Source of the DNA: Thermoplasmata archaeon
Lineage (GTDB): Archaea; Thermoplasmatota; Thermoplasmata; Lutacidiplasmatales; UBA184
Reading direction: 5' to 3'
Assembly: GCA_030037815.1 (NCBI GenBank)
Contig: JASHPZ010000062.1
Location: 1 to 63,052 of the forward strand
DNA length: 63,052 bases
The position numbers and the translations under genes are program-made. This document shows, one piece after another, positions 1 through 63,052 of this stretch. Numbering within the stretch: the stretch's first letter is position 1; each line of letters starts with the position of its first letter. Under the pieces are notes generated by a model. That model did not search any database and was not told the origin of the DNA. It saw nothing but the letters and a program-made list of their open reading frames with translations.

Positions 1-1
1 C

Positions 2-109
2 GCCATCGCGCTCGCCGCGGTCGCGGTCGTCGCGCTCGGGGTCTACCCGCAACCGGTCCTCGGGGCGATCCAGGCCGCCGCGCAGCACTTCGTGCTCACC
101 GGCGCCTGA
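2..109 (+). CDS. 3' end of a membrane-protein gene entering from upstream (partial; NuoN/Mrp-antiporter-like hydrophobic tail)
   Basis: Frame 2 reads ...AIALAAVAVVALGVYPQPVLGAIQAAAQHFVLTGA followed by TGA at 107-109. Third codon positions are GC-rich. The fragment is too short for a firm family call. Confidence 0.35.
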   Translation, partial: AIALAAVAVVALGVYPQPVLGAIQAAAQHFVLTGA

Positions 110-114
110 CGGCG

Positions 115-1215
115 ATGGAGCGGTTCGACGTCGCCGTGGTCGGCGCCGGACCGGCCGGGTCGCTCGCGGCCCGGGCCGCCGCGGAGGGCGGGGCGCGGGT
201 CCTCTTAGTCGACCACCGGCCCGAGCTCGGGCACCCGGTCCAGTGCGGCGAGTTCGTGCCCGCCCCCGAGGAGCTCGCCGACCTGTTCGACGCGGCCGAC
301 GTGATCCGGGCCGCGTACGAGGTCCCGCCGGCCGCCGTGCTCCGCGAGACCCGGTCGATGGCGTGCGTCTCGCCGTATGGCCACCGGTTCCGCTTCCCCC
401 TGCGGGGCGCGACCGTCTCGCGGCGCGCCTTCGACAAGGCGCTCGCCGCCCGCGCCGAGGGCGCGGGCGCGGAGCTCCGGTTCCCCGTCGGGGTGACCGG
501 CGTCCACGGCCACGAGGTCCGGTTCGCGCACGGCGACCCGGTGACGGCGGACGTGGTGGTGGGCGCGGACGGCCCGACCTCGACGGTCGCCCGGTCGGTC
601 GGGTTCCGTCCGGTCCGGACGATGTTCCGCATGATGACGGCGACCGTGGACGGTCCGCTGGACGACGCGATCGACCTCTACTTCGGCCACGCGGCCCCGC
701 ACGGCTACGCCTGGCGGTTCCCGCGGGCGCACGACGTGAACGTCGGGCTCGGCGTGCCCGCGCTCGCCCCCGGGGTCTCCCTCGGCGCCGTCCTGGACCG
801 GTTCCTCGCGGAGGCCCACCTCGGCCCGGCGCGGGAGCGGACCGCCTGGTGGGTCCCCGTCGGGCCGCCGCCCGAGAGCCTGGTCGCGGGGACGGCCGTG
901 TTCGCGGGCGACGCCGCGAACCTCGTGATGGCGACCAACGGCGGCGGCATCCCGACCGCGATGGTCAGCGGCTGGCTGGCGGGACGCGCGGCGGCGGAGC
1001 ACGTCCGCCACGGCATGCCGCTCGCCGCCTACGACCGGGCGTGGCGGGCCGCGCTCTACGCCCCCCTCGCGCGGGCGGCCCGCCTCCAACGGTTCGCGGA
1101 CCGCGTCAGCGCGTTCGACCCGCTCCTGGCGCTAGGGATGCGCTATATCGGCAGCGCCGGTCTCGACGCCATGATGCGGCTCCGGTGGCCCGCCCGGCTG
1201 GGAGGGAACTCGTGA
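115..1215 (+). CDS. Geranylgeranyl reductase family FAD-dependent oxidoreductase (archaeal lipid saturation)
   Basis: ATG at 115. N-terminal dinucleotide-binding motif DVAVVGAGPAGS. CGEFVP and FAGDAANLV motifs are typical of the GGR family. 366-aa ORF with a balanced composition. Confidence 0.85.
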   Translation: MERFDVAVVGAGPAGSLAARAAAEGGARVLLVDHRPELGHPVQCGEFVPAPEELADLFDAADVIRAAYEVPPAAVLRETRSMACVSPYGHRFRFPLRGATVSRRAFDKALAARAEGAGAELRFPVGVTGVHGHEVRFAHGDPVTADVVVGADGPTSTVARSVGFRPVRTMFRMMTATVDGPLDDAIDLYFGHAAPHGYAWRFPRAHDVNVGLGVPALAPGVSLGAVLDRFLAEAHLGPARERTAWWVPVGPPPESLVAGTAVFAGDAANLVMATNGGGIPTAMVSGWLAGRAAAEHVRHGMPLAAYDRAWRAALYAPLARAARLQRFADRVSAFDPLLALGMRYIGSAGLDAMMRLRWPARLGGNS

Positions 1216-2267
1216 CGAGCCCCGCCCCCCCCGAGTCGCAGGAGGCGATGCTCGAGTCGCTCGTCACCCAGACGTTGGGCGCCGAGATGGCCGGGAAGGT
1301 CGCGGAGCTCCTCCCCGTCCTCGTCCACGACCTGAACGACATCGACTGGCGGTTGAGCCAGGTGCTCGGGTCGACGTACGCGCAGCTCACCGAGGCCGCC
1401 CGGTACGCGGTCGCGACCGGCGGGAAGCGGGTCCGCCCGCTGCTCATGTCGGCGGCCTACCGCGCCCTCGGCCACGACGCGGTCCAACCGATCGTGTCGC
1501 TCGCCGCGGCGTTCCAGCTGATCCACACGGCGACCCTCGTGCACGACGACGTCATCGACCACGCCGACACCCGTCGCGGCCGCCTGTCGATGCCGCGCGC
1601 GTTCGGCATCCCGCTCGCGATCGTGTCGGGCGACTACCTGTTCGTGCGGGCGTTCGAACTGGCCGCCGAGTACCCGCAGTCGATCATCCTCCGCTGCGGC
1701 GGCGCCTGCGCCGACCTGGTCGAGGGGGAGGTCCTCCAGGAGGCGTCGCGGTTCGACCTCTCGTCGGGGCGCGAGCACTACTTCCGGGTGGTCGAGCGGA
1801 AGACGTCGGCGATCATCACCGCGGGCCTCGCGTCGGTCGCCGAGATCGGGGGGTCGCCCCCCGCGACCGTGGACGCGCTCGCGACGTACGGCAAATCGCT
1901 CGGCATCGCCTTCCAGATCCGGGACGACCTCCTGGACGTCTACGGCGACCCGGACTTGCTCGGAAAGCCGCTCTACAACGACCTGCGCGAGGGGAACGCG
2001 ACCCTCGTCGGCCTCGAGACGTACGCGCGGTTGGAGGGACGTCGTCAGGCGGAGTTCGAGGAGTTGTTCCAGCTTCGCCGCAAGCGGGCGAAGCACCTCC
2101 TTCGGCTGAAGGAGTTGACGGACCTCGCCGGCGCCGCGAGCGCCGTCCACGCGGAGGCCGAGCGGTGGGCGGACCGGGCGATCCGCGCCCTGGAACCGGT
2201 CCCCCCCGGTCCGTACCGCCAGCTCCTCGAGTGGCTGGCGCACGGGGCCGCCGAGCGGCGGTTCTAG
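1212..2267 (+). CDS. Polyprenyl (geranylgeranyl) diphosphate synthase
   Basis: Two Asp-rich motifs (LVHDDVID and FQIRDDLLD). GTG at 1212 overlaps the upstream TGA (GTGA). An alternative in-frame ATG lies at 1248. The part of track ORF 243..2267 upstream of 1212 is an out-of-frame shadow. Confidence 0.85.
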   Translation: MTSPAPPESQEAMLESLVTQTLGAEMAGKVAELLPVLVHDLNDIDWRLSQVLGSTYAQLTEAARYAVATGGKRVRPLLMSAAYRALGHDAVQPIVSLAAAFQLIHTATLVHDDVIDHADTRRGRLSMPRAFGIPLAIVSGDYLFVRAFELAAEYPQSIILRCGGACADLVEGEVLQEASRFDLSSGREHYFRVVERKTSAIITAGLASVAEIGGSPPATVDALATYGKSLGIAFQIRDDLLDVYGDPDLLGKPLYNDLREGNATLVGLETYARLEGRRQAEFEELFQLRRKRAKHLLRLKELTDLAGAASAVHAEAERWADRAIRALEPVPPGPYRQLLEWLAHGAAERRF

Positions 2268-2337
2268 GCCCGGATGCGCCTGTAACGAAAGGTACATTTC
2301 CCCCCCGGGCGGGTCCGGCGGCGTCCGGACGCCCTCC

Positions 2338-2790
2338 ATGAGCGGTACCTCCTCGGCCTACCCCACGAGCGGCGCCCCGGTCGAGTTCGACCGCCTGCCG
2401 CCGCGGTGGGAGCCGACCCCGGTGCGGCCGCGGCTCCCGATCGGGGTGGCGGTCGTCTCGGTGCTGATCGCGCTCCTCGGTCTCGGGATGCTGCTCGCCG
2501 GCCTCCTGTTCCTCCTGAGCCAGTTCCTCGGGCCGGTCGTGCCGACGTCGCTCGAGTTCTTCCAGTCGATCGACCTCTACGGGGCGGGGATCCTCGCGGT
2601 CGTCGGCGCGCTCTTCCTCGCGATCGCGACCGCGCTCTGGCGCCAGGAGACGTGGGCGCTCTGGACGACGATCGTCTTGGTGTTCGCGACCACGGCGTAC
2701 CTGTTCTTCACCGGCTCGATCACCGTCCTGTTCCTGCTCCTGGTCGTCCTGTTCGTGTACCTTTTGGCCGTCCGTCGATACTTCTACTGA
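2338..2790 (+). CDS. Hypothetical integral membrane protein (about 4 TM helices)
   Basis: 150-aa ORF with four long hydrophobic stretches and GC-rich third codon positions. I recognised no family motif. Confidence 0.6.
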   Translation: MSGTSSAYPTSGAPVEFDRLPPRWEPTPVRPRLPIGVAVVSVLIALLGLGMLLAGLLFLLSQFLGPVVPTSLEFFQSIDLYGAGILAVVGALFLAIATALWRQETWALWTTIVLVFATTAYLFFTGSITVLFLLLVVLFVYLLAVRRYFY

Positions 2791-3611
2791 TGCGCGTCGC
2801 GCTCGCCCAGCTCGCCCCCGTCCCGGGCGACGTGGCGGCGAACGTCGCGCGGGTGGCGGAGGTCGTCCGCGCCGCGCCCGCCGACTTGGCGGTCTTTCCG
2901 GAACTGTTCCTCTCCGGGTACCGGGTCGGCGACCGGATCCACGGGCTCGCGCTCCGGCCGGACGACGGACCGACCGAGTCGCTGCGCGCGGTCGCGCGGG
3001 AGACGGGCACCGCGGTCGTGGTCGGCGCCCCCGTGGTCTCTCCGGATCGCCCCGGGGAGCTCCTGAACGCGGCGCTCGCGGTCGCGCCGACCGGCGCGGT
3101 CGCGGTCCAGCCGAAGCGGTACCTCCCGACGTTCGGCCCGTTCGAGGAGGGGGTCCCGTTCACCCCGACCGACGCGAGCGCCCCGGTCGCCGTCGGGACG
3201 ACGCGGGTCGGCCTCGAGATCTGCTACGACGCGTTCTTCCCCGAGGTGTCGCGCGACTTGGCGCTCGGCGGCGCCGCCCTCCTCGTCGTGGTCAGCGCGT
3301 CGCCCGTCACGAGCCGCCGCCTGTTCGAACGACTCCTCCCGGCCCGCGCGATCGAGAACGGCCTGCCGGCGCTCTACGTGAACCGGGTCGGCGTGGAAGA
3401 CGGGGTCGTCTTCGGCGGCGGTTCGGGCGCCTGGGACGTCCGCGGCGAACCGATCGAGGAGGAGACGGTCCCCGGCCACCGGCTCGCGCCCGAGGAGTCG
3501 GTGACGCGGGTGGACGTGGACCTCGCGGAGCCGGCGCGCTGGCGCCCGTTCCGGCCGGTGCTCCGGGACGTCGCGACGCGACCGGCGCCGTCGCCCGCCC
3601 GCGGCGCCTGA
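2790..3611 (+). CDS. Carbon-nitrogen hydrolase (nitrilase superfamily)
   Basis: ATG at 2790 shares one base with the upstream TGA (TGATG). The Glu-Lys-Cys triad contexts are FPELFLSGY, QPKRYLP and GLEICYD. Confidence 0.8.
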   Translation: MRVALAQLAPVPGDVAANVARVAEVVRAAPADLAVFPELFLSGYRVGDRIHGLALRPDDGPTESLRAVARETGTAVVVGAPVVSPDRPGELLNAALAVAPTGAVAVQPKRYLPTFGPFEEGVPFTPTDASAPVAVGTTRVGLEICYDAFFPEVSRDLALGGAALLVVVSASPVTSRRLFERLLPARAIENGLPALYVNRVGVEDGVVFGGGSGAWDVRGEPIEEETVPGHRLAPEESVTRVDVDLAEPARWRPFRPVLRDVATRPAPSPARGA

Positions 3612-3615
3612 CCGG

Positions 3616-3630
3616 CGTTCGACTCGAACG
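3616..3630. promoter_or_regulatory. Perfect 7+1+7 palindrome CGTTCGA-C-TCGAACG between the nitrilase-family gene and top6B
   Basis: Read directly from the sequence. It lies 5 nt after the upstream stop and 6 nt before a TATA-like GTTATA. It could be an operator or a terminator stem. Confidence 0.3.
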
Positions 3631-3635
3631 CGGGT

Positions 3636-3641
3636 GTTATA
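3636..3641 (+). promoter_or_regulatory. TATA-like element (GTTATA) for top6B; spacing implies a leaderless mRNA
   Basis: This AT-rich hexamer in a GC-rich context is centred about 28 nt upstream of the GTG at 3667. Confidence 0.4.
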
Positions 3642-3666
3642 GCGGCCGCCCGTCCCGTAACGCGCG

Positions 3667-5688
3667 GTGCCGCCGCCCCCGACGATCGCGCAGCAGCTCG
3701 CGGCGAAGCAACGGGAGATCTCGGTCGCGGAGTTCTTCGAGCGGAACCGCCAGATCCTCGGGTTCGACAACCCGCAGCGGGCGCTCCTCACCACCGTGAA
3801 GGAGTGCGTCGACAACTCCTCCGACGCGAGCGAGGAGGCCGGGATCCTGCCCGAGATCCTGGTCGAGATCGCGAAGGAGTCCGAGGAGCGACTTCGGGTC
3901 GCCGTCACGGACAACGGGCCGGGGATCCTCCGCAAGGAGATCCCGAACGTCTTCGCCCGCCTGCTCTACGGCTCCCGATTCCACTCGAACCGCCAGGCGC
4001 GCGGACAGCAGGGGATCGGGGTCAGCGCCGCGGTCCTCTACGCGAACCTCACGACCGCGCGGCCCGCCCACATCACGTCCAAGGTCGAGGAGGAGGAGGC
4101 CGCCCACGTGCTCGACCTCGTCATCGACACCCAGAAGAACCAGCCGCGGGTCGTCTCCGAGGACGTCGTCCTCTGGGACCGGCCCCACGGCACGAAGGTC
4201 GAGCTCGTCATCAAGGCGCGGTACACCCGCGGCCGGCAGTCGCCCCTCGAGTACCTGCGGGGGACGGCGATCGTCAACCCGCACGCGCGGGTCGTCTTCG
4301 TCGAGCCGGACGGGACCCGCACGACGTTCGAGCGCGCCTCCACCGACCTCCCGCCCGCGGCGAAGGAGACCCTCCCGCACCCGTACGGGCTCGAGCTCGG
4401 GGAGCTCGGCTACCTGCTCAAGTCGACCCGCCGCCCGACCCTCGGTGAGTTCCTCGCGAAGGACCTGCAAGGGGTGAGCGCCCGCGCGGCGAAGGAGCTG
4501 CTCGCGAGCTCGGGACTGCCGGCCTCGACCGCCCCCGCGTCGGTCCAGGCCGAGCGCCAGGAACGGCTCCTGGCGGCGCTCCACGCGGCGCCGCTGGTCG
4601 CGCCGTCGGCCGACTGCCTCTCCCCGATCGGCGCGATGCTGATCAAGCGCGGCCTGCGGAACGTCCTCGGCGACCTCCGCCCCGAGTTCTTCGCTCCGCC
4701 GGTGAGCCGCCCGCCGAAGGTCCGAGCGGGATTCCCGTTCATGGTCGAGGTCGGGCTCGTCTACGGCGGGGGGCTCCCGCCGGACCAGCCGATCCAGATC
4801 CTCCGGTTCGCCAACCGGGTCCCGCTCCTGTTCCAGCAGGGGGCGTGCGCGATCACGAACGCGATCTGCGCGATGGACTGGCGGCGGTACGGGCTCGACC
4901 AGAAGGGCGGCTCGGGGCTTCCGTCCGGACCCGCGCTGATCCTCGTCCACGTCGCCTCGACGAAAGTGCCGTTCACGAGCGAGGCGAAGGAGGCGGTCGC
5001 CGAGGACCCGGACCTCGACAAGGAACTGACGCTCGCCCTCCAGGCGGCGGCCCGCCACCTGCGAACGCACCTCTCGCGAAAGAGCCGACGCGACTTCGCG
5101 GGCGAGAAGTTCGAGATCATCGGGCGGATCCTGCCGAAGCTCGCCGAGAAGACGAGCCGTCTGGTGGGGAAGCCGACCCCGGACCTGACGCCCGTGATCA
5201 CGCGCATCATGGACGTCGTGAACGTCGAGACGAAGGTCGCCCCGGACGCGAAGCAGGTCGAGGTCGGCGTCGACATCACGAACTACACGCCGCGCGCCCG
5301 CGTCCTCGAGGTGTTCGTCGAGATGCCGCCCGAACTCCTCCCGCTCGCGACCCACGCCCCCGCGCCCGACGGTTCGGACCCGGCGCTCGGTCGGGTCTGG
5401 TGGACGCTGCCGAAGCTCGGGCCGAACGGCCGGACCCGCCTCGCCATCACGCTCCCCCCGAAGACCGACGTCGAGGCGAACGACCTCGACTGGTACGTCG
5501 CCGGCGTGGACGAGGCGCACCTCCTGGGCGCCGACCCCCTGCCCGGCGACTGGGACGTCCGACTGCCGCGGACGATCGTCGAGGCGGCGGAGGCCGCGGC
5601 GGCCGAGGAGGCCGCCGGGGGCGGGACGGAGGAGGAGGTCGATTACGATGCCGCCGAAGCGGGCGAAGGTCGCGCCGACGAAGAGTGA
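3667..5688 (+). CDS. top6B: DNA topoisomerase VI subunit B
   Basis: GHKL ATPase N-terminus ([23 protein letters not shown]). 673 aa. Directly followed by, and overlapping, top6A. Confidence 0.92.
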
Positions 5689-6787
5689 GGACGACCTCCC
5701 GAAGGTCCGGGCGGACGCGCTCGCCCCGACCCTCGAATTGGCCGGCCAGATCTACGAACAGCTCGACCGCGGCGAGATCCCGCGGATGCGGCTTCCGCTC
5801 CGGACGAAGCAGAACCTCGCGTTCCAGATGCGGGAGGGCGTCTGGAAGCTCGGCAAGCAGATGGGCACGCGGAGCGCGCGCAAGCTCGACGGCGCGCTGA
5901 TGCTCCTCCGGACGTTCTACCTGGTCGACTTCATCAACGAGATGTCCCGCGACCGGAAGACGTCGACCTTGCGGGAGCTCTACTACATCTCGGAGGCGTG
6001 GGAGGACGCGAAGTTCCACAGCGAGGACGAGTCGAACCTCCTCATCGAGGACCTGGAGGTGATGTGCACCCGACTCCGCGAGGACTTCCGCCTCCATCCC
6101 GAAGAGAACGGCGCCTCCGTCATCGGCGACCTGACGATCAAGGAGCGGAACCGCAAGGGGATCGTCAAGAAGATCAACTGCCGGGACGACGTCGGCGACG
6201 GCGGCTACTCGCTGCCGTTCAACGTCGAGAAGGAGAAGATCGAGTTCGTCGGGACGAACGCGAAGTTCGTCATCGCGATCGAGTGCGGCGGCATGGTCGA
6301 CCGCCTCGCGGAGAACAACTTCGACGAGGAGCAGGAGGCGATCCTGCTCCACCTGAAGGGCCAGCCGGCGCGCTCGACCCGGCGGTTCCTGAAGCGGGTC
6401 TCGGAGGAGCTCAAGCTGCCGGTCGTCGTCTTCACCGACGGCGACCCCTGGTCGTTCCGCATCTTCGCGAGCGTCGCCTACGGGGCGATCAAGACCGCCC
6501 ACCTCTCGAACTACCTCGCGACCCCGAGCGCGGAGTTCCTCGGCGTCACCGCCTCCGACATCGAGAACTACGAGCTCCCGTCCGACAAGCTCTCCGAGCA
6601 GGACGTCCGCGCGCTCCAGGCCGAGCTGACCGACCCCCGGTTCGGCACGGCCGAGTGGCGAAGCGAGATCGAACTGATGCTGAAGAACGGGCGGAAGGCG
6701 GAGCAGCAGTCGCTCGCAAAGTACGGGCTCAACTACGTGACCGAGCACTACTTGCCGGAAAAGCTGACCGAGATGGGGATCCTGTAG
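5648..6787 (+). CDS. top6A: DNA topoisomerase VI subunit A (Spo11 family)
   Basis: The LRELYYISE context holds the catalytic Tyr. The Toprim region reads IAIECGGM...[14 protein letters not shown]. The ATG at 5648 overlaps the top6B 3' end by 41 nt. Confidence 0.9.
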
Positions 6788-6868
6788 CGGCGGCGCGCCG
6801 GTCCCCCGCGCGCGGGCGCGCCGCGCCCACGCGCCGCCCGTAGCCTCGTACCGCGGCGCCGAGCGAAG

Positions 6869-6877
6869 GTTTTAGAA
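6869..6877 (+). promoter_or_regulatory. TATA-like element (GTTTTAGAA) upstream of the aquaporin gene
   Basis: AT-rich island centred about 28 nt upstream of the ATG at 6901. Confidence 0.4.
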
Positions 6878-6900
6878 CGCGCCCGAACTCCCCGCCCCCG

Positions 6901-7635
6901 ATGGCGTGGTCGATGGGTCAACGGTTGCTCGCGGAGTTCGTCGGAACGTTCGGCCTCCTGGTCGCGATCACGGGCGCGGCCCTGCTCACGTTCGAGGGGG
7001 TCACGTACGACCGCGTCCTGCTGCTCAGCCTGTCGCTCGGGTTCGGCGTGCTCGGGATGATTTACGCGTTCGGCGACGTCTCGGGCGCCCACTTCAATCC
7101 GGCAGTGACGGTCGCGATGGTCGTCTCGGGCCGCACGAAAGTGATGGACGGCATCGGCTACATCATCGCGCAGCTGGTCGGCGGGATCGTCGGCGTCGCG
7201 ACGGTCGCGGGCGTCGCGTACGGCTACTCGCCCCTCTGGTCCGCCGTGACCGGCTCGGGCGTCGCGCTCGCGGCGCAAGGGTACAGCGGCAACGGCTCGC
7301 CGTACCTCGTGTCAATGGGCTCGGTGTTCCTCCTCGAGGTCGCGATGACGTTCTTCCTCGTGGTCGTCATCCTTCTCGCGACCCGTTCGGACGGGTTCGC
7401 GAAGAACCTCGCCCCCGTCGGCATCGCGCTCACGCTCGCGATGACGAACCTGATCGCGATCCCGATCGACGGCGCCTCCGTCAACCCGGCCCGCAGCTTC
7501 GCGCCCGCGGTGCTCTCCTACGCGTTCTCGGGAGACCACTGGGCGCTCCAGCAGGACTGGCTGTTCTGGGTCGCGCCGATCGTCGGCGGCCTGATCGCGG
7601 CGCTCGTCGAGCGGGCGATGCGTCCGAAGCCCTAG
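6901..7635 (+). CDS. MIP-family aquaporin/glycerol channel
   Basis: Two NPA boxes (GAHFNPAVT and ASVNPARSF) and six hydrophobic segments. 244 aa. Confidence 0.9.
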   Translation: MAWSMGQRLLAEFVGTFGLLVAITGAALLTFEGVTYDRVLLLSLSLGFGVLGMIYAFGDVSGAHFNPAVTVAMVVSGRTKVMDGIGYIIAQLVGGIVGVATVAGVAYGYSPLWSAVTGSGVALAAQGYSGNGSPYLVSMGSVFLLEVAMTFFLVVVILLATRSDGFAKNLAPVGIALTLAMTNLIAIPIDGASVNPARSFAPAVLSYAFSGDHWALQQDWLFWVAPIVGGLIAALVERAMRPKP

Positions 7636-7641
7636 CCGCCC

Positions 7642-8058
7642 CTACGCGATCCCGAGGGCCGCGTAGCCGGCGGGCGTGAGCACGCGCTCCGCGCGGTCGG
7701 TCGGCGCGTAGACGAGCGTGCCGTTCGGGCCCGCCGCCCGACGGAACGGGACTCCCTGCTCCCGAAACTCCGCGGGCTCGGCTGCGACCTCGACGACCGG
7801 TTCCGTCCGGCGGGGCGGGACCGTCGACCCATCCCGGGCGATCGCGAGGACGTCGTGCGCGGCGTCGAGGACGACCCAGGCATGGGGGACCACGAGCCGC
7901 AGGTGGACGAGCTTCGGCCGGAACCGGCTCTCCGTTTCGGTCTCCGTGCGCGAGAACACCGCGTACGCGGCGCCGTCGAGCTCCGCGAGCCGCTCGAATT
8001 GGAACGCCCGCTGCCGGAACTCGAGCACGTTCACTTCGAGGTCGGCCGCGTCGAGCAC
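7642..8058 (-). CDS. Hypothetical protein
   Basis: 138-aa ORF with a GTG start, balanced composition and strong GC3 bias in this frame. The competing + strand ORFs are Ser/Thr/Arg-rich junk. Confidence 0.55.
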   Translation of the reverse strand: MLDAADLEVNVLEFRQRAFQFERLAELDGAAYAVFSRTETETESRFRPKLVHLRLVVPHAWVVLDAAHDVLAIARDGSTVPPRRTEPVVEVAAEPAEFREQGVPFRRAAGPNGTLVYAPTDRAERVLTPAGYAALGIA

Positions 8059-8141
8059 CGCCGGCGGAGCCGGGCGCGCTAGATAACGGGCGGGGGCACT
8101 GGCACCCCAATCGGATTAAGCGCCGCCCGGCTCCGACCGGC

Positions 8142-8840
8142 ATGACCCAGCGTCCCTCCCCGGCGGACGACCTCGCGCGGTGGACCACCGTCGACCGGTA
8201 CTACGAAGACGCCCTCGCCCCGGAGGACCCCGTCCTCGAGGAGACGCTGCGGACGAGCCATGCGGCCGGCCTGCCGGAGATCCAGGTCTCCCCGCTGCAA
8301 GGCCGGCTCCTCCACCTGCTCGCCCGCGCGGTCGGCGCGCGGCGCATCCTCGAGGTCGGCACGCTCGGCGGCTACAGCGCGATCTGGCTCGGGCGGGCAC
8401 TCCCGCCGGACGGCCGCCTGCTCTCCCTCGAGCTGGAACCCCGGCACGCCGAGGTCGCCCGGGCGAACCTCGCCCGGGCCGGGCTCGCGGAACGGGCGGA
8501 GGTTCGCGTCGGGCCTGCCGCGGAGTCGCTCACCGCGCTGCGGCGCGCGTCGACGCCGGCGTTCGACGTGGTGTTCATCGACGCGGACAAGGTGGGCTAC
8601 CCAGAGTACCTCGAAGGAGCAATCGCGCTCTCGCGACGCGGCACTCTGATCGTCGCGGACAACGTCGTCCGACGCGGGGACGTCGCGGATGCGTCGTCGT
8701 CCGATGCCCAGGTGCAGGGGGTCCGACGGATGAACGAGCGGATCGCCCACGACCCCCGCCTGTTCGCGACCGCGATCCAGACGGTCGGGTCGAAGGGGTA
8801 CGACGGCTTCTCCGCCGCGCTTGTCGTCGCGGACCCGTGA
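8142..8840 (+). CDS. Class I SAM-dependent O-methyltransferase (family 3, caffeoyl-CoA OMT-like)
   Basis: SAM-binding motif ILEVGTLGGYSAIWL, then VVFIDADK and a C-terminal GYDGF. Confidence 0.8.
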   Translation: MTQRPSPADDLARWTTVDRYYEDALAPEDPVLEETLRTSHAAGLPEIQVSPLQGRLLHLLARAVGARRILEVGTLGGYSAIWLGRALPPDGRLLSLELEPRHAEVARANLARAGLAERAEVRVGPAAESLTALRRASTPAFDVVFIDADKVGYPEYLEGAIALSRRGTLIVADNVVRRGDVADASSSDAQVQGVRRMNERIAHDPRLFATAIQTVGSKGYDGFSAALVVADP

Positions 8841-8890
8841 GCCGACCGCCCGGTTTCTCTCGACCGGGGCGCTCCCGTCGGGGGAACGCT

Positions 8891-8896
8891 TTTAAA
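8891..8896 (+). promoter_or_regulatory. TATA-like element (TTTAAA) upstream of the eL41 ORF
   Basis: It is the only AT hexamer in the intergenic region, 39-44 nt upstream of the ATG at 8935. Confidence 0.35.
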
Positions 8897-8934
8897 CGAC
8901 CTACCCTAGGCGCGCGCGTTCGGGCGCTGAGGGA

Positions 8935-9042
8935 ATGAAACGCTCCTCGCGGGTTTGGAAGAAGCGCGGCCACATGCGCTGGAAGTGGCGCAAGAAGCGG
9001 ATGCGCCGCCGCATGCGGGCCCAGAAGATGCGCAAGCAGTGA
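8935..9042 (+). CDS. rpl41e: Ribosomal protein eL41 (L41e)
   Basis: Hand translation gives [35 protein letters not shown]. This is the extremely basic [11 protein letters not shown] signature of eL41. At 35 aa it is below the ORF-track cutoff. Confidence 0.75.
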
Positions 9043-9088
9043 GGGCCGTCCCGCAGAACGGGTCGGCCGTCGAACCCATTCCTCCGCG

Positions 9089-9313
9089 TTACCGACCGAG
9101 GCGCGCGAGCGTCCGCGACTCCTTGGTCGCCTTCTTCCACTCACGGTAATGCTCCCGGCACAGCGGGGCGCGCCGCCCCTTCTCGGGGAGGTTCGGGAAC
9201 CCCTTGGCTGCCTCGACCAGCGCGAGGTGACGCACGCTCGGCGCCCCGCACCCCGGCACGATGCACGGCTCGACCTCGGGCGGGTCGGCCGGTCCGGACG
9301 ACTCCGGGCTCAT
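9089..9313 (-). CDS. Small Cys/His-containing protein (putative zinc-binding), translationally coupled to sucD
   Basis: 74 aa: [29 protein letters not shown]...[12 protein letters not shown]. Its ATG overlaps the sucD stop (ATGA at 9310-9313). GC3 bias is good. It ends with TAA. Confidence 0.6.
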
Positions 9314-10194
9314 CGGCGGCCCGGCGCCCGGGCGATCTCGGCGACCATATCCGGGATCTCGTACGGGAACCGGGCGACGTGCGCCCCCGCACGCTCGAGC
9401 GCGGCCAGCTTCGACTCGGCGGTGCCGCGTCCCCGGGTGATGATCGCGCCGGCGTGGCCCATCCGCTTGCCCGGCGGAGCCGAGCGACCGGCGATGTAGG
9501 CGACCACGGGCTTGTGCACGTGGTGGCGGATGTACTCGGCCGCGTCCTCCTCCCCCGTGCCGCCGATCTCGCCGACCAGGACGATCAGGTCGGTCTCGGG
9601 GTCGGACTCGAACAGGGGGAGCGCGTCCACGAACGACGTCCCGACGACCGGGTCGCCGCCGAGTCCGATGCACGTCGACTGGCCGAGCCCGTGCTCCTTG
9701 ATGCCGTTCACGATCTCGTAGGTGAGCGTTCCGCTCCGCGAGATCACGCCGACCCGCCCCGGGCGGAACACGACGTTCGGGATGATCCCGACCTTCGCCT
9801 TCCCGGGCGACGCGATCCCCGGACAATTGGGCCCGATGATGCGCGACCCCTTCGAACGGGCGTAGTGGTACATCACGAGCATGTCGTGGAATGGGATGTG
9901 CTCGGTGACGACCGTCGCGAGGGTGAGGCCCGCATCGACCGCCTCGAGGAGCGCGTCCTTCGCGAACGGAGCCGGCACGAAGATGCAGCTCGCATTCGCG
10001 CCGGTCTTTTCCACCGCGTCCCGGACCGAGTCGAACACCGGGACGCCTTCCACGTCCGTGCCGGCCTTCCCGGGCGTCACGCCGGCGACCACCTGGGTGC
10101 CGAACTCCCGCATCTGCCGGGCGTGGACGGTGCCCTGATGCCCGGTGATCCCCTGGACGACGACGCGGGTGTCGCGGTCGACGAGGACGCTCAT
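9310..10194 (-). CDS. sucD: Succinyl-CoA synthetase subunit alpha
   Basis: [21 protein letters not shown]... and the phosphohistidine loop MGHAGAII. The start overlaps the sucC stop (ATGA). Confidence 0.93.
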
Positions 10195-11324
10195 GCGGAC
10201 CCCCGGGCGGCCGCGACCGCCGCCTGCGCGGACGACTTGAGGTCCGGCACGGACGTGACCCCGGCGGAGCGCAGGATCTCGATCCCCTCCGCCTCGTTGT
10301 TGCCCCGGATGCGGGCGACGAGCGGGAACCGCTCGGACTCCGGCACCTGGCGCATCGCCTCGACCAGGCCCCGGGCGACCGTGTCGCACCGGGTGACCCC
10401 GCCGAAGATGTTCAGGAACACCGCCGCCGGCTTCGCCTGGGCCATCAGGAGGAACGCCTCCGTGACCTTCTTCGGGTCGTCGGTTCCGCCGAGGTCCAAG
10501 AAGACCCCGGGGTTCCCGCCGAACTCCTTCAGCACGTCCAGGGTCGCCATCGTGAGGCCCGCCCCGTTCGCGATGACGCCGATGTTGCCGTCGAGCTGGA
10601 CGAACGCGATCTCCTTCTCGCGCGCGATCTCCTCGAGCGGCGTCCGGTCGTCGCGGATCTCGGCGTACTCCGGATGCCGGAATGCCGCGTCATCCTCGAT
10701 GATCACCTTCGCGTCCAGCGCGACCAGACCGTCGCCGACGACCGCGAGCGGGTTCACCTCGACGAGCTCGGTGTCCTCCTGCTGGAATGCCTTCCACAGC
10801 GCGAGCAGGAGCCCGTCGAGCGCCTTGGCCGGCCCGCCCGACAGGCCCAGCGAGCGGGCGGCGCGCCGCCGTTCGTAGGCCGTCAGCCCGGGGAACGGGT
10901 GGACGGGCTGTCGTTCGATCGCGGCGTCGTCCACCGACTCGATCTCCACGCCGCCCTGGGCGCTCGTGATGAGGACGGGCAGCCGTCGGGCCCGGTCGAG
11001 CGTGATCGCGACGTAGAGCTCCTTCCCGATCGGGAGCTTCTCCTCGAGCAGGACCTCCTTCACCCGCTCGCCCTTGAACTCGAGCGCGAGGATCGCTTCG
11101 GCGGCCGCGCGGGCCTCCTCGGCGGTGTTCGCGAAACGGACGGCGCCGCCCTTCCCGCGTCCGCCGGCGAGCACCTGGGCTTTGACGACGCACGGGAGCG
11201 GCACCGACCCCGAGCGGACGACCGCTTCGGCTTCGGACGGCGTGCGCGCGACGTGTCCCCGGGGGAGCGGGACGCCGTACTTCCGGAACACTTCCTTCCC
11301 GCGCCACTCGGCCAGCTTGACCAT
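10191..11324 (-). CDS. sucC: Succinyl-CoA synthetase subunit beta (ATP-grasp)
   Basis: The ATP-grasp N-terminus reads KAQVLAGGRGKGG. The C-terminal ligase-CoA domain reads NIFGGVTRCD. 377 aa. Confidence 0.92.
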   Translation of the reverse strand: MVKLAEWRGKEVFRKYGVPLPRGHVARTPSEAEAVVRSGSVPLPCVVKAQVLAGGRGKGGAVRFANTAEEARAAAEAILALEFKGERVKEVLLEEKLPIGKELYVAITLDRARRLPVLITSAQGGVEIESVDDAAIERQPVHPFPGLTAYERRRAARSLGLSGGPAKALDGLLLALWKAFQQEDTELVEVNPLAVVGDGLVALDAKVIIEDDAAFRHPEYAEIRDDRTPLEEIAREKEIAFVQLDGNIGVIANGAGLTMATLDVLKEFGGNPGVFLDLGGTDDPKKVTEAFLLMAQAKPAAVFLNIFGGVTRCDTVARGLVEAMRQVPESERFPLVARIRGNNEAEGIEILRSAGVTSVPDLKSSAQAAVAAARGSA

Positions 11325-11382
11325 GGATTCCTCGGCGCGCGCAGCGGGGTTGGTGTCTTAAGCGCGGCGGGACGCGCGCGGC

Positions 11383-12681
11383 TCAGCGGGGACGGCTCCG
11401 CGTTCGCCGCGCGCGACGGTGGGGCCGGGCGGTCGCGCTTCCGGCCGCGTCGGCCGGACCGATCTGGCTCCCGACCAACTCGAGCAGCTGGCCCGCGGTG
11501 TCGAACTTCGAACCGCCGAGCGTCGCCCGGACCGCGCCGGCGTGAACGACGACCGCCTCGGTGTCCGGCCCGCCCATCGACGCGACGTCGTTCGCCACCA
11601 CCCAGTCGGCCCCCGATTCCCGGGCGAGGAGGCGGGCGGCGTCCGCCAGTTCGGGTGCGGTGCGGCCGGCGTCCAGCTTGTAGGCGACCAGCTGGGTCGG
11701 CGCCGGCGCGAGCCGGCGGAGCTCGGGCAGCACCTTCGGCGCCTGCTCGAGATGGAGCGTCAGCCGGGGATGGTCGCGGGACGGGATCTTCCCCTTCTCG
11801 GGGGTCAGGGTGAAGTCGGAGAGCGCCGCGGGCACGAACACGGCGGCCGCGTCCGCGAGCAGCGACGACCGCTCGCGGGCGAGGCCGAGGAGGTCGTGGA
11901 CGCTCCGCCACCGACGGGTCGCGAGCCAGGACGGGACCGCCACCTCCATCGCGCCGGTCCACAGCTCGACGTCGGCGCCGCGGAAGTGGGCCTGGGAGGC
12001 GAGCGCGACAGCGGACCGGCCGGAACTCTCGTTCGTGACCGAACGCACCCGGTCGATCGCCTCGCGGGCGGCCCCCCCGATGACCACGACCCGCCGGCCC
12101 CGCCACGGACCCGGAACGAGCCGATGCAGCACTGCGGCCGCCACCTCGTCGGGCGACGCAACCTTCTCCTCGCCCTCCGCGAGCGTGCCCCGGATCACTC
12201 CGACGCCCCACGACTCGAGCTTCTCGATCGCCTCGCGGACGGCCGGGTTGCCCCCCATGTTCGCATGCATCGCCGGCGCGATCAGGATCGGCACGCCGCC
12301 CCCCAGCGCGACGGACGCACAGGAGGTGACGGGGGTGTCGTCGATCCCGTGGGCGACCTTCGCGATCGTGTTCGCGGTCGCCGGACAGATCAGGTAGAGG
12401 TCGGCCCGCCCCTCGCCCGGCCCGAGGAGGGTGACGTGCTCGACGTTCCCGGTGAGCGACTGGACCGGGGGATGCCCGGTCGCGAACTCGAGGCTCTCGG
12501 GCGTCACCAGCCGCGCGGCCTCGGGGCTCATCACGGCGCGGACGTCGGCGCCGTGCCGGATCAGCTCGCGCACGATCCGGGGGACCTCGATCGCCGCGAT
12601 CGACCCCGACACCCCGAGGACGATCCGGCGTCCCTCGAGGAGGCGGGTCGTCCGTCCGCGGATCGCGCGACTCGGGTGCAT
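11383..12681 (-). CDS. coaBC: Bifunctional phosphopantothenoylcysteine decarboxylase / phosphopantothenate-cysteine ligase
   Basis: The flavoprotein domain has GVSGSIAA and PAMHANM. The CoaB domain has ESSGRSAVALA. ATG at 12681. The ORF-track extension upstream of 12681 is Arg-rich shadow. Confidence 0.85.
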   Translation of the reverse strand: MHPSRAIRGRTTRLLEGRRIVLGVSGSIAAIEVPRIVRELIRHGADVRAVMSPEAARLVTPESLEFATGHPPVQSLTGNVEHVTLLGPGEGRADLYLICPATANTIAKVAHGIDDTPVTSCASVALGGGVPILIAPAMHANMGGNPAVREAIEKLESWGVGVIRGTLAEGEEKVASPDEVAAAVLHRLVPGPWRGRRVVVIGGAAREAIDRVRSVTNESSGRSAVALASQAHFRGADVELWTGAMEVAVPSWLATRRWRSVHDLLGLARERSSLLADAAAVFVPAALSDFTLTPEKGKIPSRDHPRLTLHLEQAPKVLPELRRLAPAPTQLVAYKLDAGRTAPELADAARLLARESGADWVVANDVASMGGPDTEAVVVHAGAVRATLGGSKFDTAGQLLELVGSQIGPADAAGSATARPHRRARRTRSRPR

Positions 12682-12735
12682 CCCGTCCCCGGGGACCCGG
12701 TCGGGTCCCACGCCCCTCGAAACGTATCGGGGCGG

Positions 12736-12743
12736 CTTAAAGA
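12736..12743 (+). promoter_or_regulatory. TATA-like element (CTTAAAGA) upstream of the HAD hydrolase gene
   Basis: Centred about 26 nt upstream of the ATG at 12766. This supports 12766 as the start and a leaderless transcript. Confidence 0.35.
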
Positions 12744-12765
12744 GGCCCCGCCGGTGGCGGACGCG

Positions 12766-13623
12766 ATGCCCCCCCGTCGTCGCCGGCCGGCGGCGCCCAC
12801 CGACCCGCCGTCGGAGCCCGAGACGCCCGAGGCCGCGGTCGGACCGGAGCTCCCCATGGCCCTCGCGTCGAGCCAGTACGCCGAGCTCGAGCGCCCCGTG
12901 GTGGTCGAACCGCCGCCCGACCCCCGGGCCGTCGAGCGCGGGGTGGTCGTGTTCGACCTCGACGGGACGATCCTCGACGACATCTGGAGGATCAGCGAGG
13001 TCGCGGCCGACGTGATGGCGACCGCCTTCGGCACCCCGGCGCCGGAAGCGCAGCTCCACTACCTCGCGACCACCGGCATGCCGTTCGAAGCCCAGCTCGC
13101 TCAGCTGTACCCGGGCGCCCCGCGCGAACTGCGCGCCACGACGGCGCGGACGTTCCATCAGCGCAAGGTGACGGAGGCGTACGCGAAGGCGAAGCCGTTC
13201 CCCGAGATCCCGAAGCTATTGAAGCGACTCGCCGACGCCCGATGGACGCTCGCGATCTCGACGGGTGCCGAGACGGAGATGGCCGACCTCCTCCTGGAGC
13301 GCGAAGGCCTGCGCTTCTGGTTCGACGGAGTGCTCGGTTCGCGCGAGGGGACGAAGCGCGAGCACCTGCGCGAGTACGGACGGCGGTTCCCCGGGGTGCC
13401 GACGTTCCTCGTCGGCGACTCGCGGTTCGACATGGAGGCCGCGGCGTCCGTGCCCGGGGTCGTGCCGCTCGGCCGCGCGTCGCGCTTTCCGACGTGGAGC
13501 CTGACGCCGAAGGACCTCGCGAAGTGGGGCGCGCAGTGGGCCGACTACAACCTCTCGGACCTACCGGGCGTGGTCGACCGGCTCAGCCGGCCGGTCCGGC
13601 GACGCCGTCCGCGCGCCGGGTAG
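12766..13623 (+). CDS. HAD-superfamily hydrolase
   Basis: HAD motif I VVVFDLDGTILDD. Motifs ISTGAE and VGDSRFDM. An alternative in-frame ATG lies at 12856. The TAG stop abuts the tRNA-His 3' end. Confidence 0.75.
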   Translation: MPPRRRRPAAPTDPPSEPETPEAAVGPELPMALASSQYAELERPVVVEPPPDPRAVERGVVVFDLDGTILDDIWRISEVAADVMATAFGTPAPEAQLHYLATTGMPFEAQLAQLYPGAPRELRATTARTFHQRKVTEAYAKAKPFPEIPKLLKRLADARWTLAISTGAETEMADLLLEREGLRFWFDGVLGSREGTKREHLREYGRRFPGVPTFLVGDSRFDMEAAASVPGVVPLGRASRFPTWSLTPKDLAKWGAQWADYNLSDLPGVVDRLSRPVRRRRPRAG

Positions 13624-13730
13624 GGCCGGGACCGAGAGTCTCAGGGGAGGGGGTCGGCCCCGTCCCGCTTTGAACCCGGGTCGAGGGATCCACAGTCCCC
13701 CAGGATAGGCCAAGCTACCCCATCCCGGCC
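13624..13730 (-). tRNA. tRNA-His (anticodon GTG) with a 31-nt intron in the T-loop
   Basis: Minus-strand read: G(-1), GCCGGGA, U8 G9, GGGT-AGCTTGGCCTA-TCCT, G26, GGGGA-CTGTGGA-TCCCT, CGAC, CCGGG-TTCAAA[31 nt]T-CTCGG, TCCCGGC, C73. The acceptor stem has 7/7 Watson-Crick pairs plus an encoded G-1:C73 pair. The T stem pairs 5/5, including one G-U. A TATA-like element lies about 27 nt upstream. CCA is not encoded. The fold was done by hand only. Confidence 0.7.
13638..13668 (-). other. Putative tRNA-His intron (T-loop, between positions 59 and 60)
   Basis: GCGGGACGGGGCCGACCCCCTCCCCTGAGAC. Removing it restores a TTCAAAT T-loop. The intron forms a GC hairpin (GGGG-CCGA-CCCC, extended). T54-T55-C56 can pair with GAG near the intron 3' end, which leaves 3-nt bulges (AAA and ACT). 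Confidence 0.55.
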
Positions 13731-13754
13731 ACGGGCGTTGGACGAATCGCCTCC

Positions 13755-13763
13755 CTCTAAAGG
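13755..13763 (-). promoter_or_regulatory. TATA-like element (CCTTTAGAG on the minus strand) upstream of tRNA-His
   Basis: Lies 25-33 nt upstream of the tRNA 5' end at 13730. Confidence 0.4.
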
Positions 13764-13783
13764 TTTCCGCGGAAGTCGGGTCG

Positions 13784-14059
13784 TCACACCGGCGGCTCCC
13801 CGGGCGGCGGGGGCCGACCTGCCTCGAGCGCGTCCAGGTACGCCCGCCGGTGGTGCCCCTCGTCGCGGCCGACGTGGACGAAGAAGGCCCCGAACCCGAC
13901 CGCGATGCCCGCCGCGAGCCAGGCGCTCGCGTACGCCCAGCCGGCCGCGCTCCAGTAGAGTCCGACGCCGAGCGCGACCCCGAGTCCGATCGTCAGTCCC
14001 CCGCCGACCAGGAACGTGGTCTCGCGGCGCACCGCGTCACCCCGGGCCCGCCGGGTCAC
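13784..14059 (-). CDS. Small membrane protein (2 TM helices)
   Basis: 91 aa with a GTG start 3 nt after the upstream methyltransferase stop. Gly/Ala-rich hydrophobic helices. Good GC3 bias. Confidence 0.55.
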   Translation of the reverse strand: MTRRARGDAVRRETTFLVGGGLTIGLGVALGVGLYWSAAGWAYASAWLAAGIAVGFGAFFVHVGRDEGHHRRAYLDALEAGRPPPPGEPPV

Positions 14060-14062
14060 CCC

Positions 14063-14761
14063 TCATCGGTAGGCCCAGACGACCGCCTGGCCGAAGAACC
14101 GCCAGGGCACGCCGACGTGCGGGAACCCGGCCTTCCCGAGCGCCGCGACCTCCGCCTCGAGCGTGGACGGGTGGTCGAACTTCTCGTGCTCGTGCCAGAC
14201 CTCCTGGGGGCTGGTCCAGCCGGCCGGTCGGTGGTCGTGCGCCAGGGAGGAGGCGATCTGGGCGTATCGGGTGTCGAACACCGGGTCCTGCGGGAGGTGG
14301 TCGTCCGCGTCGCCGAAGTACCCGCCGGGCCCGAGGCATCGGCGGATCCGGCGGAACAGTCGCCACTTCTCGGGATCCGTCAGGTGATGGATCGCGAGCG
14401 CGGAGACGACGGCGTCGTACGGCCGCTCCTCGAAATCCCCCAGGTCCCCCGCGATCAGCTCGACGCGGGACTGGAACGGACGGAGCTTCTCGCGGGCGCG
14501 GGCGATCATCCGCGGGGAGAGGTCGATGCCGGTCACTTCCGCGTGCGGGAAGGTGGAGGCGACGAGGGCGGTGAGGGTCCCGGTGCCGACGCCCAGTTCG
14601 AGGACCCGGAACGCCCGGGTGGGGACGAACGGAATGCCGCCGATCAGCGTACGGTGGAGGTCGGTGTACCCCGGCATCGACGCGCGAGCCGTCCGGTCGT
14701 ACCCGGCCGCTTCGCGGTCGAACTCCCGGCGGAGGGCGGGGGGGCTCCGGCGCGACGACAT
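14063..14761 (-). CDS. Class I SAM-dependent methyltransferase
   Basis: Motif I VLELGVGTGTLT. Motif ALAIHHL. 232 aa. Confidence 0.8.
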   Translation of the reverse strand: MSSRRSPPALRREFDREAAGYDRTARASMPGYTDLHRTLIGGIPFVPTRAFRVLELGVGTGTLTALVASTFPHAEVTGIDLSPRMIARAREKLRPFQSRVELIAGDLGDFEERPYDAVVSALAIHHLTDPEKWRLFRRIRRCLGPGGYFGDADDHLPQDPVFDTRYAQIASSLAHDHRPAGWTSPQEVWHEHEKFDHPSTLEAEVAALGKAGFPHVGVPWRFFGQAVVWAYR

Positions 14762-14855
14762 CGCCGGCCCATCCCCCCCGCCTCATATGGGCTTCTCTCC
14801 GCCCTCCCCGCGCCAAACCTAAGCGGCGGTGGGGCTCCCTCGGCCGAGGTCCGGC

Positions 14856-15218
14856 ATGGCTTCGGGCGACCGACGGATCGGCTTCATCTTCGGTATCCTC
14901 GGCGCCGCCCTGTTCGTGCTGTCGGGGCTCCTGAGCCTCGTCGGGGGGCTGGTCGTCTTCGCGCTCGGCCACCCGGCCCGCGGCCTGGGCGACTGGGACC
15001 ACGCGGCGATCCTGGTCGCGGTCGGTCTGATCACGGGCCTGTTCGCGCTCGTCGGGCGGGCGCGCGGGCGGGACGACGGTCTGCTCGCCGGAGTCGTCCT
15101 GATCGTCATCGCGTTGCTCGGATGGCTCGCCTTGGGGTTCGGCTCGGGCGTGCTCTCGATCCTGGGCGTGGTCTGCGTCCTCATCGGGGGCGTCGTCTAC
15201 CTGCTCAGCCAACGCTGA
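14856..15218 (+). CDS. Hypothetical integral membrane protein (about 4 TM helices)
   Basis: ATG at 14856, with an alternative GTG at 14829. Gly/Leu/Val-rich helices. Confidence 0.55.
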   Translation: MASGDRRIGFIFGILGAALFVLSGLLSLVGGLVVFALGHPARGLGDWDHAAILVAVGLITGLFALVGRARGRDDGLLAGVVLIVIALLGWLALGFGSGVLSILGVVCVLIGGVVYLLSQR

Positions 15219-15306
15219 CGCCGCCGCGGCGCGTTCCGGTGCCGGACGGGAACCTGTTTATCCCGGTCGATACCCTCCTTCCGGACGGCGGTCGGGGTCC
15301 GGCGCG

Positions 15307-15969
15307 ATGAGCACGGTGCGCGGCACGATTTCGAACGTCGCGACCGCGGCCGCGGAACCGCGGCGCGCGCCCCACGCGCTCTCCCCCGCCGCGGAGCCGG
15401 AGGCCCCGTTCCTCCTGCGCAACGGGGTGGGACTGTTCCTCGCGGCGACCGCGTTCCTGACCGTCGGGGCGCTCGACTGGTGGCTGTACCCTCCCGTCGG
15501 CCCGGGGGCGTTCCCGCTCTCCACGTTGCTCCTCCTGCTCGGGTTCGTCGCGGCCATCGGCGGGACGCTCGCCTACTTCTTCGGGCGGGAGGACCCGTTC
15601 GCGGCCCACGCCGAACCGGCGCCCGAGCCGCCGACCCGTGCGGTCCCGGCGTTCCGCCCGGACCCGGAAGAATACGGCCGGCCCAAACCCGAGGTCCGAC
15701 GCCCGGAGCCTCTCCGAGCCGGACCGTCGCCCGCCGCTCCGCCGCTCGTTCCCGGGCCGGCCCCCGCACCCGCCGCTTCGGCCGTCTCTCCCGCGTCGGG
15801 AGCCGTAGAAGTTCGGCGCGCGGTCCCTCCGGCGCCCCCGCCCGAGCCCGCGCTCGATGCGGATCCGGAGCCCGACCCAAATCCACCGGCCGTCCACGAC
15901 GCGCTCGCGGAACTCTCGCGCATCGAGCGGGAGATGGGCGCGCGTCGGCCGCGGGCGCCGGCGCCGTGA
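15307..15969 (+). CDS. Hypothetical membrane protein with a long Pro/Ala-rich C-terminal tail
   Basis: ATG start and two hydrophobic helices (LFLAATAFLTVGAL, LLLLLGFVAAIGG), followed by about 120 aa of Pro/Ala/Glu-rich sequence. Strong GC3 bias in this frame. Confidence 0.55.
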   Translation: MSTVRGTISNVATAAAEPRRAPHALSPAAEPEAPFLLRNGVGLFLAATAFLTVGALDWWLYPPVGPGAFPLSTLLLLLGFVAAIGGTLAYFFGREDPFAAHAEPAPEPPTRAVPAFRPDPEEYGRPKPEVRRPEPLRAGPSPAAPPLVPGPAPAPAASAVSPASGAVEVRRAVPPAPPPEPALDADPEPDPNPPAVHDALAELSRIEREMGARRPRAPAP

Positions 15970-16012
15970 GCGCCTCCGCGCGCGTTATCTGCCCCTGCCC
16001 GGCTACGTCCCC

Positions 16013-16546
16013 GTGCCGCTCGCTCCCTTCGCCCAGGTCGACCGGAGCGCCTTCGGTTGGTTGAGGTCCCGCGACCACCCGGCAGGGTTCACCCTCTCGT
16101 CGGGGCAGCAACCCGTGGCCCAACTCGACTGGCCGGCGGTCGGCTCCTCGCCCGTCGCATTGGAGACCGCGGACGGCCGTGGATCGCTCGACCGCGCGGG
16201 GTTCCTCGGACCGCGCATCGTCCTGCGGGGCCCGGCCGTCGGAGACGGGCCGGGCCCCGTGCTGGCGCAGGCGGAGCACCACGTCGTCCACCTCGCGGAC
16301 GGCTCCTCGTACCGGATCCACCGCGCCCACCTCCTCGTTCCCGCCTGGAAGATCTCGGACTCCTTGGGGGCCGAGGTCGCCCACCTCGAACCGGTGGCCG
16401 ACGGTCGACGTCTGGCGGCCGGCGCGGTGGTGGTCGCGACGGGGTGCGCGGACCTTCCGGGGCTGCTCCCGCTCCTGGTCGTGGCGTGGTACTTCCTCGC
16501 GCTCGTCTGGTTCGAGGACGAGGTCGCGGAAGTCTTCCCCCTCTGA
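16013..16546 (+). CDS. Hypothetical protein with a C-terminal hydrophobic helix
   Basis: This frame has good GC3 bias. The first plausible start after the upstream stop is the GTG at 16013. The ORF-track start at 15857 overlaps the previous gene and gives an Arg-rich N-terminus. Confidence 0.45.
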   Translation: MPLAPFAQVDRSAFGWLRSRDHPAGFTLSSGQQPVAQLDWPAVGSSPVALETADGRGSLDRAGFLGPRIVLRGPAVGDGPGPVLAQAEHHVVHLADGSSYRIHRAHLLVPAWKISDSLGAEVAHLEPVADGRRLAAGAVVVATGCADLPGLLPLLVVAWYFLALVWFEDEVAEVFPL

Positions 16547-16559
16547 GGGGTTCGGGCAA

Positions 16560-16709
16560 CTACACCCGGGCCGGGGACTTCTGCCAGACCGCGAGGAAGC
16601 ACTCCGAGCAGACGTTGTGCATCCGGTCCCAGCCCTCCGCCGGGACGTTCGTGATCCGGGTGATGACCTTCTGGCATCGGTCGCAGACCAGCTGGCCGTC
16701 CCGGATCAT
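16560..16709 (-). CDS. Small zinc-ribbon protein (two CxxC pairs)
   Basis: Hand translation gives MIRDGQLVCDRCQKVITRITNVPAEGWDRMHNVCSECFLAVWQKSPARV* (49 aa, below the track cutoff). A TATA-like GTTTAGTATTC is centred about 26 nt upstream. Confidence 0.55.
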   Translation of the reverse strand: MIRDGQLVCDRCQKVITRITNVPAEGWDRMHNVCSECFLAVWQKSPARV

Positions 16710-16729
16710 CGCGCCGCCGACCGGGACCG

Positions 16730-16739
16730 AATACTAAAC
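16730..16739 (-). promoter_or_regulatory. TATA-like element (GTTTAGTATT on the minus strand) for the small zinc-ribbon ORF
   Basis: AT-rich island 21-30 nt upstream of the ATG at 16709. Confidence 0.35.
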
Positions 16740-16916
16740 GGATGCTCCGACCTCGTGGGTCCGGTCGCTTGGCCGCGCCGATCGATACCGCCGGGCGAAG
16801 AGCCGCCCCGTTTCGCCCCGCCCTCCGAACTCTCGAGGTCGCCCCTCCGAGACCGGCCCGTACAACGTAAATCGCCGAGCGCAACTAGCACTCCGCGCAC
16901 AGCGGGGGCGAGTCGC

Positions 16917-17264
16917 GTGGAAACCTTCGGAGCGTCGGCGTTTCGCGGGGACCACCTGCTCAAGCCGGGCGTGTGGGCGGTCGGGTTCGTCGCCGATTGG
17001 TGCCCCTGGTCGGACGCCTTCCGCCCCGCGTTCGAGCGGTTCGCCGCCGACGCCCCCGGTCCGTGCGCGTACGGCGACATCTCCGACGAGTCGAATCCGC
17101 TCTGGGAGACGTTGGCGATCGACGTGGTCCCCACGATCGTGCTCTTCCGGGACGGCGTCCCCGTCGCCCGGCGGGACGGGGTGCGGGGCCGAGGGCTGTC
17201 CGCGGCCGACCTCGACGCGATGCGGCGGTCGCTCGCCGACCTCGCGCGGCGCCCGCCCACCTAG
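16917..17264 (+). CDS. Thioredoxin-fold protein with a monothiol CPWS motif
   Basis: GTG at 16917. WAVGFVADWCPWSDAF sits at the position of the WCxxC active site, and the VVPTIVLF cis-Pro loop is present. 115 aa. Confidence 0.6.
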   Translation: METFGASAFRGDHLLKPGVWAVGFVADWCPWSDAFRPAFERFAADAPGPCAYGDISDESNPLWETLAIDVVPTIVLFRDGVPVARRDGVRGRGLSAADLDAMRRSLADLARRPPT

Positions 17265-17295
17265 ACGCTAATCGGGCCGCCGGCATGCGCGCACC

Positions 17296-18117
17296 GTGAC
17301 GCCCACGCCGGCCCCCTCCGGAGCGGGCCGACCGGTCGCGCTCGTGACCGGAGGTGGCACGGGGCTCGGGCTCGCGGTCGCGGTCGCCCTGGCGCGGGAC
17401 GGCTACGACCTCGCCCTCGCGAGCCGCTCTCCCGAGCACCTCGCGGCCGGTGGCCGGGTGGTCCGCGCCGAAGGCGCGACCGTGCTCGAACTGCCCGTCG
17501 ACGTGCGGCAGTACGACCGCGTGGCCGCCGCGCTCGAGACGGTCCGGGACCGGTTCGGCCGCCTCGACGTACTGGTGAACAACGCGGCCGGAAATTTCGT
17601 GCAGCCGGCCGAGGAGATCACGCCGAACGGTTGGCGGGCGGTCGTCGGCATCGTGCTGGACGGGACGTTCCACTGCTCGCGGGCCGCGTTCCCCCTTCTC
17701 CGCGCCGCTCCGGGAGGGTCGATCGTCAACGTGGTCGCGTCGTACGCGTGGATGGCCGGCCCCGGCACCGCGCACTCCGCGGCCGCGAAGGCCGGGGTCC
17801 TCTCGCTGACGCGGACGTTGGCCGTCGAGTGGGCCCGGCATCGCATCCGCGTGAACGCCGTCGCACCGGGTCCGATCCGCACGGACGGCACGGACCGCCA
17901 GTTGTGGACCTCGGCGGAGCGGGTGCGCGCGGTCACGGACGGCATCCCGCTCGGACGGTTCGGCGCGCCGGAGGACGTGGCGGAGGTCGTGCGGTTCCTC
18001 GTGAGCCCGCGCGCGGGCTACATCACCGGGGAGGTCGTGACCGTGGACGGCGGCCAGTGGCTCGGGAACGGCGTGATGGACCTCCTCGGGCGGACCGCGC
18101 GCGGCGACCCGCCCTGA
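17296..18117 (+). CDS. Short-chain dehydrogenase/reductase (2,4-dienoyl-CoA reductase-like SDR)
   Basis: Motifs TGGGTGLGLA, NNAAGNF, HSAAAKAG and PGPIRT. 273 aa. Confidence 0.8.
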   Translation: MTPTPAPSGAGRPVALVTGGGTGLGLAVAVALARDGYDLALASRSPEHLAAGGRVVRAEGATVLELPVDVRQYDRVAAALETVRDRFGRLDVLVNNAAGNFVQPAEEITPNGWRAVVGIVLDGTFHCSRAAFPLLRAAPGGSIVNVVASYAWMAGPGTAHSAAAKAGVLSLTRTLAVEWARHRIRVNAVAPGPIRTDGTDRQLWTSAERVRAVTDGIPLGRFGAPEDVAEVVRFLVSPRAGYITGEVVTVDGGQWLGNGVMDLLGRTARGDPP

Positions 18118-18120
18118 TGC

Positions 18121-18588
18121 CTACCGCGCCCGGGTGACGATCGCCTGCACCTGACGCAACAGCCCGGGAACGACCGGAGCCTCCCCGCGGGCCGTGGCGA
18201 CGCTCACGTCCAGGACAACCGCCGCCGGCACACCGTCCGGCACGGCGAACCCGTGCGGGAGGTGCTCGGGCACGTAGTACGAGTCCCCCTCGCGCACGTC
18301 CCGCGCCTCCCCGTCGATGTCGAGGAACGCCTGCCCCGACAACATCACGCCGAACTCGGCGAACCCGTGCGCGTGCGAGGCGAGCCGGACGCCGGGCGCG
18401 ATCTCGTAGATCAGGAGCGCCGTGCCGTTCCCTTCGACCAGCGGTCGGGAGCGGACGCCCGGCGCCACGACGACCCAGGCGGGCGCCTCCGCGTCGCGGA
18501 TCGTCGCGGAGTCCCGACGGGGCACGGGCCGAGCACTCGGGGTGCGTTCATAACGGGACGCTCGCACGCGACGTCTCGCGGGGCTCAT
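18121..18588 (-). CDS. Cupin-domain protein
   Basis: Cupin motifs HAHGFAEFGVMLSG and GDSYYVPEHLPHG. ATG at 18588. The N-terminal ~30 aa are Arg-rich, so the true start is uncertain. Confidence 0.65.
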   Translation of the reverse strand: MSPARRRVRASRYERTPSARPVPRRDSATIRDAEAPAWVVVAPGVRSRPLVEGNGTALLIYEIAPGVRLASHAHGFAEFGVMLSGQAFLDIDGEARDVREGDSYYVPEHLPHGFAVPDGVPAAVVLDVSVATARGEAPVVPGLLRQVQAIVTRAR

Positions 18589-18612
18589 ACGGCCGCGGCG
18601 CTTCCGGACGAC

Positions 18613-18984
18613 ATGCCGCGCCGGCCCCGACCCGCGGACGCTCGTCCGGCCCGGGTCTCGATCGTCCTCGCGGACTGGTGCCCGCACTGCGTCCCCCTCT
18701 CGGACGTGCGCGCCCGACGGCTCGCCCGCCAGCTCCGGGTGCCGTATCGCCGACTGGACATCGAGCGACGGGCCGAGGTGCGGGTCGCCGATCGGATCGT
18801 CCGCGCCCACGGCGACTGGGCCCCGGATTACCTGATCCCGCAGGTGTTCCTCGAGTGGACCGACGGTCGCGTCGACCACCTGTTCACCGGATTTTCCGAG
18901 CAGGTCGCGCGCACGCGACAGGGCTGGACGGACCTGTTCCGGAGCGCTTGGCTCCGTCGACTCCGGGCCGGGGGCCCCCGGTGA
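18613..18984 (+). CDS. Thioredoxin/glutaredoxin-like protein (CPHC active site)
   Basis: ATG at 18613. VSIVLADWCPHCVPL. 123 aa. Confidence 0.6.
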   Translation: MPRRPRPADARPARVSIVLADWCPHCVPLSDVRARRLARQLRVPYRRLDIERRAEVRVADRIVRAHGDWAPDYLIPQVFLEWTDGRVDHLFTGFSEQVARTRQGWTDLFRSAWLRRLRAGGPR

Positions 18985-19529
18985 CCCCGGCGCGCCCGGT
19001 GCCGCGGGTCGTCGCCGCGGCGCTGCGGCCCCCGGACCCCCACTGCTACGGGCACTGCTCCGAACCGGTGCGACCGCATCCGGTGACGATGCGCCTTCCG
19101 GGCTCTTTGGCCGTCTACGCCTGTCCCGGGGGCGTGGTGTCGGTCAGCGTCTACGCCGAGTGGGCCGCGCGCGACCCGTCGACGCTTGTCCTCCGCGAGC
19201 TCCGCCGCCGCGCGAGCCCGGCCCGAACGGTCCTCCGGCGCGACCTGCGCCTCGCGACGCGCCACGGGCCGGAGCTCGGCCCGGATCCCGAACGGTTCCT
19301 CGCCGAACGCGGCGGGGAGATACCGGTCCGCGTCGTCTACTGGCGTCGGTATCCGGTCCGTCGGGGCGCGGTCGTCCACCGCCTGTTCGCCTGCTTCCGG
19401 CACGGGCGCGGGACGGTCCGGTTCTACGTGGCGCCCGATTCGGACCCGCCGGCGCGCTGCCCCGCCTGTCGTCGGAGTTCCCGGTCTCGGGTTACGTCGA
19501 CGGGACGTTCCGCTCGAGCAAGAAGTTGA
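18981..19529 (+). CDS. Hypothetical Cys-rich protein
   Basis: The GTG overlaps the upstream TGA (GTGA). Motifs HCYGHC near the N-terminus and CPAC near the C-terminus. GC3 bias is good until the last ~13 codons, which overlap the convergent hydrolase gene. Confidence 0.45.
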   Translation: MTPARPVPRVVAAALRPPDPHCYGHCSEPVRPHPVTMRLPGSLAVYACPGGVVSVSVYAEWAARDPSTLVLRELRRRASPARTVLRRDLRLATRHGPELGPDPERFLAERGGEIPVRVVYWRRYPVRRGAVVHRLFACFRHGRGTVRFYVAPDSDPPARCPACRRSSRSRVTSTGRSARARS

Positions 19530-20322
19530 CCAAGAGGCCCGCGTACTGCTCGGGTTGGGTCGACTGAGGGGAGTGCCCGGTGCCCCGCATCGTTTCGAAG
19601 GTCCCGTTCCGCAGCAGCGCCTCCAGGCGCTCGGCGATGCGATGCACGAAGTTCGGGCTCCGGTCCCCCACCGTCACGAGCGCCGGCACGAGGAGCTCGC
19701 GGACGGCCGACTCCGAGGGCAGCGCGGCCTCCGGGTCCGCGAACTCGTCCGCCCACTGGTCGACGCGCTCGGCGACCCGCCGTTGACCGGACGCGCCGAG
19801 GCGCGACCACGCGTCGGGGTCCACCGAGAACGCGCCGACCAGCGCCTGCGCCGCGTCCGCCCGCTGCCCCGCGCCCACGAGTCGCCGGACCTCCGTCACG
19901 AGCCGGTCGAGGCGCTCCGCCTCGGCCGCGGTGTCGGGCGTCCCTCGCAACAACCCGATAAAGGGCGGTTCGTGCAACGCGACGCTGCGCACGAGCTCCG
20001 GTCGCTCGTGGGCCAGGCGCAGGGCGACCGCGCCCGCGTAGGAGTGCGCGATCAGGTGCGCGGGGTAGAAGTCCTCCGCCACGAGCAGCTCCCCCAAGTC
20101 GCCGGCGTCGGCCCGAACGCGGGCGTCGGACCAAGGCCCGCGGCTCTCCCCGTAGCCGCGGCGGTCGTAGGTGAGAATGCTCAGCGACTGCGCCAGGAGC
20201 GGGGCGACCCGGTCGAACGCGTGCCGGTCTTCGAGCGAGCCGTGGACGAGCACGGTCGGGTCCCCGTCGGCGCCGTGCCGCTCGTAGCCGAGCCGCACCG
20301 GTCCGAGCTGTGCCTCCGACAT
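19492..20322 (-). CDS. Alpha/beta-fold hydrolase
   Basis: The nucleophile elbow is LIAHSYAG. Also VLVHGS and a C-terminal GTGHSPQ. ATG at 20322, with an alternative GTG at 20340. Confidence 0.8.
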   Translation of the reverse strand: MSEAQLGPVRLGYERHGADGDPTVLVHGSLEDRHAFDRVAPLLAQSLSILTYDRRGYGESRGPWSDARVRADAGDLGELLVAEDFYPAHLIAHSYAGAVALRLAHERPELVRSVALHEPPFIGLLRGTPDTAAEAERLDRLVTEVRRLVGAGQRADAAQALVGAFSVDPDAWSRLGASGQRRVAERVDQWADEFADPEAALPSESAVRELLVPALVTVGDRSPNFVHRIAERLEALLRNGTFETMRGTGHSPQSTQPEQYAGLLVNFLLERNVPST

Positions 20323-20415
20323 CGAGAGCCCGCGGCCCACGCCGCGACGTCAGATAGCCGTACGCGCGCCGGCCGAAGCCCTTAGGTGCCCCGAGCCGGT
20401 GGCGCCGTCGGAACC

Positions 20416-20706
20416 ATGCCGTCGTACGTGTACCTCGTCACGTGGACCGACCAGGGCATCCGCGACGTGAAGCAGTCCCCGGAACGGGGCGACGCGTTCC
20501 GCGCCGCGGTGGAAGGGGACGGAGGGCGCGTCGTCGCCCTCCTCCACACGATGGGTGCCTTCGACCTAGTCGTGCTGGTCGAACTTCCGTCGGACGAGGT
20601 CGCGAACCGGCTCGCCCTCCGGACCGGCCGGCAAGGATTCGTGCGGACGACCACCCTCAAGGGGTGGACCGAGGCCGAGTTCAAGCGACTCGTCGACACC
20701 CTCTAG
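20416..20706 (+). CDS. GYD-domain protein
   Basis: MPSYVYLVTWTDQG...GAFDLVVLVELPSD...TTTLKGW matches the GYD family layout. ATG at 20416. Confidence 0.7.
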   Translation: MPSYVYLVTWTDQGIRDVKQSPERGDAFRAAVEGDGGRVVALLHTMGAFDLVVLVELPSDEVANRLALRTGRQGFVRTTTLKGWTEAEFKRLVDTL

Positions 20707-20723
20707 CCGACGGGTCCCCGAAC

Positions 20724-21026
20724 GTGAGCGCGATCTTCCAGCGGCCGCTCTGCGACCTGGGACGGGCCTACGACTTCGCGCTGCGCCCGTTGATCGGCGA
20801 CCCCGAGGTCGGGAGCGGCGGCGCGTGCGACGACCGCCCGCACGCGGTCGAGCTCTACTCCGCCACCACCGACCCGTCGTCGCCGACCGCCGTCTGGCAG
20901 CGGTTCTCGCTCTGCCCCGAACACGAGGAGCAGTTGCGACGGCACGACGCGAAGCTACTCGCGCGCGGCGTGCCCAGCCGCCTGCGCTCGCCCATCGCGC
21001 CGCCGATCGGGGGCGGGTCCCGATGA
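20724..21026 (+). CDS. Hypothetical protein
   Basis: GTG at 20724. 100 aa. Its stop overlaps the aldo/keto reductase ATG (ATGA). Confidence 0.4.
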   Translation: MSAIFQRPLCDLGRAYDFALRPLIGDPEVGSGGACDDRPHAVELYSATTDPSSPTAVWQRFSLCPEHEEQLRRHDAKLLARGVPSRLRSPIAPPIGGGSR

Positions 21027-21880
21027 CCGGGGCCACGTCGCCGCCGTCGCGTCTCTCCGCCCGGTTCCCCCTCAACCATGGGTCGGGGATCCCGTGCGTC
21101 GGGCTCGGCGTGTTCCAGTCCGAAGCCGGTCCGACCACGCGCCACGCCGTCGCGTGGGCGCTCGAGGACGGCTACCGGCACATCGACACCGCCGCGATGT
21201 ACGGGAACGAGGCCGACGTCGGGGAGTCGGTCCGCGCCTCCGGTCTGGACCGCGACGAGGTGTTCGTCACGACGAAGCTCTGGCACACCGACCACGGGTT
21301 CGAGAACGCCCAGGCGGCCTGCCGCCAGAGTCTCGCGCGCCTCGGGCTCGGCTACATCGACCTCTACCTGATCCACTGGCCCCGGGCGAAGTCACCGGAC
21401 GACCGGATCGCCTCCTGGCGAGCGCTCGAAAAGCTGCGCGCCGAGGGCCTCTGCCGGGCGATCGGCGTGAGCAACTACACGGTCCGCCACCTCGAGGAGC
21501 TCCGCGCCCACTCGGACGTCGTGCCGGCGGTCGACCAGGTCGAGCTCCATCCGTTCGTCTTCGACCCCGAGCTCCTCGCCTACGCGGACGGGCGGGGGAT
21601 CCGGTTGGAGGCGTGGTCGCCGCTCACCCGCGGACGCCACTTGGACCACCCGACGATCCAGGGGATCGCCCGCGCCCACGACCGCACCCCCGCGCAGGTC
21701 CTCGTGCGGTGGGGGCTCGAGCACGGCGTGGTCGAGATCCCGAAGTCGGTCCATCGGGAGCGGATCCGCGAGAACGCCGCGGTGTTCGACTTCGCGCTGT
21801 CGGCCGACGAGGTGCGCGCCCTGGACGCGCTGCGCGGCGGTCCGCGGGTCGGGCTCTGGAACCCGGTCGACATTCCCTGA
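21023..21880 (+). CDS. Aldo/keto reductase
   Basis: Motifs HIDTAAMYGNE, LYLIHWP and VSNY. 285 aa. Confidence 0.88.
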   Translation: MTGATSPPSRLSARFPLNHGSGIPCVGLGVFQSEAGPTTRHAVAWALEDGYRHIDTAAMYGNEADVGESVRASGLDRDEVFVTTKLWHTDHGFENAQAACRQSLARLGLGYIDLYLIHWPRAKSPDDRIASWRALEKLRAEGLCRAIGVSNYTVRHLEELRAHSDVVPAVDQVELHPFVFDPELLAYADGRGIRLEAWSPLTRGRHLDHPTIQGIARAHDRTPAQVLVRWGLEHGVVEIPKSVHRERIRENAAVFDFALSADEVRALDALRGGPRVGLWNPVDIP

Positions 21881-21940
21881 CGTCGGGCCGGCCCGGAGCG
21901 GCCGGTTCCGGTACGCGGAGGGCGTGTCCACCGGTTGGCC

Positions 21941-21949
21941 TAATATATT
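21941..21949 (+). promoter_or_regulatory. TATA-like element (TAATATATT) upstream of the ferredoxin gene
   Basis: This is the strongest AT run in the region, about 34 nt upstream of the ATG at 21979. Confidence 0.45.
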
Positions 21950-21978
21950 CAACCTCGGTGGGACGTCATAGGACGACC

Positions 21979-22257
21979 ATGGTCAGCGTCGAGGTAGCCC
22001 ACGAGAAGTGCACCGGATGCAGCCACTGCCGCGATGTCTGTCCGGTGACCGTCTTCGAGATGCAGCCCCGCGAGAACTGGCCGAACGTCGTGGACGACCC
22101 CGCCGTCGCCGCCAAGTTCCAGTTCCGCGCGGAGAAGTCGGCCGTCATCCACGGACCGGACTGCATCATGTGCGAGGCGTGCCTCTTCGAGTGCGAGGGC
22201 GAGTGCATCACCATCGTGGACGACGAAGGGACCGTCCACCAGTCGACCTACAAGTAG
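21979..22257 (+). CDS. 2x[4Fe-4S] ferredoxin
   Basis: Cluster motifs CTGCSHCRDVCP and CIMCEACLFEC. 92 aa. Confidence 0.85.
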   Translation: MVSVEVAHEKCTGCSHCRDVCPVTVFEMQPRENWPNVVDDPAVAAKFQFRAEKSAVIHGPDCIMCEACLFECEGECITIVDDEGTVHQSTYK

Positions 22258-22285
22258 GCCGGCGCCGCCGCGCGGCCGCCGCCGC

Positions 22286-23269
22286 TCAGATCAGGTGCTG
22301 CCGCGGCCGGTAGAACGTCGACTTGACCTGGGCCGGCGCCCCGTCCTTCGGGAACCGGACCCGCACGCCGGACGACCGGCCGAACGCGGTGAACTCGAGC
22401 GAATACCAGACGGCGGTCCACTCGCCGCCCGCGTCCGGGTACGCCTCCCCGAAATGGTAGGTGTCGCCGATGACGCGGCTCGCCTTCCGGGCGAGCGGGT
22501 ACGACCACTCGAGCGCCTCGGCCGCCGACGCGGGCGGTCCGGTGTACGGGACCGGCTCGACGGGGCCGCCGACCGAGAGGGGACCGGCCACGAGCCCGCG
22601 CCCGAGGACGTACCGTCCCCACGTGGTCGTCACCCGACCGCCCTCCGCCCGCTCGGACAGGAGCACCCACGCGAACGGGTTGCCGGTCGGCACGACGCGG
22701 TCGAACGCGCCGCCCGGCCTCACGTGCCGGCCGATCGCGAGGCGGCCGGCGAGGCGCACCGCGAAGTAGGCGGCGAAGAACGCGATCAGGACGTAGACCG
22801 TCCCGAGGTAGACCGCGAACGCGACGTGGTTGCGCTCGACGCCGAGGAGCAGGTAGAACGCGACCGCGGAGACGACCAGCGTGACGAAGTTGATCGCCCG
22901 GTCGGCGTCCAGTTCGAGCCGGCGCTCCGAGAACGGGAGGAGCGGCGGGACCGAGAAGTTGGTGAACCCGTCCTGGAGGATGTGCGCGACCCCGCCGAGC
23001 TCCATCACGAGGAAGTAGACGACGGGGGAACCGGGGAGGATCATCGGCGCGAGGAGCGACCCCGCGCCCGCAACCACGCTCACGCCGAGCAGCGAGTGGG
23101 TGATCCCGTGGTGGCGCAGGATGGGGAACCGCCGGGCGATCGGGAAGAACAGCGCGTCCGCGTCGGGGAGGCCGCCCGCGAGCGCGCCGGCCGCCAGATA
23201 CTGGGGTTGCGGGCCGACGGCGAGGAACGTGAGGAGGTACGCGACCAGGACGTGGGTCAGTAGGTCCAC
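22286..23269 (-). CDS. Membrane-bound metal-dependent hydrolase (DUF457/YdjM-like) with an extra C-terminal domain
   Basis: MDLLTHVLVAY...HHGITHS motifs and multiple TM helices, followed by a soluble C-terminal region of about 140 aa. Confidence 0.65.
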   Translation of the reverse strand: MDLLTHVLVAYLLTFLAVGPQPQYLAAGALAGGLPDADALFFPIARRFPILRHHGITHSLLGVSVVAGAGSLLAPMILPGSPVVYFLVMELGGVAHILQDGFTNFSVPPLLPFSERRLELDADRAINFVTLVVSAVAFYLLLGVERNHVAFAVYLGTVYVLIAFFAAYFAVRLAGRLAIGRHVRPGGAFDRVVPTGNPFAWVLLSERAEGGRVTTTWGRYVLGRGLVAGPLSVGGPVEPVPYTGPPASAAEALEWSYPLARKASRVIGDTYHFGEAYPDAGGEWTAVWYSLEFTAFGRSSGVRVRFPKDGAPAQVKSTFYRPRQHLI

Positions 23270-23291
23270 GGGCGCGCGGAAGGAGCTCCGC

Positions 23292-23558
23292 TCAGAGGAG
23301 CCCCTCCTCCATCACTTCGACCGACTCGACGTGCGGGATCTTCGCGAACGCCTCCTCGACCTTCGCGAGGACGCCGCCCGCGTCGTCCATCACGACCGAG
23401 ACGAGGAGCGACTTCAGCCCGAACGCGATGTCCTTCACCTGGAGGCCGCGGACCTGGACGCCCTCGGGAAGCGCGGCGCGGACGCCGTTCGCGAGCCCCT
23501 GCATGTCCGTCTCGACGCCCTGGGGCATCAGACGGAAGAGGACGGCGACGCGGCCCAC
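23292..23558 (-). CDS. ef1b: Translation elongation factor aEF-1 beta
   Basis: (M)GRVAVLFRLMPQGVETD...AFGLKSLLVSVVMDD...VESVEV is the typical aEF-1beta sequence. 88 aa with a GTG start. Its usual zinc-finger neighbour lies immediately upstream. Confidence 0.88.
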   Translation of the reverse strand: MGRVAVLFRLMPQGVETDMQGLANGVRAALPEGVQVRGLQVKDIAFGLKSLLVSVVMDDAGGVLAKVEEAFAKIPHVESVEVMEEGLL

Positions 23559-23567
23559 GGACGACCC

Positions 23568-23741
23568 CTACGGACCCTCGAAGCCGCACTTCGGGCAGTG
23601 GTAGACGACCGACTGGTCCCGACAGCGGGCGCAGCGGCCAATCGTCACTTCGGCGCAGTTCGGGCAGAGGAACTGGGTCGCGCCGGGCGCCGGGACGGCG
23701 CGCCCGCACGAGGTGCACCGGAGCTCCTGCTGCGCCATCAT
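23568..23741 (-). CDS. Small zinc-finger protein (two C4 ribbons; the family conserved next to ef1b)
   Basis: [16 protein letters not shown]...[17 protein letters not shown]...[11 protein letters not shown]. 57 aa. Only the upstream part of the track ORF is rejected. Confidence 0.75.
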
Positions 23742-23758
23742 GGTCGACCCGTCCCGCC

Positions 23759-24610
23759 CTAGCGCTTCGCGGCGCCGCGGCGGCGCGCGGCGAGTCGGGT
23801 GACCAATATAAAGATGGTCCCGAGGAAGGCGACCGCTCCGGCGAGGTACCACAGGGAATAGTTGGGCGTCGGCCCGGGGACGTAGAACGACACCGAGTAG
23901 GAGTTCTGCCCGTTGCCGAACGTGACGAGCCCGCGCGGCACGAGCAACGTCAGCGTGAACGTGTGCGTGCCGGCCGAGAGGCCGAGCGTGACGTAGGAGT
24001 AGCTGAACTGGTAGTTCTGGTTCGCGTCCAGGTTGGGCACGCTGACGTTGCCGACCTGCGTGCCGTCCAGCGCGACCAGGATCGTGAACTGCCCGACGTT
24101 CGCGGAGCCGGTGACGAGCGTCGCCTGGACGACGTACGGCTGCACGACGTGGACGAGGTAAGTGATGTTGATCGACTGGTTCTGCGTCTGGTAGACGCTC
24201 GTCACCTCGACCTGGATCGTCAGCACCTCGGTCGTGTTCGCGACCTCGAGGATCGGCCGGCCGGGGGTGCCGTTCAGGATCAGCGAGCTCGTCGGCGTGA
24301 GCGTGACGCCGGTGAGGTTGGAGCCGAGCACCTGGGCGAAGTAGGTGAGGTTCCCGATGATCGTCCCGTTCGGCGCGACCGCGGGGCCGCCCGTCGCCTG
24401 GATGATGTAGGTGGTCGAGGCGCGCAGCGCGACCACGCTCGGGCCGGTGATGTTCGCCGTGACCGAGCCCGTGGCGGGCGTGAGGCCCGACGAGGCGGAC
24501 GACGCGGCGTTCCCGCCCGCGGGCGACCCCCCGCTCGCGACGAGCCCGGCGGCGCCCAGAGGGCCGGCGACCAGGAGCGCGACCACCAGCCAGAACGACC
24601 AGCGCGTCAC
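23759..24610 (-). CDS. Secreted, C-terminally membrane-anchored surface protein rich in N-glycosylation sequons
   Basis: The GTG at 24610 overlaps the aglB TGA (GTGA), and an alternative GTG lies at 24637. N-terminal signal-like helix [15 protein letters not shown]. About 10 N-x-S/T sequons by hand count. C-terminal TM helix followed by RRRGAAKR. Confidence 0.7.
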
Positions 24611-27600
24611 CGTCGCGTCCACCTCCGGGTGCGCCACCAGCGGTAGGTGACGACCGCCGCGATCAGGACGAGCGACGGGACGAAGACGAGCACCGGGACG
24701 ACCCAGTCCGGGAGCGCGTTCGGCGGGCTCCCGACCGACGGACCGGTGACGGTGAACTGCGGTTGGCCGGGGCTCGGCGACGGGCGGATCGCCACGGTCG
24801 GGACCCCGATCGTCACGGTCGATTGGACCGCGCCCGAGGCGTTCAGCACGGTCGCCTCGACCGTGACGGAGACCGGCGGCGCGAACGCGGACGTCGTGGT
24901 CGTGAGGTTGACCCGCTGGGTCGTGTTGACGCCGGCCGCGATGTACCGGGTCGGGCCCTGCCCGGCCGACGTCGCCCCGATCGTCGCCGACCAGCCGAGC
25001 CCGGAGAGGCGGGCCTGGTCCACGATCGTCAACAGGACGGTCTCGCCCTGGTTCCCCGAGTTCGCGACGTAGAACGGCACGACCGCGCTGGTCGGGCTGA
25101 CCGTCACGCCCTGGGTCGACTTCCCGATCGACACCCCGTAGTACCCGAGGACCTTGATCTGCGGCGACGGCGACACGGAGCCGACGATCGTGCCGTTCGC
25201 CGTCTCAAATTCGATCAGCACGTTCGGGTGGTTGACCGGGGTGCCGGTCGGCACCGTGATGCGGACCTCGCCCGACGCGGTCGGCCCGTTGGGCGTCAGG
25301 TTCACCCACGGGTTCGTGAAGTTGAACGTCCAGTAGGCGGGGCTCCCGACCGCCTGCACCATGATCGGCACGTTGCCCGCGTCCCGCACGGTGTAGCCGA
25401 ACGTCGCAACCCCGCCGCCCGCGACGGTCGCGGACGTCGGTCCGACCAGCGTGCCGCCCGCCCGTTCGAGCGTCGGCACGGCGAGCGCGAGGACCGTGCC
25501 CAGGTTCGAGTTCGTCACCCGGACGGATTGGTGGGCGACCGCGTTCGAGACGACCCCGTTGAGGGAGCCCGGCGCGACCGCGGAGATCGAATAGACGCCG
25601 ACGGGCAACCCGATCGTGATCGGCGCGCCCGGCGTCACGTTCTTGAACAGGGTGACGCGGCCGAACGGGTCCTGGACGTAGACGGAGGCGGGGCCGGCCG
25701 TCGCGCCGGACGCGTTCGGGTTGGTGACGCTGATCGTGTCGGTCCACGTCGGGGAGAGCACGATGGAGGCGTTGCCGACGGACGACGGGAGCAGGAGCAG
25801 CGAGGCGAATCCGCCGAGCGGCTCGGCGCCCGAGCCGCCCGAGGCGTAGACCGAGTACGCGCCCGGGAGGACGGCGGCCGAGAAGCTGCCGTTCGTGGTG
25901 CTGACGACGGTGATGTTGTCGGTCGGGTACGGGCCGAGGAGGCGGAGCGACCCCGGGACCCGCCCGGGGACTCCGGGGCTCGTCAGCGTCCCGTTGAGGA
26001 ACACGGGGAGCGTGCGTCCGACCATCGAGATCGCGCACCGTTCCGAGGACGGCGTGACGGTACAGGAGGCGCCCGCGGCCGACGACCAGGCGGCGTTGTA
26101 CGTCCCGTTCGGCCCGATGACGGTCCCGGACGCGTTCGCGAACCCGAAGTACGTCTGGTTCGGCGGCAACGTCGCGGTGAAGGCGCCGTTGTTGACGCTC
26201 GTGACGATCCGGCTCCCGCCCGGGCCGACGAGCGTGAGGGTCGTGTTGAGCGACAGGGACGCCCCGGACGCGCCCGTGAGCGCGCCGGTCACCGCGAGGC
26301 CGGCCCGGTTGAGGACGACCTTCGGCGTGATCGTCCCGGTGGACGACACGGTGACGCGGGTCACGTTCGAGTACGTTGTGCCCCCGCCCGTCCCGGTGAC
26401 CGTCGCGGTGTACGTGCCGGGGGCCGCGTAGAACCCGTCCGTCGTGTAGTCGGTCCCGTTCGTCGAGAGGTTGAGGAGCGGGGAGGAGAGCGCGACCGTC
26501 ACGTTCGCGATCGGAACGCCCGACGGCAGCGCGAGGGTGCCGGTCGAGTTGACCTGGTAGAGCAGCGTGAGCGTCAGCGTCGAGCGCGTCGCCCCGAACG
26601 GGATGGTGGTCGAGAGGACCTGGCTCGGCAGGTAGACGACCGTGCCGTTGCCGATGACCGCCTTCGCCCCGACGCCGTAGACGCCGGGCGCGAGCGCGAG
26701 CGAGAACCGCGGACCGCCGGTGAGGTTGATGACGGAGACCGCGGTCGTGCTCTCCGCCGTGAAGTTCACGGTCACGGTCGTGCCGGACGGCAGGCCGAGC
26801 ACGGTGAGATTGGTCGGGACCGTCTGGATCGTCAGCGGGTAGGACGACATCGAGGCGAGCCCGTTCGGCGAGATGCCGCACGTGCTGGCCGACCGGAACC
26901 CGAGGCTCGTCGCCCCGACGCAGTACGACGGCGCGGAGAGCGGCAGCGTGGTCGGGAGGTACGCGGTGACCGAACCGTTGGCGTCCGCGACCAGCGGCAC
27001 GGCCGGACCGGTCGGACCCGCGGAGATCGTGACCGCGGCGTCGGCGGCGGGGTAGAACGCCCCGCTCCCGAGCGTCGCGCCGACCGAGAAGTGGGCCGTG
27101 ACCGCGCTGGAGGGGGTCAGCGAGAGCCGGGTCGTTCCGGTGAGCGTGACGGGCGCGATCGCCGCGTAGAGCGGGGTGCCGGGCGTGGAGGCGCCGGTGA
27201 GCGACAGGACGCCGTACGAGCCCGCCGGCAGAAGCAACGAGTAGCCGCCGGACGCGGCGGCGATCGTCGTCACCTGTCCGCCCGACGGCGCGTACGCCGT
27301 CACGACCGTCTCGTTGGCGCCGCTCGACCCGACCGCGCTGACGGTGCCGGAGAGCGAGACGGCCGGCGTCAGCTGGAGCGTGGGGACGACGGTCGCGAGG
27401 CCGGCGGGCGTGGAGACGCTCGAGACGCCGGCGTAGAGCTGGCTCCCGACGTAGCCGACCGCGTAGACCGCGTACTGTCCGGCGGGGAGGGCGACCGTCG
27501 CGCCCCCGTTGGGACCGGTCGTCACGACCGTCGCGTTCGCGAGCCCGGCCTCGATCGCCGAGAGCGGCGAGGTCGTCTGATTGCCGAACGTCGCGATCGG

Positions 27601-30600
27601 CGTGAACCGGACCGGGATGTTCGCGACCGGTTGTCCGTTCGCCTGCACGCTGAACGACACCAGGGTCGACGGCACGGCGGTGAGGTTGAGCGACTCCTGG
27701 GCGCCCGGGGCCGCGATGTCGACGGTCGGCCCGGGCGACCGCAACCCGGCGGAAGGCACGCTCGCCCAGACGGTGTAATTCCCGGGCCCGAGGTTCGTGA
27801 GGTTGAACCCGCCGGTCCCGTTCGTGTAGGCGGTCGCGTAGGTGCCGTTCGGGGTCCCGGCGGTGACGGTCGCGCCCGGAATCCCGACGCCGGACGACGA
27901 CGTCACGTTCCCGAAGATCCGGCCCGCCGGCAATCCGGCGGAGGAATTCACGGCCGCGCCGGGGGTGACGATCACCTCCGACTCCGAGTAGTTGTGCCCC
28001 TGGTAGACGACCGCCGAGTGGTAGGTTCCGGGGGCGACGTTCGCGAGGTTGAACGCGCCGCTCGCGTCGGTCGTGGCCGTCAGCCGCGACTGGTTCGTGT
28101 CGCCCCAGAGGACGAACTGGGCGCCCGGGGTGACCGTGTCCTTCACCGGGTCGTACGTCGTGTTGTTCGCGGTGTTCCAGTAGATCAGGCCCGAGACCGT
28201 GCCCGACGCGAGCTGGAACGTCTGGCTGATCGCGGGCGCCTGGAGGTTGTAGCCGAGCGCGTTCGGGACGTAGAAGGGGATCGTCTTGAGGATGATGTTC
28301 CCCTGCTGGCTCAGCCCCTGGAGCGTGCCCGCCGTCACGTTGATCGTGTCGTTCCCGGGCGGGAGGACGAGGGAGAACGAGCCGTCCGACGCGCTGACGG
28401 TCGTCATGTGCGGAATCCCCCACTGGTCGAACACGGTCACGCGGGCGCCGCCGACCGGCCCGCCGTTCGACGTCTCGAGGGTCCCGTAGAGGGTCTCACC
28501 GGGGTAGTAGGCGAGCATCGACTCGCCGCCCTGGAAGTAGCTCACCGCGGAGGTGTCGGCCGTGCCGTTGTTCGCCTTCGCGTTCGCGACGGCGGCGGGC
28601 TCGTTGGTCGCCGAGAAGCAGGCCGAGCCGTCGGTCGCGTTCGCCTGCGGGCAGTAGTAGGCCGTCTTGTAGACGACCATGAAGTGCTGGAGCATCCAGC
28701 CCGGCTCGAGCGGGGACGACTGGGCGGCGCCGGAGAGGCCCGGGATCCCGCCCGACAGCCCGACGTCGGTCCCGTTATAGCCGATGTAGATGTGGTAGAT
28801 CATCGAGTTGTAGAACGGTGCGAAATAGTTGATGTAGTAGTCGACCGCCGAGACCGTCGCGGGGAGCTGACCGGCCGGGTACGTCTGACCGTTCGAACCC
28901 AGGATCGTGACGTTGAAGTAGGTCGAGGGGAGGCCCGCGTCGTCGATCACGCGGCCCGTCAGGTCCGCCGGTGCGTAGTAGATGCCCGTGTCGGTCCCGC
29001 TGAACGGGAACAGGCGGGTGTCGCTCATCGCGTACCGGATCGACCAGCCGGTGTACGCCTGGACGTCGTTGTAGACGCGCGAGATCCCCGTGAGGGTGAG
29101 CGAGTTCGCGAGGTACCACTCGGTCGCGATGTACATCGCGTTGTCGTCCGTCAGCGTGGACGGGTCGACGGGGAGGTAGCGGCCGGGGTTGTTGACGACG
29201 AGGTTGTAGTCCGCGCTCGTGTTGACGAGGAGGTTGTGGAACTCGGTGAGGTTCACGCCGTCGACCGCGAGCATCTGGTTGAGCGCGGTCGGGAGGTACG
29301 GGAGGCCGGAGGCCTTCTGCTCCGCCTGCAAGAGGGTGACCGCGAGGACGGCGATCGCCTGCGACTCGTTCTGGGAGAGCAGGAACTGGCCCGCCGGGTC
29401 GATGCCGTTCTGGAAGTTGTCGGCGACGCTCGGGTGGTCGCCCTGGTCGATCGCCTGGAACCCGTAGTCCCACCAACTGATGAACGCCGGACGGTTCGAC
29501 GGCGCGACGTTCGTATCCTGCTGCGCGAGCCAGTTGTAGCCGGCGCTATCGTACTGGTTCGGGGTGTCGAGCGAGCTGCCCGCGGCGCCGAAGTAGTTCG
29601 AGGCCGGCGCGGAGGAGTTGAGGCTCAGCCACGACGGGATCGTCTTCGCCACCTGGGCCGCGAACTGGTCCTTCGTGTTCCCCGGGATCCCCGCGTCGAT
29701 CGAGATCCAGATGTTCGGGAGAAGCAGCGCCACCACGACGCCGATGATCACGACGTGGCGCACCTTGAACGACTTCCGGAACGCGGAGAACTGGCTCCGC
29801 CGGTCGGAGAGCGACGCGACGTTGCGCCGGAGCTCCGGGTACCGTCCGACCTCGAGGGCGCGGCGGATCGCCTCCGCCGGCAACAGCGCGAACGCGGGCG
29901 AGCCGAGGAGGAAGAACTTCGACGCCGAGATCGGCAGGTAGATCGACAGGATCGCGAAGACGAGGAAGACGAGGAGGTACCGCTTGAACCGGTGGTGGAC
30001 GGTGAGGTAGCCGAACAGCGCGAGCCCGACGAACGCGAGGAAGAACGTGAACACCCCGTAGCCGATGATCAGTTCGTCGATGGACGGCGCCTGCGCCTCC
30101 GCGACGGTCGAGTAGATCAGGGTCTTGACGAAGTACCCCTGCCCCGTGATCAGGCTCGTGAACAGGCTCGGGCGGAACACCGCGAGCGCGAGCGTCCCGA
30201 GCCCGAGGACGAGGACCATCAGCGGGATCGAGAACACCCACGGGATGTCCCGCATCAGGAGGAACGGGAGGAGCAGGATGAGGATCCCGAAGAAGAGCAG
30301 CGCCGGCAGGACGAAGAACGTCGCGAACCCCGGCGCCGACAACGAGCCGTACTGGGTGAGGTAGTACGGCATCTCCATCGGGAAGCCGACCAGCCCGACG
30401 ATCCACGTCACGACGTAGAGCCCGAACGAGTCGATCCGGCGGACCCGCTCGATGACCATCGCGACCAGGACGCCGACCCCGATGACCACGACGTCGTACG
30501 TGTACCCCTGCCAGGCGAGGGCGAGGGCGCCGAGGGAGACGCCGGTGAAGACGGCCCATTTCACGGCCGTACGTTCGGTCCGTAGGAAGTTCCGCAAACC

Positions 30601-31224
30601 GGGCCAGTACTGCCGGGGGTCGCGGTAGCTCTCGATCCACCGCCGACTCCCGACCGCTTTGACCGTACGGATGTAGCCGTACAACACGACCAGGATGAGG
30701 AACGTGTAGAACGAGAGGTAGTTCGCGTACCCGAAGATCGACGAGTCGATGCTGGCGCTCAGGAACGGGAAGATCAGGACCGCGATGAGGCCGGTCCGGC
30801 GCCCGCTCACCTCGCGTCCGATCAGGTAGATCGGGAACACGGAGAGCGCGGCCCACAGCGGCGCCTGGAGGTCGAGGAACCACGCGCCCGCGACGACGGC
30901 GTTCCCGCCGAAGAACGGGGCGAACAGGAGCCCCAGGATGGCGTTCATCCAGTCGAACAGCGGCTCCCGCGGGTTGATCGCCCCGACCGGGAACCGGAGC
31001 ATCGGGTCGCGGACGAGGTTGTGGTGCGTGAGGATGATGTACTGCATCACCCGCGAGTGGTAGTACGAATCGGAGCCGCCGGCGTAGGTGTAGAGCGGGC
31101 CGTACTGCGCGATGATCGGGTAGGCGAAGATCGTCCGGATCGCGAGGGTTAGCCCGAACGCGGTCAGCAGGATCGCGACCGTCCACCCGTGACGGCTCCA
31201 CCAACCCGGCTGCGTCGTGTCCAT
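24607..31224 (-). CDS. aglB: Archaeal oligosaccharyltransferase AglB (STT3 family) fused to a ~1300-aa repeat-rich extracellular extension with a C-terminal TM anchor
   Basis: A single 2205-codon ORF. The multi-TM N-terminus carries [13 protein letters not shown] is encoded at nt 29461-29475 (aa 584-588). From about aa 910 there are at least 10 beta-sandwich repeats of the type TDxSGxFxLxxLxPGxYxV, then a CARDB/NEW3-like segment, a final hydrophobic helix and [10 protein letters not shown]. Confidence 0.9.
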
Positions 31225-31272
31225 GCGTGGCCGGGACTCCTGGGAACCGGCGGCGCGCGAGACCTAGGGGGG

Positions 31273-31282
31273 CTATAAATAG
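31273..31282 (-). promoter_or_regulatory. TATA box candidate (CTATTTATAG on the minus strand) for aglB
   Basis: A strong AT island 50-58 nt upstream of the aglB ATG at 31224. Confidence 0.45.
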
Positions 31283-31351
31283 GCTACTATCGGAAACCAC
31301 CGTACGGCGCGACGCGCGCCAACCGGTAGCGGTCCGGAGCTCATCCGGTCG

Positions 31352-31891
31352 CTAGTCCACCACGCGGAATCGGTAGAACCACCGGCCGTCACCGACATCG
31401 TACGGCTCGACCCGGACCGCGAGACCGATGGCGAGGTCGGCCCACGGCCGCCCCTCGATCCGTCCAAACAGACGCAGCGGGACTCCGTCCAGGTCCACCA
31501 GACCGACCGCGAACGGCACATCGGCCTCCATCCCCATCGGCGCCCCCGCGAGGACCGCGCTGAACGCGTAGATGCGTCCGGATTCGGGAAGGTCGACCCA
31601 GGAGAGCTCTTCGGAGTGACACCGCGGGCACGCCGTCCGGGGCGGCCAGTGAAGGAGGTCGTCCCGCGCGCACCGCGTCGTCGAGAGCCGCCCGGCCGCG
31701 AGGCGCTCGAAGAACCGGGCGAGGCGGGTGTCCTTCTCGGACTCGAGCGGCACGAAGTCGAGGAGGAACGGCCGGGCCGGCCCCGACTTCCGCTCGGTGG
31801 GCGGGGCCGGGTCGGCGCGGGGGGGCGACGACGCGTCGGGCGTCGGCGCGTCTCCCGTCGACGTTCGGCGCCGCGGGAGGTCGACCGTCAC
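31352..31891 (-). CDS. DUF35 OB-fold/zinc-ribbon protein (thiolase partner), copy 1
   Basis: The zinc ribbon is CARDDLLHWPPRTACPRC, followed by an OB-fold tail (VPFAVGLVDLDGV). The GTG at 31891 overlaps the thiolase TGA (GTGA). Confidence 0.75.
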   Translation of the reverse strand: MTVDLPRRRTSTGDAPTPDASSPPRADPAPPTERKSGPARPFLLDFVPLESEKDTRLARFFERLAAGRLSTTRCARDDLLHWPPRTACPRCHSEELSWVDLPESGRIYAFSAVLAGAPMGMEADVPFAVGLVDLDGVPLRLFGRIEGRPWADLAIGLAVRVEPYDVGDGRWFYRFRVVD

Positions 31892-33066
31892 GCGGCGCCT
31901 CCGCGCTGGTAGACCATGACCGAATGGACGTTCGCGCTGCCGGAGAGGTTGTGGACGAGCGCCCACTCCGCGTTCTCCGCCGGTCGTGCGGCGGTGCCGG
32001 AGAGCTGCCGGAACACCTCGACCGCCTGCGCGACCCCGGTCGCGCCGAGCGGGTGGCCGCAACCGAGGAGTCCGCCCCGCGGGTTGACGACCAGGTCGCC
32101 GCCGAGGTCGCCGCGGCCGTCGGTGGCGAACGTGCCGCCCTGGCCCGGCGGGCAGAGGCCGAGCGCTTCGTACTCGACGATCTCCGAGATCGTGAAGCAG
32201 TCGTGCACTTCCGCGACGTCGACGTCGCGGATGCCGATCTTCGCCCGGCCGAGCGCCTCGTGGGCGGCTCGGGTCAACCCGGGCCACTCCGTCAGCGACC
32301 CCGCGTTCGCGAGATTGTGGAAATCCGAATATTGGCCCGTGCCCCGGATCCACGCCGGGGTCCGGGTGTACCGGCGCACGTGGTCCTCGCTCGCGAGCAC
32401 CACGGCGGCCGCTCCGTCCGTCATGGACGAGCAGTCTCCCAACCGCAGCGGCGGGGCGATGACCGGGAGCCGGAGGAGCTTCTCGCGGCTGAACGTCTTC
32501 TCGTAGAACTGGGAGTGCGGGTTCGCGTTCGCGAACCGGTGGTTCTTCTCGGAGACGGCGGCGAGCGCCTCCTCGGTCGTCCCGTGTTCGAGCATGTGGC
32601 GCTGCGCGACCATCGCGAAGAACGGCGGCGCGGTCGCACCGGCCGGTCCGTCCCAGGCGCGGTCCATCACGCACGCCATCGACGCGTTCGCCTCGGCCAT
32701 CGAGGGAAGGTTCATCTTCTCGACCCCGACCGCGACCGCGACGTCCGAGAGGCCCGACGCGATCGCGGCGTACGCCGAACGGATCGCGGACTGGCCGGAG
32801 GCGCAGGCGAGCTCGGTCCGCTGGATGATCCGGTGCGGTCGGAGGCCCATCTGCTCCGCCGCGAGGGGGGCCACGTGGGATTGGAACGCAAATCGCTCGG
32901 GTTCGGCGGCGCCGACGAACAACGAGTCGACGTCCTCGGTCGTCAGCGCCGGGACCTCCCGGAACAGGGCGGCGCCGACCTCCTGCGCGAGCTCGGCCCA
33001 GGTGAGCGGTCGGACCCCGAACTTCGTGGTCGCGCCGCCGACGATCGCGACCGCCCGACCCGTCAT
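31888..33066 (-). CDS. Thiolase-family protein (SCP-x / acetyl-CoA C-acyltransferase-like), copy 1
   Basis: Active-site Cys context [13 protein letters not shown]-terminal motifs [17 protein letters not shown] and GSANVHSV. The ATG at 33066 overlaps the upstream stop (ATGA). Confidence 0.85.
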
Positions 33067-34196
33067 CGCGCCTCCCCCCGGACCGCCGCCGCGACGAGGT
33101 CTCCCGCCGCGCTGGTCGACACCGAGCCTCCCTGGTCGTAGGTCTTCGCCGCGCCGCGGGCGAGCGTCCGCGCGACCGCGGACTCGAGGCGGTCGGCCTG
33201 GCCCGTGAGCCGCCGGTCGGCGTGCCGGTCGCCAAGCCACCGGAGCATCTGTTCGACCGCAAAGAACGTCGCGAACGGGTTCACCTGGTTCTTCCCCGCG
33301 TACTTCGGGGCCGAGCCGTGGACCGGCTCGAACATCCCGTGGGCGCTTCCGATGTTGCCGCCGGAGGCGAACCCCATTCCGCCCTGGAGGACCGCGGCGA
33401 GGTCGGTGATGATGTCGCCCATCATGTTGGGCGCGACGACCACGTTGTAGTGTTCCGGGTTCCGCACGAGCCACTGCGTGAACGCGTCCACGTAGGCGTA
33501 GTCGCGCGGGATCTCGGAGTACTCCTGCCCGACCCGGTCGAACGTCTCGCGGAAGAATCGGCACCCTTCGAGCACGTTCGCCTTGTCGACGCAGGTGACT
33601 CGGCGCACGCCGTCCTCGGGGGCGCCGCGCGCGCGGGCCCGCGCGAGCTCGAACGCGTACCGGATCACGCGCTCGGCGCCCTTCCGCGTGATCAGCCGCG
33701 TGTCGACGGCGACCTCCGTCTCGCCGCCACGGGTCAATCGGCCCCGGGCGGGCGTGTAGAGGTCCTCCGTGTTCTCGCGGACGATGACCATGTCGACGTT
33801 CTTCGGGTCCCAGACGGTCCGGTACTCGCCGCTGATCCGGTGGGTCACGCCCGGGTAGAGTCGGCAGGGCCGGACGTTCGCGTAGAGGTCGAGCCCCTCC
33901 CGGAGCCCCAGGACGAGCGCGCGCCCGGCGATGTCACCGTTGGGCAGCGTCGCGCCCGGCCACCCGACGGCCCCCAAGAGGATCGCGTCCGCCCGGTGGG
34001 CGGCCTCCTCGGCCGCGGGCTCCCACTCCTTCCCGGCCTTCAGGTAGTACTGGCCCCCGCCGGGATACTCCGTCGGATGCCACGGCGCCGGCCCGTTCTC
34101 GCCGAGCGCGGCCAACACCTTGAGCCCCTCGCGGACGACCTCCGGGCCCGTGCCGTCGCCGCCGAAGACGGCGACCTCGTACCCGGCGTCCTTCAT
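33063..34196 (-). CDS. leuB: 3-isopropylmalate dehydrogenase family protein (LeuB / homoisocitrate / tartrate dehydrogenase-like)
   Basis: Motifs [19 protein letters not shown] and [14 protein letters not shown]. 377 aa. ATGA overlap with leuD. Substrate cannot be assigned by eye. Confidence 0.8.
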
Positions 34197-34720
34197 GGGG
34201 CGGCCCTCGCCGCCGCCTTCTGCGCCTCGAGCTCGCGCCGGACCTTCTCGACCAGTCCCCCGGCCTCCAACAGCTCGAGCAGGTGGGACGGCAGGGGCGG
34301 AAACTCGATCGAGCGTCCGGTGCGGAGGTTGGTGATCCGTCCCTTCCGCATCTCGATCCGGGCGATTTCGCCCTTCTCGAATAGGGCGCGGACGCCGCGG
34401 GCCTCGATCGTCGGGAGCCCGAGGTTGATCGCGTTGCGGAAGAAGATCCGCGCGAACGAGTCGGCGACCACCGCGCCGACGCCAATCGCGCGCATCGCCT
34501 GGGGGGCGTGCTCGCGGCTCGAGCCGCACCCGAAGTTCTCGTCGGCGACCAGGATGTCGCCCGGCCGCGCCTCCTGAGCGAACTCGGGGAGCGCGATCTC
34601 GAAGACGTGCTTCTTGAGCTCGTTCGGGTCGATGATCGTGAGGTACTTGCCCGAGATGATCTGGTCGGTGTCGACGTCGTGCGGCAGCGTCCAGACGCGG
34701 CCTTCGATGACCTCCTGCAT
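34193..34720 (-). CDS. leuD: 3-isopropylmalate (or homoaconitate) dehydratase small subunit
   Basis: Motifs [13 protein letters not shown] and [12 protein letters not shown]. 175 aa (archaeal short type). Confidence 0.85.
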
Positions 34721-34728
34721 CCGTCCCC

Positions 34729-36012
34729 CTAGACCAGGTCGCGCGGGTCCGCGACCTCGCCGCGGATCGCGCTCGCGACCACCGCAGCCGGCGACATCAG
34801 GTAGATGCGGGCCTCCTTCGCACCCATCCGCCCGGGGAAGTTGCGGTTGGACGACGAGGCGCATGCCTCCTCGGGGGCGAGGATCCCCATGTTCCCCCCG
34901 AAGCAGGCGGAGCAGCTCGAGTTCGTGAACACCGCGCCCGCCTCGGTGAACACCTCGATCAGCCCCTCCTTGAGGCACTGCTCGTAGATCGGCGTGGAGG
35001 CCGGCGAGACGATGAACCGAACGCCCTTCGCGACCGTGTGGCCCTTCATCAGCGCGGCCCCTTCACGGATGTCCTCGATGCGGGCGTTGGTGCACGAGCC
35101 GAGGAACGCCTGGTCGATCGTCACGTGCTCCCGCGCGACGTCGCTCAACGGGCGGACGTTGTCCGGCGAGTAGGGGCAGGCGACCATCGGCGGCATGTCG
35201 TCCACGTCGATCCGGATCGTCCGCTCGTACGACGCGTCCCGGTCGGGCTGCGTCGGGTGCATCGGATGCTTCGCGATCTTCTCGAGGTACTCGTAGGTCT
35301 TCGAGTCGGGCGCCACCATGCCCGCCTTCGCGCCCATCTCGGTCGTCATGTTGCAGATCGTGAACCGTTCGGGCATCGAGAGGCCCTCGACGGTCGACCC
35401 GCCGAACTCGACCGCCTTGTACGTCGCGCCGGTCGTCTTGACCTCGCCGAGCACGCGCAAGACGAGGTCCTTCGCGGTCACGCCTTTCCCCAGCCGGCCG
35501 TTCACCTCGATGCGGATCGTCGGCGGCACCTTGAGCCACAGCCGACCGAGCGCGAGGACGGCCGCCATCTCGGTCGGGCCGACTCCGGCGGCGACGGCGC
35601 CCATCGCGCCTAGCATGTTCGTGTGCGAGTCGGTGCCGACGGCGAGGTCCCCGGGGACGACCCAGCCGTTCTCGGCGAGGATCTGGTGGCAGATCCCGTG
35701 GCGGCCGACGTCGTAGAAGTGGGGGAGGTTCACCTCCGCGGCGAACTTGCGGAGGATGCGGTGCAGGACGGCGGCGCCCTCGGTGGACGCCGGCACCCAA
35801 TGGTCGATCGCAATCACGACGCGGTCCGGGTCCCAGACCTTCTCCGCGCCCATCTGGTGGAACGGCGCGACCGTTTGCGCGCCCTGTTCGTGCATCATCG
35901 CCAGGTCGACGTTCCCCTCGACGATCTGGCCCGGGACGACCCGGTCGAGGCCCGCGGACCGTGCGAGGATCTTTTCGGCCAGCGTCTGCCCGTGTCCGTT
36001 GGAGTTCGTCAT
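34729..36012 (-). CDS. leuC: 3-isopropylmalate (or homoaconitate) dehydratase large subunit
   Basis: Aconitase-family motifs VGTDSHT, GSCTNARIED and CSACFG. 427 aa. The ATG overlaps the upstream stop (ATGA). Confidence 0.88.
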   Translation of the reverse strand: MTNSNGHGQTLAEKILARSAGLDRVVPGQIVEGNVDLAMMHEQGAQTVAPFHQMGAEKVWDPDRVVIAIDHWVPASTEGAAVLHRILRKFAAEVNLPHFYDVGRHGICHQILAENGWVVPGDLAVGTDSHTNMLGAMGAVAAGVGPTEMAAVLALGRLWLKVPPTIRIEVNGRLGKGVTAKDLVLRVLGEVKTTGATYKAVEFGGSTVEGLSMPERFTICNMTTEMGAKAGMVAPDSKTYEYLEKIAKHPMHPTQPDRDASYERTIRIDVDDMPPMVACPYSPDNVRPLSDVAREHVTIDQAFLGSCTNARIEDIREGAALMKGHTVAKGVRFIVSPASTPIYEQCLKEGLIEVFTEAGAVFTNSSCSACFGGNMGILAPEEACASSSNRNFPGRMGAKEARIYLMSPAAVVASAIRGEVADPRDLV

Positions 36013-37256
36013 GCGTTCGCCGCCCGGATCCCGACCGCGTCCACCATCGTCCAGAACTCCTCGTCGGAGAGGCCGGGCCGCTCGAACAGCGCCCGGTACT
36101 CGTGGAGGAACCGCTGGAGGTCCTCCTTCGAGCGCGCCTCCGTCTCGGTCTTCACGCGGTCGAGGAGCTCGAGGAGGAGGGCGTCCGGCGCGGTCAGTCC
36201 GCGCTCCTTGAGCTTCTCCACGATCGCCGCCTTGCCGGTGTGCTTGCCGAGGATCATCTGGCGGTGGCGGCCGACCAGCTCGGGCTGGATCGGCTCGTAG
36301 GTGAGGGTGTTCGCGAGGATGCCGTGCGTGTGGATGCCGGCTTCGTGCGAGAACGCGTTGTACCCGACCAGGGCCTTGTTCGCCGCGACGGGGACCCCCG
36401 AGAGCTCCTCCACGAGGCGGGAAAGCTCGTGCATCCGCTCGGTACGGATCCCCGTCCGGACGTGGTAGAGCGACTCGAGGCCGAGCACGACCTCCTCGAA
36501 GGAGGCGTTGCCGGCCCGCTCGCCGAGCCCGTTCACGCACACCTGCGGGGCGACGGCGCCGACCTCGACCGCGGTCAGGGTGTTCGCGGTGGCGAGTCCG
36601 AAGTCGTTGTGGCAGTGGACGGAGAGGTCCTTCGGTCGGACCCGGAGGAGGAACTCCTTCAGGAACCAGCGGAACGTCAACGGCGTCATGATGCCGACCG
36701 TGTCGGCCACCACGAGGCGGTCGGCCCCGGCCTCCTGGACCGCGCGGTAGAGTCGCTCGACGAAGTCGAACGGAGCGCGGACGGTGTCCTCGGTGACGTA
36801 GGCGACGTGGAGGCCCGCCTCCTTCGCGCGGCGCACCGAGTCGACGGACGCGCGCAGAACTTCGTCCTGCGACATCTTGAGTTTGTACTTGAGGTGGACC
36901 TGGCTCGCCGCGACGAAGATCGCGATGTGGGTCGCGCCGCTCGCGATCACCGCGTCGACGTCCCGCGGTACGGTCCGCGCCGCGGCGAGGACGTGCGCCC
37001 GCAGTCCGGCGTGGGCGACCAGGTGCACCGCCCGCGCCTCCTCTTCGGAGACGACCGGTATGCCGGCGTTGAGGACCCCGACCCCCATTTCGCTCAGGAC
37101 GGTCGCGATGCGGAGCTTCTCTTCCGGCGTGAAGTGCACGCCGGGCGCCTGCTCCCCATCCCGGAGCGTTTCGTCCCACAGTTCCACCGTTTCGGGCAAA
37201 CGGCGCTTGTGCGCCGTCTCCGTGTGGTAGTCCTCGACGAGCCGCGGCTCGGCCAT
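36009..37256 (-). CDS. 2-isopropylmalate / homocitrate / citramalate synthase family enzyme (short form without the LeuA-dimer regulatory domain)
   Basis: Motifs [26 protein letters not shown] and GLGERAGNA. 415 aa. Confidence 0.85.
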
Positions 37257-37416
37257 CGACTCTCCGACGGTGGGGGCCGCATTAACGTTTGTCGCGCCGA
37301 GCGAGCGGCGCGGGCGGCCCGGGGCGCGCCGTCGGCCGAAAACGCCGCCCATGCGTTAAATACGCCCCCGACCTGAAACGAGCAAAGTAGCGCGCGAGCG
37401 CTCTTCGGAAACCACG

Positions 37417-39210
37417 ATGACGACACCTGCCGCCCGAACCGTTCCGATCTCCGGAGAGTCGGGACCGGTCGCCCCGACCCGTCCCCTCGAGCTTGCGGAC
37501 CTCAGCGTGATGATCGGAGGGCAGGGCGGCGACGGGACCCTCACCGTCTCGGACCTGCTCGGCCGGTACTTCCGGAAGCGGGGCCTCTACGTCTACACCT
37601 CGCGGAACGTCCTCTCGCGGATTCGGGGCGGTCACGCCGACGCGAGCGTGCGCGCGAGCCGCGACGCGGTTGCCGCCGTGAAGTCGAAGGTCGACGTCCT
37701 CGTCGCGTTCGACCGCGAGGCGATCGAGCTCGGACGCGCCGAGCTCGAATCGCACGGCTTCGTCCTCTACGACTCCACGACGTTCCAGTCCGACCTGCCG
37801 AACTCGGTGGGGTTCCCGTTCGCGACCCTGGTCGGGGGCCCGCTCGGCGCTCCGATCTTCAAGAACACGGCCGCCTACGGGGCCCTCTCGGTCCTGCTCG
37901 GCTTCGACCCGGCGATGACGCGTTCGGTCATCGAGGAGCGGTTCAAGCGGCGCGGGGGCGAAGCGCTCGAGAAGAACCTGAAGGCGCTCGAGATCGGGCG
38001 GAAGGCCGCGCTCGAAGCCCCGGGGGTCGCGGGCCGGTTCTCGGTGACGGACGGCGACGCGCACAATCTGATCCTCACGACGGGCAACCAGGCCGTCGCG
38101 CTCGGTTTCGTCGTGGGTGGGGGCCGGTTCTTCGCCGGGTACCCGATCACCCCGGCGACCGAGATCATGGAGTACCTCCAGCGGTACCTCCCGGCGTTCC
38201 ACGGGGTCGTCCGCCAGGCCGAGGACGAGCTCGCCGCGGTGAACATGATCATCGGCGCGTCGTACGCCGGCGCGCGCGTGATGACGTCCACGAGCGGGCC
38301 GGGCCTCAGCCTGATGACCGAGGGGATCGGGCACGCCGGCGCCGCGGAGGTCCCGATCGTGATCGCCGACTGTCAGCGCGTCGGACCGTCGACGGGCCAG
38401 CCGACCCGTCACGAACAGTCGGACCTCTCCCACCTCGCGAACCTGGGCCACGGGGAGTTCCCGCGGTTCATCCTCGCACCGGCGACCCCCGACGATGCGT
38501 TCCATCTGACGATCGACGCGCTCAACCTCGCCGACCGTTGGCGCCTCCCGGTGATCCTGCTCCTCGACCAGGCGCTCTGCCAGAACACGACGACGTCGGT
38601 CCGCTTCGACGGCACCGGCGCGCGCGTCGACCGCGGGAAGCGGCTCGCCTCCGACGCGGCCGAGCGGCTCACCCAGTACAAGGTCTACGAGGCGACCGAG
38701 GACGGCGTCAGCCCGTTCGCGCCGCCGGGCACCCCGGGCCTCTGGTCCGAGGTGACGGGGAACGAGCACGACGAGTGGGGCCACGTCTCCGTCAACGTCC
38801 CGAACCGCATCCGGATGATGCGGAAGCGGATGGAGAAGATGGTGAAGGCACGGGACGAACTCCCGTCCTGCCGCACGTTCGGACCGTCGAGCGCGAAGAT
38901 CGGGCTGATCGGCTACGGCAGCACGTCCGGGCCGATCGACGAGGTGCAGCGGACCCTGTCGAACCGCGGCGTCGCGACTCGGTACCTCCAGGCGCGCACG
39001 GTCTATCCGGTCCCCGTCCACGAGATCGACCCGTTCCTCGCCTCGGTCGATGTCGCGTACGTCATCGAACACAACTACACCGGCCAGTTCGCGCGGCTGC
39101 TCCGCGAGACGATGCCGTGGCACCACGCGAAGATGCGGTCGATCCTGAAGTACGACGGACACACGTTCCGCGCGCCCGACGTCATCGCCGAGATCCGGGA
39201 GGTCGCGTAG
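37417..39210 (+). CDS. 2-oxoacid:ferredoxin oxidoreductase subunit alpha (gamma-alpha fusion type)
   Basis: N-terminal gamma-like domain (IGGQGGDG), then alpha-domain motifs GYPITPATEI and TSGPGLSLM. 597 aa. Confidence 0.88.
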   Translation: MTTPAARTVPISGESGPVAPTRPLELADLSVMIGGQGGDGTLTVSDLLGRYFRKRGLYVYTSRNVLSRIRGGHADASVRASRDAVAAVKSKVDVLVAFDREAIELGRAELESHGFVLYDSTTFQSDLPNSVGFPFATLVGGPLGAPIFKNTAAYGALSVLLGFDPAMTRSVIEERFKRRGGEALEKNLKALEIGRKAALEAPGVAGRFSVTDGDAHNLILTTGNQAVALGFVVGGGRFFAGYPITPATEIMEYLQRYLPAFHGVVRQAEDELAAVNMIIGASYAGARVMTSTSGPGLSLMTEGIGHAGAAEVPIVIADCQRVGPSTGQPTRHEQSDLSHLANLGHGEFPRFILAPATPDDAFHLTIDALNLADRWRLPVILLLDQALCQNTTTSVRFDGTGARVDRGKRLASDAAERLTQYKVYEATEDGVSPFAPPGTPGLWSEVTGNEHDEWGHVSVNVPNRIRMMRKRMEKMVKARDELPSCRTFGPSSAKIGLIGYGSTSGPIDEVQRTLSNRGVATRYLQARTVYPVPVHEIDPFLASVDVAYVIEHNYTGQFARLLRETMPWHHAKMRSILKYDGHTFRAPDVIAEIREVA

Positions 39211-39211
39211 G

Positions 39212-40081
39212 ATGCCAGCCCAGTCCGCGAAGCCGGTTCCCCCAATCTGGTGCCCGGGGTGCGGGGACTTCAGCGTGCTGGCGGCGGTGAAGCGCGCCGC
39301 GGCCGACCTCAAGATCCCGGTGCACGACCTGGTCTTGGTCGGCGGGATCGGCTGCTCGGGGTCGATCCACAACTTCCTCGAGGTCAACGGGATCCACGCG
39401 CTCCACGGGCGCCTCCTCGCCCAGGCGGTAGGGGTCAAGCTCGCCAATCCGGCGCTCACGGTGGTCGCCGCCGGCGGCGACGGGGACGGCTACGCGATCG
39501 GGATGGGGCACTTCATGCACGCGTTCAAGAAGAACGCGTCGATCCTCTACATCGTGATGAACAACGAGACGTACGGGCTCACCAAGGGCCAGGCGTCGCC
39601 CACGAGCCAGCTCGGGTTCGAGGGGAACGTCGAGCCACCGTTCCACTCGATCCTCACCGCCCTCTCGATCCCCGCGCCCAACTTCATCGCGCGGACGTTC
39701 TCGGGCGACCCGAAGGGGATGACGGCGATCCTCTCGGAGGCGCTCCGGTTCAACCAGGAGGGCCGCGGGTTCGCGTTCGTCGAGGACCTCTCCCCGTGCG
39801 TGACGTACAACGACACGTACAAGCTGTGGCGGGAGAAGGTCGTCGACGTCGCGAAGATGCCGAACTACGACCCGACCGACCGCAAGGTGATGTTCCAGCT
39901 CTGCCTCGAGGCGGTCGAACAGGGCCGCATCCCGATCGGCGTGTTCCACCGCCCGAAGGAGGTCGCCGCCGACGGGCTCGAGCGCAAGCTCGTCCCCGGC
40001 CCGGACGGTCCCGCCCGGACGGACATCCGCGTCGAGCCGAACTACGCGGCGTACGAGAAGCTGCTCGCCGGGCTCGCGTAG
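39212..40081 (+). CDS. 2-oxoacid:ferredoxin oxidoreductase subunit beta (TPP-binding)
   Basis: Motifs WCPGCGDF and GGDGDGYAIGMGH...NNETYGLTKGQ. It starts 1 nt after the alpha-subunit stop. Confidence 0.88.
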   Translation: MPAQSAKPVPPIWCPGCGDFSVLAAVKRAAADLKIPVHDLVLVGGIGCSGSIHNFLEVNGIHALHGRLLAQAVGVKLANPALTVVAAGGDGDGYAIGMGHFMHAFKKNASILYIVMNNETYGLTKGQASPTSQLGFEGNVEPPFHSILTALSIPAPNFIARTFSGDPKGMTAILSEALRFNQEGRGFAFVEDLSPCVTYNDTYKLWREKVVDVAKMPNYDPTDRKVMFQLCLEAVEQGRIPIGVFHRPKEVAADGLERKLVPGPDGPARTDIRVEPNYAAYEKLLAGLA

Positions 40082-40132
40082 GCCTCCGCGACCTCAAGTC
40101 CCCCGGTCCCTTCCGCGGCGAGGGGCGGGAGC

Positions 40133-41443
40133 ATCCGGATCGGGATCGACGATACCGACAGCCCTCGCGGCGGCTGCACGACCTGGGTCCTCACCGAGCT
40201 CCTCGCGCTGGCGCGGGACGAACAGGTCGACCTGATCGGAGCCCCGCGGCTCGTCCGGCTCAACCCGAACATCCCCTGGAAGACGCGCGGGAACGCGGCG
40301 CTGTCCGCCCGGTTCGGGCGGGGCGCGGGACCGCGAACTCGCGTCGGGACGCTCGGGGGACGCCCGGTCTGGGCGTTCGCGCGGGGGCGCGGCCTCGCAC
40401 CGGCCGCCGGACGCCGGTTCGCCGACCGGGTCTGGGAGCGGGTGCGCGACCGCGCCTCCGTCGGGGAGGCGGGGACCGACCCCGCGTTCGTCGCGACCGA
40501 GGGGCCGCTCCCTCCGGCCCTCTATTGGGGGGCCGTGCGGGAGGTGCTCGCGCCGGGCGCGGTCCGGGCCGTGCTCGCGGCGGCCGGGGCGGACGTACGG
40601 TGGATGGGAGAGGACCGCGGTGTGGTCGGGGCGGCGGCGGCGATCGCGTGGCCGGCCCGCACCCAGACCTGGGAGGCGATCGCGTACCGCACCCCGGACC
40701 GCTGGGGTACTCCCCGGGACGTCTCGGCCGCGAGCGTCGCCCGCGCCGAGCGCGCGCTGCCGCGCGTGTTCCTCTGCCGGGACCCGGCGACCCGGCGGCT
40801 CCTGGTCGCGCCGCACACTCCGTGCCCGATCCTGTTCGGCGTGCGGGCGACCGACGCCCGCTCCGCGCGGCGCGCGGTCCCGGTGATCCGCTCGGAGCCC
40901 GTCGATCGCTGGGTGCTGTTCGCCACGAACCAGGCGACGGGCGACCACCTCGTGCGTCGGGAGGTGCGCGACCTCCGCCCGTACACGTCGGCGCGAATCC
41001 GGGGGATCGTCGCCGCGACGCCGGAAACCCGTGCCGGGGGGCACATGCGGTTCGCGCTCCGGGACCGGTCGGGGGCGACGGTCGACTGTCTCGCGTTCGA
41101 GCCGACCAAGACGCTACCGCGGGTCGCGGCCTCCCTTCGCCCGGGGGACCGGGTCGAGGTCTGGGGGAGCCGGGGTCGCGAGCCGCCCCTCCGGCTCGAG
41201 GGGATCCGGCTCGTCGCGCCGGGCCGGCTCGGTCCCTCCGTCCGCGGTCCCACCTGCCCGGGGTGCCGCCGGGCCGCCCGGTCGATGGGGCGCGCCCGCG
41301 GCTACCGGTGCCCCCGCTGCGGGGCGCGCTTCCCGCCCGAGCGCGCCACGTCGGAGCCTCGTCGGGTCCCGTTCGTCGTGGGGGTGCACCACCCGACTCC
41401 CTCCGCCCGACGGCATCTCGCGCCGCTACCGGCCGCCGCGTGA
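40133..41443 (+). CDS. tiaS: tRNA(Ile2) 2-agmatinylcytidine synthetase TiaS (start codon unresolved)
   Basis: The conserved N-terminus IRIGIDDTDSPRGGCTTW is encoded from 40133. An OB-fold and a C-terminal zinc ribbon (CPGCRRAARSMGRARGYRCPRCG) are present. No in-frame ATG/GTG/TTG occurs between the upstream TAG (40079-40081) and the GTG at 40442, so 40133 (ATC) is a provisional start. Confidence 0.7.
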   Translation: MRIGIDDTDSPRGGCTTWVLTELLALARDEQVDLIGAPRLVRLNPNIPWKTRGNAALSARFGRGAGPRTRVGTLGGRPVWAFARGRGLAPAAGRRFADRVWERVRDRASVGEAGTDPAFVATEGPLPPALYWGAVREVLAPGAVRAVLAAAGADVRWMGEDRGVVGAAAAIAWPARTQTWEAIAYRTPDRWGTPRDVSAASVARAERALPRVFLCRDPATRRLLVAPHTPCPILFGVRATDARSARRAVPVIRSEPVDRWVLFATNQATGDHLVRREVRDLRPYTSARIRGIVAATPETRAGGHMRFALRDRSGATVDCLAFEPTKTLPRVAASLRPGDRVEVWGSRGREPPLRLEGIRLVAPGRLGPSVRGPTCPGCRRAARSMGRARGYRCPRCGARFPPERATSEPRRVPFVVGVHHPTPSARRHLAPLPAAA

Positions 41444-41448
41444 GCCCG

Positions 41449-41471
41449 GGGAGGGCGCGTCCTACCCTCCC
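41449..41471 (+). terminator. GC hairpin (GGGAGGG-N9-CCCTCCC) directly after the tiaS stop
   Basis: A 7-bp perfect stem begins 6 nt after the TGA. A T4 run lies at 41505-41508. Archaeal termination normally needs oligo-T, so its function is uncertain. Confidence 0.25.
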
Positions 41472-41543
41472 GGGGTGGCGCGGACGAAATCGAGAGCCAA
41501 GAGCTTTTGAGGCGTGGCCCGGTGGCACGCCGGAGTCGGGCGG

Positions 41544-42479
41544 ATGGTCGGTCCTCGGACGAAGGCCGCGATGCTGTTCGCGGTCATCATCGCCCTGTTC
41601 GTCGTCGTCGGCGGGCTGGTCGGCGAGTTCCTGTTCGGGTCCTGGCTCGCGGGCCTGATCGTCGCGCTGTCGCTCTCGCTCGTCTTGAATCTCATCAGCT
41701 ACGCCTTTTGCGACCGGCTGGTCCTCTGGTCGACCCGCGCCAAGATCGTCACGCCCGCCGAGGCGCCCCGCCTCGCCAAGATCGTGGACGAGCTGGCGCC
41801 GAAGTTCGGCCTGGTCGCGCCGCGCCTCGCGATCGTGCCCACGCCGACCCCGAACGCGTTCGCCACCGGACGGGACGAGCGCCACGCCGTCGTCGCCGCG
41901 ACGGAGGGGATCCTCGCGATGCTCGACGACCGCGAACTGCGGGGCGTGCTCGCCCACGAGCTCGCCCATGTACGCGACCGCGACGTGCTCGTGATGACGT
42001 TCGCGGCCACGCTGGCGGGCGCGATCAGCTACGCCGCGCAGATCGTGTTCTTCTCGATGCTGTTCGGCGGCACGGGGAACGGACGCGGCAACGTGAACCC
42101 GGTCGTGCTGCTGATCGCCATCATCACGGCGCCGATCGCCGCGATGCTCGTGCAGCTCGCCATCTCCCGCTCCCGGGAGTTCCGCGCCGACCAGGTCGGC
42201 GCCTACACGATCGGCGACCCGGAGGCCCTCGCGAGCGCGCTCGCGAAGCTCGAGACGGCGAACAAGCGCCGACCGATCAACGTCGGCTCGCCGGCCCAGT
42301 CGAGCCTCTACATCGTGAACCCGTTCCGCGGCGCGTCGTTCGCGTCGCTGTTCTCGACGCACCCCCCGACCGCCGAGCGGATCCGCCGCCTCAAGGCGAT
42401 GCACACCGACTACCGGTACCGCCCGAACATCCGCGGGCCGTCCGCCCGCGCGGCGCCGCCCCGCCCGAGTCGCAGCTAG
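41544..42479 (+). CDS. htpX: Zinc metalloprotease HtpX (peptidase M48)
   Basis: HELAHV zinc motif, N-terminal TM helices and STHPPTAERI. ATG at 41544 is preferred, because the alternative GTG at 41514 lies only 7 nt after the AT-rich GCTTTTGA. Confidence 0.85.
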   Translation: MVGPRTKAAMLFAVIIALFVVVGGLVGEFLFGSWLAGLIVALSLSLVLNLISYAFCDRLVLWSTRAKIVTPAEAPRLAKIVDELAPKFGLVAPRLAIVPTPTPNAFATGRDERHAVVAATEGILAMLDDRELRGVLAHELAHVRDRDVLVMTFAATLAGAISYAAQIVFFSMLFGGTGNGRGNVNPVVLLIAIITAPIAAMLVQLAISRSREFRADQVGAYTIGDPEALASALAKLETANKRRPINVGSPAQSSLYIVNPFRGASFASLFSTHPPTAERIRRLKAMHTDYRYRPNIRGPSARAAPPRPSRS

Positions 42480-42491
42480 TCACTCGTCGCG

Positions 42492-43595
42492 ATGCTCGCG
42501 TGTCCGGCGTGCGGCTCGCCCGTCCCCCCCGAGGCGACCTCGTGCCCGGAGTGCCATCTCGCCGGCGCCCTCTTCGGAGCCGTCACGGAAGCGGCGGCCG
42601 GGCCGTCGGCGGGCGATCCGGCGTACCTCCGGACGATCGCCGAGCTGATCTCGACGGTCGACCTGGACGGGCCGCTCGCCGAGTTGAACCCCGACGCCGC
42701 GGGCGCCGTTCTCTCCCGTCCCGCCCGGTTCCCCGCGCTCGGCGCGGCCGCCCCGGTCCGGCCGCCGGTCGAGGTCGAGCCGCTCCGCGACCTGCCGAGG
42801 CTGCCGCCTCCGGCCGACGCCGCCATGCTCCGGCGGCGCATCGAGGAGTACTCCTCCACTGCGCAGCGGCTCGGGCTCGACTTCACCGACCTCGACGACC
42901 GGATGGACGAAGCGAACGACGCCGCCGACGAGGCCGCGGTCGCCGACCTCGCGCGGCAGATGTTCGTGCACCTCGCGAGCGCGCTCTCCGAGGAGTACGC
43001 GGTGGCGCTCGGCCGGCGGAACGAATTGGCGCCGATCGTGCCGACCCCCGACGCCGACGCGGAGTTCGAGGGAGTCCGCGCGGCGCTCGAAACGGGCGAC
43101 CTCGCCGGCGCCCAACGTCGCCTCGCGCACGTCCGCGAGACGCTCGGGGCGATCGAGGAGGACTGGGCGGCCGGTCGCATCCTCTTGACGGAGTGCGAAC
43201 TTCTCGCGCAGACCGCGCGCGAGCTCGGCATCGACCCGGGTCCCGCGCTCGGACCGTTCGAGGAGGGACGGCGGCGGTTCCGCAATGCGCAGCGGCCGGA
43301 GGCGGAGCGACTCCTCGCGCGCGCCGCGGTCGCCCTCTGGGCGCTGGTCCAGCCGCGGTTCTTCGAGGAGATCCATCGGGTGCGCGACCGCCTCGTCCAG
43401 CTCCGGTCGGCCGGCGGGGACATCCAGCCGGCGCTCGTCGACTTGCGCGAGGTGTCGGTCGAGCTCCGCCAGCGCAACTTCGCGGGGATGCTGCTCGCGT
43501 TCGGGCGCGTCCGCGCGTTCGCCGACCGGGCGGCCCCGCCGGGCGAGCCCGGCGACGCGCCGGCGGCGATGCGCCCGACGAGCGCATCCGATTAA
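42492..43595 (+). CDS. Hypothetical protein: N-terminal double CxxC zinc ribbon plus a long acidic alpha-helical region
   Basis: MLACPACGSPVPPEATSCPEC, then about 340 aa rich in Ala/Glu/Leu/Arg. Balanced composition and good GC3 bias. Confidence 0.55.
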   Translation: MLACPACGSPVPPEATSCPECHLAGALFGAVTEAAAGPSAGDPAYLRTIAELISTVDLDGPLAELNPDAAGAVLSRPARFPALGAAAPVRPPVEVEPLRDLPRLPPPADAAMLRRRIEEYSSTAQRLGLDFTDLDDRMDEANDAADEAAVADLARQMFVHLASALSEEYAVALGRRNELAPIVPTPDADAEFEGVRAALETGDLAGAQRRLAHVRETLGAIEEDWAAGRILLTECELLAQTARELGIDPGPALGPFEEGRRRFRNAQRPEAERLLARAAVALWALVQPRFFEEIHRVRDRLVQLRSAGGDIQPALVDLREVSVELRQRNFAGMLLAFGRVRAFADRAAPPGEPGDAPAAMRPTSASD

Positions 43596-43621
43596 TAGCC
43601 GGTCCTCGGTCCAAACCGCCG

Positions 43622-44923
43622 ATGGCGCCGAGCGCGCTCCGGGGGTTCCGGGACTATCCGCCACCGGACGCGGGCGCCCGATCCGAGCTGCGCCGACGGA
43701 TGCGGGCGGCCGCCCGCCGCTCGGGATTCGTCGAGCTCGAGGTGCCGTGCGTCGAGAGCTTCGAGCTGTACCAGATGAAGAGCGGCGAGGGGATCGCCGC
43801 CGAGACGTGGCTGTTCCACGACAAGGGCGACCGGCCGGTCGCCCTCGTGCCGGAACAGACCCCGTCCCTCGCGCGGATCTTCGTCGACCGCGCGAAGTCG
43901 GAGCCGATGCCCGTGAAGTGGTTCACGGTCTCGAAGAGCTGGCGGTACGAGGAGCCGCAGGCCGGACGCACCCGCGAGTTCCTACAGTTCAACCTGGACA
44001 TCCTGGGCGTGCCCGGGGTCGAGGCCGAGGCGGACCTCCTCGCGACCGCGGCGCTCCTGATGGACGAGATCGGCGCGACGGACCTCTATGCGTTCCGACT
44101 GAACGACCGGGCGGTCGCGGACGGGATCGGCCGCCTCGCCGGGGCGAAGAACGCGCCGGGGTTCCTCCGCGCGGTGGACCGGTACAAGAAGGTGCCCCCG
44201 GCGGAGTTCGAGGGGGAGCTCGCGGAGGCGGGCGTCTCGGAATCGGGGCGCGCGATGCTCGCGGAGCTGTTCCGCGACGCCGCGGACGGGGTCCCGCCGG
44301 CGCGGGTCGCCCACTTCCTCGCCACCCTCGCGGACCGCGGCCTGGACGACGCCGCGCGGGTCGGCGTCGAGCGCCTGCGACGCCTCTTCGACCTGCTCGT
44401 GCGCGCGGGACTCGGCGACCGGGTCGTCTACGACCCGACCGTCGTCCGCGGGCTCGCCTACTACACCTCGAGCGTGTTCGAGGCGTACTCCCGGTCCGGG
44501 GACGGCCGCTCGGTGTTCGGGGGCGGGCGGTACGACCACCTGATCGAGCTGTTCGGCGGGCCGCCGACCCCCGCCGCCGGGCTCGCGATCGGCGACCAGA
44601 CGCTCGAGCTGTTGCTGCGCGGCGGCGGCCGATGGCCCGAGGGCGAACCGCCGCTCGACACCTACGTGGTCGTGACGGACGCGGCGCTGACGCCGGAGGC
44701 GATCGCGCTCGTCCAGGAGCTCCGGCGCGGCGGCCTCTCGGCCGACTGCGACCTGCTCGCGCGCTCGATGTCCCGGCAGTTCAAGGAGGCGGCGCGGCGG
44801 CGGAGCCGCCGGGCGCTGATCCTGGGCCTGAAGGAGGCGACGCCGGGTGCGGTGGTCGAGCGTGATCTCGCGACGGGTGCGCAGCGGGAGCTCGCTCGGA
44901 CTTCGGCGGTACGACCGGCGTGA
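43622..44923 (+). CDS. hisS: Histidyl-tRNA synthetase
   Basis: Class II aaRS motifs: RGFRDYPP, KWFTVSKSWRYEEPQAGRTREFLQFN and GGGRYD. ATG at 43622. The track ORF upstream of that point is out-of-gene shadow. Confidence 0.9.
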   Translation: MAPSALRGFRDYPPPDAGARSELRRRMRAAARRSGFVELEVPCVESFELYQMKSGEGIAAETWLFHDKGDRPVALVPEQTPSLARIFVDRAKSEPMPVKWFTVSKSWRYEEPQAGRTREFLQFNLDILGVPGVEAEADLLATAALLMDEIGATDLYAFRLNDRAVADGIGRLAGAKNAPGFLRAVDRYKKVPPAEFEGELAEAGVSESGRAMLAELFRDAADGVPPARVAHFLATLADRGLDDAARVGVERLRRLFDLLVRAGLGDRVVYDPTVVRGLAYYTSSVFEAYSRSGDGRSVFGGGRYDHLIELFGGPPTPAAGLAIGDQTLELLLRGGGRWPEGEPPLDTYVVVTDAALTPEAIALVQELRRGGLSADCDLLARSMSRQFKEAARRRSRRALILGLKEATPGAVVERDLATGAQRELARTSAVRPA

Positions 44924-45665
44924 TCGCCTCGAACGTCGGCGCGTCCCACAAGAGGATCCCCGGGGGCGACTCCGCGCCCTCGACGAACCCGTACCAGTAG
45001 ACGACCGCGCCCTCGCCGAAGATCTCGGTGTACGGGGCGAGCTGCCGCCGCAGGTTCTTGCGGAGCTCGACGTCGTCCCCGAAGTTCGCCTTCGACTCGA
45101 TCCACGTCAGCTTCTGTCCGTAGAAGATGATCGGCTCGTCGAGCAGCGCGTCCGGCGTCTTCGCGTACTTGCCCCGCAGGTCGACCTCGGTGCGGTAGCC
45201 GATCCCGTGCTTGTCGAGCCAGGTGTGCATCCGCGCCTCCCCCTGGCGCCCCCGCTCGCGCTGCAGCTCCATCCCGCGCGGGGAGTAGATCATGTCGGCG
45301 GCGAGCAGTTCGTCCACCTCGCGCCGGAGCCGCTCGTCCGGCGCGGTCTCGGGGTGGAGGAATGCCTGCCAGACCTTCTTCCGCGGGATGCCGAGCTCCC
45401 CAAGCATCTGCTGGCCCATCAGGACCGGCGGGAACTTCCACTCGCGGGCGATGTCGAGGATCGACTTCCCCTGCCGCCACGCGTGGACGAGGCGGGGCAC
45501 CTGCCGTTTCACGACGTAGAAGCGGCGGGTCGCGTCGCGGGTGACGCGGTGTGTGTGGATGACGAAGAGGAGCTCCTCGTCCCGGTGTTCGGCGTGGGCG
45601 ATGCGGTGCACGTCCTCGTACGTCGCGAGCGCGTCGTAGAGGCGTTGGTAGGTGGCGCGGTCCAT
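44781..45665 (-). CDS. PD-(D/E)xK nuclease-fold protein of the TPD-motif / C15orf41 (CDIN1)-like family
   Basis: The KTPDALLDEPI (TPD motif) and WIESKANFGD (E-x-K) contexts are recalled from the PF14811-type family. An N-terminal helical/HTH-like region is present. The last ~45 aa (Pro/Ser/Ala-rich) run antisense to the hisS 3' end. Confidence 0.55.
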   Translation of the reverse strand: MDRATYQRLYDALATYEDVHRIAHAEHRDEELLFVIHTHRVTRDATRRFYVVKRQVPRLVHAWRQGKSILDIAREWKFPPVLMGQQMLGELGIPRKKVWQAFLHPETAPDERLRREVDELLAADMIYSPRGMELQRERGRQGEARMHTWLDKHGIGYRTEVDLRGKYAKTPDALLDEPIIFYGQKLTWIESKANFGDDVELRKNLRRQLAPYTEIFGEGAVVYWYGFVEGAESPPGILLWDAPTFEAITPVVPPKSERAPAAHPSRDHARPPHPASPPSGPGSAPGGSAAAPPP

Positions 45666-45750
45666 GGAGGGATACTCGACGGGGCTACGGGGCGGCGGAG
45701 CGCCGGTGGGGTAAAACGTTGCCCGAGCGACCGGGAGGCGCCCCGCGCGG

Positions 45751-46560
45751 TCAGTCCCGCCAATCCAGGCCGACCGTCCGCAGCCCGAGCTTCGGGATCG
45801 GAGGAAGGCGCCGCTTGTGGCGGTGCTGGGCGACCCGGGCTTCGACGGCCTCGACCCGCTCGCGCGGACAACCGACCAGCCGCGCGATCTCGTCGGTCGG
45901 CCGCAGCTCCTCGATCCCGCGCAGGATCTGGTCGGCTTCGTCGTAGGTGAGCCCGAGCTCTGCCTCGTCCGTCTGCCCCTCCCAGAGGTCGGCGGTCGGC
46001 GCCCGCGCGCGGACCGCCGCCGGCAGCTCGAGCTCGGCCGCGAGCGCGCGCAGCTCGGTCTTGTAGAGGTCGCCGAGCGGCAGGAGGTCCGCTCCGCCGT
46101 CCCCGTACTTCGTGAAGTACCCCAGCAGGAGCTCCGACTTGTTGCCCGTGCCGGCGACCAGCCGCCGCCGCTCGCGGGCGAGCGCGTAGAGCACCGTCAT
46201 CCGGATCCGCGCCTTCACGTTCCCGAGCGCGACGCGGTCCGTCACGTCCGGCAGCGCCGCCGCGAACGCCCGCTCGACCGCGTCGATCGGCACGGTGCGC
46301 ACCTCCGCCCCGAGGTCGCGCGCGTACGCTTCCGTCTCGTCGCGGAGGGCGGGCGGGAACCGGCCGTCGGGGAGGAGCACCCCGAGGACGTGGTCGGCGC
46401 CGAGCGCGTCGCGCGCGAGCCGGAGGGTGAGAGCGCTGTCGATCCCGCCCGAGAGCCCGACCACCACCCCGTCGACCCCATCCCCCGCGGCGTGCGCGCG
46501 GAGGAACTGCGCGATCGAGGCGGCCGCGTGGCGGGGCAGCCGCGGGACGAGGCTCTTCAC
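45751..46560 (-). CDS. nadE: NH3-dependent NAD+ synthetase
   Basis: PP-loop GLSGGIDS. Motifs TGNKSELLLGYFTKYGDG. The GTG at 46560 overlaps the upstream TGA (GTGA). Confidence 0.88.
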   Translation of the reverse strand: MKSLVPRLPRHAAASIAQFLRAHAAGDGVDGVVVGLSGGIDSALTLRLARDALGADHVLGVLLPDGRFPPALRDETEAYARDLGAEVRTVPIDAVERAFAAALPDVTDRVALGNVKARIRMTVLYALARERRRLVAGTGNKSELLLGYFTKYGDGGADLLPLGDLYKTELRALAAELELPAAVRARAPTADLWEGQTDEAELGLTYDEADQILRGIEELRPTDEIARLVGCPRERVEAVEARVAQHRHKRRLPPIPKLGLRTVGLDWRD

Positions 46561-47579
46561 GCCTCGACCCCCAGCGCCTCGAGGGAGCGGACCGTCTCCC
46601 ACTCCGGCCGGCACGCGCAGTCGAGCGCGGCCAGCGGCCCGAACTCCTGGGCGAGCGAGGCCTCCTCGAGGGCCGCGAGCACCGCGCGGTCGCACTCCCC
46701 GCAGTTGTGCGGCCCGCGCGGAAGTCCGCCGGCGGTCGGGAACGAGACGAGGCGGCTCGTCCCCCGCGCCTCCGCGCCGCGACGGAGCGCCTCCACGACC
46801 GACCAGAGCCACGGCGGCCGGTAGCGGCCCCGATGGTACAACCGCTCGACGACCGTGCCGTTCTGGATGTGCACCGGGTTGACCGAGAGCGCGTCGAAAT
46901 GGGGCGCCGCGGCGGCCACCGACCGCACGACATCCCGGACGGACTCCTCCTCCGTCAGATACGGCGGCTTCAGCAGGAGGTACGCCTTCGCGCGCCCGCC
47001 GAGCGAGCGGACCCGGTCGCCGGCGGCGAGGTACTCGTCGGGCGCGGCGCCTTTGCCGACCGCGCGCGCCAGGACCCACGGGTCGGTCGACTCGAGGCCG
47101 AGCGCCACCTCGAGCTCGCCCGCGAACGCCGCCCGGAGCGGACGGAGCGTTTCCGCCTGCGCGAACTCGGGGAGCGTCTCGAGGAGGAACCGCCGGGCGC
47201 GTCCGGAGAACGCCCCGACGATCGCGCGACGGCTCTCCGGGTCGACCTCGCGGTCGTCGAGGAAGCTTCCGGAGGTGTACACCTTCACGTACGGCTCGTC
47301 TCGGTAGCGGGCGAGCGCCCGACGCAGTTGCTCCGAGAGCTCGGCCGGGGTCGCGGAGCGGCCGAGCGTGTCCTTCGAGTAGCCGCACATCGAGCACCCC
47401 TTGAGGTCGGCCCAGTAGCAACCCCGCGTCTTCAGGATCAGGACGAACGCGCGGACGCGCTCCGCGCCGATCGCCTCGTCCTCGACCCACTGGTTGACGT
47501 ACGCGCGCGCCGCGGCCTCCGGCGCCGGCGGCGGACGCCGGTCGCGGGCGACCGCGTGGGCGACCGACTCCGGGCTCAC
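46557..47579 (-). CDS. Radical SAM protein of the TIGR01210 / RaSEA (archaeosine biosynthesis) type
   Basis: Cluster motif TRGCYWADLKGCSMCGY. Motifs GLESTDP and LLLKPP. The GTG at 47579 overlaps the upstream TGA (GTGA). Confidence 0.65.
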   Translation of the reverse strand: MSPESVAHAVARDRRPPPAPEAAARAYVNQWVEDEAIGAERVRAFVLILKTRGCYWADLKGCSMCGYSKDTLGRSATPAELSEQLRRALARYRDEPYVKVYTSGSFLDDREVDPESRRAIVGAFSGRARRFLLETLPEFAQAETLRPLRAAFAGELEVALGLESTDPWVLARAVGKGAAPDEYLAAGDRVRSLGGRAKAYLLLKPPYLTEEESVRDVVRSVAAAAPHFDALSVNPVHIQNGTVVERLYHRGRYRPPWLWSVVEALRRGAEARGTSRLVSFPTAGGLPRGPHNCGECDRAVLAALEEASLAQEFGPLAALDCACRPEWETVRSLEALGVEA

Positions 47580-48277
47580 GACTCCTCGACGTCGACGTCG
47601 ACGGGGTCCCCGTCCTTCAGGTGCAGGGTGTCCCGCAGCCGCGTGGACGCGACGAACTCGACCACGTCCTGGTAGTGGGACCGGTCCGGGTGGATCAGGT
47701 GGCACGCGCGTCCGTTCATCCGGGCGACGAAGCACGTCGCGCCGCCGAACGTGCGGCCGCTCGCCTGGAATCCGTCGATCCGGATCCCCGACCACTCGGA
47801 GACCCCGGCCGCCTTGCGCAGCGAATCGCCGGCGAGCCGGACGTTGAGCGTCCCCGGGTACGGGGTGTAGCCGAGGCGCTCGGTGAACTGGACGACGTAG
47901 CCGGGCTGGCTGAGGTAGTAGCGCCCCTCGCCCAGGCCGGACGTGACCGTCCCCGAGAAGGCGAGCCGCGCCGGACCTTCGAAGATCCGGTGGTAGGCGT
48001 GGTACTCGGCGCGCAGCAGCTGCATCGCGGCGGGGGTGAGCTGGATCCGCTGGCGGCGCTGCGCGAGCGACCGGGTCAGGAGCGACCGCTCCTCGAGCGC
48101 GACCAGGTACCGGTCGGCGGCTTGCTGGCTCACGCCGAGCTTCTCCCCGACCTCGCGCGACGTGACGACGACCGGGGCGTGGTCGGCGCCCGCCACGGCG
48201 AGGAGCTTCAGGACCGCGAGGGTCTCGCCCTGCGGCCGAGGGCGCGGGGGGGCGCTCCGCTTCGCCGCCACGGTCAC
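47576..48277 (-). CDS. wHTH-fused CTP-dependent riboflavin kinase (RbkR-like)
   Basis: N-terminal winged-helix region (SREVGEKLGVSQQAADRYL). The kinase core GTVTSGLGEGRYY...LGYTPYPGTLNV matches the archaeal RibK signature. The GTG overlaps the Sm gene stop. Confidence 0.8.
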   Translation of the reverse strand: MTVAAKRSAPPRPRPQGETLAVLKLLAVAGADHAPVVVTSREVGEKLGVSQQAADRYLVALEERSLLTRSLAQRRQRIQLTPAAMQLLRAEYHAYHRIFEGPARLAFSGTVTSGLGEGRYYLSQPGYVVQFTERLGYTPYPGTLNVRLAGDSLRKAAGVSEWSGIRIDGFQASGRTFGGATCFVARMNGRACHLIHPDRSHYQDVVEFVASTRLRDTLHLKDGDPVDVDVEES

Positions 48278-48516
48278 CTCGACGCCGGGCGCGGGGCGTC
48301 GGGCGCGAACAGCGTCACGACGCTCGACCCGCGCAGCACGACGCGGCCGAGCTGCCGCGTCCGCTCCGCGGTCGTCTCCTCGGTCTGGTCGAGCACGAGG
48401 TTCATGTGCTCGTCCACGCCGAGCAGTCGCCCCACGAGCTGTCGGCCGTCCTTGAGCCGCAGCGTGACCTTCTGCTGGACGACCCGCTCGAGCAGATGGG
48501 TCGGGGGGTCGGGCAT
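48274..48516 (-). CDS. Sm-like archaeal protein (SmAP/LSm)
   Basis: Sm1 is VTLRLKDGRQLVGRLLGVDEHMNLVL and Sm2 is VVLRGSSVV. 80 aa. Confidence 0.88.
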   Translation of the reverse strand: MPDPPTHLLERVVQQKVTLRLKDGRQLVGRLLGVDEHMNLVLDQTEETTAERTRQLGRVVLRGSSVVTLFAPDAPRPASR

Positions 48517-48538
48517 CGCCCGACGGACGGGGACGGCC

Positions 48539-48551
48539 CTTTAGCGTTTAC
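48539..48551. promoter_or_regulatory. AT-rich element (CTTTAGCGTTTAC) in the divergent Sm / citrate synthase intergenic region
   Basis: Centred about 29 nt upstream of the Sm ATG at 48516 and about 54 nt upstream of the citrate synthase ATG at 48599. Confidence 0.35.
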
Positions 48552-48598
48552 CCGGAGCGCCCGCGCCGTTATGCCGCCCCGGCGGAGTCGGTCCGTGG

Positions 48599-49735
48599 AT
48601 GGACGCGCCGCGGGTGGTTTCGAAGGGTCTCGACGACGTGGTGGTCGGCCAGTCCCGCATCTCGTACGTCGGCGGGGAGACGGGCGAGCTGGTCTACCGG
48701 GGGTTCGACGTGCGGAGCCTCGTGCCCGGGGTCCCTTACGAGTCGGTCGTCCACCTCCTGTTGCACGGCGACCCGCCGACGAGCGACCCGGCCCCGGAGG
48801 AGCGCGCTGCGCTCGCGGCGGCGCGCCGGCTCCCGGACGCGACGCTCCGGGTCGCGGACGCGCTGCCCGCCAACCTCCCGCCGCTCGAGGCGATGCGCAC
48901 GCTCCTCTCCCTGGTCGGCGACGGGACGTTCGGGTACCCGCCGACGCTCGGCGAGGGGTACCGGCTGATCGGGGCTGCGCCTGTGCTGCTCGCCCGGTAC
49001 GTCCGACGGGCGCGGGGGCTCGCCCCCGTCGCCGGCCGCGACGACCTCGGGCACGCCGCGAACTACCTGTGGATGCTGACGGGGGCGGAGCCGGACGCGG
49101 CGCGCGTGGCGGCGCTCGAGGGATACCTCGATCTCCTCGCCGACCACGGGATGAACGCGTCGACGTTCGCCCTGACGGTCGCGATCTCGACGCAATCGGA
49201 CCTCGTGAGCGCCGCCGTCGCGGCGCTCGGCACGCTCAAGGGTCCGGTGCACGGCGGCGCGCCGAGTCGCGTGTCGGAGATGCTCGACGCGATCGGTGCG
49301 GCCGACCGCGCCGACGCCTGGATCGCCGAGCGGCTCGGTCGCCGGGAGGTGCTGTTCGGGTTCGGCCACCGGGCGTACAAGACCGAGGACCCTCGGGCGG
49401 TGGTCCTGCACGCGATCGCCCGCCGGGTCGCCGACCCGGCGCGGCTCAAACTGGCCGAGGAGGTCGAGCGGCGGGCGCTGGCCGCGCTCCGCGCCGCGCG
49501 GCCGAAGGCGCGGCTGTTCACGAACGTCGAGTACTACAGCGCGGTGGTGCTGGAGGCGGTCGGACTTCCGCCCGAACTGTTCACGCCGACGTTCGCGGTC
49601 GCGCGGACCGCCGGGTGGGCCGCCCACGCGCTCGAGCAAGCGGGCGACAACCGGCTGATCCGCCCCGACGTGGAGTACGTCGGCCCGCCGTCGGGTCGGG
49701 TCTGGCCGCGACCGGTCGGCCCCGACGCGCGGTAA
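48599..49735 (+). CDS. gltA: Citrate synthase
   Basis: Motifs LLADHGMNAST, GPVHGGA and GFGHRAYKTEDPR. 378 aa. Confidence 0.9.
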   Translation: MDAPRVVSKGLDDVVVGQSRISYVGGETGELVYRGFDVRSLVPGVPYESVVHLLLHGDPPTSDPAPEERAALAAARRLPDATLRVADALPANLPPLEAMRTLLSLVGDGTFGYPPTLGEGYRLIGAAPVLLARYVRRARGLAPVAGRDDLGHAANYLWMLTGAEPDAARVAALEGYLDLLADHGMNASTFALTVAISTQSDLVSAAVAALGTLKGPVHGGAPSRVSEMLDAIGAADRADAWIAERLGRREVLFGFGHRAYKTEDPRAVVLHAIARRVADPARLKLAEEVERRALAALRAARPKARLFTNVEYYSAVVLEAVGLPPELFTPTFAVARTAGWAAHALEQAGDNRLIRPDVEYVGPPSGRVWPRPVGPDAR

Positions 49736-49742
49736 CTCCCGG

Positions 49743-51644
49743 TTACGGGGAGCCCTTCTCGCCCGACGGGTCGTCCACGACCTTGAAGTCGGCGTCGACC
49801 GGTCCCGCGCCCGCGCTCGGACCGCTGGCTCCGTCCTCGCCGACGGGCGGCGCCCCCGCGGCGCCGTCCGACGGCGGGGACTCGGGCGCCGCGGCCGCGT
49901 AGAGCTTCTGGGCGATCGCGTGCAGCGCCTTCGTGAGCTCGTCGACCTTCGCCTGGAGCTCCGCGACGGGGACCTCCTTCTGGGCGAGCGTGTCGCGGAG
50001 CGCCTTCACCTGCGCCCGGACCGCGTCCGCCTCCGCAGCGTCGATCTTCTCCTTCTGGTCGGCGAGGACGCGCTCGGCCTCGTAGGCGAGCGACTCCGCC
50101 TGGTTCCGGGCGTGGATCAGGTCGGCGCGCGCCCGGTCCTTGTCCGCGAACTCCTCGGCCTGGTGGACCATCCGCGCGACGTCGTCCTTCGACAGCTTGT
50201 TGGACGCCGTGATCGTGATCCCCTGCTTGCGACCGCTCGCGAGGTCCTTCGCCGAGACGTTCAGGATCCCGTTCGCGTCGATGTCGAACCCGACCTCGAC
50301 CTGGGGGACGCCGCGCGGCGCCGGCGGGATGCCGGTCAGGAGGAAGCTCCCGAGCGCGACGTTGTCGGTCGCGATCGGCCGCTCGCCCTGGAACACCTTG
50401 ATCTCGACGGTCGACTGGTTGTCGGAGGCCGTCGTGAAGATCTGGCTCTTCCGAGTCGGGATCGTGGTGTTGCGGTCGATCAGGCGGGTGAACACCCCGC
50501 CCATCGTCTCGACCCCGAGGGAGAGCGGCGTCACGTCGAGCAGGAGGACGTCCTTCACTTCGCCCGCGAGGACGCCGCCCTGGACCGACGCGCCCATCGC
50601 GACGCACTCCATCGGGTCGACTCCGCGCTCGATCGGCCGACCGACCGACTGTTCGAGGAACTTCTGGACCATCGGGATCCTTGTCGGGCCGCCGACGAGG
50701 ACGACCCGGCTGATCTGGTCCTTCGCGAGCTTCGCGTCCTGGATCGCCTGGTCGACGGGGCCCTTGCACCGGTCGACGATCGGACGGATCAGCTCCTCGA
50801 ACTTCGCCCGCGTGAGCGGCAGCGCGAGGTGCTTCGGGCCCTCCGCGGTCGCCGTCAGGAACGGGAGGTTGATCTGCGTCTCGACCGTGGAGGAGAGCTC
50901 GATCTTCGCCTTCTCCGCGGCGTCCCGCACCCGCTGCATCGCCATCTTGTCCGAGCGGATGTTCACGCCGGACTCCTTCTGGAACTCCGCCGCGATCCAC
51001 TCGGTCAGCGTGTTGTCCATGTCGGTGCCGCCGAGCTGGGTGTCGCCGGACGTCGAGAGGACCTCGAAGACACCGTCCCCGAACTCCATGATGGTGACGT
51101 CGAGCGTTCCGCCGCCCAGGTCGAACACCAGGATCTTCTGGTTCTTGCCGGCCTTGTCGAGCCCGTACGCGAGCGACGCGGCGGTCGGCTCGTTGATGAT
51201 CCGCACGACGTCGAGCCCGGCGATCGCGCCGGCGTCCTTGGTCGCCTGGCGCTGATTGTCGTTGAAGTATGCCGGGACGGTGATGACCGCCTTCTCGACC
51301 TTCTCCCCGAGGAACGCCTCCGCGTCCCGCTTGATCTTCTGGAGCAGGAACGCCGACAGTTGCTGGGGGGTGTACTCCTTGCCGTGGAGCTTGTAATGGA
51401 AGTCGGTCCCCATCTTCCGCTTGAACGCGGTGACGGTGCCTTCCGGGTTCGAGATCGCCTGGCGGCGCGCGGGCTCGCCGACGATCAACTGCCCGTCCTT
51501 GGTGAAGGCGACGTACGACGGGAACGCCTTGCCGCCGCCGACCGTCGTCCCTTCGGCGCTGGGGATGATCACGGGCCGTCCGCCCTCGAGGACGGCGGCG
51601 GCCGAGTTGCTCGTTCCGAGGTCGATTCCGATGATTTTCGCCAT
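49743..51644 (-). CDS. dnaK: Molecular chaperone DnaK (Hsp70)
   Basis: [23 protein letters not shown] and [10 protein letters not shown] motifs. 633 aa. Confidence 0.95.
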
Positions 51645-51717
51645 GGTACTATCCGAGGAAGGCTCCGGAAACGGACGTGACCGAACCCCTCCGATTTCGA
51701 GTTTAGTAAGTCAGCAC

Positions 51718-51731
51718 TCATATAAAAAGAA
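51718..51731 (-). promoter_or_regulatory. TATA box candidate (TTCTTTTTATATGA on the minus strand) upstream of dnaK
   Basis: This is the most AT-rich stretch I noticed in the window, 75-87 nt upstream of the dnaK ATG, which implies a 5' UTR of about 50-60 nt. Confidence 0.45.
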
Positions 51732-51853
51732 GCGCCTAGCGCCTCGAGGGAGACGGCGCCGCGGCGACCCGATGGGGCGGCGGGCGAGGGGTCGACCGCG
51801 GGCCCCGGGCGGCGACGGGCGTCCGTCGCTCGAGGGGGGGTTTCCGACCGGAC

Positions 51854-51867
51854 GGTAAGTAGTTACC
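51854..51867 (+). promoter_or_regulatory. Inverted repeat GGTAA-GTAG-TTACC upstream of amt (operator/TATA candidate)
   Basis: A perfect 5+4+5 palindrome 53-66 nt upstream of the amt ATG. Confidence 0.3.
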
Positions 51868-51888
51868 CCCGAATCCGGAGCTTTCTCG

Positions 51889-51905
51889 GCGCACCGCCGG
51901 TGCGC
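51889..51905 (+). promoter_or_regulatory. Perfect 8+1+8 palindrome GCGCACCG-C-CGGTGCGC just upstream of amt
   Basis: Read directly from the sequence. It ends 14 nt before the amt ATG at 51920. It could be an operator or a 5' UTR hairpin. Confidence 0.3.
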
Positions 51906-51919
51906 ACGGGAACGGTTCG

Positions 51920-53230
51920 ATGCTTCCGAACGGCCTCAACAACCTCTGGGTCCTGGTCGCCGCGCTCTTAGTCTTCACAATGACGATCGCGGTCGGGTTC
52001 CTCGAGGTCGGCGAGCTCGGCGAGGACCGGTGGCGGAGTCTCCTCAAGACGTCGATCATGACGTGCGCGGCGCTCGCGCTGATGGCGTTCCTCGGGTTCG
52101 ACCTCGCGTTCGCGCCGACGGTCGGCAACGGCCTGATCGGCGACCCGCGCTACATCGCGCCGTTCCTCGGCGGTTCCTCCACGGGCGCCCCGGGACTCCT
52201 CTCGGGCGTCTGGTGGTCGACGGACCCGACGAACCGGTTCGGCTACTTCCTCGGCACGGCCGCCAACCCTCTCGCCCTCTCGACCGGGACGTACTTCCTG
52301 TTCGAGACGGCGTTCGCCGCGGTCACCTTCGCCCTGGTCGGCGTTGTGATGGTGAAGAAGGTGAAGATCCGCGCGGTCGCGCTCTACGCGATCCCCTACT
52401 TCCTCCTGATCTGGGTGCTCCCCGCCGCGTGGATCTGGAACCCGTCGGGATGGCTCGCGCGGATGGGGATGGTCGACTTTGCCGGCGGCCTCGTCGTCCA
52501 CGGCGCCGCGGGCGCGGCCGGTCTCGCGATCATGGTCCAGATCTGGTGGGAGGAGAAGGCGCGGGGCCTCCGACAGAGTCCCACGATCGCGACCAAGGTC
52601 GACTCGACCTGGCTGACGCTCTCGATCCTCCTGCTCTGGGTCGGGTGGTTCGGGTTCAATCCGGGGAGCGTGCTCGCGTTCAACGCCGAGACGACCGTGG
52701 TCGTCCTCACGACGTTCCTCGCCGCCGGCCTCTCGTTCCTTTCCTTGATGGCGTGCCGATTCCTCGAGACCCGGAACGACCCGGGGTACCTCTACTCCGC
52801 GAACGGCGTCCTGATGGGGCTGATCGTGATCACCCCGCTCGCCGGGTTCGTGAGCCCCCTGAGCGCCGCGATCCTGGGGCTCATCTGCGGCCCGTTGTTC
52901 CTCGGCGCCGAGCGCCTCTTCGCCCGCGCGAAGTGGTTCTCGGACCCGATCGGCCTGATGCCGGGCCACTTCGTCGGCGGCGTGTTCGGACTCCTGATGA
53001 TCGCCGTCTTCGCGCAGGGCGCGTTCTCGGCGGGCTCGGGGTACTCCGCGCTGCCGAACGGGCTGCTCTTCGGCGGCGGGATGTCGGCCGTCCACCAACT
53101 CGGGTTGGAGGCGTTTGGGGCCGTCGTCGTGCTCGCGGCGGTGTTCGCGCTCTCGCTCGCCTCCATCTGGGTCATCGCGAAGGCGATCGGCGGGATCACG
53201 CGGCCCGACGACACGGGCGTGTCGGTCTGA
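51920..53230 (+). CDS. amt: Ammonium transporter (Amt family)
   Basis: About 11 TM helices. Motifs AVGFLEVG, DFAGGLVVHGAAG and GHFVGGVFG. 436 aa. Confidence 0.9.
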   Translation: MLPNGLNNLWVLVAALLVFTMTIAVGFLEVGELGEDRWRSLLKTSIMTCAALALMAFLGFDLAFAPTVGNGLIGDPRYIAPFLGGSSTGAPGLLSGVWWSTDPTNRFGYFLGTAANPLALSTGTYFLFETAFAAVTFALVGVVMVKKVKIRAVALYAIPYFLLIWVLPAAWIWNPSGWLARMGMVDFAGGLVVHGAAGAAGLAIMVQIWWEEKARGLRQSPTIATKVDSTWLTLSILLLWVGWFGFNPGSVLAFNAETTVVVLTTFLAAGLSFLSLMACRFLETRNDPGYLYSANGVLMGLIVITPLAGFVSPLSAAILGLICGPLFLGAERLFARAKWFSDPIGLMPGHFVGGVFGLLMIAVFAQGAFSAGSGYSALPNGLLFGGGMSAVHQLGLEAFGAVVVLAAVFALSLASIWVIAKAIGGITRPDDTGVSV

Positions 53231-53315
53231 GCGCGGCCGCGGCGCGCCGAGCCACCCGTCGGCCACGGCCCCGCGCGGCAATCGTTTAGGTCGCGCGGCC
53301 GTGGCGAACCGTGCG

Positions 53316-54422
53316 ATGTCGCCCCCCGAGTCCACCGCCGCGCCGGTCCGCGTCACGATACGGCTCCCCGACCCGCCCCAGCTCGCGTTTGCGGAGATGG
53401 TCCGGAACCTCGCGACCGCCTTCGGACGGGCCCGGTGGGTGTGGAACCCCGGCCCCGGCGCGCACCTCGAATCGCTGCGCGAACCGCCGGACCCCAGCGC
53501 GCACGCGGTCACCACCGAGTGGGTCCCGGGGGAGCGGTTCCGGATCGAATGGCCGCCGCTCCCGTGGGCCGGCGGCGAACCGAGCGCGCTCACGTTCGCG
53601 TTCCGTCCCGTGGAGGACGGTACCGAAGTGGAGGTACAGTGGACCGGCTGGTCCCGCTTCCTGGTCGCCCGCGGCGCGGGCGAGCTCGCCGGCTGGACCG
53701 CGGGCGAGCTCCTGGCGCCGCTCGTCCTCGCCGGGTCCACCGAGCGGTTCGCCGACTGGCTGACCGACCGGGCGGCGCGGCGGCCGGCCGGCCCGACGTC
53801 GGTAGCCACCTACCGGGACCCGCTCTACCACCGACCGAACTTCCGGGCGATCCTGGCCGAGCTCGCGCTCTCCCCCAGCGACCGGCTGTTCGAGGTCGGG
53901 TGCGGAGGCGGCGCGTTCCTGCGCGCCGCGCTCGCGTCGGGGTGTACCGCGGCCGCCATCGACCACAGCGAGGAGATGGTCCGCACCGCCTCGGAACAGA
54001 ACCGCGAGGCGATCGAGGCCGGTCGCCTCCGCATCGTCCACGGCGACGCGACCCGGCTCCCGTTTCCGGACGGCGAGTTCACCTGCGCCGTGATGACCGG
54101 CGTCGTCTCGTTCCTCCCGGACCCACTGCACGCCTTCATCGAGGTCCACCGGCTCCTGCGCCCGGGCGGCCGGTTCCTCGTCTTCGCCGGGACGGCGGCG
54201 TTGCGGGGCACGCCCGCCGCGCCGGAACCGATGGCGAGCCGGCTCACGTTCTACAAGGACCTCGAGCTCGCCGACCTCGCCCGCCGCGCGGGATTCGCGG
54301 AGGCGCGCGTCACGACGCCGGACCTCTCGACATACGCTCGAGAGGAGGGGGTCCCCGCCGAGGCGTGGCCCCTGTTCGACCCGAACTCCGGGGCCAGTCA
54401 ACTCCTCGTCGCGACCCGCTGA
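53316..54422 (+). CDS. Fusion protein: SRPBCC/Aha1-like N-terminal domain plus a class I SAM-dependent methyltransferase
   Basis: ATG at 53316, with an alternative GTG at 53301. The methyltransferase motif I is LFEVGCGGGAF, and the post-I motif is LRPGGRFLVF. The N-terminal ~150 aa resemble a START/SRPBCC fold, but this call is weak. Confidence 0.65.
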   Translation: MSPPESTAAPVRVTIRLPDPPQLAFAEMVRNLATAFGRARWVWNPGPGAHLESLREPPDPSAHAVTTEWVPGERFRIEWPPLPWAGGEPSALTFAFRPVEDGTEVEVQWTGWSRFLVARGAGELAGWTAGELLAPLVLAGSTERFADWLTDRAARRPAGPTSVATYRDPLYHRPNFRAILAELALSPSDRLFEVGCGGGAFLRAALASGCTAAAIDHSEEMVRTASEQNREAIEAGRLRIVHGDATRLPFPDGEFTCAVMTGVVSFLPDPLHAFIEVHRLLRPGGRFLVFAGTAALRGTPAAPEPMASRLTFYKDLELADLARRAGFAEARVTTPDLSTYAREEGVPAEAWPLFDPNSGASQLLVATR

Positions 54423-54444
54423 GCCCGGACCCCGGAGGGAGGAG

Positions 54445-55188
54445 ATGTCGGAGGCTCCGCGCCGCCCGTTCCGGCCGGTGCTGCTGATCGACCTCGACGA
54501 CACGCTGTTCGACCACACCGGCACGTCGCGCGACGCGCTCGTACGGCTACGGGACGAGACGCCGTGGATGCGCGCCCTCTCCGTCGAACAGATCCAGCGC
54601 CGGTACTCGGAACTCCTCGAGGCGGCCCACGAACAGGTCGTGCGCGGGCTCGTCTCGGTCGACGAAGCCCGGCTCGAGCGCTTCCGCGGGATCGGGGAGT
54701 TGGTGGGGCACTCGGTCGACCGGGCCGAGGGCGCCGGGTTGGTCGAACGGTATCAGGGGCTCTATCGCGAACGTCGTCGGGCGATCCCCGGCGCGACCGC
54801 GCTGTTGCGCCACCTTCACGGGCGGGTGCCGGTCGCGATCGTGACGAACAATCGCACCGCGGAGCAGGAAGAGAAGCTCGCCGTGCTCGGGCTCGCGGAC
54901 TACGTGGACGCGCTGATCATCTCGGAGTCGGTCGGCGTGTCGAAACCGGACCCCGCGATCTTCCGGATCGCCCTCGAGGCGGTGGACGCGGCTCCGCGCG
55001 AGGCCGTGATGGTCGGCGACTCCTGGGCGAGCGACGTCCTCGGCGCCCGGGCGTCGGGGATCCGGGCGGTCTGGTTCAACCGGTTCCGGGCGCCGAGGCC
55101 GCCGGGGGATCGCTCGATCTCCGTGGCCGAACTGACGTCGCTCGAGCCGGCGACCGCCGTCGAGGCGATGCTCCCGCGTCCCGAGTGA
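54445..55188 (+). CDS. HAD-IA family hydrolase
   Basis: Motifs LLIDLDDTLFD, VTNN, SKPDP and VGDSWASD. Confidence 0.8.
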   Translation: MSEAPRRPFRPVLLIDLDDTLFDHTGTSRDALVRLRDETPWMRALSVEQIQRRYSELLEAAHEQVVRGLVSVDEARLERFRGIGELVGHSVDRAEGAGLVERYQGLYRERRRAIPGATALLRHLHGRVPVAIVTNNRTAEQEEKLAVLGLADYVDALIISESVGVSKPDPAIFRIALEAVDAAPREAVMVGDSWASDVLGARASGIRAVWFNRFRAPRPPGDRSISVAELTSLEPATAVEAMLPRPE

Positions 55189-55217
55189 GCGGAACGCGAC
55201 CGCGGCCGCGCCGTCCG

Positions 55218-55226
55218 CATTATATC
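55218..55226 (+). promoter_or_regulatory. TATA-like element (CATTATATC) upstream of the M20 amidohydrolase gene
   Basis: Centred about 28 nt upstream of the ATG at 55250, consistent with a leaderless transcript. Confidence 0.4.
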
Positions 55227-55249
55227 GCGACCGCCGTTCCCCCGGGGCG

Positions 55250-56446
55250 ATGCGGGACACGCCCGAGGCGTGGACGCCCGCGGCCCGCAGCGTCCTGCCC
55301 GCGATGCGCGCGTGGCGGATGGCGATCCACCGCGAGCCCGAGCTGTCGACCGAGGAGTTCCGGACCCAGGAGAAGGTGGTCGCGGCGCTCCGCGACCTCG
55401 GGATTCCGTACCGGACTCCGCCCCGGTCGACGGCGGTGATCGGGCTCGTCGGCGGCGACCGACCGGGGCCGGTCGTCGCGCTGCGGGCGGACCTGGATGC
55501 GCTCCCGGTCACCGAAGCGACCGGGCTCTCGTTCGCGTCCCGCACGCCCGGCCGGATGCACGCGTGCGGCCACGACGTCCACACGGCGTGCCTGCTCGGC
55601 GCCGCCGCGGTCCTCGTCCGGAACGAACGCGCGCTCGGCGGACCGGTGAAGCTCTTGTTCCAGCCCGCCGAGGAGGAGGGGTCGACCGGCGGCGCGCTCC
55701 CGCTGATCGCGGCGGGCTGCCTCGAGCGCCCCACGGTCGACTACGTCGTCGGGCAGCACGTCGACCCGAGCATCCCGCTCGGCCAGGTCGGCTGGCGGGA
55801 AGGCGCGGCGATGGCGGCGGCGGACTTCTTCCGCATCACCGTGCGCGGGCGCGGCGGCCACGCGTCCACGCCGCACCAGGGGCCGGACGCGATCCTCGTC
55901 GCGAGCGAGGTCGTGGTCGGGCTGCAGGCCCTCGTCAGCCGCGTCCGGGAGCCGTTCGACCCCGTCGTCGTCAGCGTCGGGTCCGTCCACGGGGGGACGC
56001 GCAACAACATCCTGCCGGACGAAGTCGTGCTCGAGGGGACCGTCCGTACGCTGAAGCCCGAGACCCGCAAGCAGATGGAATCGGTGCTCAAGCGCCGGGT
56101 GCGGTCGATCGTCGCAAGCCTGGGCGCGCGCGTCGCGATCCAGTACGTCCACGGCTACCCGTCGCTCCACAACGATCCGAAATCGACCCGCGTGGTCGCG
56201 GACGCGCTCGCGGTCGAGCTGGGACGCGCGAACGTCACCGCGGTCGACCACGCCGTGATGGGCGCCGAGGACTTCTCGCGGTACCTCGAACGCGTCCCGG
56301 GCACGTTCCTTCGGCTGGGGGTCGGCGTACCGGGCCGCCCGGCGAGCCTACACAGCGCGACGTTCGCGCCCGACGAGCGCGCGCTCGTGATCGGGGCCGC
56401 CACGCTGGCCGCCGCGGCGGTGGCCCTCCAGCGGGGCCGGCCGTGA
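55250..56446 (+). CDS. M20D-family amidohydrolase (N-acyl-L-amino acid amidohydrolase / hippurate hydrolase-like)
   Basis: Motifs HREPELS, LRADLDALP, MHACGHDVH and FQPAEE. 398 aa. Confidence 0.85.
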   Translation: MRDTPEAWTPAARSVLPAMRAWRMAIHREPELSTEEFRTQEKVVAALRDLGIPYRTPPRSTAVIGLVGGDRPGPVVALRADLDALPVTEATGLSFASRTPGRMHACGHDVHTACLLGAAAVLVRNERALGGPVKLLFQPAEEEGSTGGALPLIAAGCLERPTVDYVVGQHVDPSIPLGQVGWREGAAMAAADFFRITVRGRGGHASTPHQGPDAILVASEVVVGLQALVSRVREPFDPVVVSVGSVHGGTRNNILPDEVVLEGTVRTLKPETRKQMESVLKRRVRSIVASLGARVAIQYVHGYPSLHNDPKSTRVVADALAVELGRANVTAVDHAVMGAEDFSRYLERVPGTFLRLGVGVPGRPASLHSATFAPDERALVIGAATLAAAAVALQRGRP

Positions 56447-57810
56447 ACGCGGAGAGCCTCCGCCGCGACTTTCCGGCCCTCGAGCCCGCGCCCGGCCGCT
56501 CCGCGCCCGTCTACCTCGACTCGGCCTGCATGTCGCTCGTCCCGCGCACCGTCCTGGACGCGATGGAGGAGTACTACACCCAGTACCCGGGGTGCGCGGG
56601 CCGCTCCCTCCACCGGTTCGCGGAGGAGGTCGGGCGGCGGTTCGAGGAGAGCCGCCACGCGTTCGCGCGGTTCCTCGGGCGCGCCGACCCGCGGGGCGTC
56701 GTCTTCGTGCGGAACTCGACCGAAGCGTTGAACCTCGTCGGGCAGGGGCTCGCGTGGAAACGGGGCGACCGCGTTCTGATCTCGGACCGCGAGCACAATT
56801 CGAACCTGGTGCTCTGGCAACGGCTCGCCGCGGAGCGGGGGATCCGGATCGAGATCCTGGAGCTGCCGGACAACGGGACGTGGGACGGGGACGCGCTCGA
56901 GACGGCGCTCGGCCGCGGCGTCCGCCTCGTCAGCCTGTTCCACACCTCCAACCTCGACGGACGGACACTTCCCGTGCGCGAGGTCGCGGAGCGCGCGCAC
57001 GACCGCGGCGCGCGCGTCCTGATCGACGGGTGCCAGGCGGCCCCGCACCGCGCGGTCGACACCGACCGCCTCGGGGTCGACTTCTACGCCGTCTCGGCGC
57101 ACAAGATCCTCGGCCCGACCGGCACCGGCGTGCTCGCCGGGGCGCCCGACGCGATGGCCGAACTCCGGCCGCTCCTCCTGGGCGGCGAGACGGTTGAGTG
57201 GAGCACGCTCGAGGCGCACGAACTGCGACCGCCCCCGCACCGGTTCGAAGCCGGACTCCAGAACTACGCGGGGGTCCTCGGCGCGCGCGCCGGCATCGAG
57301 TACCTCCAAAGGGTCGGGTTCGAGACGGTGGACGCGCAGCAACTGCGCGTCAACCGCCGGGTGACCGAGGGGCTCCGCGACCTCGACCGGGTCCACGTCC
57401 TCGGCGCCGACGACCCGCGCGAACGGTCGTCGATCTTCGCGTTCACGGTGGACGGCGTCGACCCGAACGACGTCGCGGTGTTCCTGGACGAGGGCCACGG
57501 CGTGATGGTCCGGTCCGGAATGCACTGCGTCCACTCGTTCTACGCGCGGCGCGGTCTCGCGGGGAACGCGCGCGCGTCGTTCTACTTCTACAACGACGAC
57601 GCCGACGCGGACGCCCTGGTCGCGGGGGTCCGCGAACTGGTCGCGCGGGTGCCGTTCAGCGGTACATCGGCGGGGAGGGCGGCGTCGCCGACTCGCCCCG
57701 CGTCCGGTCCGCGGCGTGGCGCTGGATCGACAGGAGCTGCTGCTCGATCCGCTCGGCCTCGGCGTAGAGCGGCACGGGGTCGAGGGGCGTCCGCAACAGG
57801 ATCCGGTTGA
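56443..57810 (+). CDS. Cysteine desulfurase (class V aminotransferase, SufS/CsdA-like)
   Basis: The GTG overlaps the upstream TGA (GTGA). The PLP lysine context is AVSAHKILGPTG and the catalytic Cys context is VRSGMHC. The Arg/Ala/Gly-rich C-terminal ~50 aa overlap the convergent gene. Confidence 0.85.
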   Translation: MNAESLRRDFPALEPAPGRSAPVYLDSACMSLVPRTVLDAMEEYYTQYPGCAGRSLHRFAEEVGRRFEESRHAFARFLGRADPRGVVFVRNSTEALNLVGQGLAWKRGDRVLISDREHNSNLVLWQRLAAERGIRIEILELPDNGTWDGDALETALGRGVRLVSLFHTSNLDGRTLPVREVAERAHDRGARVLIDGCQAAPHRAVDTDRLGVDFYAVSAHKILGPTGTGVLAGAPDAMAELRPLLLGGETVEWSTLEAHELRPPPHRFEAGLQNYAGVLGARAGIEYLQRVGFETVDAQQLRVNRRVTEGLRDLDRVHVLGADDPRERSSIFAFTVDGVDPNDVAVFLDEGHGVMVRSGMHCVHSFYARRGLAGNARASFYFYNDDADADALVAGVRELVARVPFSGTSAGRAASPTRPASGPRRGAGSTGAAARSARPRRRAARGRGASATGSG

Positions 57811-58471
57811 TCGTCTCGATCACCTTCGCCGCGGCGCGCGCGTCCGGGTAGTCGGCCTGCGCTTCGGCGAGGAACGTCAGCACGTCGAACCCGCGCCGCC
57901 GGCCCTCGTTGAGCAGGACGCCCGCGATCCCGGTGATCACGCCTTCCGCGAACGGGATCATGTTCGGCTCGACGTAGAGGTCGCGGGCGCGCCGCGTGCT
58001 CGCGACGCCGTAGACCTTCACGTCGTTGAGCCGCGGCGCGCGGGACGGCTTTCCGCCCGGCGCGGCCCCCTCGACCACGAGCCCTTCCGGGGAGACGAGG
58101 AGCGAACAGCGCTGTTCCTGGACCCAGTCGATGATCGTGTTGGCGAGCGGGTGGATGATCGCGGGGGCGGGATGGAACTCGCTCACGAACGCCACGATCT
58201 TGTCGGCCCCCCGCCCGGCGCGGTCCGCCGGGGGTCGGCCAGCGTAGATACGGACCGGATGCTGCGGGTTGCCGTTCCGAACGAGGGAGACGGTCGGGAA
58301 CGCCGGCGACTCGACGATGCCGATCTGTTCCATCTCGAGAGTGTCGATCAGGTAGTTCGCGACGATCGAGCTGACGAGGCCGACCGACGGAAAGCCGTCG
58401 ATGACGAGGGCCCCCTCGACGTCGACCCGCTTGATCTCGTAGATCCGGACCTGGTCCGGTGCCATCGGCAT
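57656..58471 (-). CDS. Proteasome assembly chaperone family protein (PAC2/PbaA-like)
   Basis: The layout ALVIDGFPSVGLVSSIVANYLI...GVITGIAGVLL is typical of the archaeal PAC2 family. 271 aa. Confidence 0.65.
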   Translation of the reverse strand: MPMAPDQVRIYEIKRVDVEGALVIDGFPSVGLVSSIVANYLIDTLEMEQIGIVESPAFPTVSLVRNGNPQHPVRIYAGRPPADRAGRGADKIVAFVSEFHPAPAIIHPLANTIIDWVQEQRCSLLVSPEGLVVEGAAPGGKPSRAPRLNDVKVYGVASTRRARDLYVEPNMIPFAEGVITGIAGVLLNEGRRRGFDVLTFLAEAQADYPDARAAAKVIETINRILLRTPLDPVPLYAEAERIEQQLLSIQRHAADRTRGESATPPSPPMYR

Positions 58472-58831
58472 CTAGAGCGACCTCTCGACGATCTGCCCGA
58501 GCTCCTTCGAGATCAGGTCGACCAGGTTCTTCGTGAGCGCGGTCCGGACCTCGGGCGGGAGCGCGGAGAGTCCGAGGCGCGCCGTGGTGGTGCCGACGCG
58601 CACGAGCGCCGCGTACTCCATCGCGCGGGCGTGCAGGAGTTCGCGGACGGCCTCCTTCAGGTCGGCCTCGAGCTGGGGGTCGTCGTGGAGCGTCTTCTCG
58701 AGGTGGCGCCGGATCTCGTCCTTGACGATGTCGCGGGTCGCTTCGCGGACGAGCTCCTCGGGGCGGAGGAGATCGCGCGAGCTCTTCACCAGCACGTCGA
58801 TCGGCTCGCCGGACGAAGGCTCGCCCGCCAT
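58472..58831 (-). CDS. Hypothetical helical protein
   Basis: ATG at 58831. 119 aa, charged and helical. It is directly contiguous with the PAC2-family gene. The track ORF upstream of 58831 runs across tRNA-Ala and is rejected. Confidence 0.45.
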   Translation of the reverse strand: MAGEPSSGEPIDVLVKSSRDLLRPEELVREATRDIVKDEIRRHLEKTLHDDPQLEADLKEAVRELLHARAMEYAALVRVGTTTARLGLSALPPEVRTALTKNLVDLISKELGQIVERSL

Positions 58832-58918
58832 GCGGCGGCCGAGCCGGACCCGGCGCTTAAGCGTTTGTCCGGAGGCGCGCGCCGCTCCGCCGGAAAACCG
58901 CCCCGTTTCCGGCGAAGA

Positions 58919-58927
58919 GGTTAAACT
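58919..58927 (+). promoter_or_regulatory. TATA-like element (GGTTAAACT) upstream of tRNA-Ala
   Basis: Lies 25-33 nt upstream of the tRNA 5' end at 58952. Confidence 0.4.
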
Positions 58928-58951
58928 GCCGGCCGCCTCGGCGGCGGAAGT

Positions 58952-59056
58952 GGGCCGGTAGATCAGCGGAAGATCGCTACCTTGGCAAGGTAGAGGTCGC
59001 GAGTTCAAAGGGGTCGGAGGCGCCGGCCTCCGGTCCGGAAGTTCTCGCCCGGTCCA
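58952..59056 (+). tRNA. tRNA-Ala (anticodon GGC) with a 33-nt intron in the T-loop
   Basis: Read: GGGCCGG, TA, GATC-AGCGGAA-GATC, G, CTACC-TTGGCAA-GGTAG, AGGTC, GCGAG-TTCAAA[33 nt]T-CTCGC, CCGGTCC, A73. All stems pair, and the acceptor stem contains the G3:U70 alanine identity pair. The fold was done by hand only. Confidence 0.8.
59010..59042 (+). other. Putative tRNA-Ala intron (T-loop, between positions 59 and 60)
   Basis: GGGGTCGGAGGCGCCGGCCTCCGGTCCGGAAGT. Removing it restores a TTCAAAT loop. The intron forms a long hairpin (GGGTCGGAGGC-GCCG-GCCTCCGGTCC). T54-T55-C56 can pair with GAA near the intron 3' end, which leaves bulges (AAA and GTT). Confidence 0.6.
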
Positions 59057-59125
59057 CCTACCGTCCGCGCCGCGGACGGGGTCCGTCGGCACATGTCGAA
59101 GGTACCCACCGACACCAAGAGCATC

Positions 59126-59134
59126 GATTTATAC
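59126..59134 (+). promoter_or_regulatory. TATA-like element (GATTTATAC) upstream of the HTH regulator gene
   Basis: Centred about 27 nt upstream of the GTG at 59157. This supports that start and a leaderless mRNA. Confidence 0.4.
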
Positions 59135-59156
59135 CGGCCCGTCGGTCCGGCGCGTC

Positions 59157-59834
59157 GTGGAGGCCGAGATCCGCGAGAAGATCGCGGGCGAGGTCGTCCT
59201 CTCTCCGCATCCGGGGCGTACGCTTCGGAAGTGGCGCGAGGACTTCGGGATCTCGCAGCGCGACCTGGCGAAGCACCTCGCCACGGTGCCGTCGGTGATC
59301 TCCGACTACGAGAGCGAGCGCCGCGTCAGCCCCGGCGCCGGGTTCATCCGGCGGTACGTGGACGGACTGCTCGCGCTCGATGCCGAGCATGGCGGCCCGG
59401 TCGTGCAGCGGTTCGGGCTCCGGCCGCACTCCGAAGGGATCCTCGGCATGCGGGAGTTCGCGGTCGCCATCCCGCTGAAATCGCTGGCCGACCAGCTCGA
59501 CGCGCGCGCGGTGAGCCGGGTCGACCTCCATCGGGACATCCACGGGTTCACCGTCCTGGACGCCCCGCGCGCGATCCTCTCGATCGACGCGTCGCGGTTC
59601 GTCGAGGTGTACGGCTGGACGACCCAGCGCGCCCTCATCTTCTCGAACGTGAAGTACGGCCGCTCCCCGATGGTCGCGATCCGCGCGCATCCCTTGAAGC
59701 CGGCCGCGGTCGTCTTCTCGAACCCCGGGCGCATCGACCCGCTCGCGGTGCGCCTGAGCGAGGTCGAGAACATCCCGCTCCTCTCCACGGCGCTCGCCGC
59801 GCCGGCCGTTCTCGAACGGCTCGAGGAGCTCTAA
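59157..59834 (+). CDS. XRE/Cro-C1-type HTH transcriptional regulator with a C-terminal archaeal domain
   Basis: The HTH region is [34 protein letters not shown]. 225 aa. Located directly upstream of the HMG-CoA synthase operon. Confidence 0.75.
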
Positions 59835-59854
59835 CGGAGTCGAACAGGAAGAGC

Positions 59855-60907
59855 ATGCAAGCAGGCATCGTGAGCTACGGAGCGTACGTCCCGCGGTATC
59901 GGATCACGCCCACCGAGATCGGGCGCGTCTGGGGCGCGGACGGCGAGGGGATGGGGCAGGGCCTGAACGTCCACCGGAAGAGCGTGCCGGCCCCGGACGA
60001 GGACACGATCACGATCTCGACGGAGGCGCTCCGGACGGCGCTGATCCGCGGCGCGATCGACCCGCAGACGATCGGCGCGGTCTACGTCGGCTCGGAGTCG
60101 CACCCCTACGCGGTCAAGCCGACCGCGACCGTGGTCGCGCAGGCCGTCGGGGCGACCCCGAACCTCACCGCCGCTGACTTCGAGTTCGCGTGCAAGGCCG
60201 GGACGGCGGCGATCCAGACGTGCCTCGGCCTCGTCGGGGCCGAGATGATACGGTACGGGGTCGCGATCGGCACCGACACGTCCCAGGGCGCCCCCGGGGA
60301 CGCGCTCGAGTACTCGGCGAGCGCGGGCGGCGCCGCGTTCGTGGTCGGCCGCGAGCACGTCATCTGCCGAGTCCACCGGACGCTCTCCTACACCACCGAC
60401 ACGCCGGATTTCTGGCGCCGCGAGGGCCAGAAGTACCCGAGCCACTCCGGGCGGTTCACGGGGGAGCCCGCGTACTTCCGGCACGTGACCGAGTGCGCCC
60501 ACAAGATCATGGAGGCGTCCGGGACGACTCCGAAGGAGTACCGGCACGTCGTCTTCCACCAGCCGAACGGGAAGTTCCCGCAGCGCGTGGGAAAGCAGCT
60601 CGGGTTCACGGACGAGCAGATGCGCTACGGGCTCGTGACGCCGTACATCGGGAACACCTACTCCGGAGCGGCGCTGATCGGCCTCGCGAACGTCCTCGAC
60701 CACGCCGGGCCGAACGAGCGGATCCTGGTCGTCGGCTACGGTTCGGGCGCGGGCTCGGACGCCTTCGACCTCGAGACGACCGACGCGCTCGCCCAGTTCG
60801 ACCGGTCCCACGGCCGCCCCGTGCAGTCGTACCTCGACCAGGGCGTCGAAATCCCCTACGCCGTCTACGCGAAATTCCGCGGCAAGATCCACATGGGAGG
60901 GAGCTAG
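59855..60907 (+). CDS. Hydroxymethylglutaryl-CoA synthase (archaeal type)
   Basis: [17 protein letters not shown]..., the catalytic Cys context [13 protein letters not shown], and HQPNGKFP. 350 aa. Confidence 0.88.
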
Positions 60908-60909
60908 GG

Positions 60910-62079
60910 ATGCGGGAGGTCGGCATCCTGGGCGTCGGTCAGACGAAGTTCGGCGAATTGTGGGACCGTTCGTTCCGCGAGATCGGGATCGAGGCGGGGC
61001 TCGAGGCGCTCGTGGACGCGAAGCTCTCGTCGGCCGACCTGGAGGCGCTCTACCTCGGCAACATGGCCTCGGGGACGCTGATCAGCCAGGAGCACATCGC
61101 CCCGTTGATCCTCGACTACGCCGGGCTCGCCGGCCGCCACCTCCCGTCGATGCGGGTCGAGGGCGGAGGCGCCTCCGGCGCGCTCGCGCTCCACCAGGGG
61201 TACCTCGCGGTCGCGAGCGGGCTCTACGATTACGTCGTGGTCGGCGGGGCGGAGAAGCTGACGGACGTGCCGGACGCGACCGCGACCCAGATCACCGCCT
61301 CCACGGCCGACCACGAGTGGGAGGTCGTCTTCGGCGCGACCCTGCCGGCGCTGTGGGGCCTGATCGCGCGCCGCCACATGCACGACTACGGCACGACCCG
61401 CGAACAGATCGGCCAGGTCGCGGTGCAGGACCACGAGCACGGGTCGAAGAACCCGCTCGCGCACTACCGCAACAAGATCTCGCTCGCGCAGGTCCTCGAC
61501 GCGGGACCGATCGCGGAGCCGCTCGGCGTGCTCGACTGTGCGCCGTTCTCGGACGGCGCGGCCGCGGTCGTGCTCGGCCCGATGGAGGAGGCGCGCCGAC
61601 GCTCCGAGACGCCGATCCGGATCGCCGCGAGCCAGGTGGCGTGCGACTCGATGGCGCTCCAGCACCGCGCCGACCCGACGACGCTCGAGTCGACCAGCTC
61701 GGCCGCGCGCCGGGCGTTCCAGCAGGCGCGGCGGGCGCCGAAGGACGTCCAGGTCGCCGAGATCCACGACGCGTACACGATCGCGGCCCTCGTCTCGCTC
61801 GAGGACCTCGGGTTCGTCGAGAAGGGGAAGTCCGGTCCGGCGTTCGCCGCCGGTGAGTTCGCCCACGGCGGACGCGTGACGGTCAACCCGTCCGGCGGGC
61901 TCAAGGCCCAAGGGCGCCCGTTCGGCGCCGTCGGGGTCGCGCAGGTGGTCGAGCTGGTCCGGCAACTGCGCGGCGAGGCGAAGGAGCGGCAGGTGCCGAA
62001 CGCGACGGTCGGGCTGGCGCAGGACGTCGGCGGGACGGGGGCGACGTCGGTCGTCCACCTCCTGGAGCGCGCGAACTAG
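60910..62079 (+). CDS. Acetyl-CoA acetyltransferase (archaeal thiolase), copy 2
   Basis: MREVGILGVGQTKFGE... and NPSGGLKAQGRPFGAVG. It starts 3 nt after the HMGCS stop. Confidence 0.88.
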   Translation: MREVGILGVGQTKFGELWDRSFREIGIEAGLEALVDAKLSSADLEALYLGNMASGTLISQEHIAPLILDYAGLAGRHLPSMRVEGGGASGALALHQGYLAVASGLYDYVVVGGAEKLTDVPDATATQITASTADHEWEVVFGATLPALWGLIARRHMHDYGTTREQIGQVAVQDHEHGSKNPLAHYRNKISLAQVLDAGPIAEPLGVLDCAPFSDGAAAVVLGPMEEARRRSETPIRIAASQVACDSMALQHRADPTTLESTSSAARRAFQQARRAPKDVQVAEIHDAYTIAALVSLEDLGFVEKGKSGPAFAAGEFAHGGRVTVNPSGGLKAQGRPFGAVGVAQVVELVRQLRGEAKERQVPNATVGLAQDVGGTGATSVVHLLERAN

Positions 62080-62090
62080 GGGAGGGAACG

Positions 62091-62582
62091 ATGTCGGTCG
62101 CACGATTCTGGCGCGAGACGCCGCGGCGGTACAATCTCGGCGGGTCGAAGTGCTCGGTCTGCGGGACGATCTACTTCCCGCCGAGGGCCGTCTGCCCGCA
62201 GTGCACGCACCACCGGCAGTCGATCGAGAAGATGCTGCCGTTCCAGCTCTCCGGCGAGGGGGAGGTCCTCTCCTACACGATCGTCCACGAAGCCGCGGAA
62301 GGGTTCGAGATGCAGGTGCCGTACGCGCTCGCGCTCGTGAAGACGGTCGAAGGTCCGGTCCTCACGGGCCAGGTCGTCGACATCGACCCGGCGACCTTGC
62401 GCATCGGCCAGCGGGTCCACGCGACGTTCCGCAAGCTCCGCGAGGAGGGGAAGGCCGGCGTGATCCACTACGGCTACAAGTTCGCCCCCGTCGAGGACGC
62501 GGACCCGCGGCCGCCGCCACGAACTCCCGCGGCGACGGCCCCCGCGACCGACGGCGCCCCGGGGGACCGGGCGGCGGCGTGA
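62091..62582 (+). CDS. DUF35 OB-fold/zinc-ribbon protein (scaffold of the thiolase/HMGCS complex), copy 2
   Basis: The zinc ribbon is CSVCGTIYFPPRAVCPQC, followed by an OB-fold (VPYALALVKTVEGP). Confidence 0.85.
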   Translation: MSVARFWRETPRRYNLGGSKCSVCGTIYFPPRAVCPQCTHHRQSIEKMLPFQLSGEGEVLSYTIVHEAAEGFEMQVPYALALVKTVEGPVLTGQVVDIDPATLRIGQRVHATFRKLREEGKAGVIHYGYKFAPVEDADPRPPPRTPAATAPATDGAPGDRAAA

Positions 62583-63052
62583 CGAGCGGCGACCGCGCGG
62601 AGTCGCCCCCGCCCGACGAGGCGCCCCCGGCGGACGAGGAGTACGCGCGACGGTACGCCGAAGGGTACGGGGAGGGGCTCAGGAGCGCGCTCCGCGAGGT
62701 CCTCTCGCACACGACCCGCGGCCACACCGCGCAGGAGCTCCGGATCCTGGTCGAGAGCCGGCTCGCGCGGGTCGCGGAGGAGGTCGAGCTCAAGCGGCGA
62801 AGCCTCCTCGCGCCGCCGCGCCGACCGGCGTGGAACGCCCTCCTGCGGCACCCGGCCGCGACCGGTGCCCGGCCGTGGAACCCGCCGGTCCCCGGACCGA
62901 CCCCGCCCCTCCTCGTTCCGGGGAAGAGCCTCCTCGTCCGCGAGGAGCGTCCGCGGCGCGCGCTCGAGCTCCTCGCGGAGCTCGCCGCCGACTACCCGCG
63001 GGTCGCGATCGTGTCGGCCCACCCGCCCGAGCTCGCCGGCGTCCCGCCCGAG
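62579..63052 (+). CDS. Hypothetical protein, 5' part only (DUF835-like C-terminal segment begins before the window end)
   Basis: The GTG at 62579 overlaps the DUF35 TGA (GTGA). The frame stays open to the window edge: VTSGDRAESPPPDE...EYARRYAEGYGEGLRSALREVL...LVPGKSLLVREERPRRALELLAELAADYPRVAIVSAHPPE. GC3 bias is good. It is absent from the track because no stop lies in the window. Confidence 0.5.
   Translation, partial: MTSGDRAESPPPDEAPPADEEYARRYAEGYGEGLRSALREVLSHTTRGHTAQELRILVESRLARVAEEVELKRRSLLAPPRRPAWNALLRHPAATGARPWNPPVPGPTPPLLVPGKSLLVREERPRRALELLAELAADYPRVAIVSAHPPELAGVPPE

Follow-up and report, generated by a model that had tools for sequence, protein, structure and literature searches.

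Can an archaeal oligosaccharyltransferase (OST) be made as one polypeptide with a long glycoprotein-like array, and what would such an array do? This question is raised by a gene in a 63,052-nucleotide stretch of DNA (the window) from a Thermoplasmata archaeon. The aglB gene (24607..31224, on the minus strand, as are all features of the gene and its partner described below) consists of 2205 codons, beginning with ATG, and a stop. An earlier note, made from the sequence alone, had read it as one uninterrupted ORF in which an ordinary STT3/AglB core is fused to an S-layer-like ectodomain, and had raised the concern that a chimeric join, or an overlooked frameshift or stop, might lie behind it. 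Such an artefact, with core and extension actually being separate genes, might be suspected since stop codons are scarce in 70% GC DNA and spurious long ORFs arise there, for example the 1940-aa antisense ORF at 24763..30585; moreover, aglB was called as two to six adjacent genes in some public relatives. However, GC3 remained at 0.96-0.98 in each 200-codon block of the aglB frame from end to end, and the GC step between core and extension was confined to codon position 2, which reflects amino-acid composition and not a chimeric join. An intact ORF of 2188-2223 aa (single-HSP orthologs) was found in 66 of 80 related genome loci, these 66 being independent short-read assemblies, and more than 100 full-length proteins are already in databases. 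The split versions belong to long-read MAGs in which other genes of the same contigs are fragmented too, and their break points vary from assembly to assembly; they are therefore indel errors. The frame runs without interruption from core to extension, and relatives keep the fusion as a single ORF. The artefact reading is effectively refuted, with next to no probability left to it, and the 2205-residue fusion is genuine and not a one-off.

The first ~900 residues are a genuine AglB/STT3 core, that is, an orthologous archaeal STT3-type oligosaccharyltransferase. The N-terminal multi-TM GT-C domain (aa 1-509, 29698..31224), recognised by hydropathy, AF2 and Foldseek, is followed by the extracellular catalytic globular region (aa 510-900, 28525..29697). 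TM segments were predicted by hydropathy only at aa 16-509 and 2175-2193, and the AF2 model of aa 1-1100 was helical over aa 8-528 and alpha/beta up to aa ~897. The top 18 PDB matches of the core AF2 model in Foldseek were all A. fulgidus AglB-L (AfAglB-L), STT3A/B, Stt3 and PglB. AfAglB-L ranked best (7E9S, 3WAK, 5GMY and 3WAJ; E 1e-18 to 1e-21, TM 0.61-0.64, 14-15% identity in the fold alignment), and STT3A/B, yeast Stt3 and PglB came next; a profile alignment also matched the core to AfAglB-L (3WAJ, residues 3-165). TIGR04154, the archaeosortase A-associated archaeal STT3 subfamily of NCBIfam, matched aa 17-695 (211.4 bits, E 2.4e-62, model positions 2-584 of 831) below its curated/trusted cut-off of 450 bits, so the core is a relative, not a member, of this subfamily. 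In the Pfam scan, AglB_core-like matched weakly at aa 571-627, and PF02516 (STT3; gathering cut-off 24.5 bits) did not appear among the matches of the window protein at E<=1. PF02516 was recorded for many orthologs and scored above the cut-off, at 47-56 bits, in distant giant relatives.

The catalytic motifs named in the earlier note were present. The first-loop motif GGSDSYYH (aa 49-56, 31057..31080) was aligned with GGNDPWYY of AfAglB-L, with D52 as the first-loop catalytic Asp, and its residues G49, S51, D52, S53, Y55 and H56 were invariant in 82 sequences. Invariant in the same 82 sequences were WWDYG (aa 584-588, 29461..29475), aligned to WWDYG of AfAglB proteins, the pair Cys858 and Cys869, and T373, A375 and E376 of the segment T373-V-A-E376 (30097..30108), which resembles TIXE/SVSE of other OSTs and is a candidate for their loop-5 motif. 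For the second acidic motif (DxD/DxH/DxE), the HMM alignment set GYANY against GFNDHH of AfAglB-L, and the nearby D160 was almost invariant. The ten-residue segment aligned to the AfAglB-S kinked helix (DK/MI motif) contained neither K nor M-x-x-I. The TM region (aa 1-500) had no N-x-S/T sequon, and the globular region had eight, six of which were kept in at least 50% of the orthologs.

Since its catalytic motifs are invariant, the giant AglB is most likely an active enzyme. The opposite possibility, that the core is devoid of OST activity and serves as a mere multi-span anchor while another, short AglB glycosylates, could draw on the subthreshold TIGR04154 score (211 vs 450 bits), the unreported PF02516 and the failure of the alignment to identify the DK/MI and second acidic motifs. 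However, D52, E376 and WWDYG do not vary, conservation along the protein is highest in the core, whose fold is nearest to active AglB, STT3 and PglB, and PF02516 passes the cut-off in distant giant members. In addition, the best 150 relatives of the core were giant or fragmentary forms, with no parallel short family. The retirement of the enzyme is thus highly improbable.

The extension (aa 901-2140, 24805..28524) was modelled by AF2 as ~13 tandem beta-sandwich domains. The model of aa 1006-2205 (pLDDT 85.6) was all-beta, with ~12 sandwich domains and a terminal helix, and an additional sandwich was modelled at aa ~901-1000. Only the first four domains (aa ~903-1180, 27685..28518) are recognised by Pfam, through CarboxypepD_reg (PF13620; 81.7 bits in four stretches, cut-off 32.3), and PF13715, SpaA and EMC7_beta-sandw also matched there. 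No domain past aa 1180 had a significant Pfam match, one distal segment giving PF13620 weakly (17.7 bits). The fixed array is thus made of divergent sandwich domains that are transthyretin/CarboxypepD_reg-like at the start, and the claim of at least ten beta-sandwich repeats was borne out. In contrast, the CARDB/NEW3 label given in the earlier note to a distal segment found no Pfam match in the two distal segments tested (aa ~1900-2140), although the predicted distal fold is a beta-sandwich. Near the C-termini of relatives, NEW3 passed its cut-off (P0204, 29.4 vs 24.4 bits) and CARDB fell just under (P0224, 21.8 vs 22.7 bits). The strict PGxY-type motif occurred in seven copies, and the absence of BLAST self-hits among the extension repeats indicates that they are ancient and not recently amplified. 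The hand count of ~40 sequons proved close: 42 N-x-S/T (x not P) were counted in aa 901-2150, against 15.4±3.4 expected from composition-preserving shuffles (z 7.8), and at thirty extension columns a sequon was present in at least 50% of 108 orthologs. The Cys pairs 1435/1449 and 1721/1730 were invariant, and no hydrophobic segment was found by hydropathy between aa 510 and 2174.

Downstream of the array lies a juxtamembrane linker with the motif VTGPSxG...LPDW (aa 2141-2173, 24706..24804), which is conserved across orthologs and whose (T/S)GP motif recurs in distant relatives. It leads to a C-terminal TM helix (aa 2174-2193, 24646..24705; hydropathy 2.69; aa 2175-2199 in the AF2 model) with a conserved FVPAIAL core, and to a 12-residue Arg/Trp tail (aa 2194-2205, 24610..24645). 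The 18-residue stretch running towards GWSATIG, the 18-residue hydrophobic helix and the basic tail that had been described were all found. The tail hardly varied within the clade, against an identity of only 44-70% in the extension; no known sorting-signal or CTERM model matched it, and it has no PGF motif. The product is therefore a single 2205-aa polypeptide with a GT-C/WWDYG core, a fixed array of ~13 domains, a second TM helix and an Arg/Trp-rich tail. The positive-inside rule predicts a cytoplasmic tail, and the whole stretch from the last core TM helix (aa ~509) to the terminal helix is predicted to be extracellular, so that the array would span as an arch or loop between two membrane attachments. 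The excess and position conservation of the sequons, the invariant Cys pairs and the lack of a hydrophobic segment suggest that the array is extracellular and probably carries N-glycans at the conserved sequons, with three conserved Cys pairs to stabilise it. Among distant members, the tail of P0209 passed Loki-CTERM (24.6 vs 19.9) and Heimdall-CTERM (24.2 vs 24), and that of P0254 passed Heimdall-CTERM (24.1 vs 24). In some such members with PGF/Loki/Heimdall-CTERM-type ends, a lipid may take the place of the terminal helix once this is cut off. What is conserved may therefore be the attachment of the distal end to the membrane rather than a specific contact between helices.

A gene on which the earlier note was silent overlaps the 3' end of aglB in the same direction (23759..24637). 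It encodes a 292-aa bitopic, sequon-rich CARDB glycoprotein (25.4 bits vs cut-off 22.7) with an N-terminal hydrophobic segment, at least ten sequons and a C-terminal TM helix with a basic tail. The partner was directly downstream of aglB in 71 of the 71 loci that reach that far; at the distant loci L083 and L084 it also followed aglB, overlapping it by 4 nt, and its product had ~270-320 aa in every locus checked. The partner is conserved across deep divergence, and its overlap with the aglB stop points to translational coupling.

The window protein comes from a soil Thermoplasmatota lineage, with UBA184 and 'Ca. Lutacidiplasma' MAGs among its nearest relatives. Of the best 150 AglB cluster representatives, 88 had 2010-2775 aa; all 88 carried WWDxG and 86 finished with a TM helix and a basic tail. 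An alignment of 108 orthologs needed only 2304 columns for the 2205 residues, and P0148, P0150, P0152 and P0164 were each aligned as a single collinear HSP over ~2100-2200 residues at 25-31% identity. Ferroplasma sp. and Caldiplasma (Cuniculiplasmataceae; Thermoplasmatales) are among the members. Across the divergence of a whole phylum, the domains thus keep their number and order and are never separated from the enzyme. The giant form is the prevalent AglB of Thermoplasmatota and is present in public databases under automatic names. The suggestion that this architecture was undescribed holds in that no paper describing it was found, but the form is not rare.

Several known systems resemble parts of the giant AglB. 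It shares with AfAglB-L and other characterised AglBs the GT-C multi-TM domain, the first-loop Asp in a GGxDxYY motif and the WWDYG-bearing alpha/beta globular domain outside the membrane. Sequence similarity is low, however, and the DK/MI pocket motif is unrecognisable. AfAglB-L has 868 aa in total and ends after its 369-residue globular domain (PMC3703281). The giant form continues for ~1300 more residues, comprising the ~13 sandwiches, the second TM helix and the conserved tail. In eukaryotic OST, ribophorin I/Ost1, ribophorin II/Swp1 and OST48/Wbp1 place non-catalytic luminal beta-sandwiches beside STT3, the second-best fold match of the giant core, and each is held in the membrane by one C-terminal TM helix with a short basic tail. 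These subunits are separate polypeptides of one to three domains, whereas the giant AglB is a fusion with 13. In profile scans, neither the giant AglB nor its partner proved homologous in sequence to ribophorins, OST48 or Ost3/6, and the likeness is an analogy only. NOMO (Nodal modulator), in the BOS complex of the ER multipass translocon, likewise strings many transthyretin/CarboxypepD_reg-like beta-sandwich domains together on the exoplasmic side of a membrane engaged in protein biogenesis, and closes with a single C-terminal TM helix. NOMO_5th scored 41.9 bits (cut-off 27) in the relative P0150 and NOMO1-like_2nd was among the precomputed matches of the family, while no NOMO model matched the window protein in the Pfam scan; unlike the giant AglB, NOMO starts with a signal peptide and is not fused to any enzyme. 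Mycobacterial AftD and EmbA/B/C are also GT-C enzymes with very large extracytoplasmic beta-rich modules, and the AftD structure reportedly has additional C-terminal TM helices. However, they are bacterial, differ in donor and acceptor chemistry and do not perform N-glycosylation, and their modules are carbohydrate-binding modules, of which no signal was found in the giant AglB.

We tentatively propose, at somewhat less than even confidence, that the array, the distal anchor and the CARDB glycoprotein are built-in non-catalytic modules of an OST holoenzyme of Thermoplasmatota. Together these would build a rigid scaffold outside the cell, shielded by glycans and of defined size, which would stabilise the OST and/or position and handle substrates at the membrane surface, by analogy with the beta-sandwich, single-TM accessory subunits of eukaryotic OST and with NOMO. 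Support comes from the fixed architecture, the excess and conservation of sequons, the invariant Cys residues, the conserved partner, the near-invariant tail and the NOMO-type domains of relatives, and with modest confidence this scaffold is favoured over a generic S-layer lattice or a variable-length stalk. Against it, thirteen domains far exceed any known OST accessory subunit, the scans showed no homology to such subunits, some distant members have CTERM-type ends, and heavy sequon loading suits a surface coat equally well.

Such a coat is a rather unlikely alternative, in which the extension would be an S-layer-like lattice or dense glycoprotein brush carrying the OST at its base, the OST would glycosylate itself, and the cells would gain mechanical or acid protection. 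Archaeal surface glycoproteins are generally C-terminally anchored, sequon-dense beta-sandwich arrays, and those of the S-layer/PGF-CTERM type (e.g. Haloferax volcanii) share with the giant AglB the Ig-like arrays, dense N-glycosylation sites and C-terminal anchor; the CTERM-type tails of some distant giant AglBs, typical of surface proteins, add to this likeness. Wall-less Thermoplasmatales depend on a glycocalyx, and the partner is another small, sequon-rich anchored glycoprotein. However, S-layer/PGF-CTERM glycoproteins begin with a signal peptide, whereas the giant array sits behind a 13-TM enzyme, and the matches to the extension included no N-terminal signal peptide and no standalone version. 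Of the S-layer-like ectodomain fusion claimed earlier, the sequon-rich array with its own anchor stands; the S-layer identity is not specifically supported, as no S-layer family matched in the Pfam or NCBIfam scans and the extension's 50 best PDB fold matches, generic multi-Ig arrays, included no S-layer chain. The giant AglB also occurs in lineages described as wall-less or lacking S-layers; Ferroplasma has no cell wall. Cultured Cuniculiplasma has a cytoplasmic membrane only, without S-layers (PMC5155288). Fixed domain number and order and a fusion never lost are unexpected for a mere coat protein, and both ends lie in the same membrane, unlike known S-layer stalks. Less likely again is a passive role as spacer, fence or adhesin. 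The array would then be inert, a rod or arch with no intimate part in catalysis that shields the active site from other surfaces, neighbouring cells, viruses or proteases, or mediates attachment. The fold matches include generic rods, pilins, adhesin stalks and macroglobulin-like arrays, relatives have NOMO-like domains, and conservation is lower in the distal domains than in the core (0.53-0.70 vs 0.75-0.89), all of which would suit such a role. But adhesin and spacer stalks usually vary in the number of near-identical repeats, whereas the repeats of the giant AglB are constant in number, ancient and each conserved in its own right; no ligand-binding tip domain was recognisable in the Pfam scans, and the distal end comes back to the membrane.

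A stronger form of the scaffold proposal, which we consider unlikely but worth stating, is a self-contained 'holo-OST', in which the core, the 13-domain arch and the co-translated CARDB single-pass subunit cover the active site as a cage or platform. If so, the platform would link the export of proteins to glycan transfer and to the assembly of the surface coat, and the invariant Arg/Trp tail would be a specific cytoplasmic docking signal in the clade. The giant AglB would then be a prokaryotic counterpart of the multi-subunit eukaryotic OST and translocon-associated complexes, either convergent or distantly related via NOMO/transthyretin-like domains.

Since long ORFs come cheaply in high-GC DNA and the window has a G+C content of ~70%, the codon-position composition of the aglB frame was checked. 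The gene is a single ORF of 2205 codons with an ATG start (24607..31224, minus strand). All strings quoted in the earlier note were found in its translation: GGSDSYYH (aa 49-56), WWDYG (aa 584-588, nt 29461-29475), the GWSATIG segment, the hydrophobic stretch and the terminal 12 letters. GC3 stays at 0.96-0.98 in each 200-codon block over the full length of the frame. The total G+C rises from ~0.66 in the core (aa 1 to ~900) to ~0.72 in the extension (aa ~901-2140), but the step is confined to codon position 2 (0.41-0.49 vs 0.56-0.66) and thus reflects amino-acid composition, not a chimeric join. The GC3 of the minus-strand frame also indicates that a 1940-aa ORF antisense to aglB (24763..30585, plus strand) is not a gene but a shadow ORF arising from the high GC content. 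In the hydropathy profile, membrane-spanning segments were present only at aa 16-509 and 2175-2193.

When the core was first used as a query, most of the proteins retrieved were fragments (520-1249 aa), and on two long contigs the aglB region was called as three to six adjacent genes. In tblastn these adjacent pieces were collinear with the whole 2205-aa protein, with frame changes only. A one-genome-per-species scan gave 170 relatives, from which 80 loci were retained; with two exceptions these carry the label of Thermoplasmata or Thermoplasmatales MAGs, among them UBA184, UBA61 and 'Ca. Lutacidiplasma silvani'. In 66 of the 80, a single HSP spans the entire query and the ORF is intact at 2188-2223 aa, ten were interrupted by contig ends, and the remaining four, all long-read 'MFD' assemblies, had frame breaks whose positions differed. 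Broken genes of this kind were seen at loci L001 (same contig as L056), L002, L009, L048 and L054, all in long-read 'MFD' MAGs; at L002 other genes were fragmented as well, with Iso_dh in three pieces. Because the breaks lie at differing sites in long-read assemblies in which other genes are also broken, the split calls were regarded as sequencing-error artefacts, and the reading of aglB as separate genes at these loci was rejected in favour of long-read indel errors. In public gene calls for long-read MAGs, the giant AglB is thus broken up into 2-6 spurious genes. The earlier note had asked for a chimeric join or missed frameshift to be excluded and for relatives to be searched for the same fusion or two separate genes. 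The GC3 profile and the 66 intact orthologous ORFs rule out an artefact, and the relatives encode the same single, continuous frame.

The search with the extension gave 248 proteins, and the best 120 of these were nearly all 2180-2205 aa long with both halves present. They are named as OST/Stt3 by JGI and mostly as 'carboxypeptidase regulatory-like domain-containing protein' by NCBI. Ortholog length is nearly fixed (2304 alignment columns per 2205 residues). Taken as the fraction of sequences with the majority residue, conservation ranged over 0.75-0.89 for the core and 0.53-0.70 for the extension, and reached 0.92 at the very C-terminal residues.

The core matched the NCBIfam model for archaeal STT3 (TIGR04154) over aa 17-695 with an E value of 2.4e-62, although its 211 bits fall short of the 450 required for the subfamily. 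From Pfam there was just a weak AglB_core-like match near WWDYG. A single-sequence search of PDB sequences reached only the WWDYG neighbourhood of AfAglB-S domains, so a profile was required for AfAglB-L. The profile of ten close homologs aligned the N-terminus with A. fulgidus AglB-L (3WAJ, E 2e-10), placing GGSD52SYY opposite GGNDPWYY and recovering the WWDYG region too. The AlphaFold2 model of aa 1-1100 (82 sequences, pLDDT 77.7, pTM 0.64) resembles AfAglB-L most closely: the top four PDB matches are all structures of this protein (E 1e-18 to 1e-21, TM 0.61-0.64 on the target), and the next are human STT3A/B, yeast Stt3 and C. lari PglB. D52, E376 (in TVAE) and WWDYG were invariant in 82 family members, while the DK/MI pocket motif and a second acidic motif were not identified in the core by sequence alignment. 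The canonical AglB part stops near aa 897-900, where the earlier note had placed the boundary. A sequon within the core, N619-E-S (aa 619-621, 29362..29370, minus strand), is conserved in 100% of 108 orthologs and lies within a helix whose counterpart in the AfAglB-S alignment is the DK/MI-motif helix; it may be a conserved self-glycosylation site adjoining the Ser/Thr pocket.

The core was also compared by an exhaustive HMMER search with 1.84 billion cluster representatives, which gave 620 matches. Among the best 150, 88 were 2010-2775 aa long, with core identities falling to ~30%, and the shorter ones were mostly fragments. WWDxG was found near position 570-820 in all 88 giant forms, and 86 of the 88 ended in a hydrophobic helix and basic tail. 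Four members with 25-31% identity gave one collinear HSP of ~2100-2200 residues with the window protein, which means that the domains are individually orthologous across deep divergence. Distant members matched STT3 (47-56 bits, cut-off 24.5) and CarboxypepD_reg, and some also carried NOMO_5th, NEW3 or CARDB-like domains. All members with an organism name were Thermoplasmata or Thermoplasmatota; they include a Ferroplasma sp. protein (WP_309214711.1, 2056 aa, on a 1.86-Mb record) and one of Caldiplasma sukawensis, a member of Cuniculiplasmataceae (WP_458329147.1, 2093 aa).

In the extension, Pfam CarboxypepD_reg was matched in four stretches of aa ~903-1180 (81.7 bits, cut-off 32.3), where related transthyretin/prealbumin-like models also match. 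Ten distal segments excised and scanned one by one gave nothing significant in Pfam, so the beta-sandwich nature of the distal domains is read solely from the AlphaFold2 model. This model of aa 1006-2205 (82 sequences, pLDDT 85.6, pTM 0.55) is all-beta, with ~12 sandwich domains followed by a linker and a helix at aa 2175-2199. A further sandwich at aa ~901-1000 in the model of aa 1-1100 brings the total to ~13. BLAST self-comparison of the extension gave no internal matches; the repeats are therefore old and strongly diverged, and their boundaries cannot be set by sequence. The PDB matches of the 1200-aa extension model were generic multi-Ig arrays with TM ~0.1 (hydin-like ciliary proteins, alpha-2-macroglobulin/complement MG arrays, pilins and adhesin stalks), and the search gave no functional lead. 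The extension holds 42 sequons compared with 15.4±3.4 in shuffles (z 7.8), and the TM region of the core holds none. Both the repeat array and the density of roughly 40 sequons described in the earlier note were thus recovered. In 108 full-length orthologs the extension has 27-48 sequons (median 37), and at thirty alignment columns a sequon is present in 50% or more of these sequences. N958, N962, N1093, N1487, N1744 and N2100 are among the conserved sites. All six cysteines of the 2205-aa protein fall into three close pairs (858/869, 1435/1449 and 1721/1730) that are invariant in 82 sequences, a pattern that suggests conserved extracellular disulfides. In AglB/PglB structures, the topology places anything after the globular domain outside the cell, and the sequons, cysteine pairs and fold of the extension fit an extracellular, glycosylated location.

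The C-terminus of the window clade, ...VTGPSxG..P..LPDW-[LVPLLSFVPAIALVVGV] followed by 13 further letters, is almost invariant, while the extension is only 44-70% identical within the clade. The 12-aa Arg/Trp tail (24610..24645, minus strand) is near-invariant at the same position in loci L005-L082. Its RWWRTRRW motif occurred once per locus, on AglB only, in the window and ~1.6 Mb of related loci, and the window tail matched no CTERM model; both results are against the tail being a shared sorting signal. Among distant giant AglBs, the tail of P0209 passes the Loki-CTERM and Heimdall-CTERM cut-offs and that of P0254 passes Heimdall-CTERM, and PGF-type ends occur in some of P0209, P0254, P0204, P0207, P0218 and P0176. 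With such a tail, the OST itself would be a predicted archaeosortase substrate. Since some members carry CTERM-type tails, the conserved requirement appears to be anchoring of the distal end rather than a particular helix.

Directly downstream of aglB, and overlapping its stop, lies an ORF of 292 aa (23759..24637, minus strand). Its product starts with a hydrophobic segment and ends in a TM helix and basic tail; the ectodomain between them contains at least 10 sequons and a CARDB domain (25.4 bits, cut-off 22.7). A homolog of this partner is found at the same place in 71 of 71 loci that extend far enough. It is also present at two distant Thermoplasmatota loci (P0210 and P0204; L083 and L084), with a 4-nt overlap with the aglB stop, and these partner proteins are detectably homologous to one another (E 4e-9 and 8e-11). 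An origin as a duplicate of the AglB C-terminus was rejected, as there was no significant similarity to the AglB extension. The partner is a candidate OST subunit or dedicated substrate. The other neighbours (19000..37200 in the window; L001 and L002) are housekeeping genes syntenic with relatives, namely ChsH2-like/thiolase, Iso_dh (isopropylmalate/isocitrate dehydrogenase) and aconitase on the upstream side and YdjM, ferredoxin and aldo-keto reductase on the downstream side. In these regions aglB is not adjoined by a cluster of agl glycosyltransferase genes.

The window protein is thus a true AglB in which an array of ~13 beta-sandwich domains, fixed in its make-up and ending in a second anchor, is permanently joined to the core, and this fused form, together with the coupled small CARDB membrane protein, is conserved across Thermoplasmatota. 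We infer that the array lies outside the cell, tethered at both ends as an arch or loop, and that it carries glycans, plausibly added by the catalytic domain of the same protein. The array, distal anchor and partner would then form a built-in accessory module or OST holoenzyme scaffold, for which the beta-sandwich-plus-single-TM subunits of eukaryotic OST and, as a second analog, NOMO offer parallels. Domains that keep their number and order, a link to the enzyme that has stayed intact across phylum-level time, a constrained distal anchor and a coupled partner point to a defined structure tied to OST function, and for this reason we tentatively favour the accessory-module model over a variable stalk or a free-standing coat protein, while rating it somewhat short of probable.

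The main rival, that the extension is a surface coat or glycocalyx, agrees equally well with the sequon density and the anchored Ig-array build; we consider it less likely than the accessory-module model. The S-layer-like ectodomain proposed in the earlier note was not borne out: no S-layer similarity was found in Pfam/NCBIfam scans of the window protein or in the top 50 PDB fold matches of the extension. Moreover, the giant form is present in wall-less lineages. Ferroplasma is wall-less. Cultured members of Cuniculiplasmataceae have been reported to possess a cytoplasmic membrane only (PMC5155288). A true S-layer lattice is therefore unlikely.

AglB is seen as a single-subunit enzyme of roughly 600-1050 residues, and this view is the basis on which prokaryotic OSTs are usually contrasted, as 'simple', with the multi-subunit complex of eukaryotes. 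For example, AfAglB-L has 868 aa (PMC3703281). No description of the giant form was found in the literature consulted on AglB, archaeal N-glycosylation and Thermoplasmatota, which covered a 2024 archaeal N-glycosylation review, the Lutacidiplasmatales, AMD-plasma and Cuniculiplasma genome papers, the AfAglB-L domain paper, and work on Marine Group II, Thermoplasma acidophilum and Ferroplasma; a passing mention in the surveys of Kaminski 2013 or Nikolayev 2020 is possible. The earlier note knew of no described AglB with such a build, which agrees with the literature consulted, but the architecture itself is common in sequence databases, where it has been annotated automatically only. The window aglB is an ordinary member of a large, undescribed architectural class, whose genes are under-called by length-based or TIGR04154-based annotation. 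A whole archaeal phylum, cultivable Thermoplasmatales included, uses an AglB two to three times the usual size, which brings a fixed ancient extracellular domain array and a second anchor and is accompanied by a conserved partner gene. Should these additional modules aid substrate handling, stabilisation of the enzyme at low pH or assembly of the surface coat, OST accessory functions would have evolved independently in archaea, and the giant AglB would be a tractable single-polypeptide model of such functions.

Follow-up and report, generated by a model that had tools for sequence, protein, structure and literature searches.

The locus and its genes

The window analysed here is a stretch of 63,052 nucleotides from a Lutacidiplasmatales archaeon (UBA184/TMEG), with a GC content of about 72%. 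Lutacidiplasmatales is an order of archaea from peat and soil. Six genes, each ORF with one stop codon, follow one another on the minus strand:

36009-37256, minus strand: short-form synthase, 415 aa, ATG start
34729-36012, minus strand: LeuC, 427 aa
34193-34720, minus strand: LeuD, 175 aa
33063-34196, minus strand: LeuB-like dehydrogenase, 377 aa
31888-33066, minus strand: thiolase, 392 aa
31352-31891, minus strand: DUF35 protein, 179 aa, GTG start

ATGA overlaps of 4 nt join the synthase to LeuC (36009-36012), LeuD to the dehydrogenase (34193-34196) and the dehydrogenase to the thiolase (33063-33066). The thiolase/DUF35 junction is a GTGA overlap of 4 nt (31888-31891), and LeuC and LeuD are separated by a gap of 8 nt. 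These genes, coordinates and junctions had been given in a preliminary description of the window and were confirmed exactly; its family assignments are upheld by the domain matches of all six proteins. Four of the five operon junctions overlap, whereas elsewhere in the window no more than 10 of 36 same-strand junctions could do so.

Conservation and transcription of the operon

The six genes are colinear, without insertions, in all 84 related loci that have enough flank, which come from independent assemblies. The 4-nt overlap is kept between LeuB and the thiolase in 82 of 84 loci, between the synthase and LeuC in 69 of 73 and between LeuD and LeuB in 76 of 80. The block stays unbroken although its upstream flank is rearranged in two genomes (L041, L052) and its downstream flank in others (L003, L010, L047, L051, L085-87). 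Operon proteins of L085, the deepest lineage, are 68-75% identical (DUF35, 58%), against 55-64% for the flanking oxidoreductase (OFOR) and AglB. The neighbourhood of TiaS, OFOR and AglB is also syntenic across the order, and conserved gene order alone is therefore weak evidence. The tight coupling as one unit that had been proposed is borne out by colinearity across the order and by the intact block beside rearranged flanks. The overlaps had been read as a sign of a functional link; this is favoured by the LeuB/thiolase overlap and weakened by unrelated genes of the window that are also joined by 4-nt overlaps, as in the overlapping run at 45751-48540.

A scan for A/T-rich sequence found a promoter-like element:

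37280..37292, minus strand: BRE/TATA promoter-like element CAAACGTTAAT, 24-36 nt 5' of the synthase ATG

Aligned across 68 intergenic regions, the box reads CAAAnGTTAAT, and no other A/T box of the six genes is conserved. A/T runs of at least 6 nt at -80 to -10 occur in 31 of 71 regions upstream of the synthase, in none of 86 upstream of the thiolase and in none of 81 upstream of DUF35. A separate thiolase promoter, which the preliminary description had named as evidence against a link, is thus not seen as a promoter-like A/T box in 86 loci. The single transcript that it had proposed to look for is supported by metatranscriptome contigs of the relative L031, which at 100% identity span the LeuD/LeuB (6479-6645) and LeuB/thiolase (7709-7937) junctions. 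The six genes form one transcription unit, specific to Lutacidiplasmatales and driven by one promoter 5' of the synthase.

Enzymes of the elongation module

Within the LeuA/CimA/HCS family, the synthase is a short-form 2-alkylmalate synthase with HMGL-like and HCS_D2 domains; its C-terminus ends in a conserved tail of some 40 aa. The LeuA regulatory domain was not found by domain search, as had been claimed before. In profile searches the protein falls below every equivalog cut-off, IPMS and CimA included. Its best models are the IPMS subfamily (443 bits, cut-off 517) and LEU1_arch (438, cut-off 485), and its best solved structures 3RMJ LeuA (244 bits) and 6KTQ HCS (238 bits); it also matches NF041069, the model of a short true IPMS without regulatory domain in Sulfolobales. 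All of 71 orthologues carry the motifs R32-D33-G-E-Q and H214-x-H216, and the pocket residues I66, A92, A112, F114, A152, V154, T155, V182 and A184 are conserved among them. Ala stands where HCS carries the distal-carboxylate His and Arg, and L73, H97, S139, N167 and P169 of E. coli LeuA correspond to A, A, V, V and A. Judged from its sequence, the synthase is not a canonical LeuA or CimA, since the regulatory domain is missing and five pocket positions are changed. Engineered H97A and P169A let E. coli LeuA take longer 2-oxoacids, and chain length in Mt-IPMS is tuned at the Leu143 site; together with the small or hydrophobic pocket residues, these parallels speak for a non-canonical enzyme that may accept longer substrates.

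LeuC (Aconitase domain), the large subunit of an aconitase-family dehydratase/isomerase, lies above two subfamily cut-offs (NF001614, 548 against 385; TIGR02086, 489 against 410), and its best structure is the large subunit of the M. jannaschii isopropylmalate/citramalate isomerase (426 bits, against 367 for homoaconitase). LeuD (Aconitase_C domain) passes TIGR02087 (176 against 109) and scores best on MJ1277, the small subunit of the same type of isomerase (164 bits, loop YLVY), against 112 bits for the homoaconitase subunit MJ1271 (loop YLRT). The small-subunit recognition loop, whose inspection had been recommended, reads K-Y-L-T-I in 79 orthologues and is thus unlike that of homoaconitase. 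The beta-decarboxylating LeuB-like dehydrogenase (Iso_dh domain) scores 312 bits on PRK03437 LeuB (cut-off 393), 260 on TTC and 246 on LEU3_arch, and resembles the archaeal LEU3 type less than it does bacterial IPMDH and tartrate dehydrogenase. L90/L91 of T. thermophilus IPMDH correspond to V95/L96, conserved in 82 orthologues, and Leu stands where T. thermophilus HICDH has its specificity Arg. With regard to the placements that had been suggested, the isomerase scores closest to the IPM/citramalate type, not HacAB, and the synthase reaches no equivalog. The similarity of LeuCD to IPM/citramalate isomerase, the Ala residues at the HCS His/Arg positions and the hydrophobic V95/L96 show an elongation module that is predicted to be built for non-acidic (aliphatic) substrates and one-carbon extension.

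The thiolase/DUF35 pair and its relatives

The operon thiolase is an SCP-x-type ketothiolase (Thiolase_N/Thiolase_C_1) and the most conserved operon protein; all of 88 sequences share C88, H288-D-C290-F and G-H338-P. The DUF35 protein combines a zinc ribbon and an OB fold (zf-ChsH2, OB_ChsH2_C). Its first 40 or so residues are variable and rich in Pro and Arg, the first zinc-ribbon C-x-x-C is C-x-x-D, and its solved relatives are ChsH2 DUF35, 6ESQ DUF35 and BbsA. BbsA/BbsB models and structures also match the operon pair. A canonical mevalonate trio lies apart from the operon:

59870-60907, plus strand: mevalonate HMG-CoA synthase (HMGCS; NF003274, 525 bits against 244; passes TIGR00748)
60910-62079, plus strand: mevalonate thiolase (PRK06064, 493 against 420; 6ESQ thiolase, 356 bits)
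62091-62582, plus strand: mevalonate DUF35

Identity between the two copies is 36% for the thiolase and 27% for DUF35, and the operon thiolase scores 204 bits on the 6ESQ mevalonate thiolase, against 356 for the mevalonate copy. The pair in the operon is paralogous to the mevalonate one (60910-62582), as had been recognized from the separate copy, now seen to be directly preceded by HMGCS, and it descends from beta-oxidation-type thiolase/DUF35 pairs.

Within the order the operon thiolases are 78-87% identical; identity then falls to 70% and, elsewhere, to 46% or less. The closest outside relatives (42-46%) are always paired with DUF35 and lie in beta-oxidation-type clusters with ETF, acyl-CoA dehydrogenase, 3-hydroxyacyl-CoA dehydrogenase or CoA transferases; leu-like genes were found beside them in none of five informative contexts. 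A survey of neighbourhoods, also suggested earlier, thus finds the linkage kept throughout Lutacidiplasmatales and confined to this lineage. There is a real, conserved gene link between leu-type elongation genes and a second thiolase/DUF35 pair.

A possible pathway

An oxidoreductase that had gone unmentioned before is encoded divergently from the operon:

37417-39210, plus strand: OFOR alpha, 597 aa
39212-40081, plus strand: OFOR beta, 289 aa

It has POR, POR_N, TPP_enzyme_C and PFO_beta_C domains, scores 588 on TIGR03710 (cut-off 483) and is served by a TTAAATA box of its own (37351-37365). In some 95% of genomes it faces the operon across their shared intergenic region; in L041 and L052 it is not at that position. 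OFOR, associated with the operon and not part of it, could provide the step from 2-oxoacid to acyl-CoA, and is probably the cell's general pyruvate/2-oxoglutarate enzyme.

We infer a possible flow from 2-oxoacid to acyl-CoA condensation. The synthase would join an aliphatic 2-oxoacid and acetyl-CoA, in the simplest case leading from pyruvate to 2-oxobutyrate, with a pocket that may allow longer substrates; the alkylmalate would be isomerised by LeuCD and oxidatively decarboxylated by the LeuB-like enzyme to a 2-oxoacid one carbon longer. OFOR would turn this into an acyl-CoA (e.g. propionyl-CoA), which the thiolase/DUF35 pair would condense with acetyl-CoA to a 3-ketoacyl-CoA (e.g. 3-ketovaleryl-CoA). 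This pathway is the reading that we favour, proposed tentatively and such that it may well prove wrong; if true, the operon would supply odd- or branched-chain building blocks. In its favour we count the signs of non-acidic substrates in synthase, LeuCD and dehydrogenase, the changed pocket of the synthase, the conserved order, the single A/T box, the RNA contigs, divergence slower than that of the flanks, the intergenic region shared with OFOR, a gene order that matches the pathway, and the equal flux through six proteins that would fit translational coupling. Against it stand the restriction to one order together with the synteny of unrelated neighbours, the catabolic clusters of the outside thiolases, the 4-nt overlaps between unrelated genes, and an OFOR that is likely a general enzyme and is missing from beside the operon in two genomes. 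No ketoacyl-CoA reductase, dehydratase, enoyl reductase or PHA synthase was seen in or beside the operon, which leaves the fate of the 3-ketoacyl-CoA unaccounted for in the proposal.

Alternative explanations

Branched-chain amino acid synthesis beside an unrelated or acetyl-CoA-supplying thiolase is nearly as likely as the proposed pathway. Thiolase reactions are reversible, and in the acetyl-CoA-supplying form, itself rather doubtful, the four leu-like genes would make Leu or Ile (via citramalate) while the pair, cleaving acetoacetyl-CoA or 3-ketoacyl-CoA by thiolysis, provided the synthase with acetyl-CoA, a shared metabolite in place of a linear pathway. This agrees with the nearest relatives of LeuC and LeuD (Leu/Ile isomerase of M. 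jannaschii) and of the dehydrogenase (IPMDHs), with the NF041069 match, with the strong conservation of the leu-like genes, as core biosynthesis would show, with the beta-oxidation-type clusters around related thiolases, and with the fatty-acid degradation predicted for Lutacidiplasmatales. It fits less well with the changed pocket and the missed IPMS and CimA equivalog cut-offs, with the lack of any other beta-oxidation gene close to the operon, and with the coupling to LeuB in 82 of 84 loci, where a bulk catabolic thiolase would want much higher, differently controlled expression. If the genomes have no other leuA/leuCD/leuB set, the module must first serve Leu/Ile synthesis.

It is likewise unlikely, to a similar degree, that there is no pathway link and that an insertion in the common ancestor placed thiolase and DUF35 after a leu-type operon, where dependence on its promoter has since preserved them, with unrelated housekeeping roles for the two modules. 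A linkage in one lineage only, the absence of leu-like genes from the outside contexts, the equally syntenic TiaS, OFOR and AglB and the overlaps of apparently unrelated genes would be expected then; yet the flanks break in several genomes and the six-gene block never does, the LeuB/thiolase overlap is conserved as well as those within the leu module, and in L085 the operon proteins diverge together, more slowly than the flanks.

It is improbable that the operon pair is a redundant acetoacetyl-CoA thiolase working for HMG-CoA synthase: the best solved relative is indeed the acetoacetyl-CoA thiolase of M. thermolithotrophicus and all catalytic residues are intact, but the other pair lies directly behind HMGCS with the far higher 6ESQ score, the two pairs share little identity, and the operon thiolases group tightly in a clade of their own, isolated from others and under a strong constraint (78-87% identity) that would be unexpected for a spare copy. 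Elongation of acidic substrates, which would yield 2-oxoadipate for the alpha-aminoadipate route to lysine or 2-oxosuberate for coenzyme B, had been left open before and is now very improbable. In its favour, the top NCBIfam model of LeuD is the methanogen homoaconitase small subunit, though below its cut-off (181 against 230), and the synthase scores nearly equally on an HCS structure; against it stand the Ala residues of the synthase, the YLTI loop, the LeuC similarity and the dehydrogenase Leu.

Comparison with known systems

The Leu/citramalate enzymes of M. jannaschii (CimA or LeuA, MJ0499/MJ1277 and IPMDH) comprise the same four families in the same chemical order; MJ0499 and MJ1277 are the solved structures most like LeuC and LeuD, and the specificity positions are hydrophobic. 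Unlike that set, the operon has a synthase without regulatory domain that differs at five LeuA pocket positions and a dehydrogenase nearer to the bacterial type, and its genes lie in one operon with thiolase/DUF35. In the M. thermolithotrophicus complex (6ESQ), thiolase and DUF35 likewise occur side by side with the same catalytic Cys, HDCF and GHP motifs, whereas the operon pair has no adjacent HMGCS and is a distant paralogue; the true orthologue is at 59870-62582. The beta-oxidation/BbsAB-type thiolases, the nearest relatives of the operon thiolase, are DUF35-paired and never found with leu-like genes.

Condensation has precedents, which we count for the proposed pathway. In Sulfolobus acidocaldarius the condensation direction has been proposed for KT/DUF35 (Saci_1121/1120) of a fatty-acid synthase assembly, whose DUF35 docks the next enzymes (bioRxiv 10.1101/2024.07.05.601840). 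As in the operon, this is an extra KT/DUF35 beside the mevalonate one; it is partnered there by a ketoacyl-CoA reductase and by a MaoC dehydratase, whereas the operon has neither and its neighbours are leu-type. In Haloferax mediterranei, a route from acetyl-CoA and pyruvate leads via citramalate and 2-oxobutyrate to propionyl-CoA and to condensation by the two-subunit ketothiolase BktB-alpha/beta, feeding PHBV (PMC7137286). The proposed flow is the same and the thiolase also has an OB-fold partner, a likeness of enzyme logic that is found here at one locus; unlike in Haloferax, no PHA genes were seen at the operon. To our knowledge, the genes of the Haloferax route are not described as one operon.

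Small residues at the same pocket positions occur in E. coli LeuA H97A/S139G/N167A/P169A and in the isobutylmalate synthase of Pogostemon, where '+1' elongation yields a 2-oxoacid that provides an acyl unit. With Ala at the equivalents of H97, P169 and Mt-L143, the operon synthase resembles these engineered and plant enzymes, although they are bacterial or plant LeuA derivatives and its scaffold, compared by sequence, is an archaeal short form resembling HCS.

Organization and conservation of the operon

The preliminary description had placed six genes on the minus strand, and an ORF listing with direct translation returned exactly those coordinates; its family assignments also hold by Pfam and NCBIfam. 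The operon and the loci with which it is discussed are as follows.

36009-37256, minus strand, synthase
34729-36012, minus strand, LeuC
34193-34720, minus strand, LeuD
33063-34196, minus strand, LeuB-like dehydrogenase
31888-33066, minus strand, thiolase
31352-31891, minus strand, DUF35 protein
37417-40081, plus strand, two-subunit 2-oxoacid:ferredoxin oxidoreductase (OFOR), divergent, upstream of the synthase, not an operon member
24607-31224, minus strand, AglB, a giant 2205-aa STT3/AglB oligosaccharyltransferase with long C-terminal CarboxypepD_reg-type repeats
59870-62582, plus strand, mevalonate trio of HMG-CoA synthase (HMGCS), thiolase and DUF35 protein

The junctions are likewise as claimed, with ATGA overlaps at 36009-36012, 34193-34196 and 33063-33066 and a GTGA overlap at 31888-31891; LeuC is separated from LeuD by 8 nt. 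No operon protein scores above any NCBIfam equivalog cut-off, and subfamily cut-offs are passed by LeuC and LeuD only. Genes were called by a three-position periodicity score, since antisense shadow frames are also high in GC3, which makes GC3 alone unfit for this purpose.

The six-gene linkage is present in related archaea: the order synthase-LeuC-LeuD-LeuB-thiolase-DUF35 is colinear in every locus having sufficient flank, and no gene is inserted inside the block in any related locus. The species-level genome scan listed 80 of 165 confirmed loci, among them those of UBA184 and 'Candidatus Lutacidiplasmatales'. Thiolase homologues at 80-88% identity all come from 'Thermoplasmata archaeon' MAGs among the matches listed, which comprise more than 120 in-clade clusters, and a search for records identical to the window thiolase found none. 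In a divergent lineage (loci L085-L087), where identity to the window falls to 70% for the thiolase, 59% for the flanking OFOR-alpha and 55% for AglB, the operon is still present and the synthase pocket residues are the same as in the window.

Identity to the window and junctions in related loci
Synthase: 71-86% identity; synthase/LeuC junction, 4-nt overlap in 69/73 loci
LeuC: 77-89% identity; LeuC/LeuD junction, short gap in all loci compared
LeuD: 71-89% identity; LeuD/LeuB junction, 4-nt overlap in 76/80 loci
LeuB-like: 69-86% identity; LeuB/thiolase junction, 4-nt overlap in 82/84 loci
Thiolase: 78-87% identity; thiolase/DUF35 junction, 4-nt overlap in 57/81 loci
DUF35: 56-80% identity

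The flanks are more variable. L041 and L052 lack OFOR upstream, and in L050 it is displaced. In most relatives the operon is followed immediately by AglB, which has a 4-nt overlap with the gene after it; in several loci AglB is swapped for CRISPR-Cas or pushed away by an inserted gene. In L003 and L010, a transposase and a type I-E CRISPR-Cas system (Cse1, Cse2, Cas7, Cas5, Cas6e, Cas1) at ~13350-21000 replace it.

Transcription

A/T boxes are conspicuous in this GC-rich DNA (window GC ~72%). The synthase ATG is preceded at 24-36 nt by CAAAnGTTAAT, an element that an alignment of 68 intergenic regions shows to be conserved. In the A/T scan, a TTAAATA box serves the divergent OFOR, and AglB has its own TATA-like TTTATA box at 31271-31286. 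Separate promoters in front of the thiolase, which would have argued against a common operon, were sought as A/T runs of at least 6 nt at -80 to -10; such runs occur before 0/86 thiolase and 0/81 DUF35 genes, and before 31/71 synthase genes.

No RNA runs containing the window are listed, and the window itself was found in peat metagenome DNA runs only. RNA evidence was taken from the related locus L031, whose operon is present in four metatranscriptomes, with contigs at 100% identity over parts of synthase, LeuC, LeuD, LeuB and thiolase. One contig (6479-6645) crosses the LeuD/LeuB junction at 6617-6620 and another (7709-7937) the LeuB/thiolase junction at 7747-7750. These contigs, which are short and strandless and might include DNA carry-over, support transcriptional read-through, although a single 6-kb RNA is not proven. 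By these criteria the operon has one promoter and six coupled genes, and the catalytic residues are intact in all six proteins.

Substrate class of the elongation enzymes

The synthase consists of an HMGL-like domain (PF00682, 237 bits) followed by HCS_D2 (PF22617, 83 bits), and its T30-L-R32-D33-G-E-Q and H214-C-H216 motifs are invariant in 71 orthologues. It lacks the LeuA regulatory domain, as had been noted by eye, with no LeuA_dimer match in Pfam and a protein that stops 40 aa past HCS_D2. This tail of ~40 aa (36009-36134, residues ~375-415) is conserved in the clade, matches no Pfam family and could serve as a lid or docking element. The best isopropylmalate synthase equivalog, NF041069, gives 393 bits against a cut-off of 600, and homocitrate synthase (HCS) models also score below theirs (nifV, 363 vs 463; LysS, 309 vs 414), while the protein aligns equally well to LeuA (3RMJ) and HCS (6KTQ). 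The E. coli LeuA positions were mapped on the E. coli sequence, its numbering matching the published mutant names.

Substrate-pocket positions of the synthase
HCS His (AHSR; SaHCS reference), binding of the 2-oxoglutarate distal carboxylate: window A92
HCS Arg (VRFTAED; SaHCS reference), binding of the 2-oxoglutarate distal carboxylate: window A152
E. coli LeuA L73 (Mt Leu143), substrate pocket: window A92
E. coli LeuA H97, substrate pocket: window A112
E. coli LeuA S139, substrate pocket: window V154
E. coli LeuA N167, substrate pocket: window V182
E. coli LeuA P169, substrate pocket: window A184

A92 is tabulated twice because HCS His and LeuA L73 share one alignment column. The pocket residues are conserved in the 71 orthologues, A184 being replaced by Ser or Cys in some. 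The LeuA substitutions H97A, S139G, N167A and P169A allow elongation of longer 2-oxoacids (PMC3370425), and the Leu143 site of Mt-IPMS modulates chain-length preference (bioRxiv 10.1101/2021.09.28.462264). In agreement with the preliminary description, the sequence alone assigns no substrate, and the pocket residues are those of neither a textbook LeuA, CimA nor HCS.

LeuC (NF001614, 548 vs cut-off 385) and LeuD (TIGR02087, 176 vs 109) are closer to the isopropylmalate/citramalate isomerase of M. jannaschii than to its homoaconitase, LeuC scoring 426 bits to MJ0499 and 367 to MJ1003, and LeuD 164 bits to MJ1277 (loop YLVY) and 112 to MJ1271 (loop YLRT). The specificity loop of LeuD, now inspected, reads K25-Y-L-T-I without the homoaconitase Arg and is conserved in 79 sequences. 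By scores and loop, LeuCD is of the archaeal isopropylmalate/citramalate isomerase type and not a homoaconitase. The LeuB-like protein has the Iso_dh fold with hydrophobic V95/L96 at the L90/L91 positions of T. thermophilus IPMDH, in place of the HICDH Arg or the Ser/Asn of ICDH; L96 aligns with the specificity residue Arg85 of Thermus HICDH. It reaches 312 bits against the LeuB equivalog cut-off of 393, with tartrate dehydrogenase scoring almost as high, and its best alignments are to bacterial IPMDHs, tartrate dehydrogenase being about equal. The residues of isomerase, dehydrogenase and synthase together suggest that the module handles non-acidic substrates and make a role in lysine or coenzyme B chemistry improbable.

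The thiolase/DUF35 pair and its ancestry

The operon thiolase is of the SCP-x type with catalytic Cys, HDCF and GHP motifs and lies beside a zinc-ribbon/OB-fold DUF35 gene, as in archaeal ketothiolase/DUF35 pairs. In the DUF35 protein, the N-terminal ~40 residues are Pro/Arg-rich and variable between species, and the first zinc-ribbon pair is C74-x-x-D77 instead of C-x-x-C (Asp in 65/78 and Cys in 5/78 orthologues). The second pair reported in the window exists at 60910-62582, directly after an archaeal HMG-CoA synthase (59870-60907) that passes equivalog cut-offs; an ORF of the XRE helix-turn-helix type, judged by eye, lies directly upstream of this trio at 58962-59834 on the plus strand. The operon pair was correctly called a non-canonical paralogue, since HMGCS adjoins the other pair, the two thiolases are 36% and the DUF35 proteins 27% identical, and the thiolase of the M. 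thermolithotrophicus thiolase/HMGCS/DUF35 complex (6ESQ) matches the HMGCS-linked copy with 356 bits and the operon copy with 204. The operon pair thus has neither the adjacent HMGCS nor the 6ESQ orthology of the mevalonate complex. HDCF was rejected as a mark separating operon from mevalonate thiolases because the 6ESQ thiolase also carries it; HDAY occurs only in the window's own mevalonate thiolase among these three.

When the representatives of 50%-identity clusters were searched exhaustively, one full-length thiolase relative was found at 70% identity, followed after a sharp drop by others at 46% or less. Seven such outside thiolases were examined, five with informative neighbourhoods, and a DUF35 gene follows the thiolase in all five.

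Context of the outside thiolases
Context 1: ETF and acyl-CoA dehydrogenase
Context 2: acetone-carboxylase-like hydantoinases, CoA transferases and SDR
Context 3: CoA transferases and MaoC hydratase
Context 4: 3-hydroxyacyl-CoA dehydrogenase
Context 5: 3-hydroxyacyl-CoA dehydrogenase, acyl-CoA synthetase and aldehyde:ferredoxin oxidoreductase

None of these five neighbourhoods contains leu-like genes, which, together with the drop in identity, marks the linkage as having arisen within the Lutacidiplasmatales. The thiolase and DUF35 were taken over as a pair from beta-oxidation-type ancestors. Lutacidiplasmatales, formerly TMEG, are found in acidic soils, in peat and in mine drainage and have ~69% GC and genomes of ~2.1 Mb; their predicted lifestyle is heterotrophic, with fatty acids, peptides and carbohydrates as substrates (PMC9287336).

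Possible roles of the operon

Tentatively, we rank first a concrete form of the pathway proposed in the preliminary description, which would link the two modules functionally. Acetyl-CoA and an aliphatic 2-oxoacid would give an alkylmalate, which would be converted to a 2-oxoacid longer by one carbon; OFOR would turn this into an acyl-CoA, and the thiolase/DUF35 pair would condense it with acetyl-CoA to a 3-ketoacyl-CoA. Gene order matches pathway order, translational coupling fits equal flux via all six proteins, and the synthase is unregulated and atypical. There is precedent in ketothiolase/DUF35 pairs that act in condensation and dock the next enzyme (bioRxiv 10.1101/2024.07.05.601840), and in Haloferax mediterranei, where propionyl-CoA formed via citramalate/2-oxobutyrate is condensed by a two-subunit thiolase with an OB-fold partner (PMC7137286). 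However, none of the nearby genes encodes a reductase, dehydratase or polymerase that would act on the product, the nearest thiolase kin sit in catabolic clusters, and the distribution is confined to a single lineage. OFOR, which is broad-type, two-subunit and divergent from the shared intergenic region in ~95% of genomes, is probably a general enzyme and not always adjacent.

As one main rival, somewhat less probable than this pathway, the operon may serve Leu/Ile synthesis with the thiolase supplying acetyl-CoA. The isomerase type is consistent with such substrates and the synthase pocket is not that of a textbook enzyme. Pfam detected no branched-chain amino acid biosynthesis genes among 10 other window ORFs, none stood out by eye in the remaining ORFs, and the supplementary tables available as text contain no rows for another leuA/leuCD/leuB or ilv set (PMC9287336). 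The other main rival, co-transcription without any pathway link, is about as probable as the first. Conserved order alone is weak evidence against it because TiaS, OFOR and AglB are largely syntenic across the order too, and up to 10/36 of the window's other same-strand junctions are possibly overlaps of 4 nt or 1 nt, some of them joining unrelated genes. A four-gene run at 45751-48540 (minus strand) with possible GTGA overlaps, by eye encoding an Sm-like protein, a riboflavin-kinase-like regulator, a radical-SAM-like protein and NAD synthetase, indicates that overlaps here also connect functionally unrelated genes.

A fuller version of the favoured pathway, in which the operon performs natural '+1' elongation, OFOR provides acyl-CoA primers, thiolase/DUF35 extends them and the synthase has an enlarged pocket, is quite improbable as a whole. 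That hydrophobic pocket would take straight or branched aliphatic 2-oxoacids, possibly in repeated rounds, and an archaeon without ACP could then make acyl-CoAs that are odd-chain, branched or of medium length, such as the octanoyl precursor of lipoate or units of 3-hydroxyvalerate. A redundant mevalonate thiolase is very unlikely in view of the separate HMGCS-linked pair, and elongation of acidic substrates is less likely still on the residues of the three elongation enzymes.

Several ketothiolase/DUF35 pairs per archaeon are common, and to our knowledge only two roles have been found for them so far, in mevalonate synthesis and in the Sulfolobus fatty-acid synthase. The searched literature contains no description of a DUF35/thiolase/isopropylmalate link. 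All parts of the operon belong to known families; the novelty lies in their stable combination as a single operon throughout an archaeal order, by which a third pair is translationally coupled to 2-oxoacid elongation, and in a synthase pocket that fits no characterised specificity, be it LeuA, CimA or HCS. '+1' keto-acid elongation joined to Claisen condensation has so far been mainly a metabolic-engineering design. If the operon encodes one pathway, it would be a natural union of the two and bear on archaeal synthesis of non-isoprenoid acyl chains; if not, it is still a clear Lutacidiplasmatales marker and a cautionary case against inferring pathway links from gene overlaps. The roles of extra archaeal thiolase/DUF35 pairs can be approached here through a well-defined and testable case.

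Other genes in the window

ARAGORN calls an 80-nt tRNA-His (GTG) at 13652-13731 on the minus strand, and across the whole window no Rfam family reaches its gathering score; the former is either an unconfirmed call or an atypical tRNA. CoA and central-carbon genes at 9310-12930 (minus), 17272-18117 (plus) and 48545-49735 (plus) include succinyl-CoA-synthetase-type alpha and beta subunits, CoaBC, citrate synthase and an SDR closest to 2,4-dienoyl-CoA reductase (285 bits vs cut-off 318). A geranylgeranyl-reductase-like flavoprotein and a polyprenyl synthetase share an overlapping junction at 1-2267 on the plus strand, so that, with the mevalonate trio, isoprenoid-lipid genes lie at both ends of the window.

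Follow-up and report, generated by a model that had tools for sequence, protein, structure and literature searches.

How could an archaeal tRNA-Ala(GGC) gene whose T loop is split by 33 nucleotides give rise to a standard tRNA? The question is raised by a 105-nt locus in a stretch of 63,052 nucleotides, which we refer to as the window. The source genome is a MAG of 1.57 Mb in 94 contigs, 89% complete and with a GC content of 72%. Judged by the tRNA splicing endonuclease EndA, its closest relatives are soil and peat MAGs labelled "Thermoplasmata archaeon", UBA184 and UBA61 among them. The host is a high-GC Thermoplasmata archaeon from peat, related to the TMEG/UBA184 (Lutacidiplasmatales-type) soil genomes.

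We put at about 90% the probability that the locus is a functional tRNA-Ala(GGC) gene with a 33-nt bulge-helix-bulge (BHB) intron between nucleotides 59 and 60 (59/60), which would be cut by the single alpha'2 EndA of the host and joined by RtcB. The primary transcript would carry the intron between these two T-loop nucleotides, and in the precursor U54-U55-C56-A57 would pair with the GGAA at the 3' end of the intron, giving three pairs and an A.G. With the T stem closing one side and the 11-bp intron hairpin the other, the bulges AA/G and GU/U (the slash marks the cut) would be displayed. The alpha'2-type EndA would cut after the second nucleotide of each bulge and RtcB would join the exons, leaving a 7-nt T loop, UUCAAAU. 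Cleavage, ligation and the splice junction of this pre-tRNA are predictions from sequence, and we assume that an enzyme of the alpha'2 type would process T-loop introns efficiently. Points that weigh against this reading are the A.G at one helix position, the poor cutting of a D-loop BHB intron by an alpha'2 EndA in vitro (PMC3241643) and the reviews that assign only 37/38 introns to alpha4 and alpha'2 organisms (PMC4090602, PMC5829648). The features on which this reading is built are collected in Table 1.

Table 1. Coordinates of the tRNA-Ala(GGC) gene, its intron motif, its neighbours and other loci of the genome. Plain numbers are positions in the window.
Feature	Position	Strand	Basis or remark
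PAC2-family gene	57656..58471	-	neighbour of tRNA-Ala(GGC)
Possible archaeal TATA-like box TTAAA (putative)	58921..58925	+	by sequence; 27-31 nt upstream of mature 5' end
tRNA-Ala(GGC) gene	58952..59056	+	105 nt including intron
5' exon, nucleotides 1-59 (acceptor 5' strand to T loop U54-A59)	58952..59009	+	sequence, Rfam partial match 58952-59007, ARAGORN on spliced form
Acceptor 5' strand GGGCCGG	58952..58958	+
Outer helix h, 5' strand (T stem GCGAG, G49-G53)	58999..59003	+	pairs with 59044-59048; 5 pairs, invariant
T-loop part TTCAAA	59004..59009	+
Central helix H, 5' strand (U54 U55 C56 A57)	59004..59007	+	faces 59037-59040; pair counting, 44 sequences
5' bulge A58 A59 / G59010	59008..59010	+	predicted cut after 59009
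Intron, 33 nt, between nucleotides 59 and 60	59010..59042	+	sequence, spliced-form ARAGORN call, scans
Inner helix h', 11-bp hairpin (59011-59021 with 59026-59036, loop GCCG)	59011..59036	+	minimum-free-energy fold and covariation
Central helix H, 3' strand (GGAA)	59037..59040	+	orthologue comparison and pair counting
3' bulge G59041 U59042 / U59043 (U60)	59041..59043	+	predicted cut after 59042
3' exon (U60, T stem 3' strand, acceptor 3' strand, A73)	59043..59056	+	sequence and orthologue alignment
U60 (T)	59043	+
Outer helix h, 3' strand (T stem CTCGC, C61-C65)	59044..59048	+	pair counting and register comparison
Acceptor 3' strand CCGGTCC	59049..59055	+
A73	59056	+
HTH regulator gene	59157..59834	+	neighbour of tRNA-Ala(GGC)
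tRNA-His(GTG), encoded G-1, 31-nt 59/60 intron at 13638..13668	13624..13730	-	scans, R1 50 bits
tRNA-Lys(UUU), two introns: 35 nt at 59/60 and 31 nt in D loop (about 20/21)	G000:C45:5131-5165 and 5205-5235	-	only R1, 26.9 bits
tRNA-Arg(GCG) D-loop intron, 29 nt	G000:C87:37779-37807	-	locus L150
tRNA-Pro(UGG) D-loop intron, 31 nt	G000:C53:6741-6771	+	locus L149
EndA gene, 354 aa (P0001)	L001:1465-2529	-	contig 91

The earlier note, made from the letters of the window, had described a tRNA-Ala(GGC) with this intron, and every element that it named was found where it had placed it. The 5' exon contains the D arm GATC/GATC, the anticodon arm CTACC-TTGGCAA-GGTAG with the anticodon GGC, and the variable loop. 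The alanine identity elements listed in that note, the G3:U70 pair and the A73 discriminator, are both present in addition to the anticodon, with G3:U70 occurring in 44 of 44 orthologues. The 3' exon is followed by CCT, so that CCA is not fully encoded. In its unspliced form the gene yields no ARAGORN call and no Rfam match at the gathering threshold; a permissive search against the Rfam tRNA model gives 24.8 bits (gathering score 29), with the T arm skipped. Taking out the 33 nt restores a standard tRNA: ARAGORN calls the spliced sequence tRNA-Ala(ggc), in keeping with the cloverleaf foreseen earlier, and the spliced T loop is the same 7-nt loop as in intronless orthologues. For comparison, 67.5 bits are obtained with an intronless sister-family orthologue whose T arm and acceptor are identical. 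In the genome, a MAG whose completeness of 89% leaves strictly some room for a hidden intronless copy, we found no other tRNA-Ala(GGC) gene. At 72% GC, GCC would be expected to be a major codon.

The intron lies in a BHB structure made of two 3-nt bulges on opposite strands with a 4-bp helix between them, one position of which is an A.G. Both flanking helices of the strict hBHBh' form are there, h being the 5-bp T stem and h' the 11-bp hairpin. The minimum-free-energy fold of the gene consists of the acceptor stem, the T stem and this intron hairpin, which the earlier note had estimated at the same length, and has an energy of -54.5 kcal/mol (z = -4.0); none of 200 shuffles folded as well. The central helix (3 bp and A.G) is not drawn by RNAalifold or RNAfold, and because energy folding fails to draw it we assessed it by explicit pair counting. 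The pairs U54-A, U55-A and C56-G are formed in 100% of 44 sequences, with changes from U-A to U.G among them. This agrees with the pairing of T54-T55-C56 with GAA proposed before. The 5' bulge has to be redrawn: instead of AAA beside a 3-bp helix it consists of A58-A59-G59010, while A57 faces G59037 as a fourth, non-Watson-Crick helix position.

We prefer a 4-position helix with one conserved non-Watson-Crick pair over the AAA bulge because its register matches that of the 37/38 introns of the genome. Cutting after the second bulge nucleotide gives exactly a 59/60 intron and a 7-nt T loop, and the same rule is obeyed by the canonical 37/38 introns of Met (contig 38) and Leu-UAA (contig 47). 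Position 57 covaries with its partner in the intron: a G57 faces C in four genes (Arg-UCG, two Gly-UCC and Lys-UUU), and in tRNA-His A57 pairs with U. Among 45 tRNA-Ala orthologues the partner of A57 is G in 43, with A in a single orthologue and a pairing U in another. The T-loop motif is thus close to a strict hBHBh', with two 3-nt bulges, a 4-position helix and both flanking helices.

The two canonical introns at G000:C38:6919-6948 (Met) and G000:C47:11980-12000 (Leu-UAA) have an A.G at the helix position adjoining the 5' bulge, as at 59007/59037 of the window. Such an A.G, which is also found in most T-loop introns, looks like a lineage-typical feature of BHB motifs.

To see how far the T-loop site is used in the genome we combined a whole-genome scan that looks for the BHB first, with ARAGORN run on the spliced candidates, a T-loop-specific scan and a covariance model, R1, of the T arm and intron. 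The BHB-first scan was adopted because ARAGORN -i on the whole genome returned 87 calls that were mostly false, with kilobase "introns" at 72% GC, and these were discarded. Eleven tRNA genes have 59/60 introns of 29-35 nt: Ala-GGC and His-GUG, both in the window, Arg-UCG, Arg-UCU, Ser-GGA, Ser-GCU, Ser-CGA, Glu-CUC, Gly-UCC (two loci) and Lys-UUU. D-loop introns, which have no outer helix, were found in three genes (Arg-GCG, Pro-UGG and Lys-UUU), and 37/38 introns were mapped in at least three (two Met-type and Leu-UAA). tRNA-Trp gives a 100-nt Rfam match and an ARAGORN intron call, and is likely to be interrupted as a fourth gene with a 37/38 intron. With tRNA-Trp counted, 17 of about 38 recognisable tRNA genes bear introns, and in 13 of them, about a third of the genes, the intron is off-site.

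The survey of 59/60 introns that the earlier note had proposed therefore found eleven, and its two broader expectations were borne out. The first was a common site in tRNA-His and tRNA-Ala: the 31-nt insert of tRNA-His is at 59/60 and has the same architecture. ARAGORN mis-calls this gene as 13652..13731 (-), building the T arm from intron sequence. The second was a lineage-wide habit, and besides the eleven genes of this genome, R1 gives 4-12 hits per genome in 13 genomes of the family, and the Ala intron is present in 167 of 180. These family tallies, the R1 counts included, take in the unpublished genomes G019, G188 and G189, whose omission changes no conclusion. Outside the family, 21 of 107 genomes from other Thermoplasmata families show 1-3 R1 hits. 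Six of these hits (L216-L221) were inspected by eye and a 59/60 BHB was seen in all six. Intron removal produced ARAGORN calls in three, L216, L217 and L218 (from G055, G285 and G037), which are His-GUG, Leu-UAA and Ala-CGC; L219-L221 look like multi-intron genes. Judged by the R1 counts in 13 family and 107 other genomes, the 59/60 site is used sporadically across the class and has been massively expanded in the family of the host.

For about ten tRNA species (Asn, Asp, Gln, Ile, Tyr, Val-GAC, Leu-UAG, Ala-CGC and others) no gene turned up with Infernal, ARAGORN or the BHB scans; these genes may lie in the absent 11% of the genome or be disrupted otherwise. Because ARAGORN and Rfam miss or mis-call the interrupted genes, genomes of this widespread soil and peat lineage seem short of essential tRNAs (Ala-GGC, His, Arg, Ser, Glu, Gly, Lys) when tools unaware of BHB introns are used. 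We also observed two Gly(UCC)-Ser(UGA) loci, G000:C66:1-260 and G000:C92:44080-44320, with slightly different exons and different T-loop introns, to be explained either by duplication or by a second strain having been included in the MAG.

The D-loop introns follow another plan. In Arg-GCG and Pro-UGG the central helix is formed by nucleotides 13-16 with the 4 nt before the 3' bulge. Both 3-nt bulges and the inner hairpin are in place, and only a single G.U stands for the outer helix, which puts these introns in the relaxed HBh' class. Each has been kept throughout the genus. A second family shares the Arg-GCG intron and a third lacks it; its central helix covaries between families (TAGC/GCTG versus TAGT/ACTA). 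By the standard cut rule the predicted mature D loops of Arg-GCG and Pro-UGG are 12 nt, longer than those of intronless relatives. The two comparisons contain one G019 sequence each (L161 for one and L184 for the other), and leaving these out changes no conclusion.

The enzyme expected to process all these introns is encoded by a single EndA gene. The protein matches PF02778 and PF01974 twice each, corresponding to two tandem N+C endonuclease units, and NCBIfam NF006795 from end to end; among solved structures its best full-length relatives are 1r0v and 2gjw, both of the alpha'2 enzyme from A. fulgidus. The catalytic Tyr/His/Lys triad is intact and aligned. One polypeptide with two units, a triad in the C-terminal unit only and no separate beta gene all point to an ordinary alpha'2 two-unit enzyme, and this answers, at the level of sequence, the question of subunit type that had been raised for this host. 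An RtcB ligase gene is present in the genome.

Residues 4-171 of the catalytic unit align with residues 4-171 of M. jannaschii 1a79 with gaps of only 1-2 residues, and no insertion is seen at any of the three known sites of specificity loops (CSL/L1, ASL/L2 and L3). The Crenarchaea-specific loop (CSL) has been grafted at the E174-L178 site of A. fulgidus EndA (PMC3241643), and the alignment has no length change there. Nor does an alignment with 12 other Thermoplasmata families reveal a family-specific insertion or deletion: sister families in which such introns are few or absent have a collinear EndA. The earlier suggestion of an endonuclease with relaxed BHB specificity is not supported in that form, given a near-strict hBHBh' motif and a plain alpha'2 EndA that has no CSL-, ASL- or L3-type insert and is collinear with its sister-family counterparts. 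Since the T-loop motif is close to strict, relaxed recognition of the motif is not required for tRNA-Ala.

In the motif YGSRVGDRL of this EndA, the two positions that align with E174 and L178 of A. fulgidus are both arginine. The R..R arrangement occurs in 73 of 79 close relatives and the second arginine in 79 of 79; both are mostly absent in other families.

It is conceivable that the intron is real and is processed because the alpha'2 EndA of the family has become broader in the substrate position or motif that it accepts, through point changes and with no loop insertion. We regard this, a modified version of the earlier suggestion, as unlikely, while noting that several observations speak for it. 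Off-site introns occupy about a third of the tRNA genes, and the three in D loops are of the relaxed type; those of Arg-GCG and Pro-UGG have been kept across the genus and that of Arg-GCG in a second family with covariation of H. A plain alpha'2 enzyme is also poor at such a task in vitro, where the wild-type EndA of A. fulgidus barely cleaved a pre-tRNA from A. pernix with a BHB intron in its D loop (PMC3241643). Because of that result and the outer-helix-less D-loop introns of the host, some broadening of EndA range by subtle changes is possible, and arginines at the site of the CSL graft would be candidates for such changes. However, the three loop sites carry no insertion, the enzyme is collinear with that of sister families, and the T-loop motif is so nearly strict that relaxed recognition is not demanded. 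The second arginine also occurs in a family in which T-loop introns were not detected and is missing in families that have one; because it does not track T-loop introns across families, we take the arginines as a lead only. The wider claim, that off-site introns (59/60 and outer-helix-less D-loop) interrupt about a third of the tRNA genes in an entire Thermoplasmata family and are processed there by a loop-less alpha'2 EndA of really broadened range, seems to us more doubtful still. If true, such an enzyme, broadened for example via the two conserved arginines at the CSL position, would be a new and simpler route to broad specificity, and would run counter to the accepted view that intron diversity has co-evolved with loop insertions in EndA.

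A 33-nt intron at 59/60 that is cut by an ordinary alpha'2 EndA, the reading that we favour, can be set against what is known of archaeal introns. Reviews describe alpha4 and alpha'2 organisms as having 37/38 introns only (PMC4090602, PMC5829648), and intron diversity as tracking EndA loop insertions (PMC5829648). Off-site or multiple tRNA introns are tied in them to endonucleases of the (alpha-beta)2 or epsilon2 type or to inserted loops, whereas the family of the host has a plain alpha'2 enzyme and is an exception to that generalisation. The site itself and archaeal off-site BHB introns are already known, and the tRNA-Ala(GGC) instance is not a novel type. In the literature we found no report of off-site tRNA introns in Thermoplasmata or Lutacidiplasmatales, "59/60" not being searchable as a term, and the word "intron" is absent from the Lutacidiplasmatales paper.

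The closest precedent is Candidatus Micrarchaeum acidiphilum ARMAN-2, with 59/60 introns in pre-tRNA-Pro(GGG), of strict hBHBh' form, and in pre-tRNA-Cys(GCA), of hBH form (Fujishima et al. 2011, PMC3239211). The T-loop site, the BHB logic and the short hairpin introns are the same. The difference is that ARMAN-2 belongs to DPANN and has a three-unit epsilon2 EndA with a specificity loop, while here a Thermoplasmata lineage with plain alpha'2 uses the site in about ten tRNA species per genome. Canonical archaeal 37/38 BHB introns share the motif, the cut register and the enzymes, and those of Met and Leu(UAA) in this host the A.G as well; they differ in using the anticodon loop, with the anticodon stem as outer helix, in place of the T loop and T stem. 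The Thermoproteales are reportedly the subject of a survey of non-canonical tRNA introns by Sugahara et al. 2008. The non-canonical BHB introns of Crenarchaeota (PMC3241643) resemble the present ones in the many off-site interrupted genes per genome and in multi-intron genes, here Lys-UUU. They are associated with an (alpha-beta)2 EndA carrying the Crenarchaea-specific loop, which is absent in the EndA of the host. In Methanopyrus kandleri an EndA that has no such loop processes HBh' introns of the D arm (Kaneta et al. 2018, PMC5829648). This organism is likewise of euryarchaeal grade, has no specificity loop and has relaxed D-arm introns that parallel the D-loop introns of Arg-GCG, Pro-UGG and Lys-UUU, but its enzyme is an (alpha-beta)2 heterotetramer, as opposed to the single-chain alpha'2 type with dominant 59/60 introns found here. 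With one recombinant enzyme and short transcripts the family offers a simple, testable system for the limits on EndA substrate range, and it also bears on why the 59/60 site was colonised repeatedly.

The comparison of orthologues addresses what selection has kept at the locus. The 167 family genomes that have the whole 105-nt gene, intron included, span all 7 genera and comprise 66 of 67 high-quality genomes. The exons of 44 orthologues are almost invariant, with changes confined to a compensating 5:68 pair, a 2-nt difference in D-loop length and variable-loop position 47. The introns are almost all different (44 sequences of 27-34 nt among 45 orthologues), and all keep H, both bulges and the hairpin. 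The spacing of the BHB is identical in 45 of 45 orthologues and in 11 paralogues, and the first two nucleotides of the 3' bulge vary among orthologues while the third, the exonic U60, never does. In the 44-sequence alignment 93.5% of cells are paired, compared to 32-54% when the partners are slid by 1-3 columns, and the covariation score was reached by none of 500 shuffles. Double compensatory changes are seen in 7 of the 8 modelled pairs of the intron hairpin. Seventeen readable tRNA-Ala genes (GGC, UGC and CGC) from 20 genomes sampled in other families of its order and class have an uninterrupted T loop, TTCAAATC(T/C)CG. Invariant exons, varying introns with preserved H, bulges and hairpin, and intronless sister families, taken together, point to the 59/60 intron of tRNA-Ala(GGC) as an old, fixed, family-level feature that appears to be selected for its shape only.

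These data also bear on whether the 33 nt might be retained, so that the mature tRNA would have an enlarged T-loop hairpin. The hairpin is stable, as such a structure would need to be, but its retention would split A58 and A59 from U60 and break the conserved T-loop fold. A free sequence combined with a BHB geometry and cut register kept in all 45 orthologues and 11 paralogues is the pattern predicted by selection for endonuclease recognition, and sister families have the gene uninterrupted; we consider retention very improbable. Least probable of all is that the locus is a pseudogene in decay, the scar of an integration or an artefact of assembly. This would account for the failure of standard tRNA finders on it but not for exons that hardly vary in 7 genera although the flanks and the intron do, for orthologous loci in so many independently assembled genomes, for the lack of another tRNA-Ala(GGC) found in the genome, or for an insert whose 33 nt are much too few for a mobile element or a self-splicing intron.

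As to its origin, the spliced intron that we propose shows no conserved information in its sequence beyond recognition needs, and for that reason the most likely account is an insertion, neutral or mildly useful, that was acquired at the base of the family and is now fixed. The intron is most likely also part of a burst that placed the same kind of intron in about ten other tRNA genes. A self-splicing or mobile-element origin is ruled out by the size of the intron and the lack of conserved intron sequence.

The gene sits in a 685-nt spacer between the PAC2-family gene and the HTH regulator gene. Three ORFs overlap this region, 57716-58924(+), 58472-59092(-) and 58533-58961(+), and were rejected as coding since none has a Pfam match. 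From the PAC2 gene start to the tRNA, the approximately 480 nt at 58472..58951 contain no supported gene. A ZMP-ZTP Rfam match at 58882-58949 is probably due to chance (18 bits versus 39 needed), and an naRNA4 match beside the tRNA gene (15.7 versus 59.5 needed) was taken as chance too. A sigma-70 scan, a type of scan that is not applicable here, returned nothing; the TTAAA of Table 1 is a putative TATA-like box. The runs listed as containing the part of the window from 58300 to 59700 are DNA runs only, from peat, soil and wetland.
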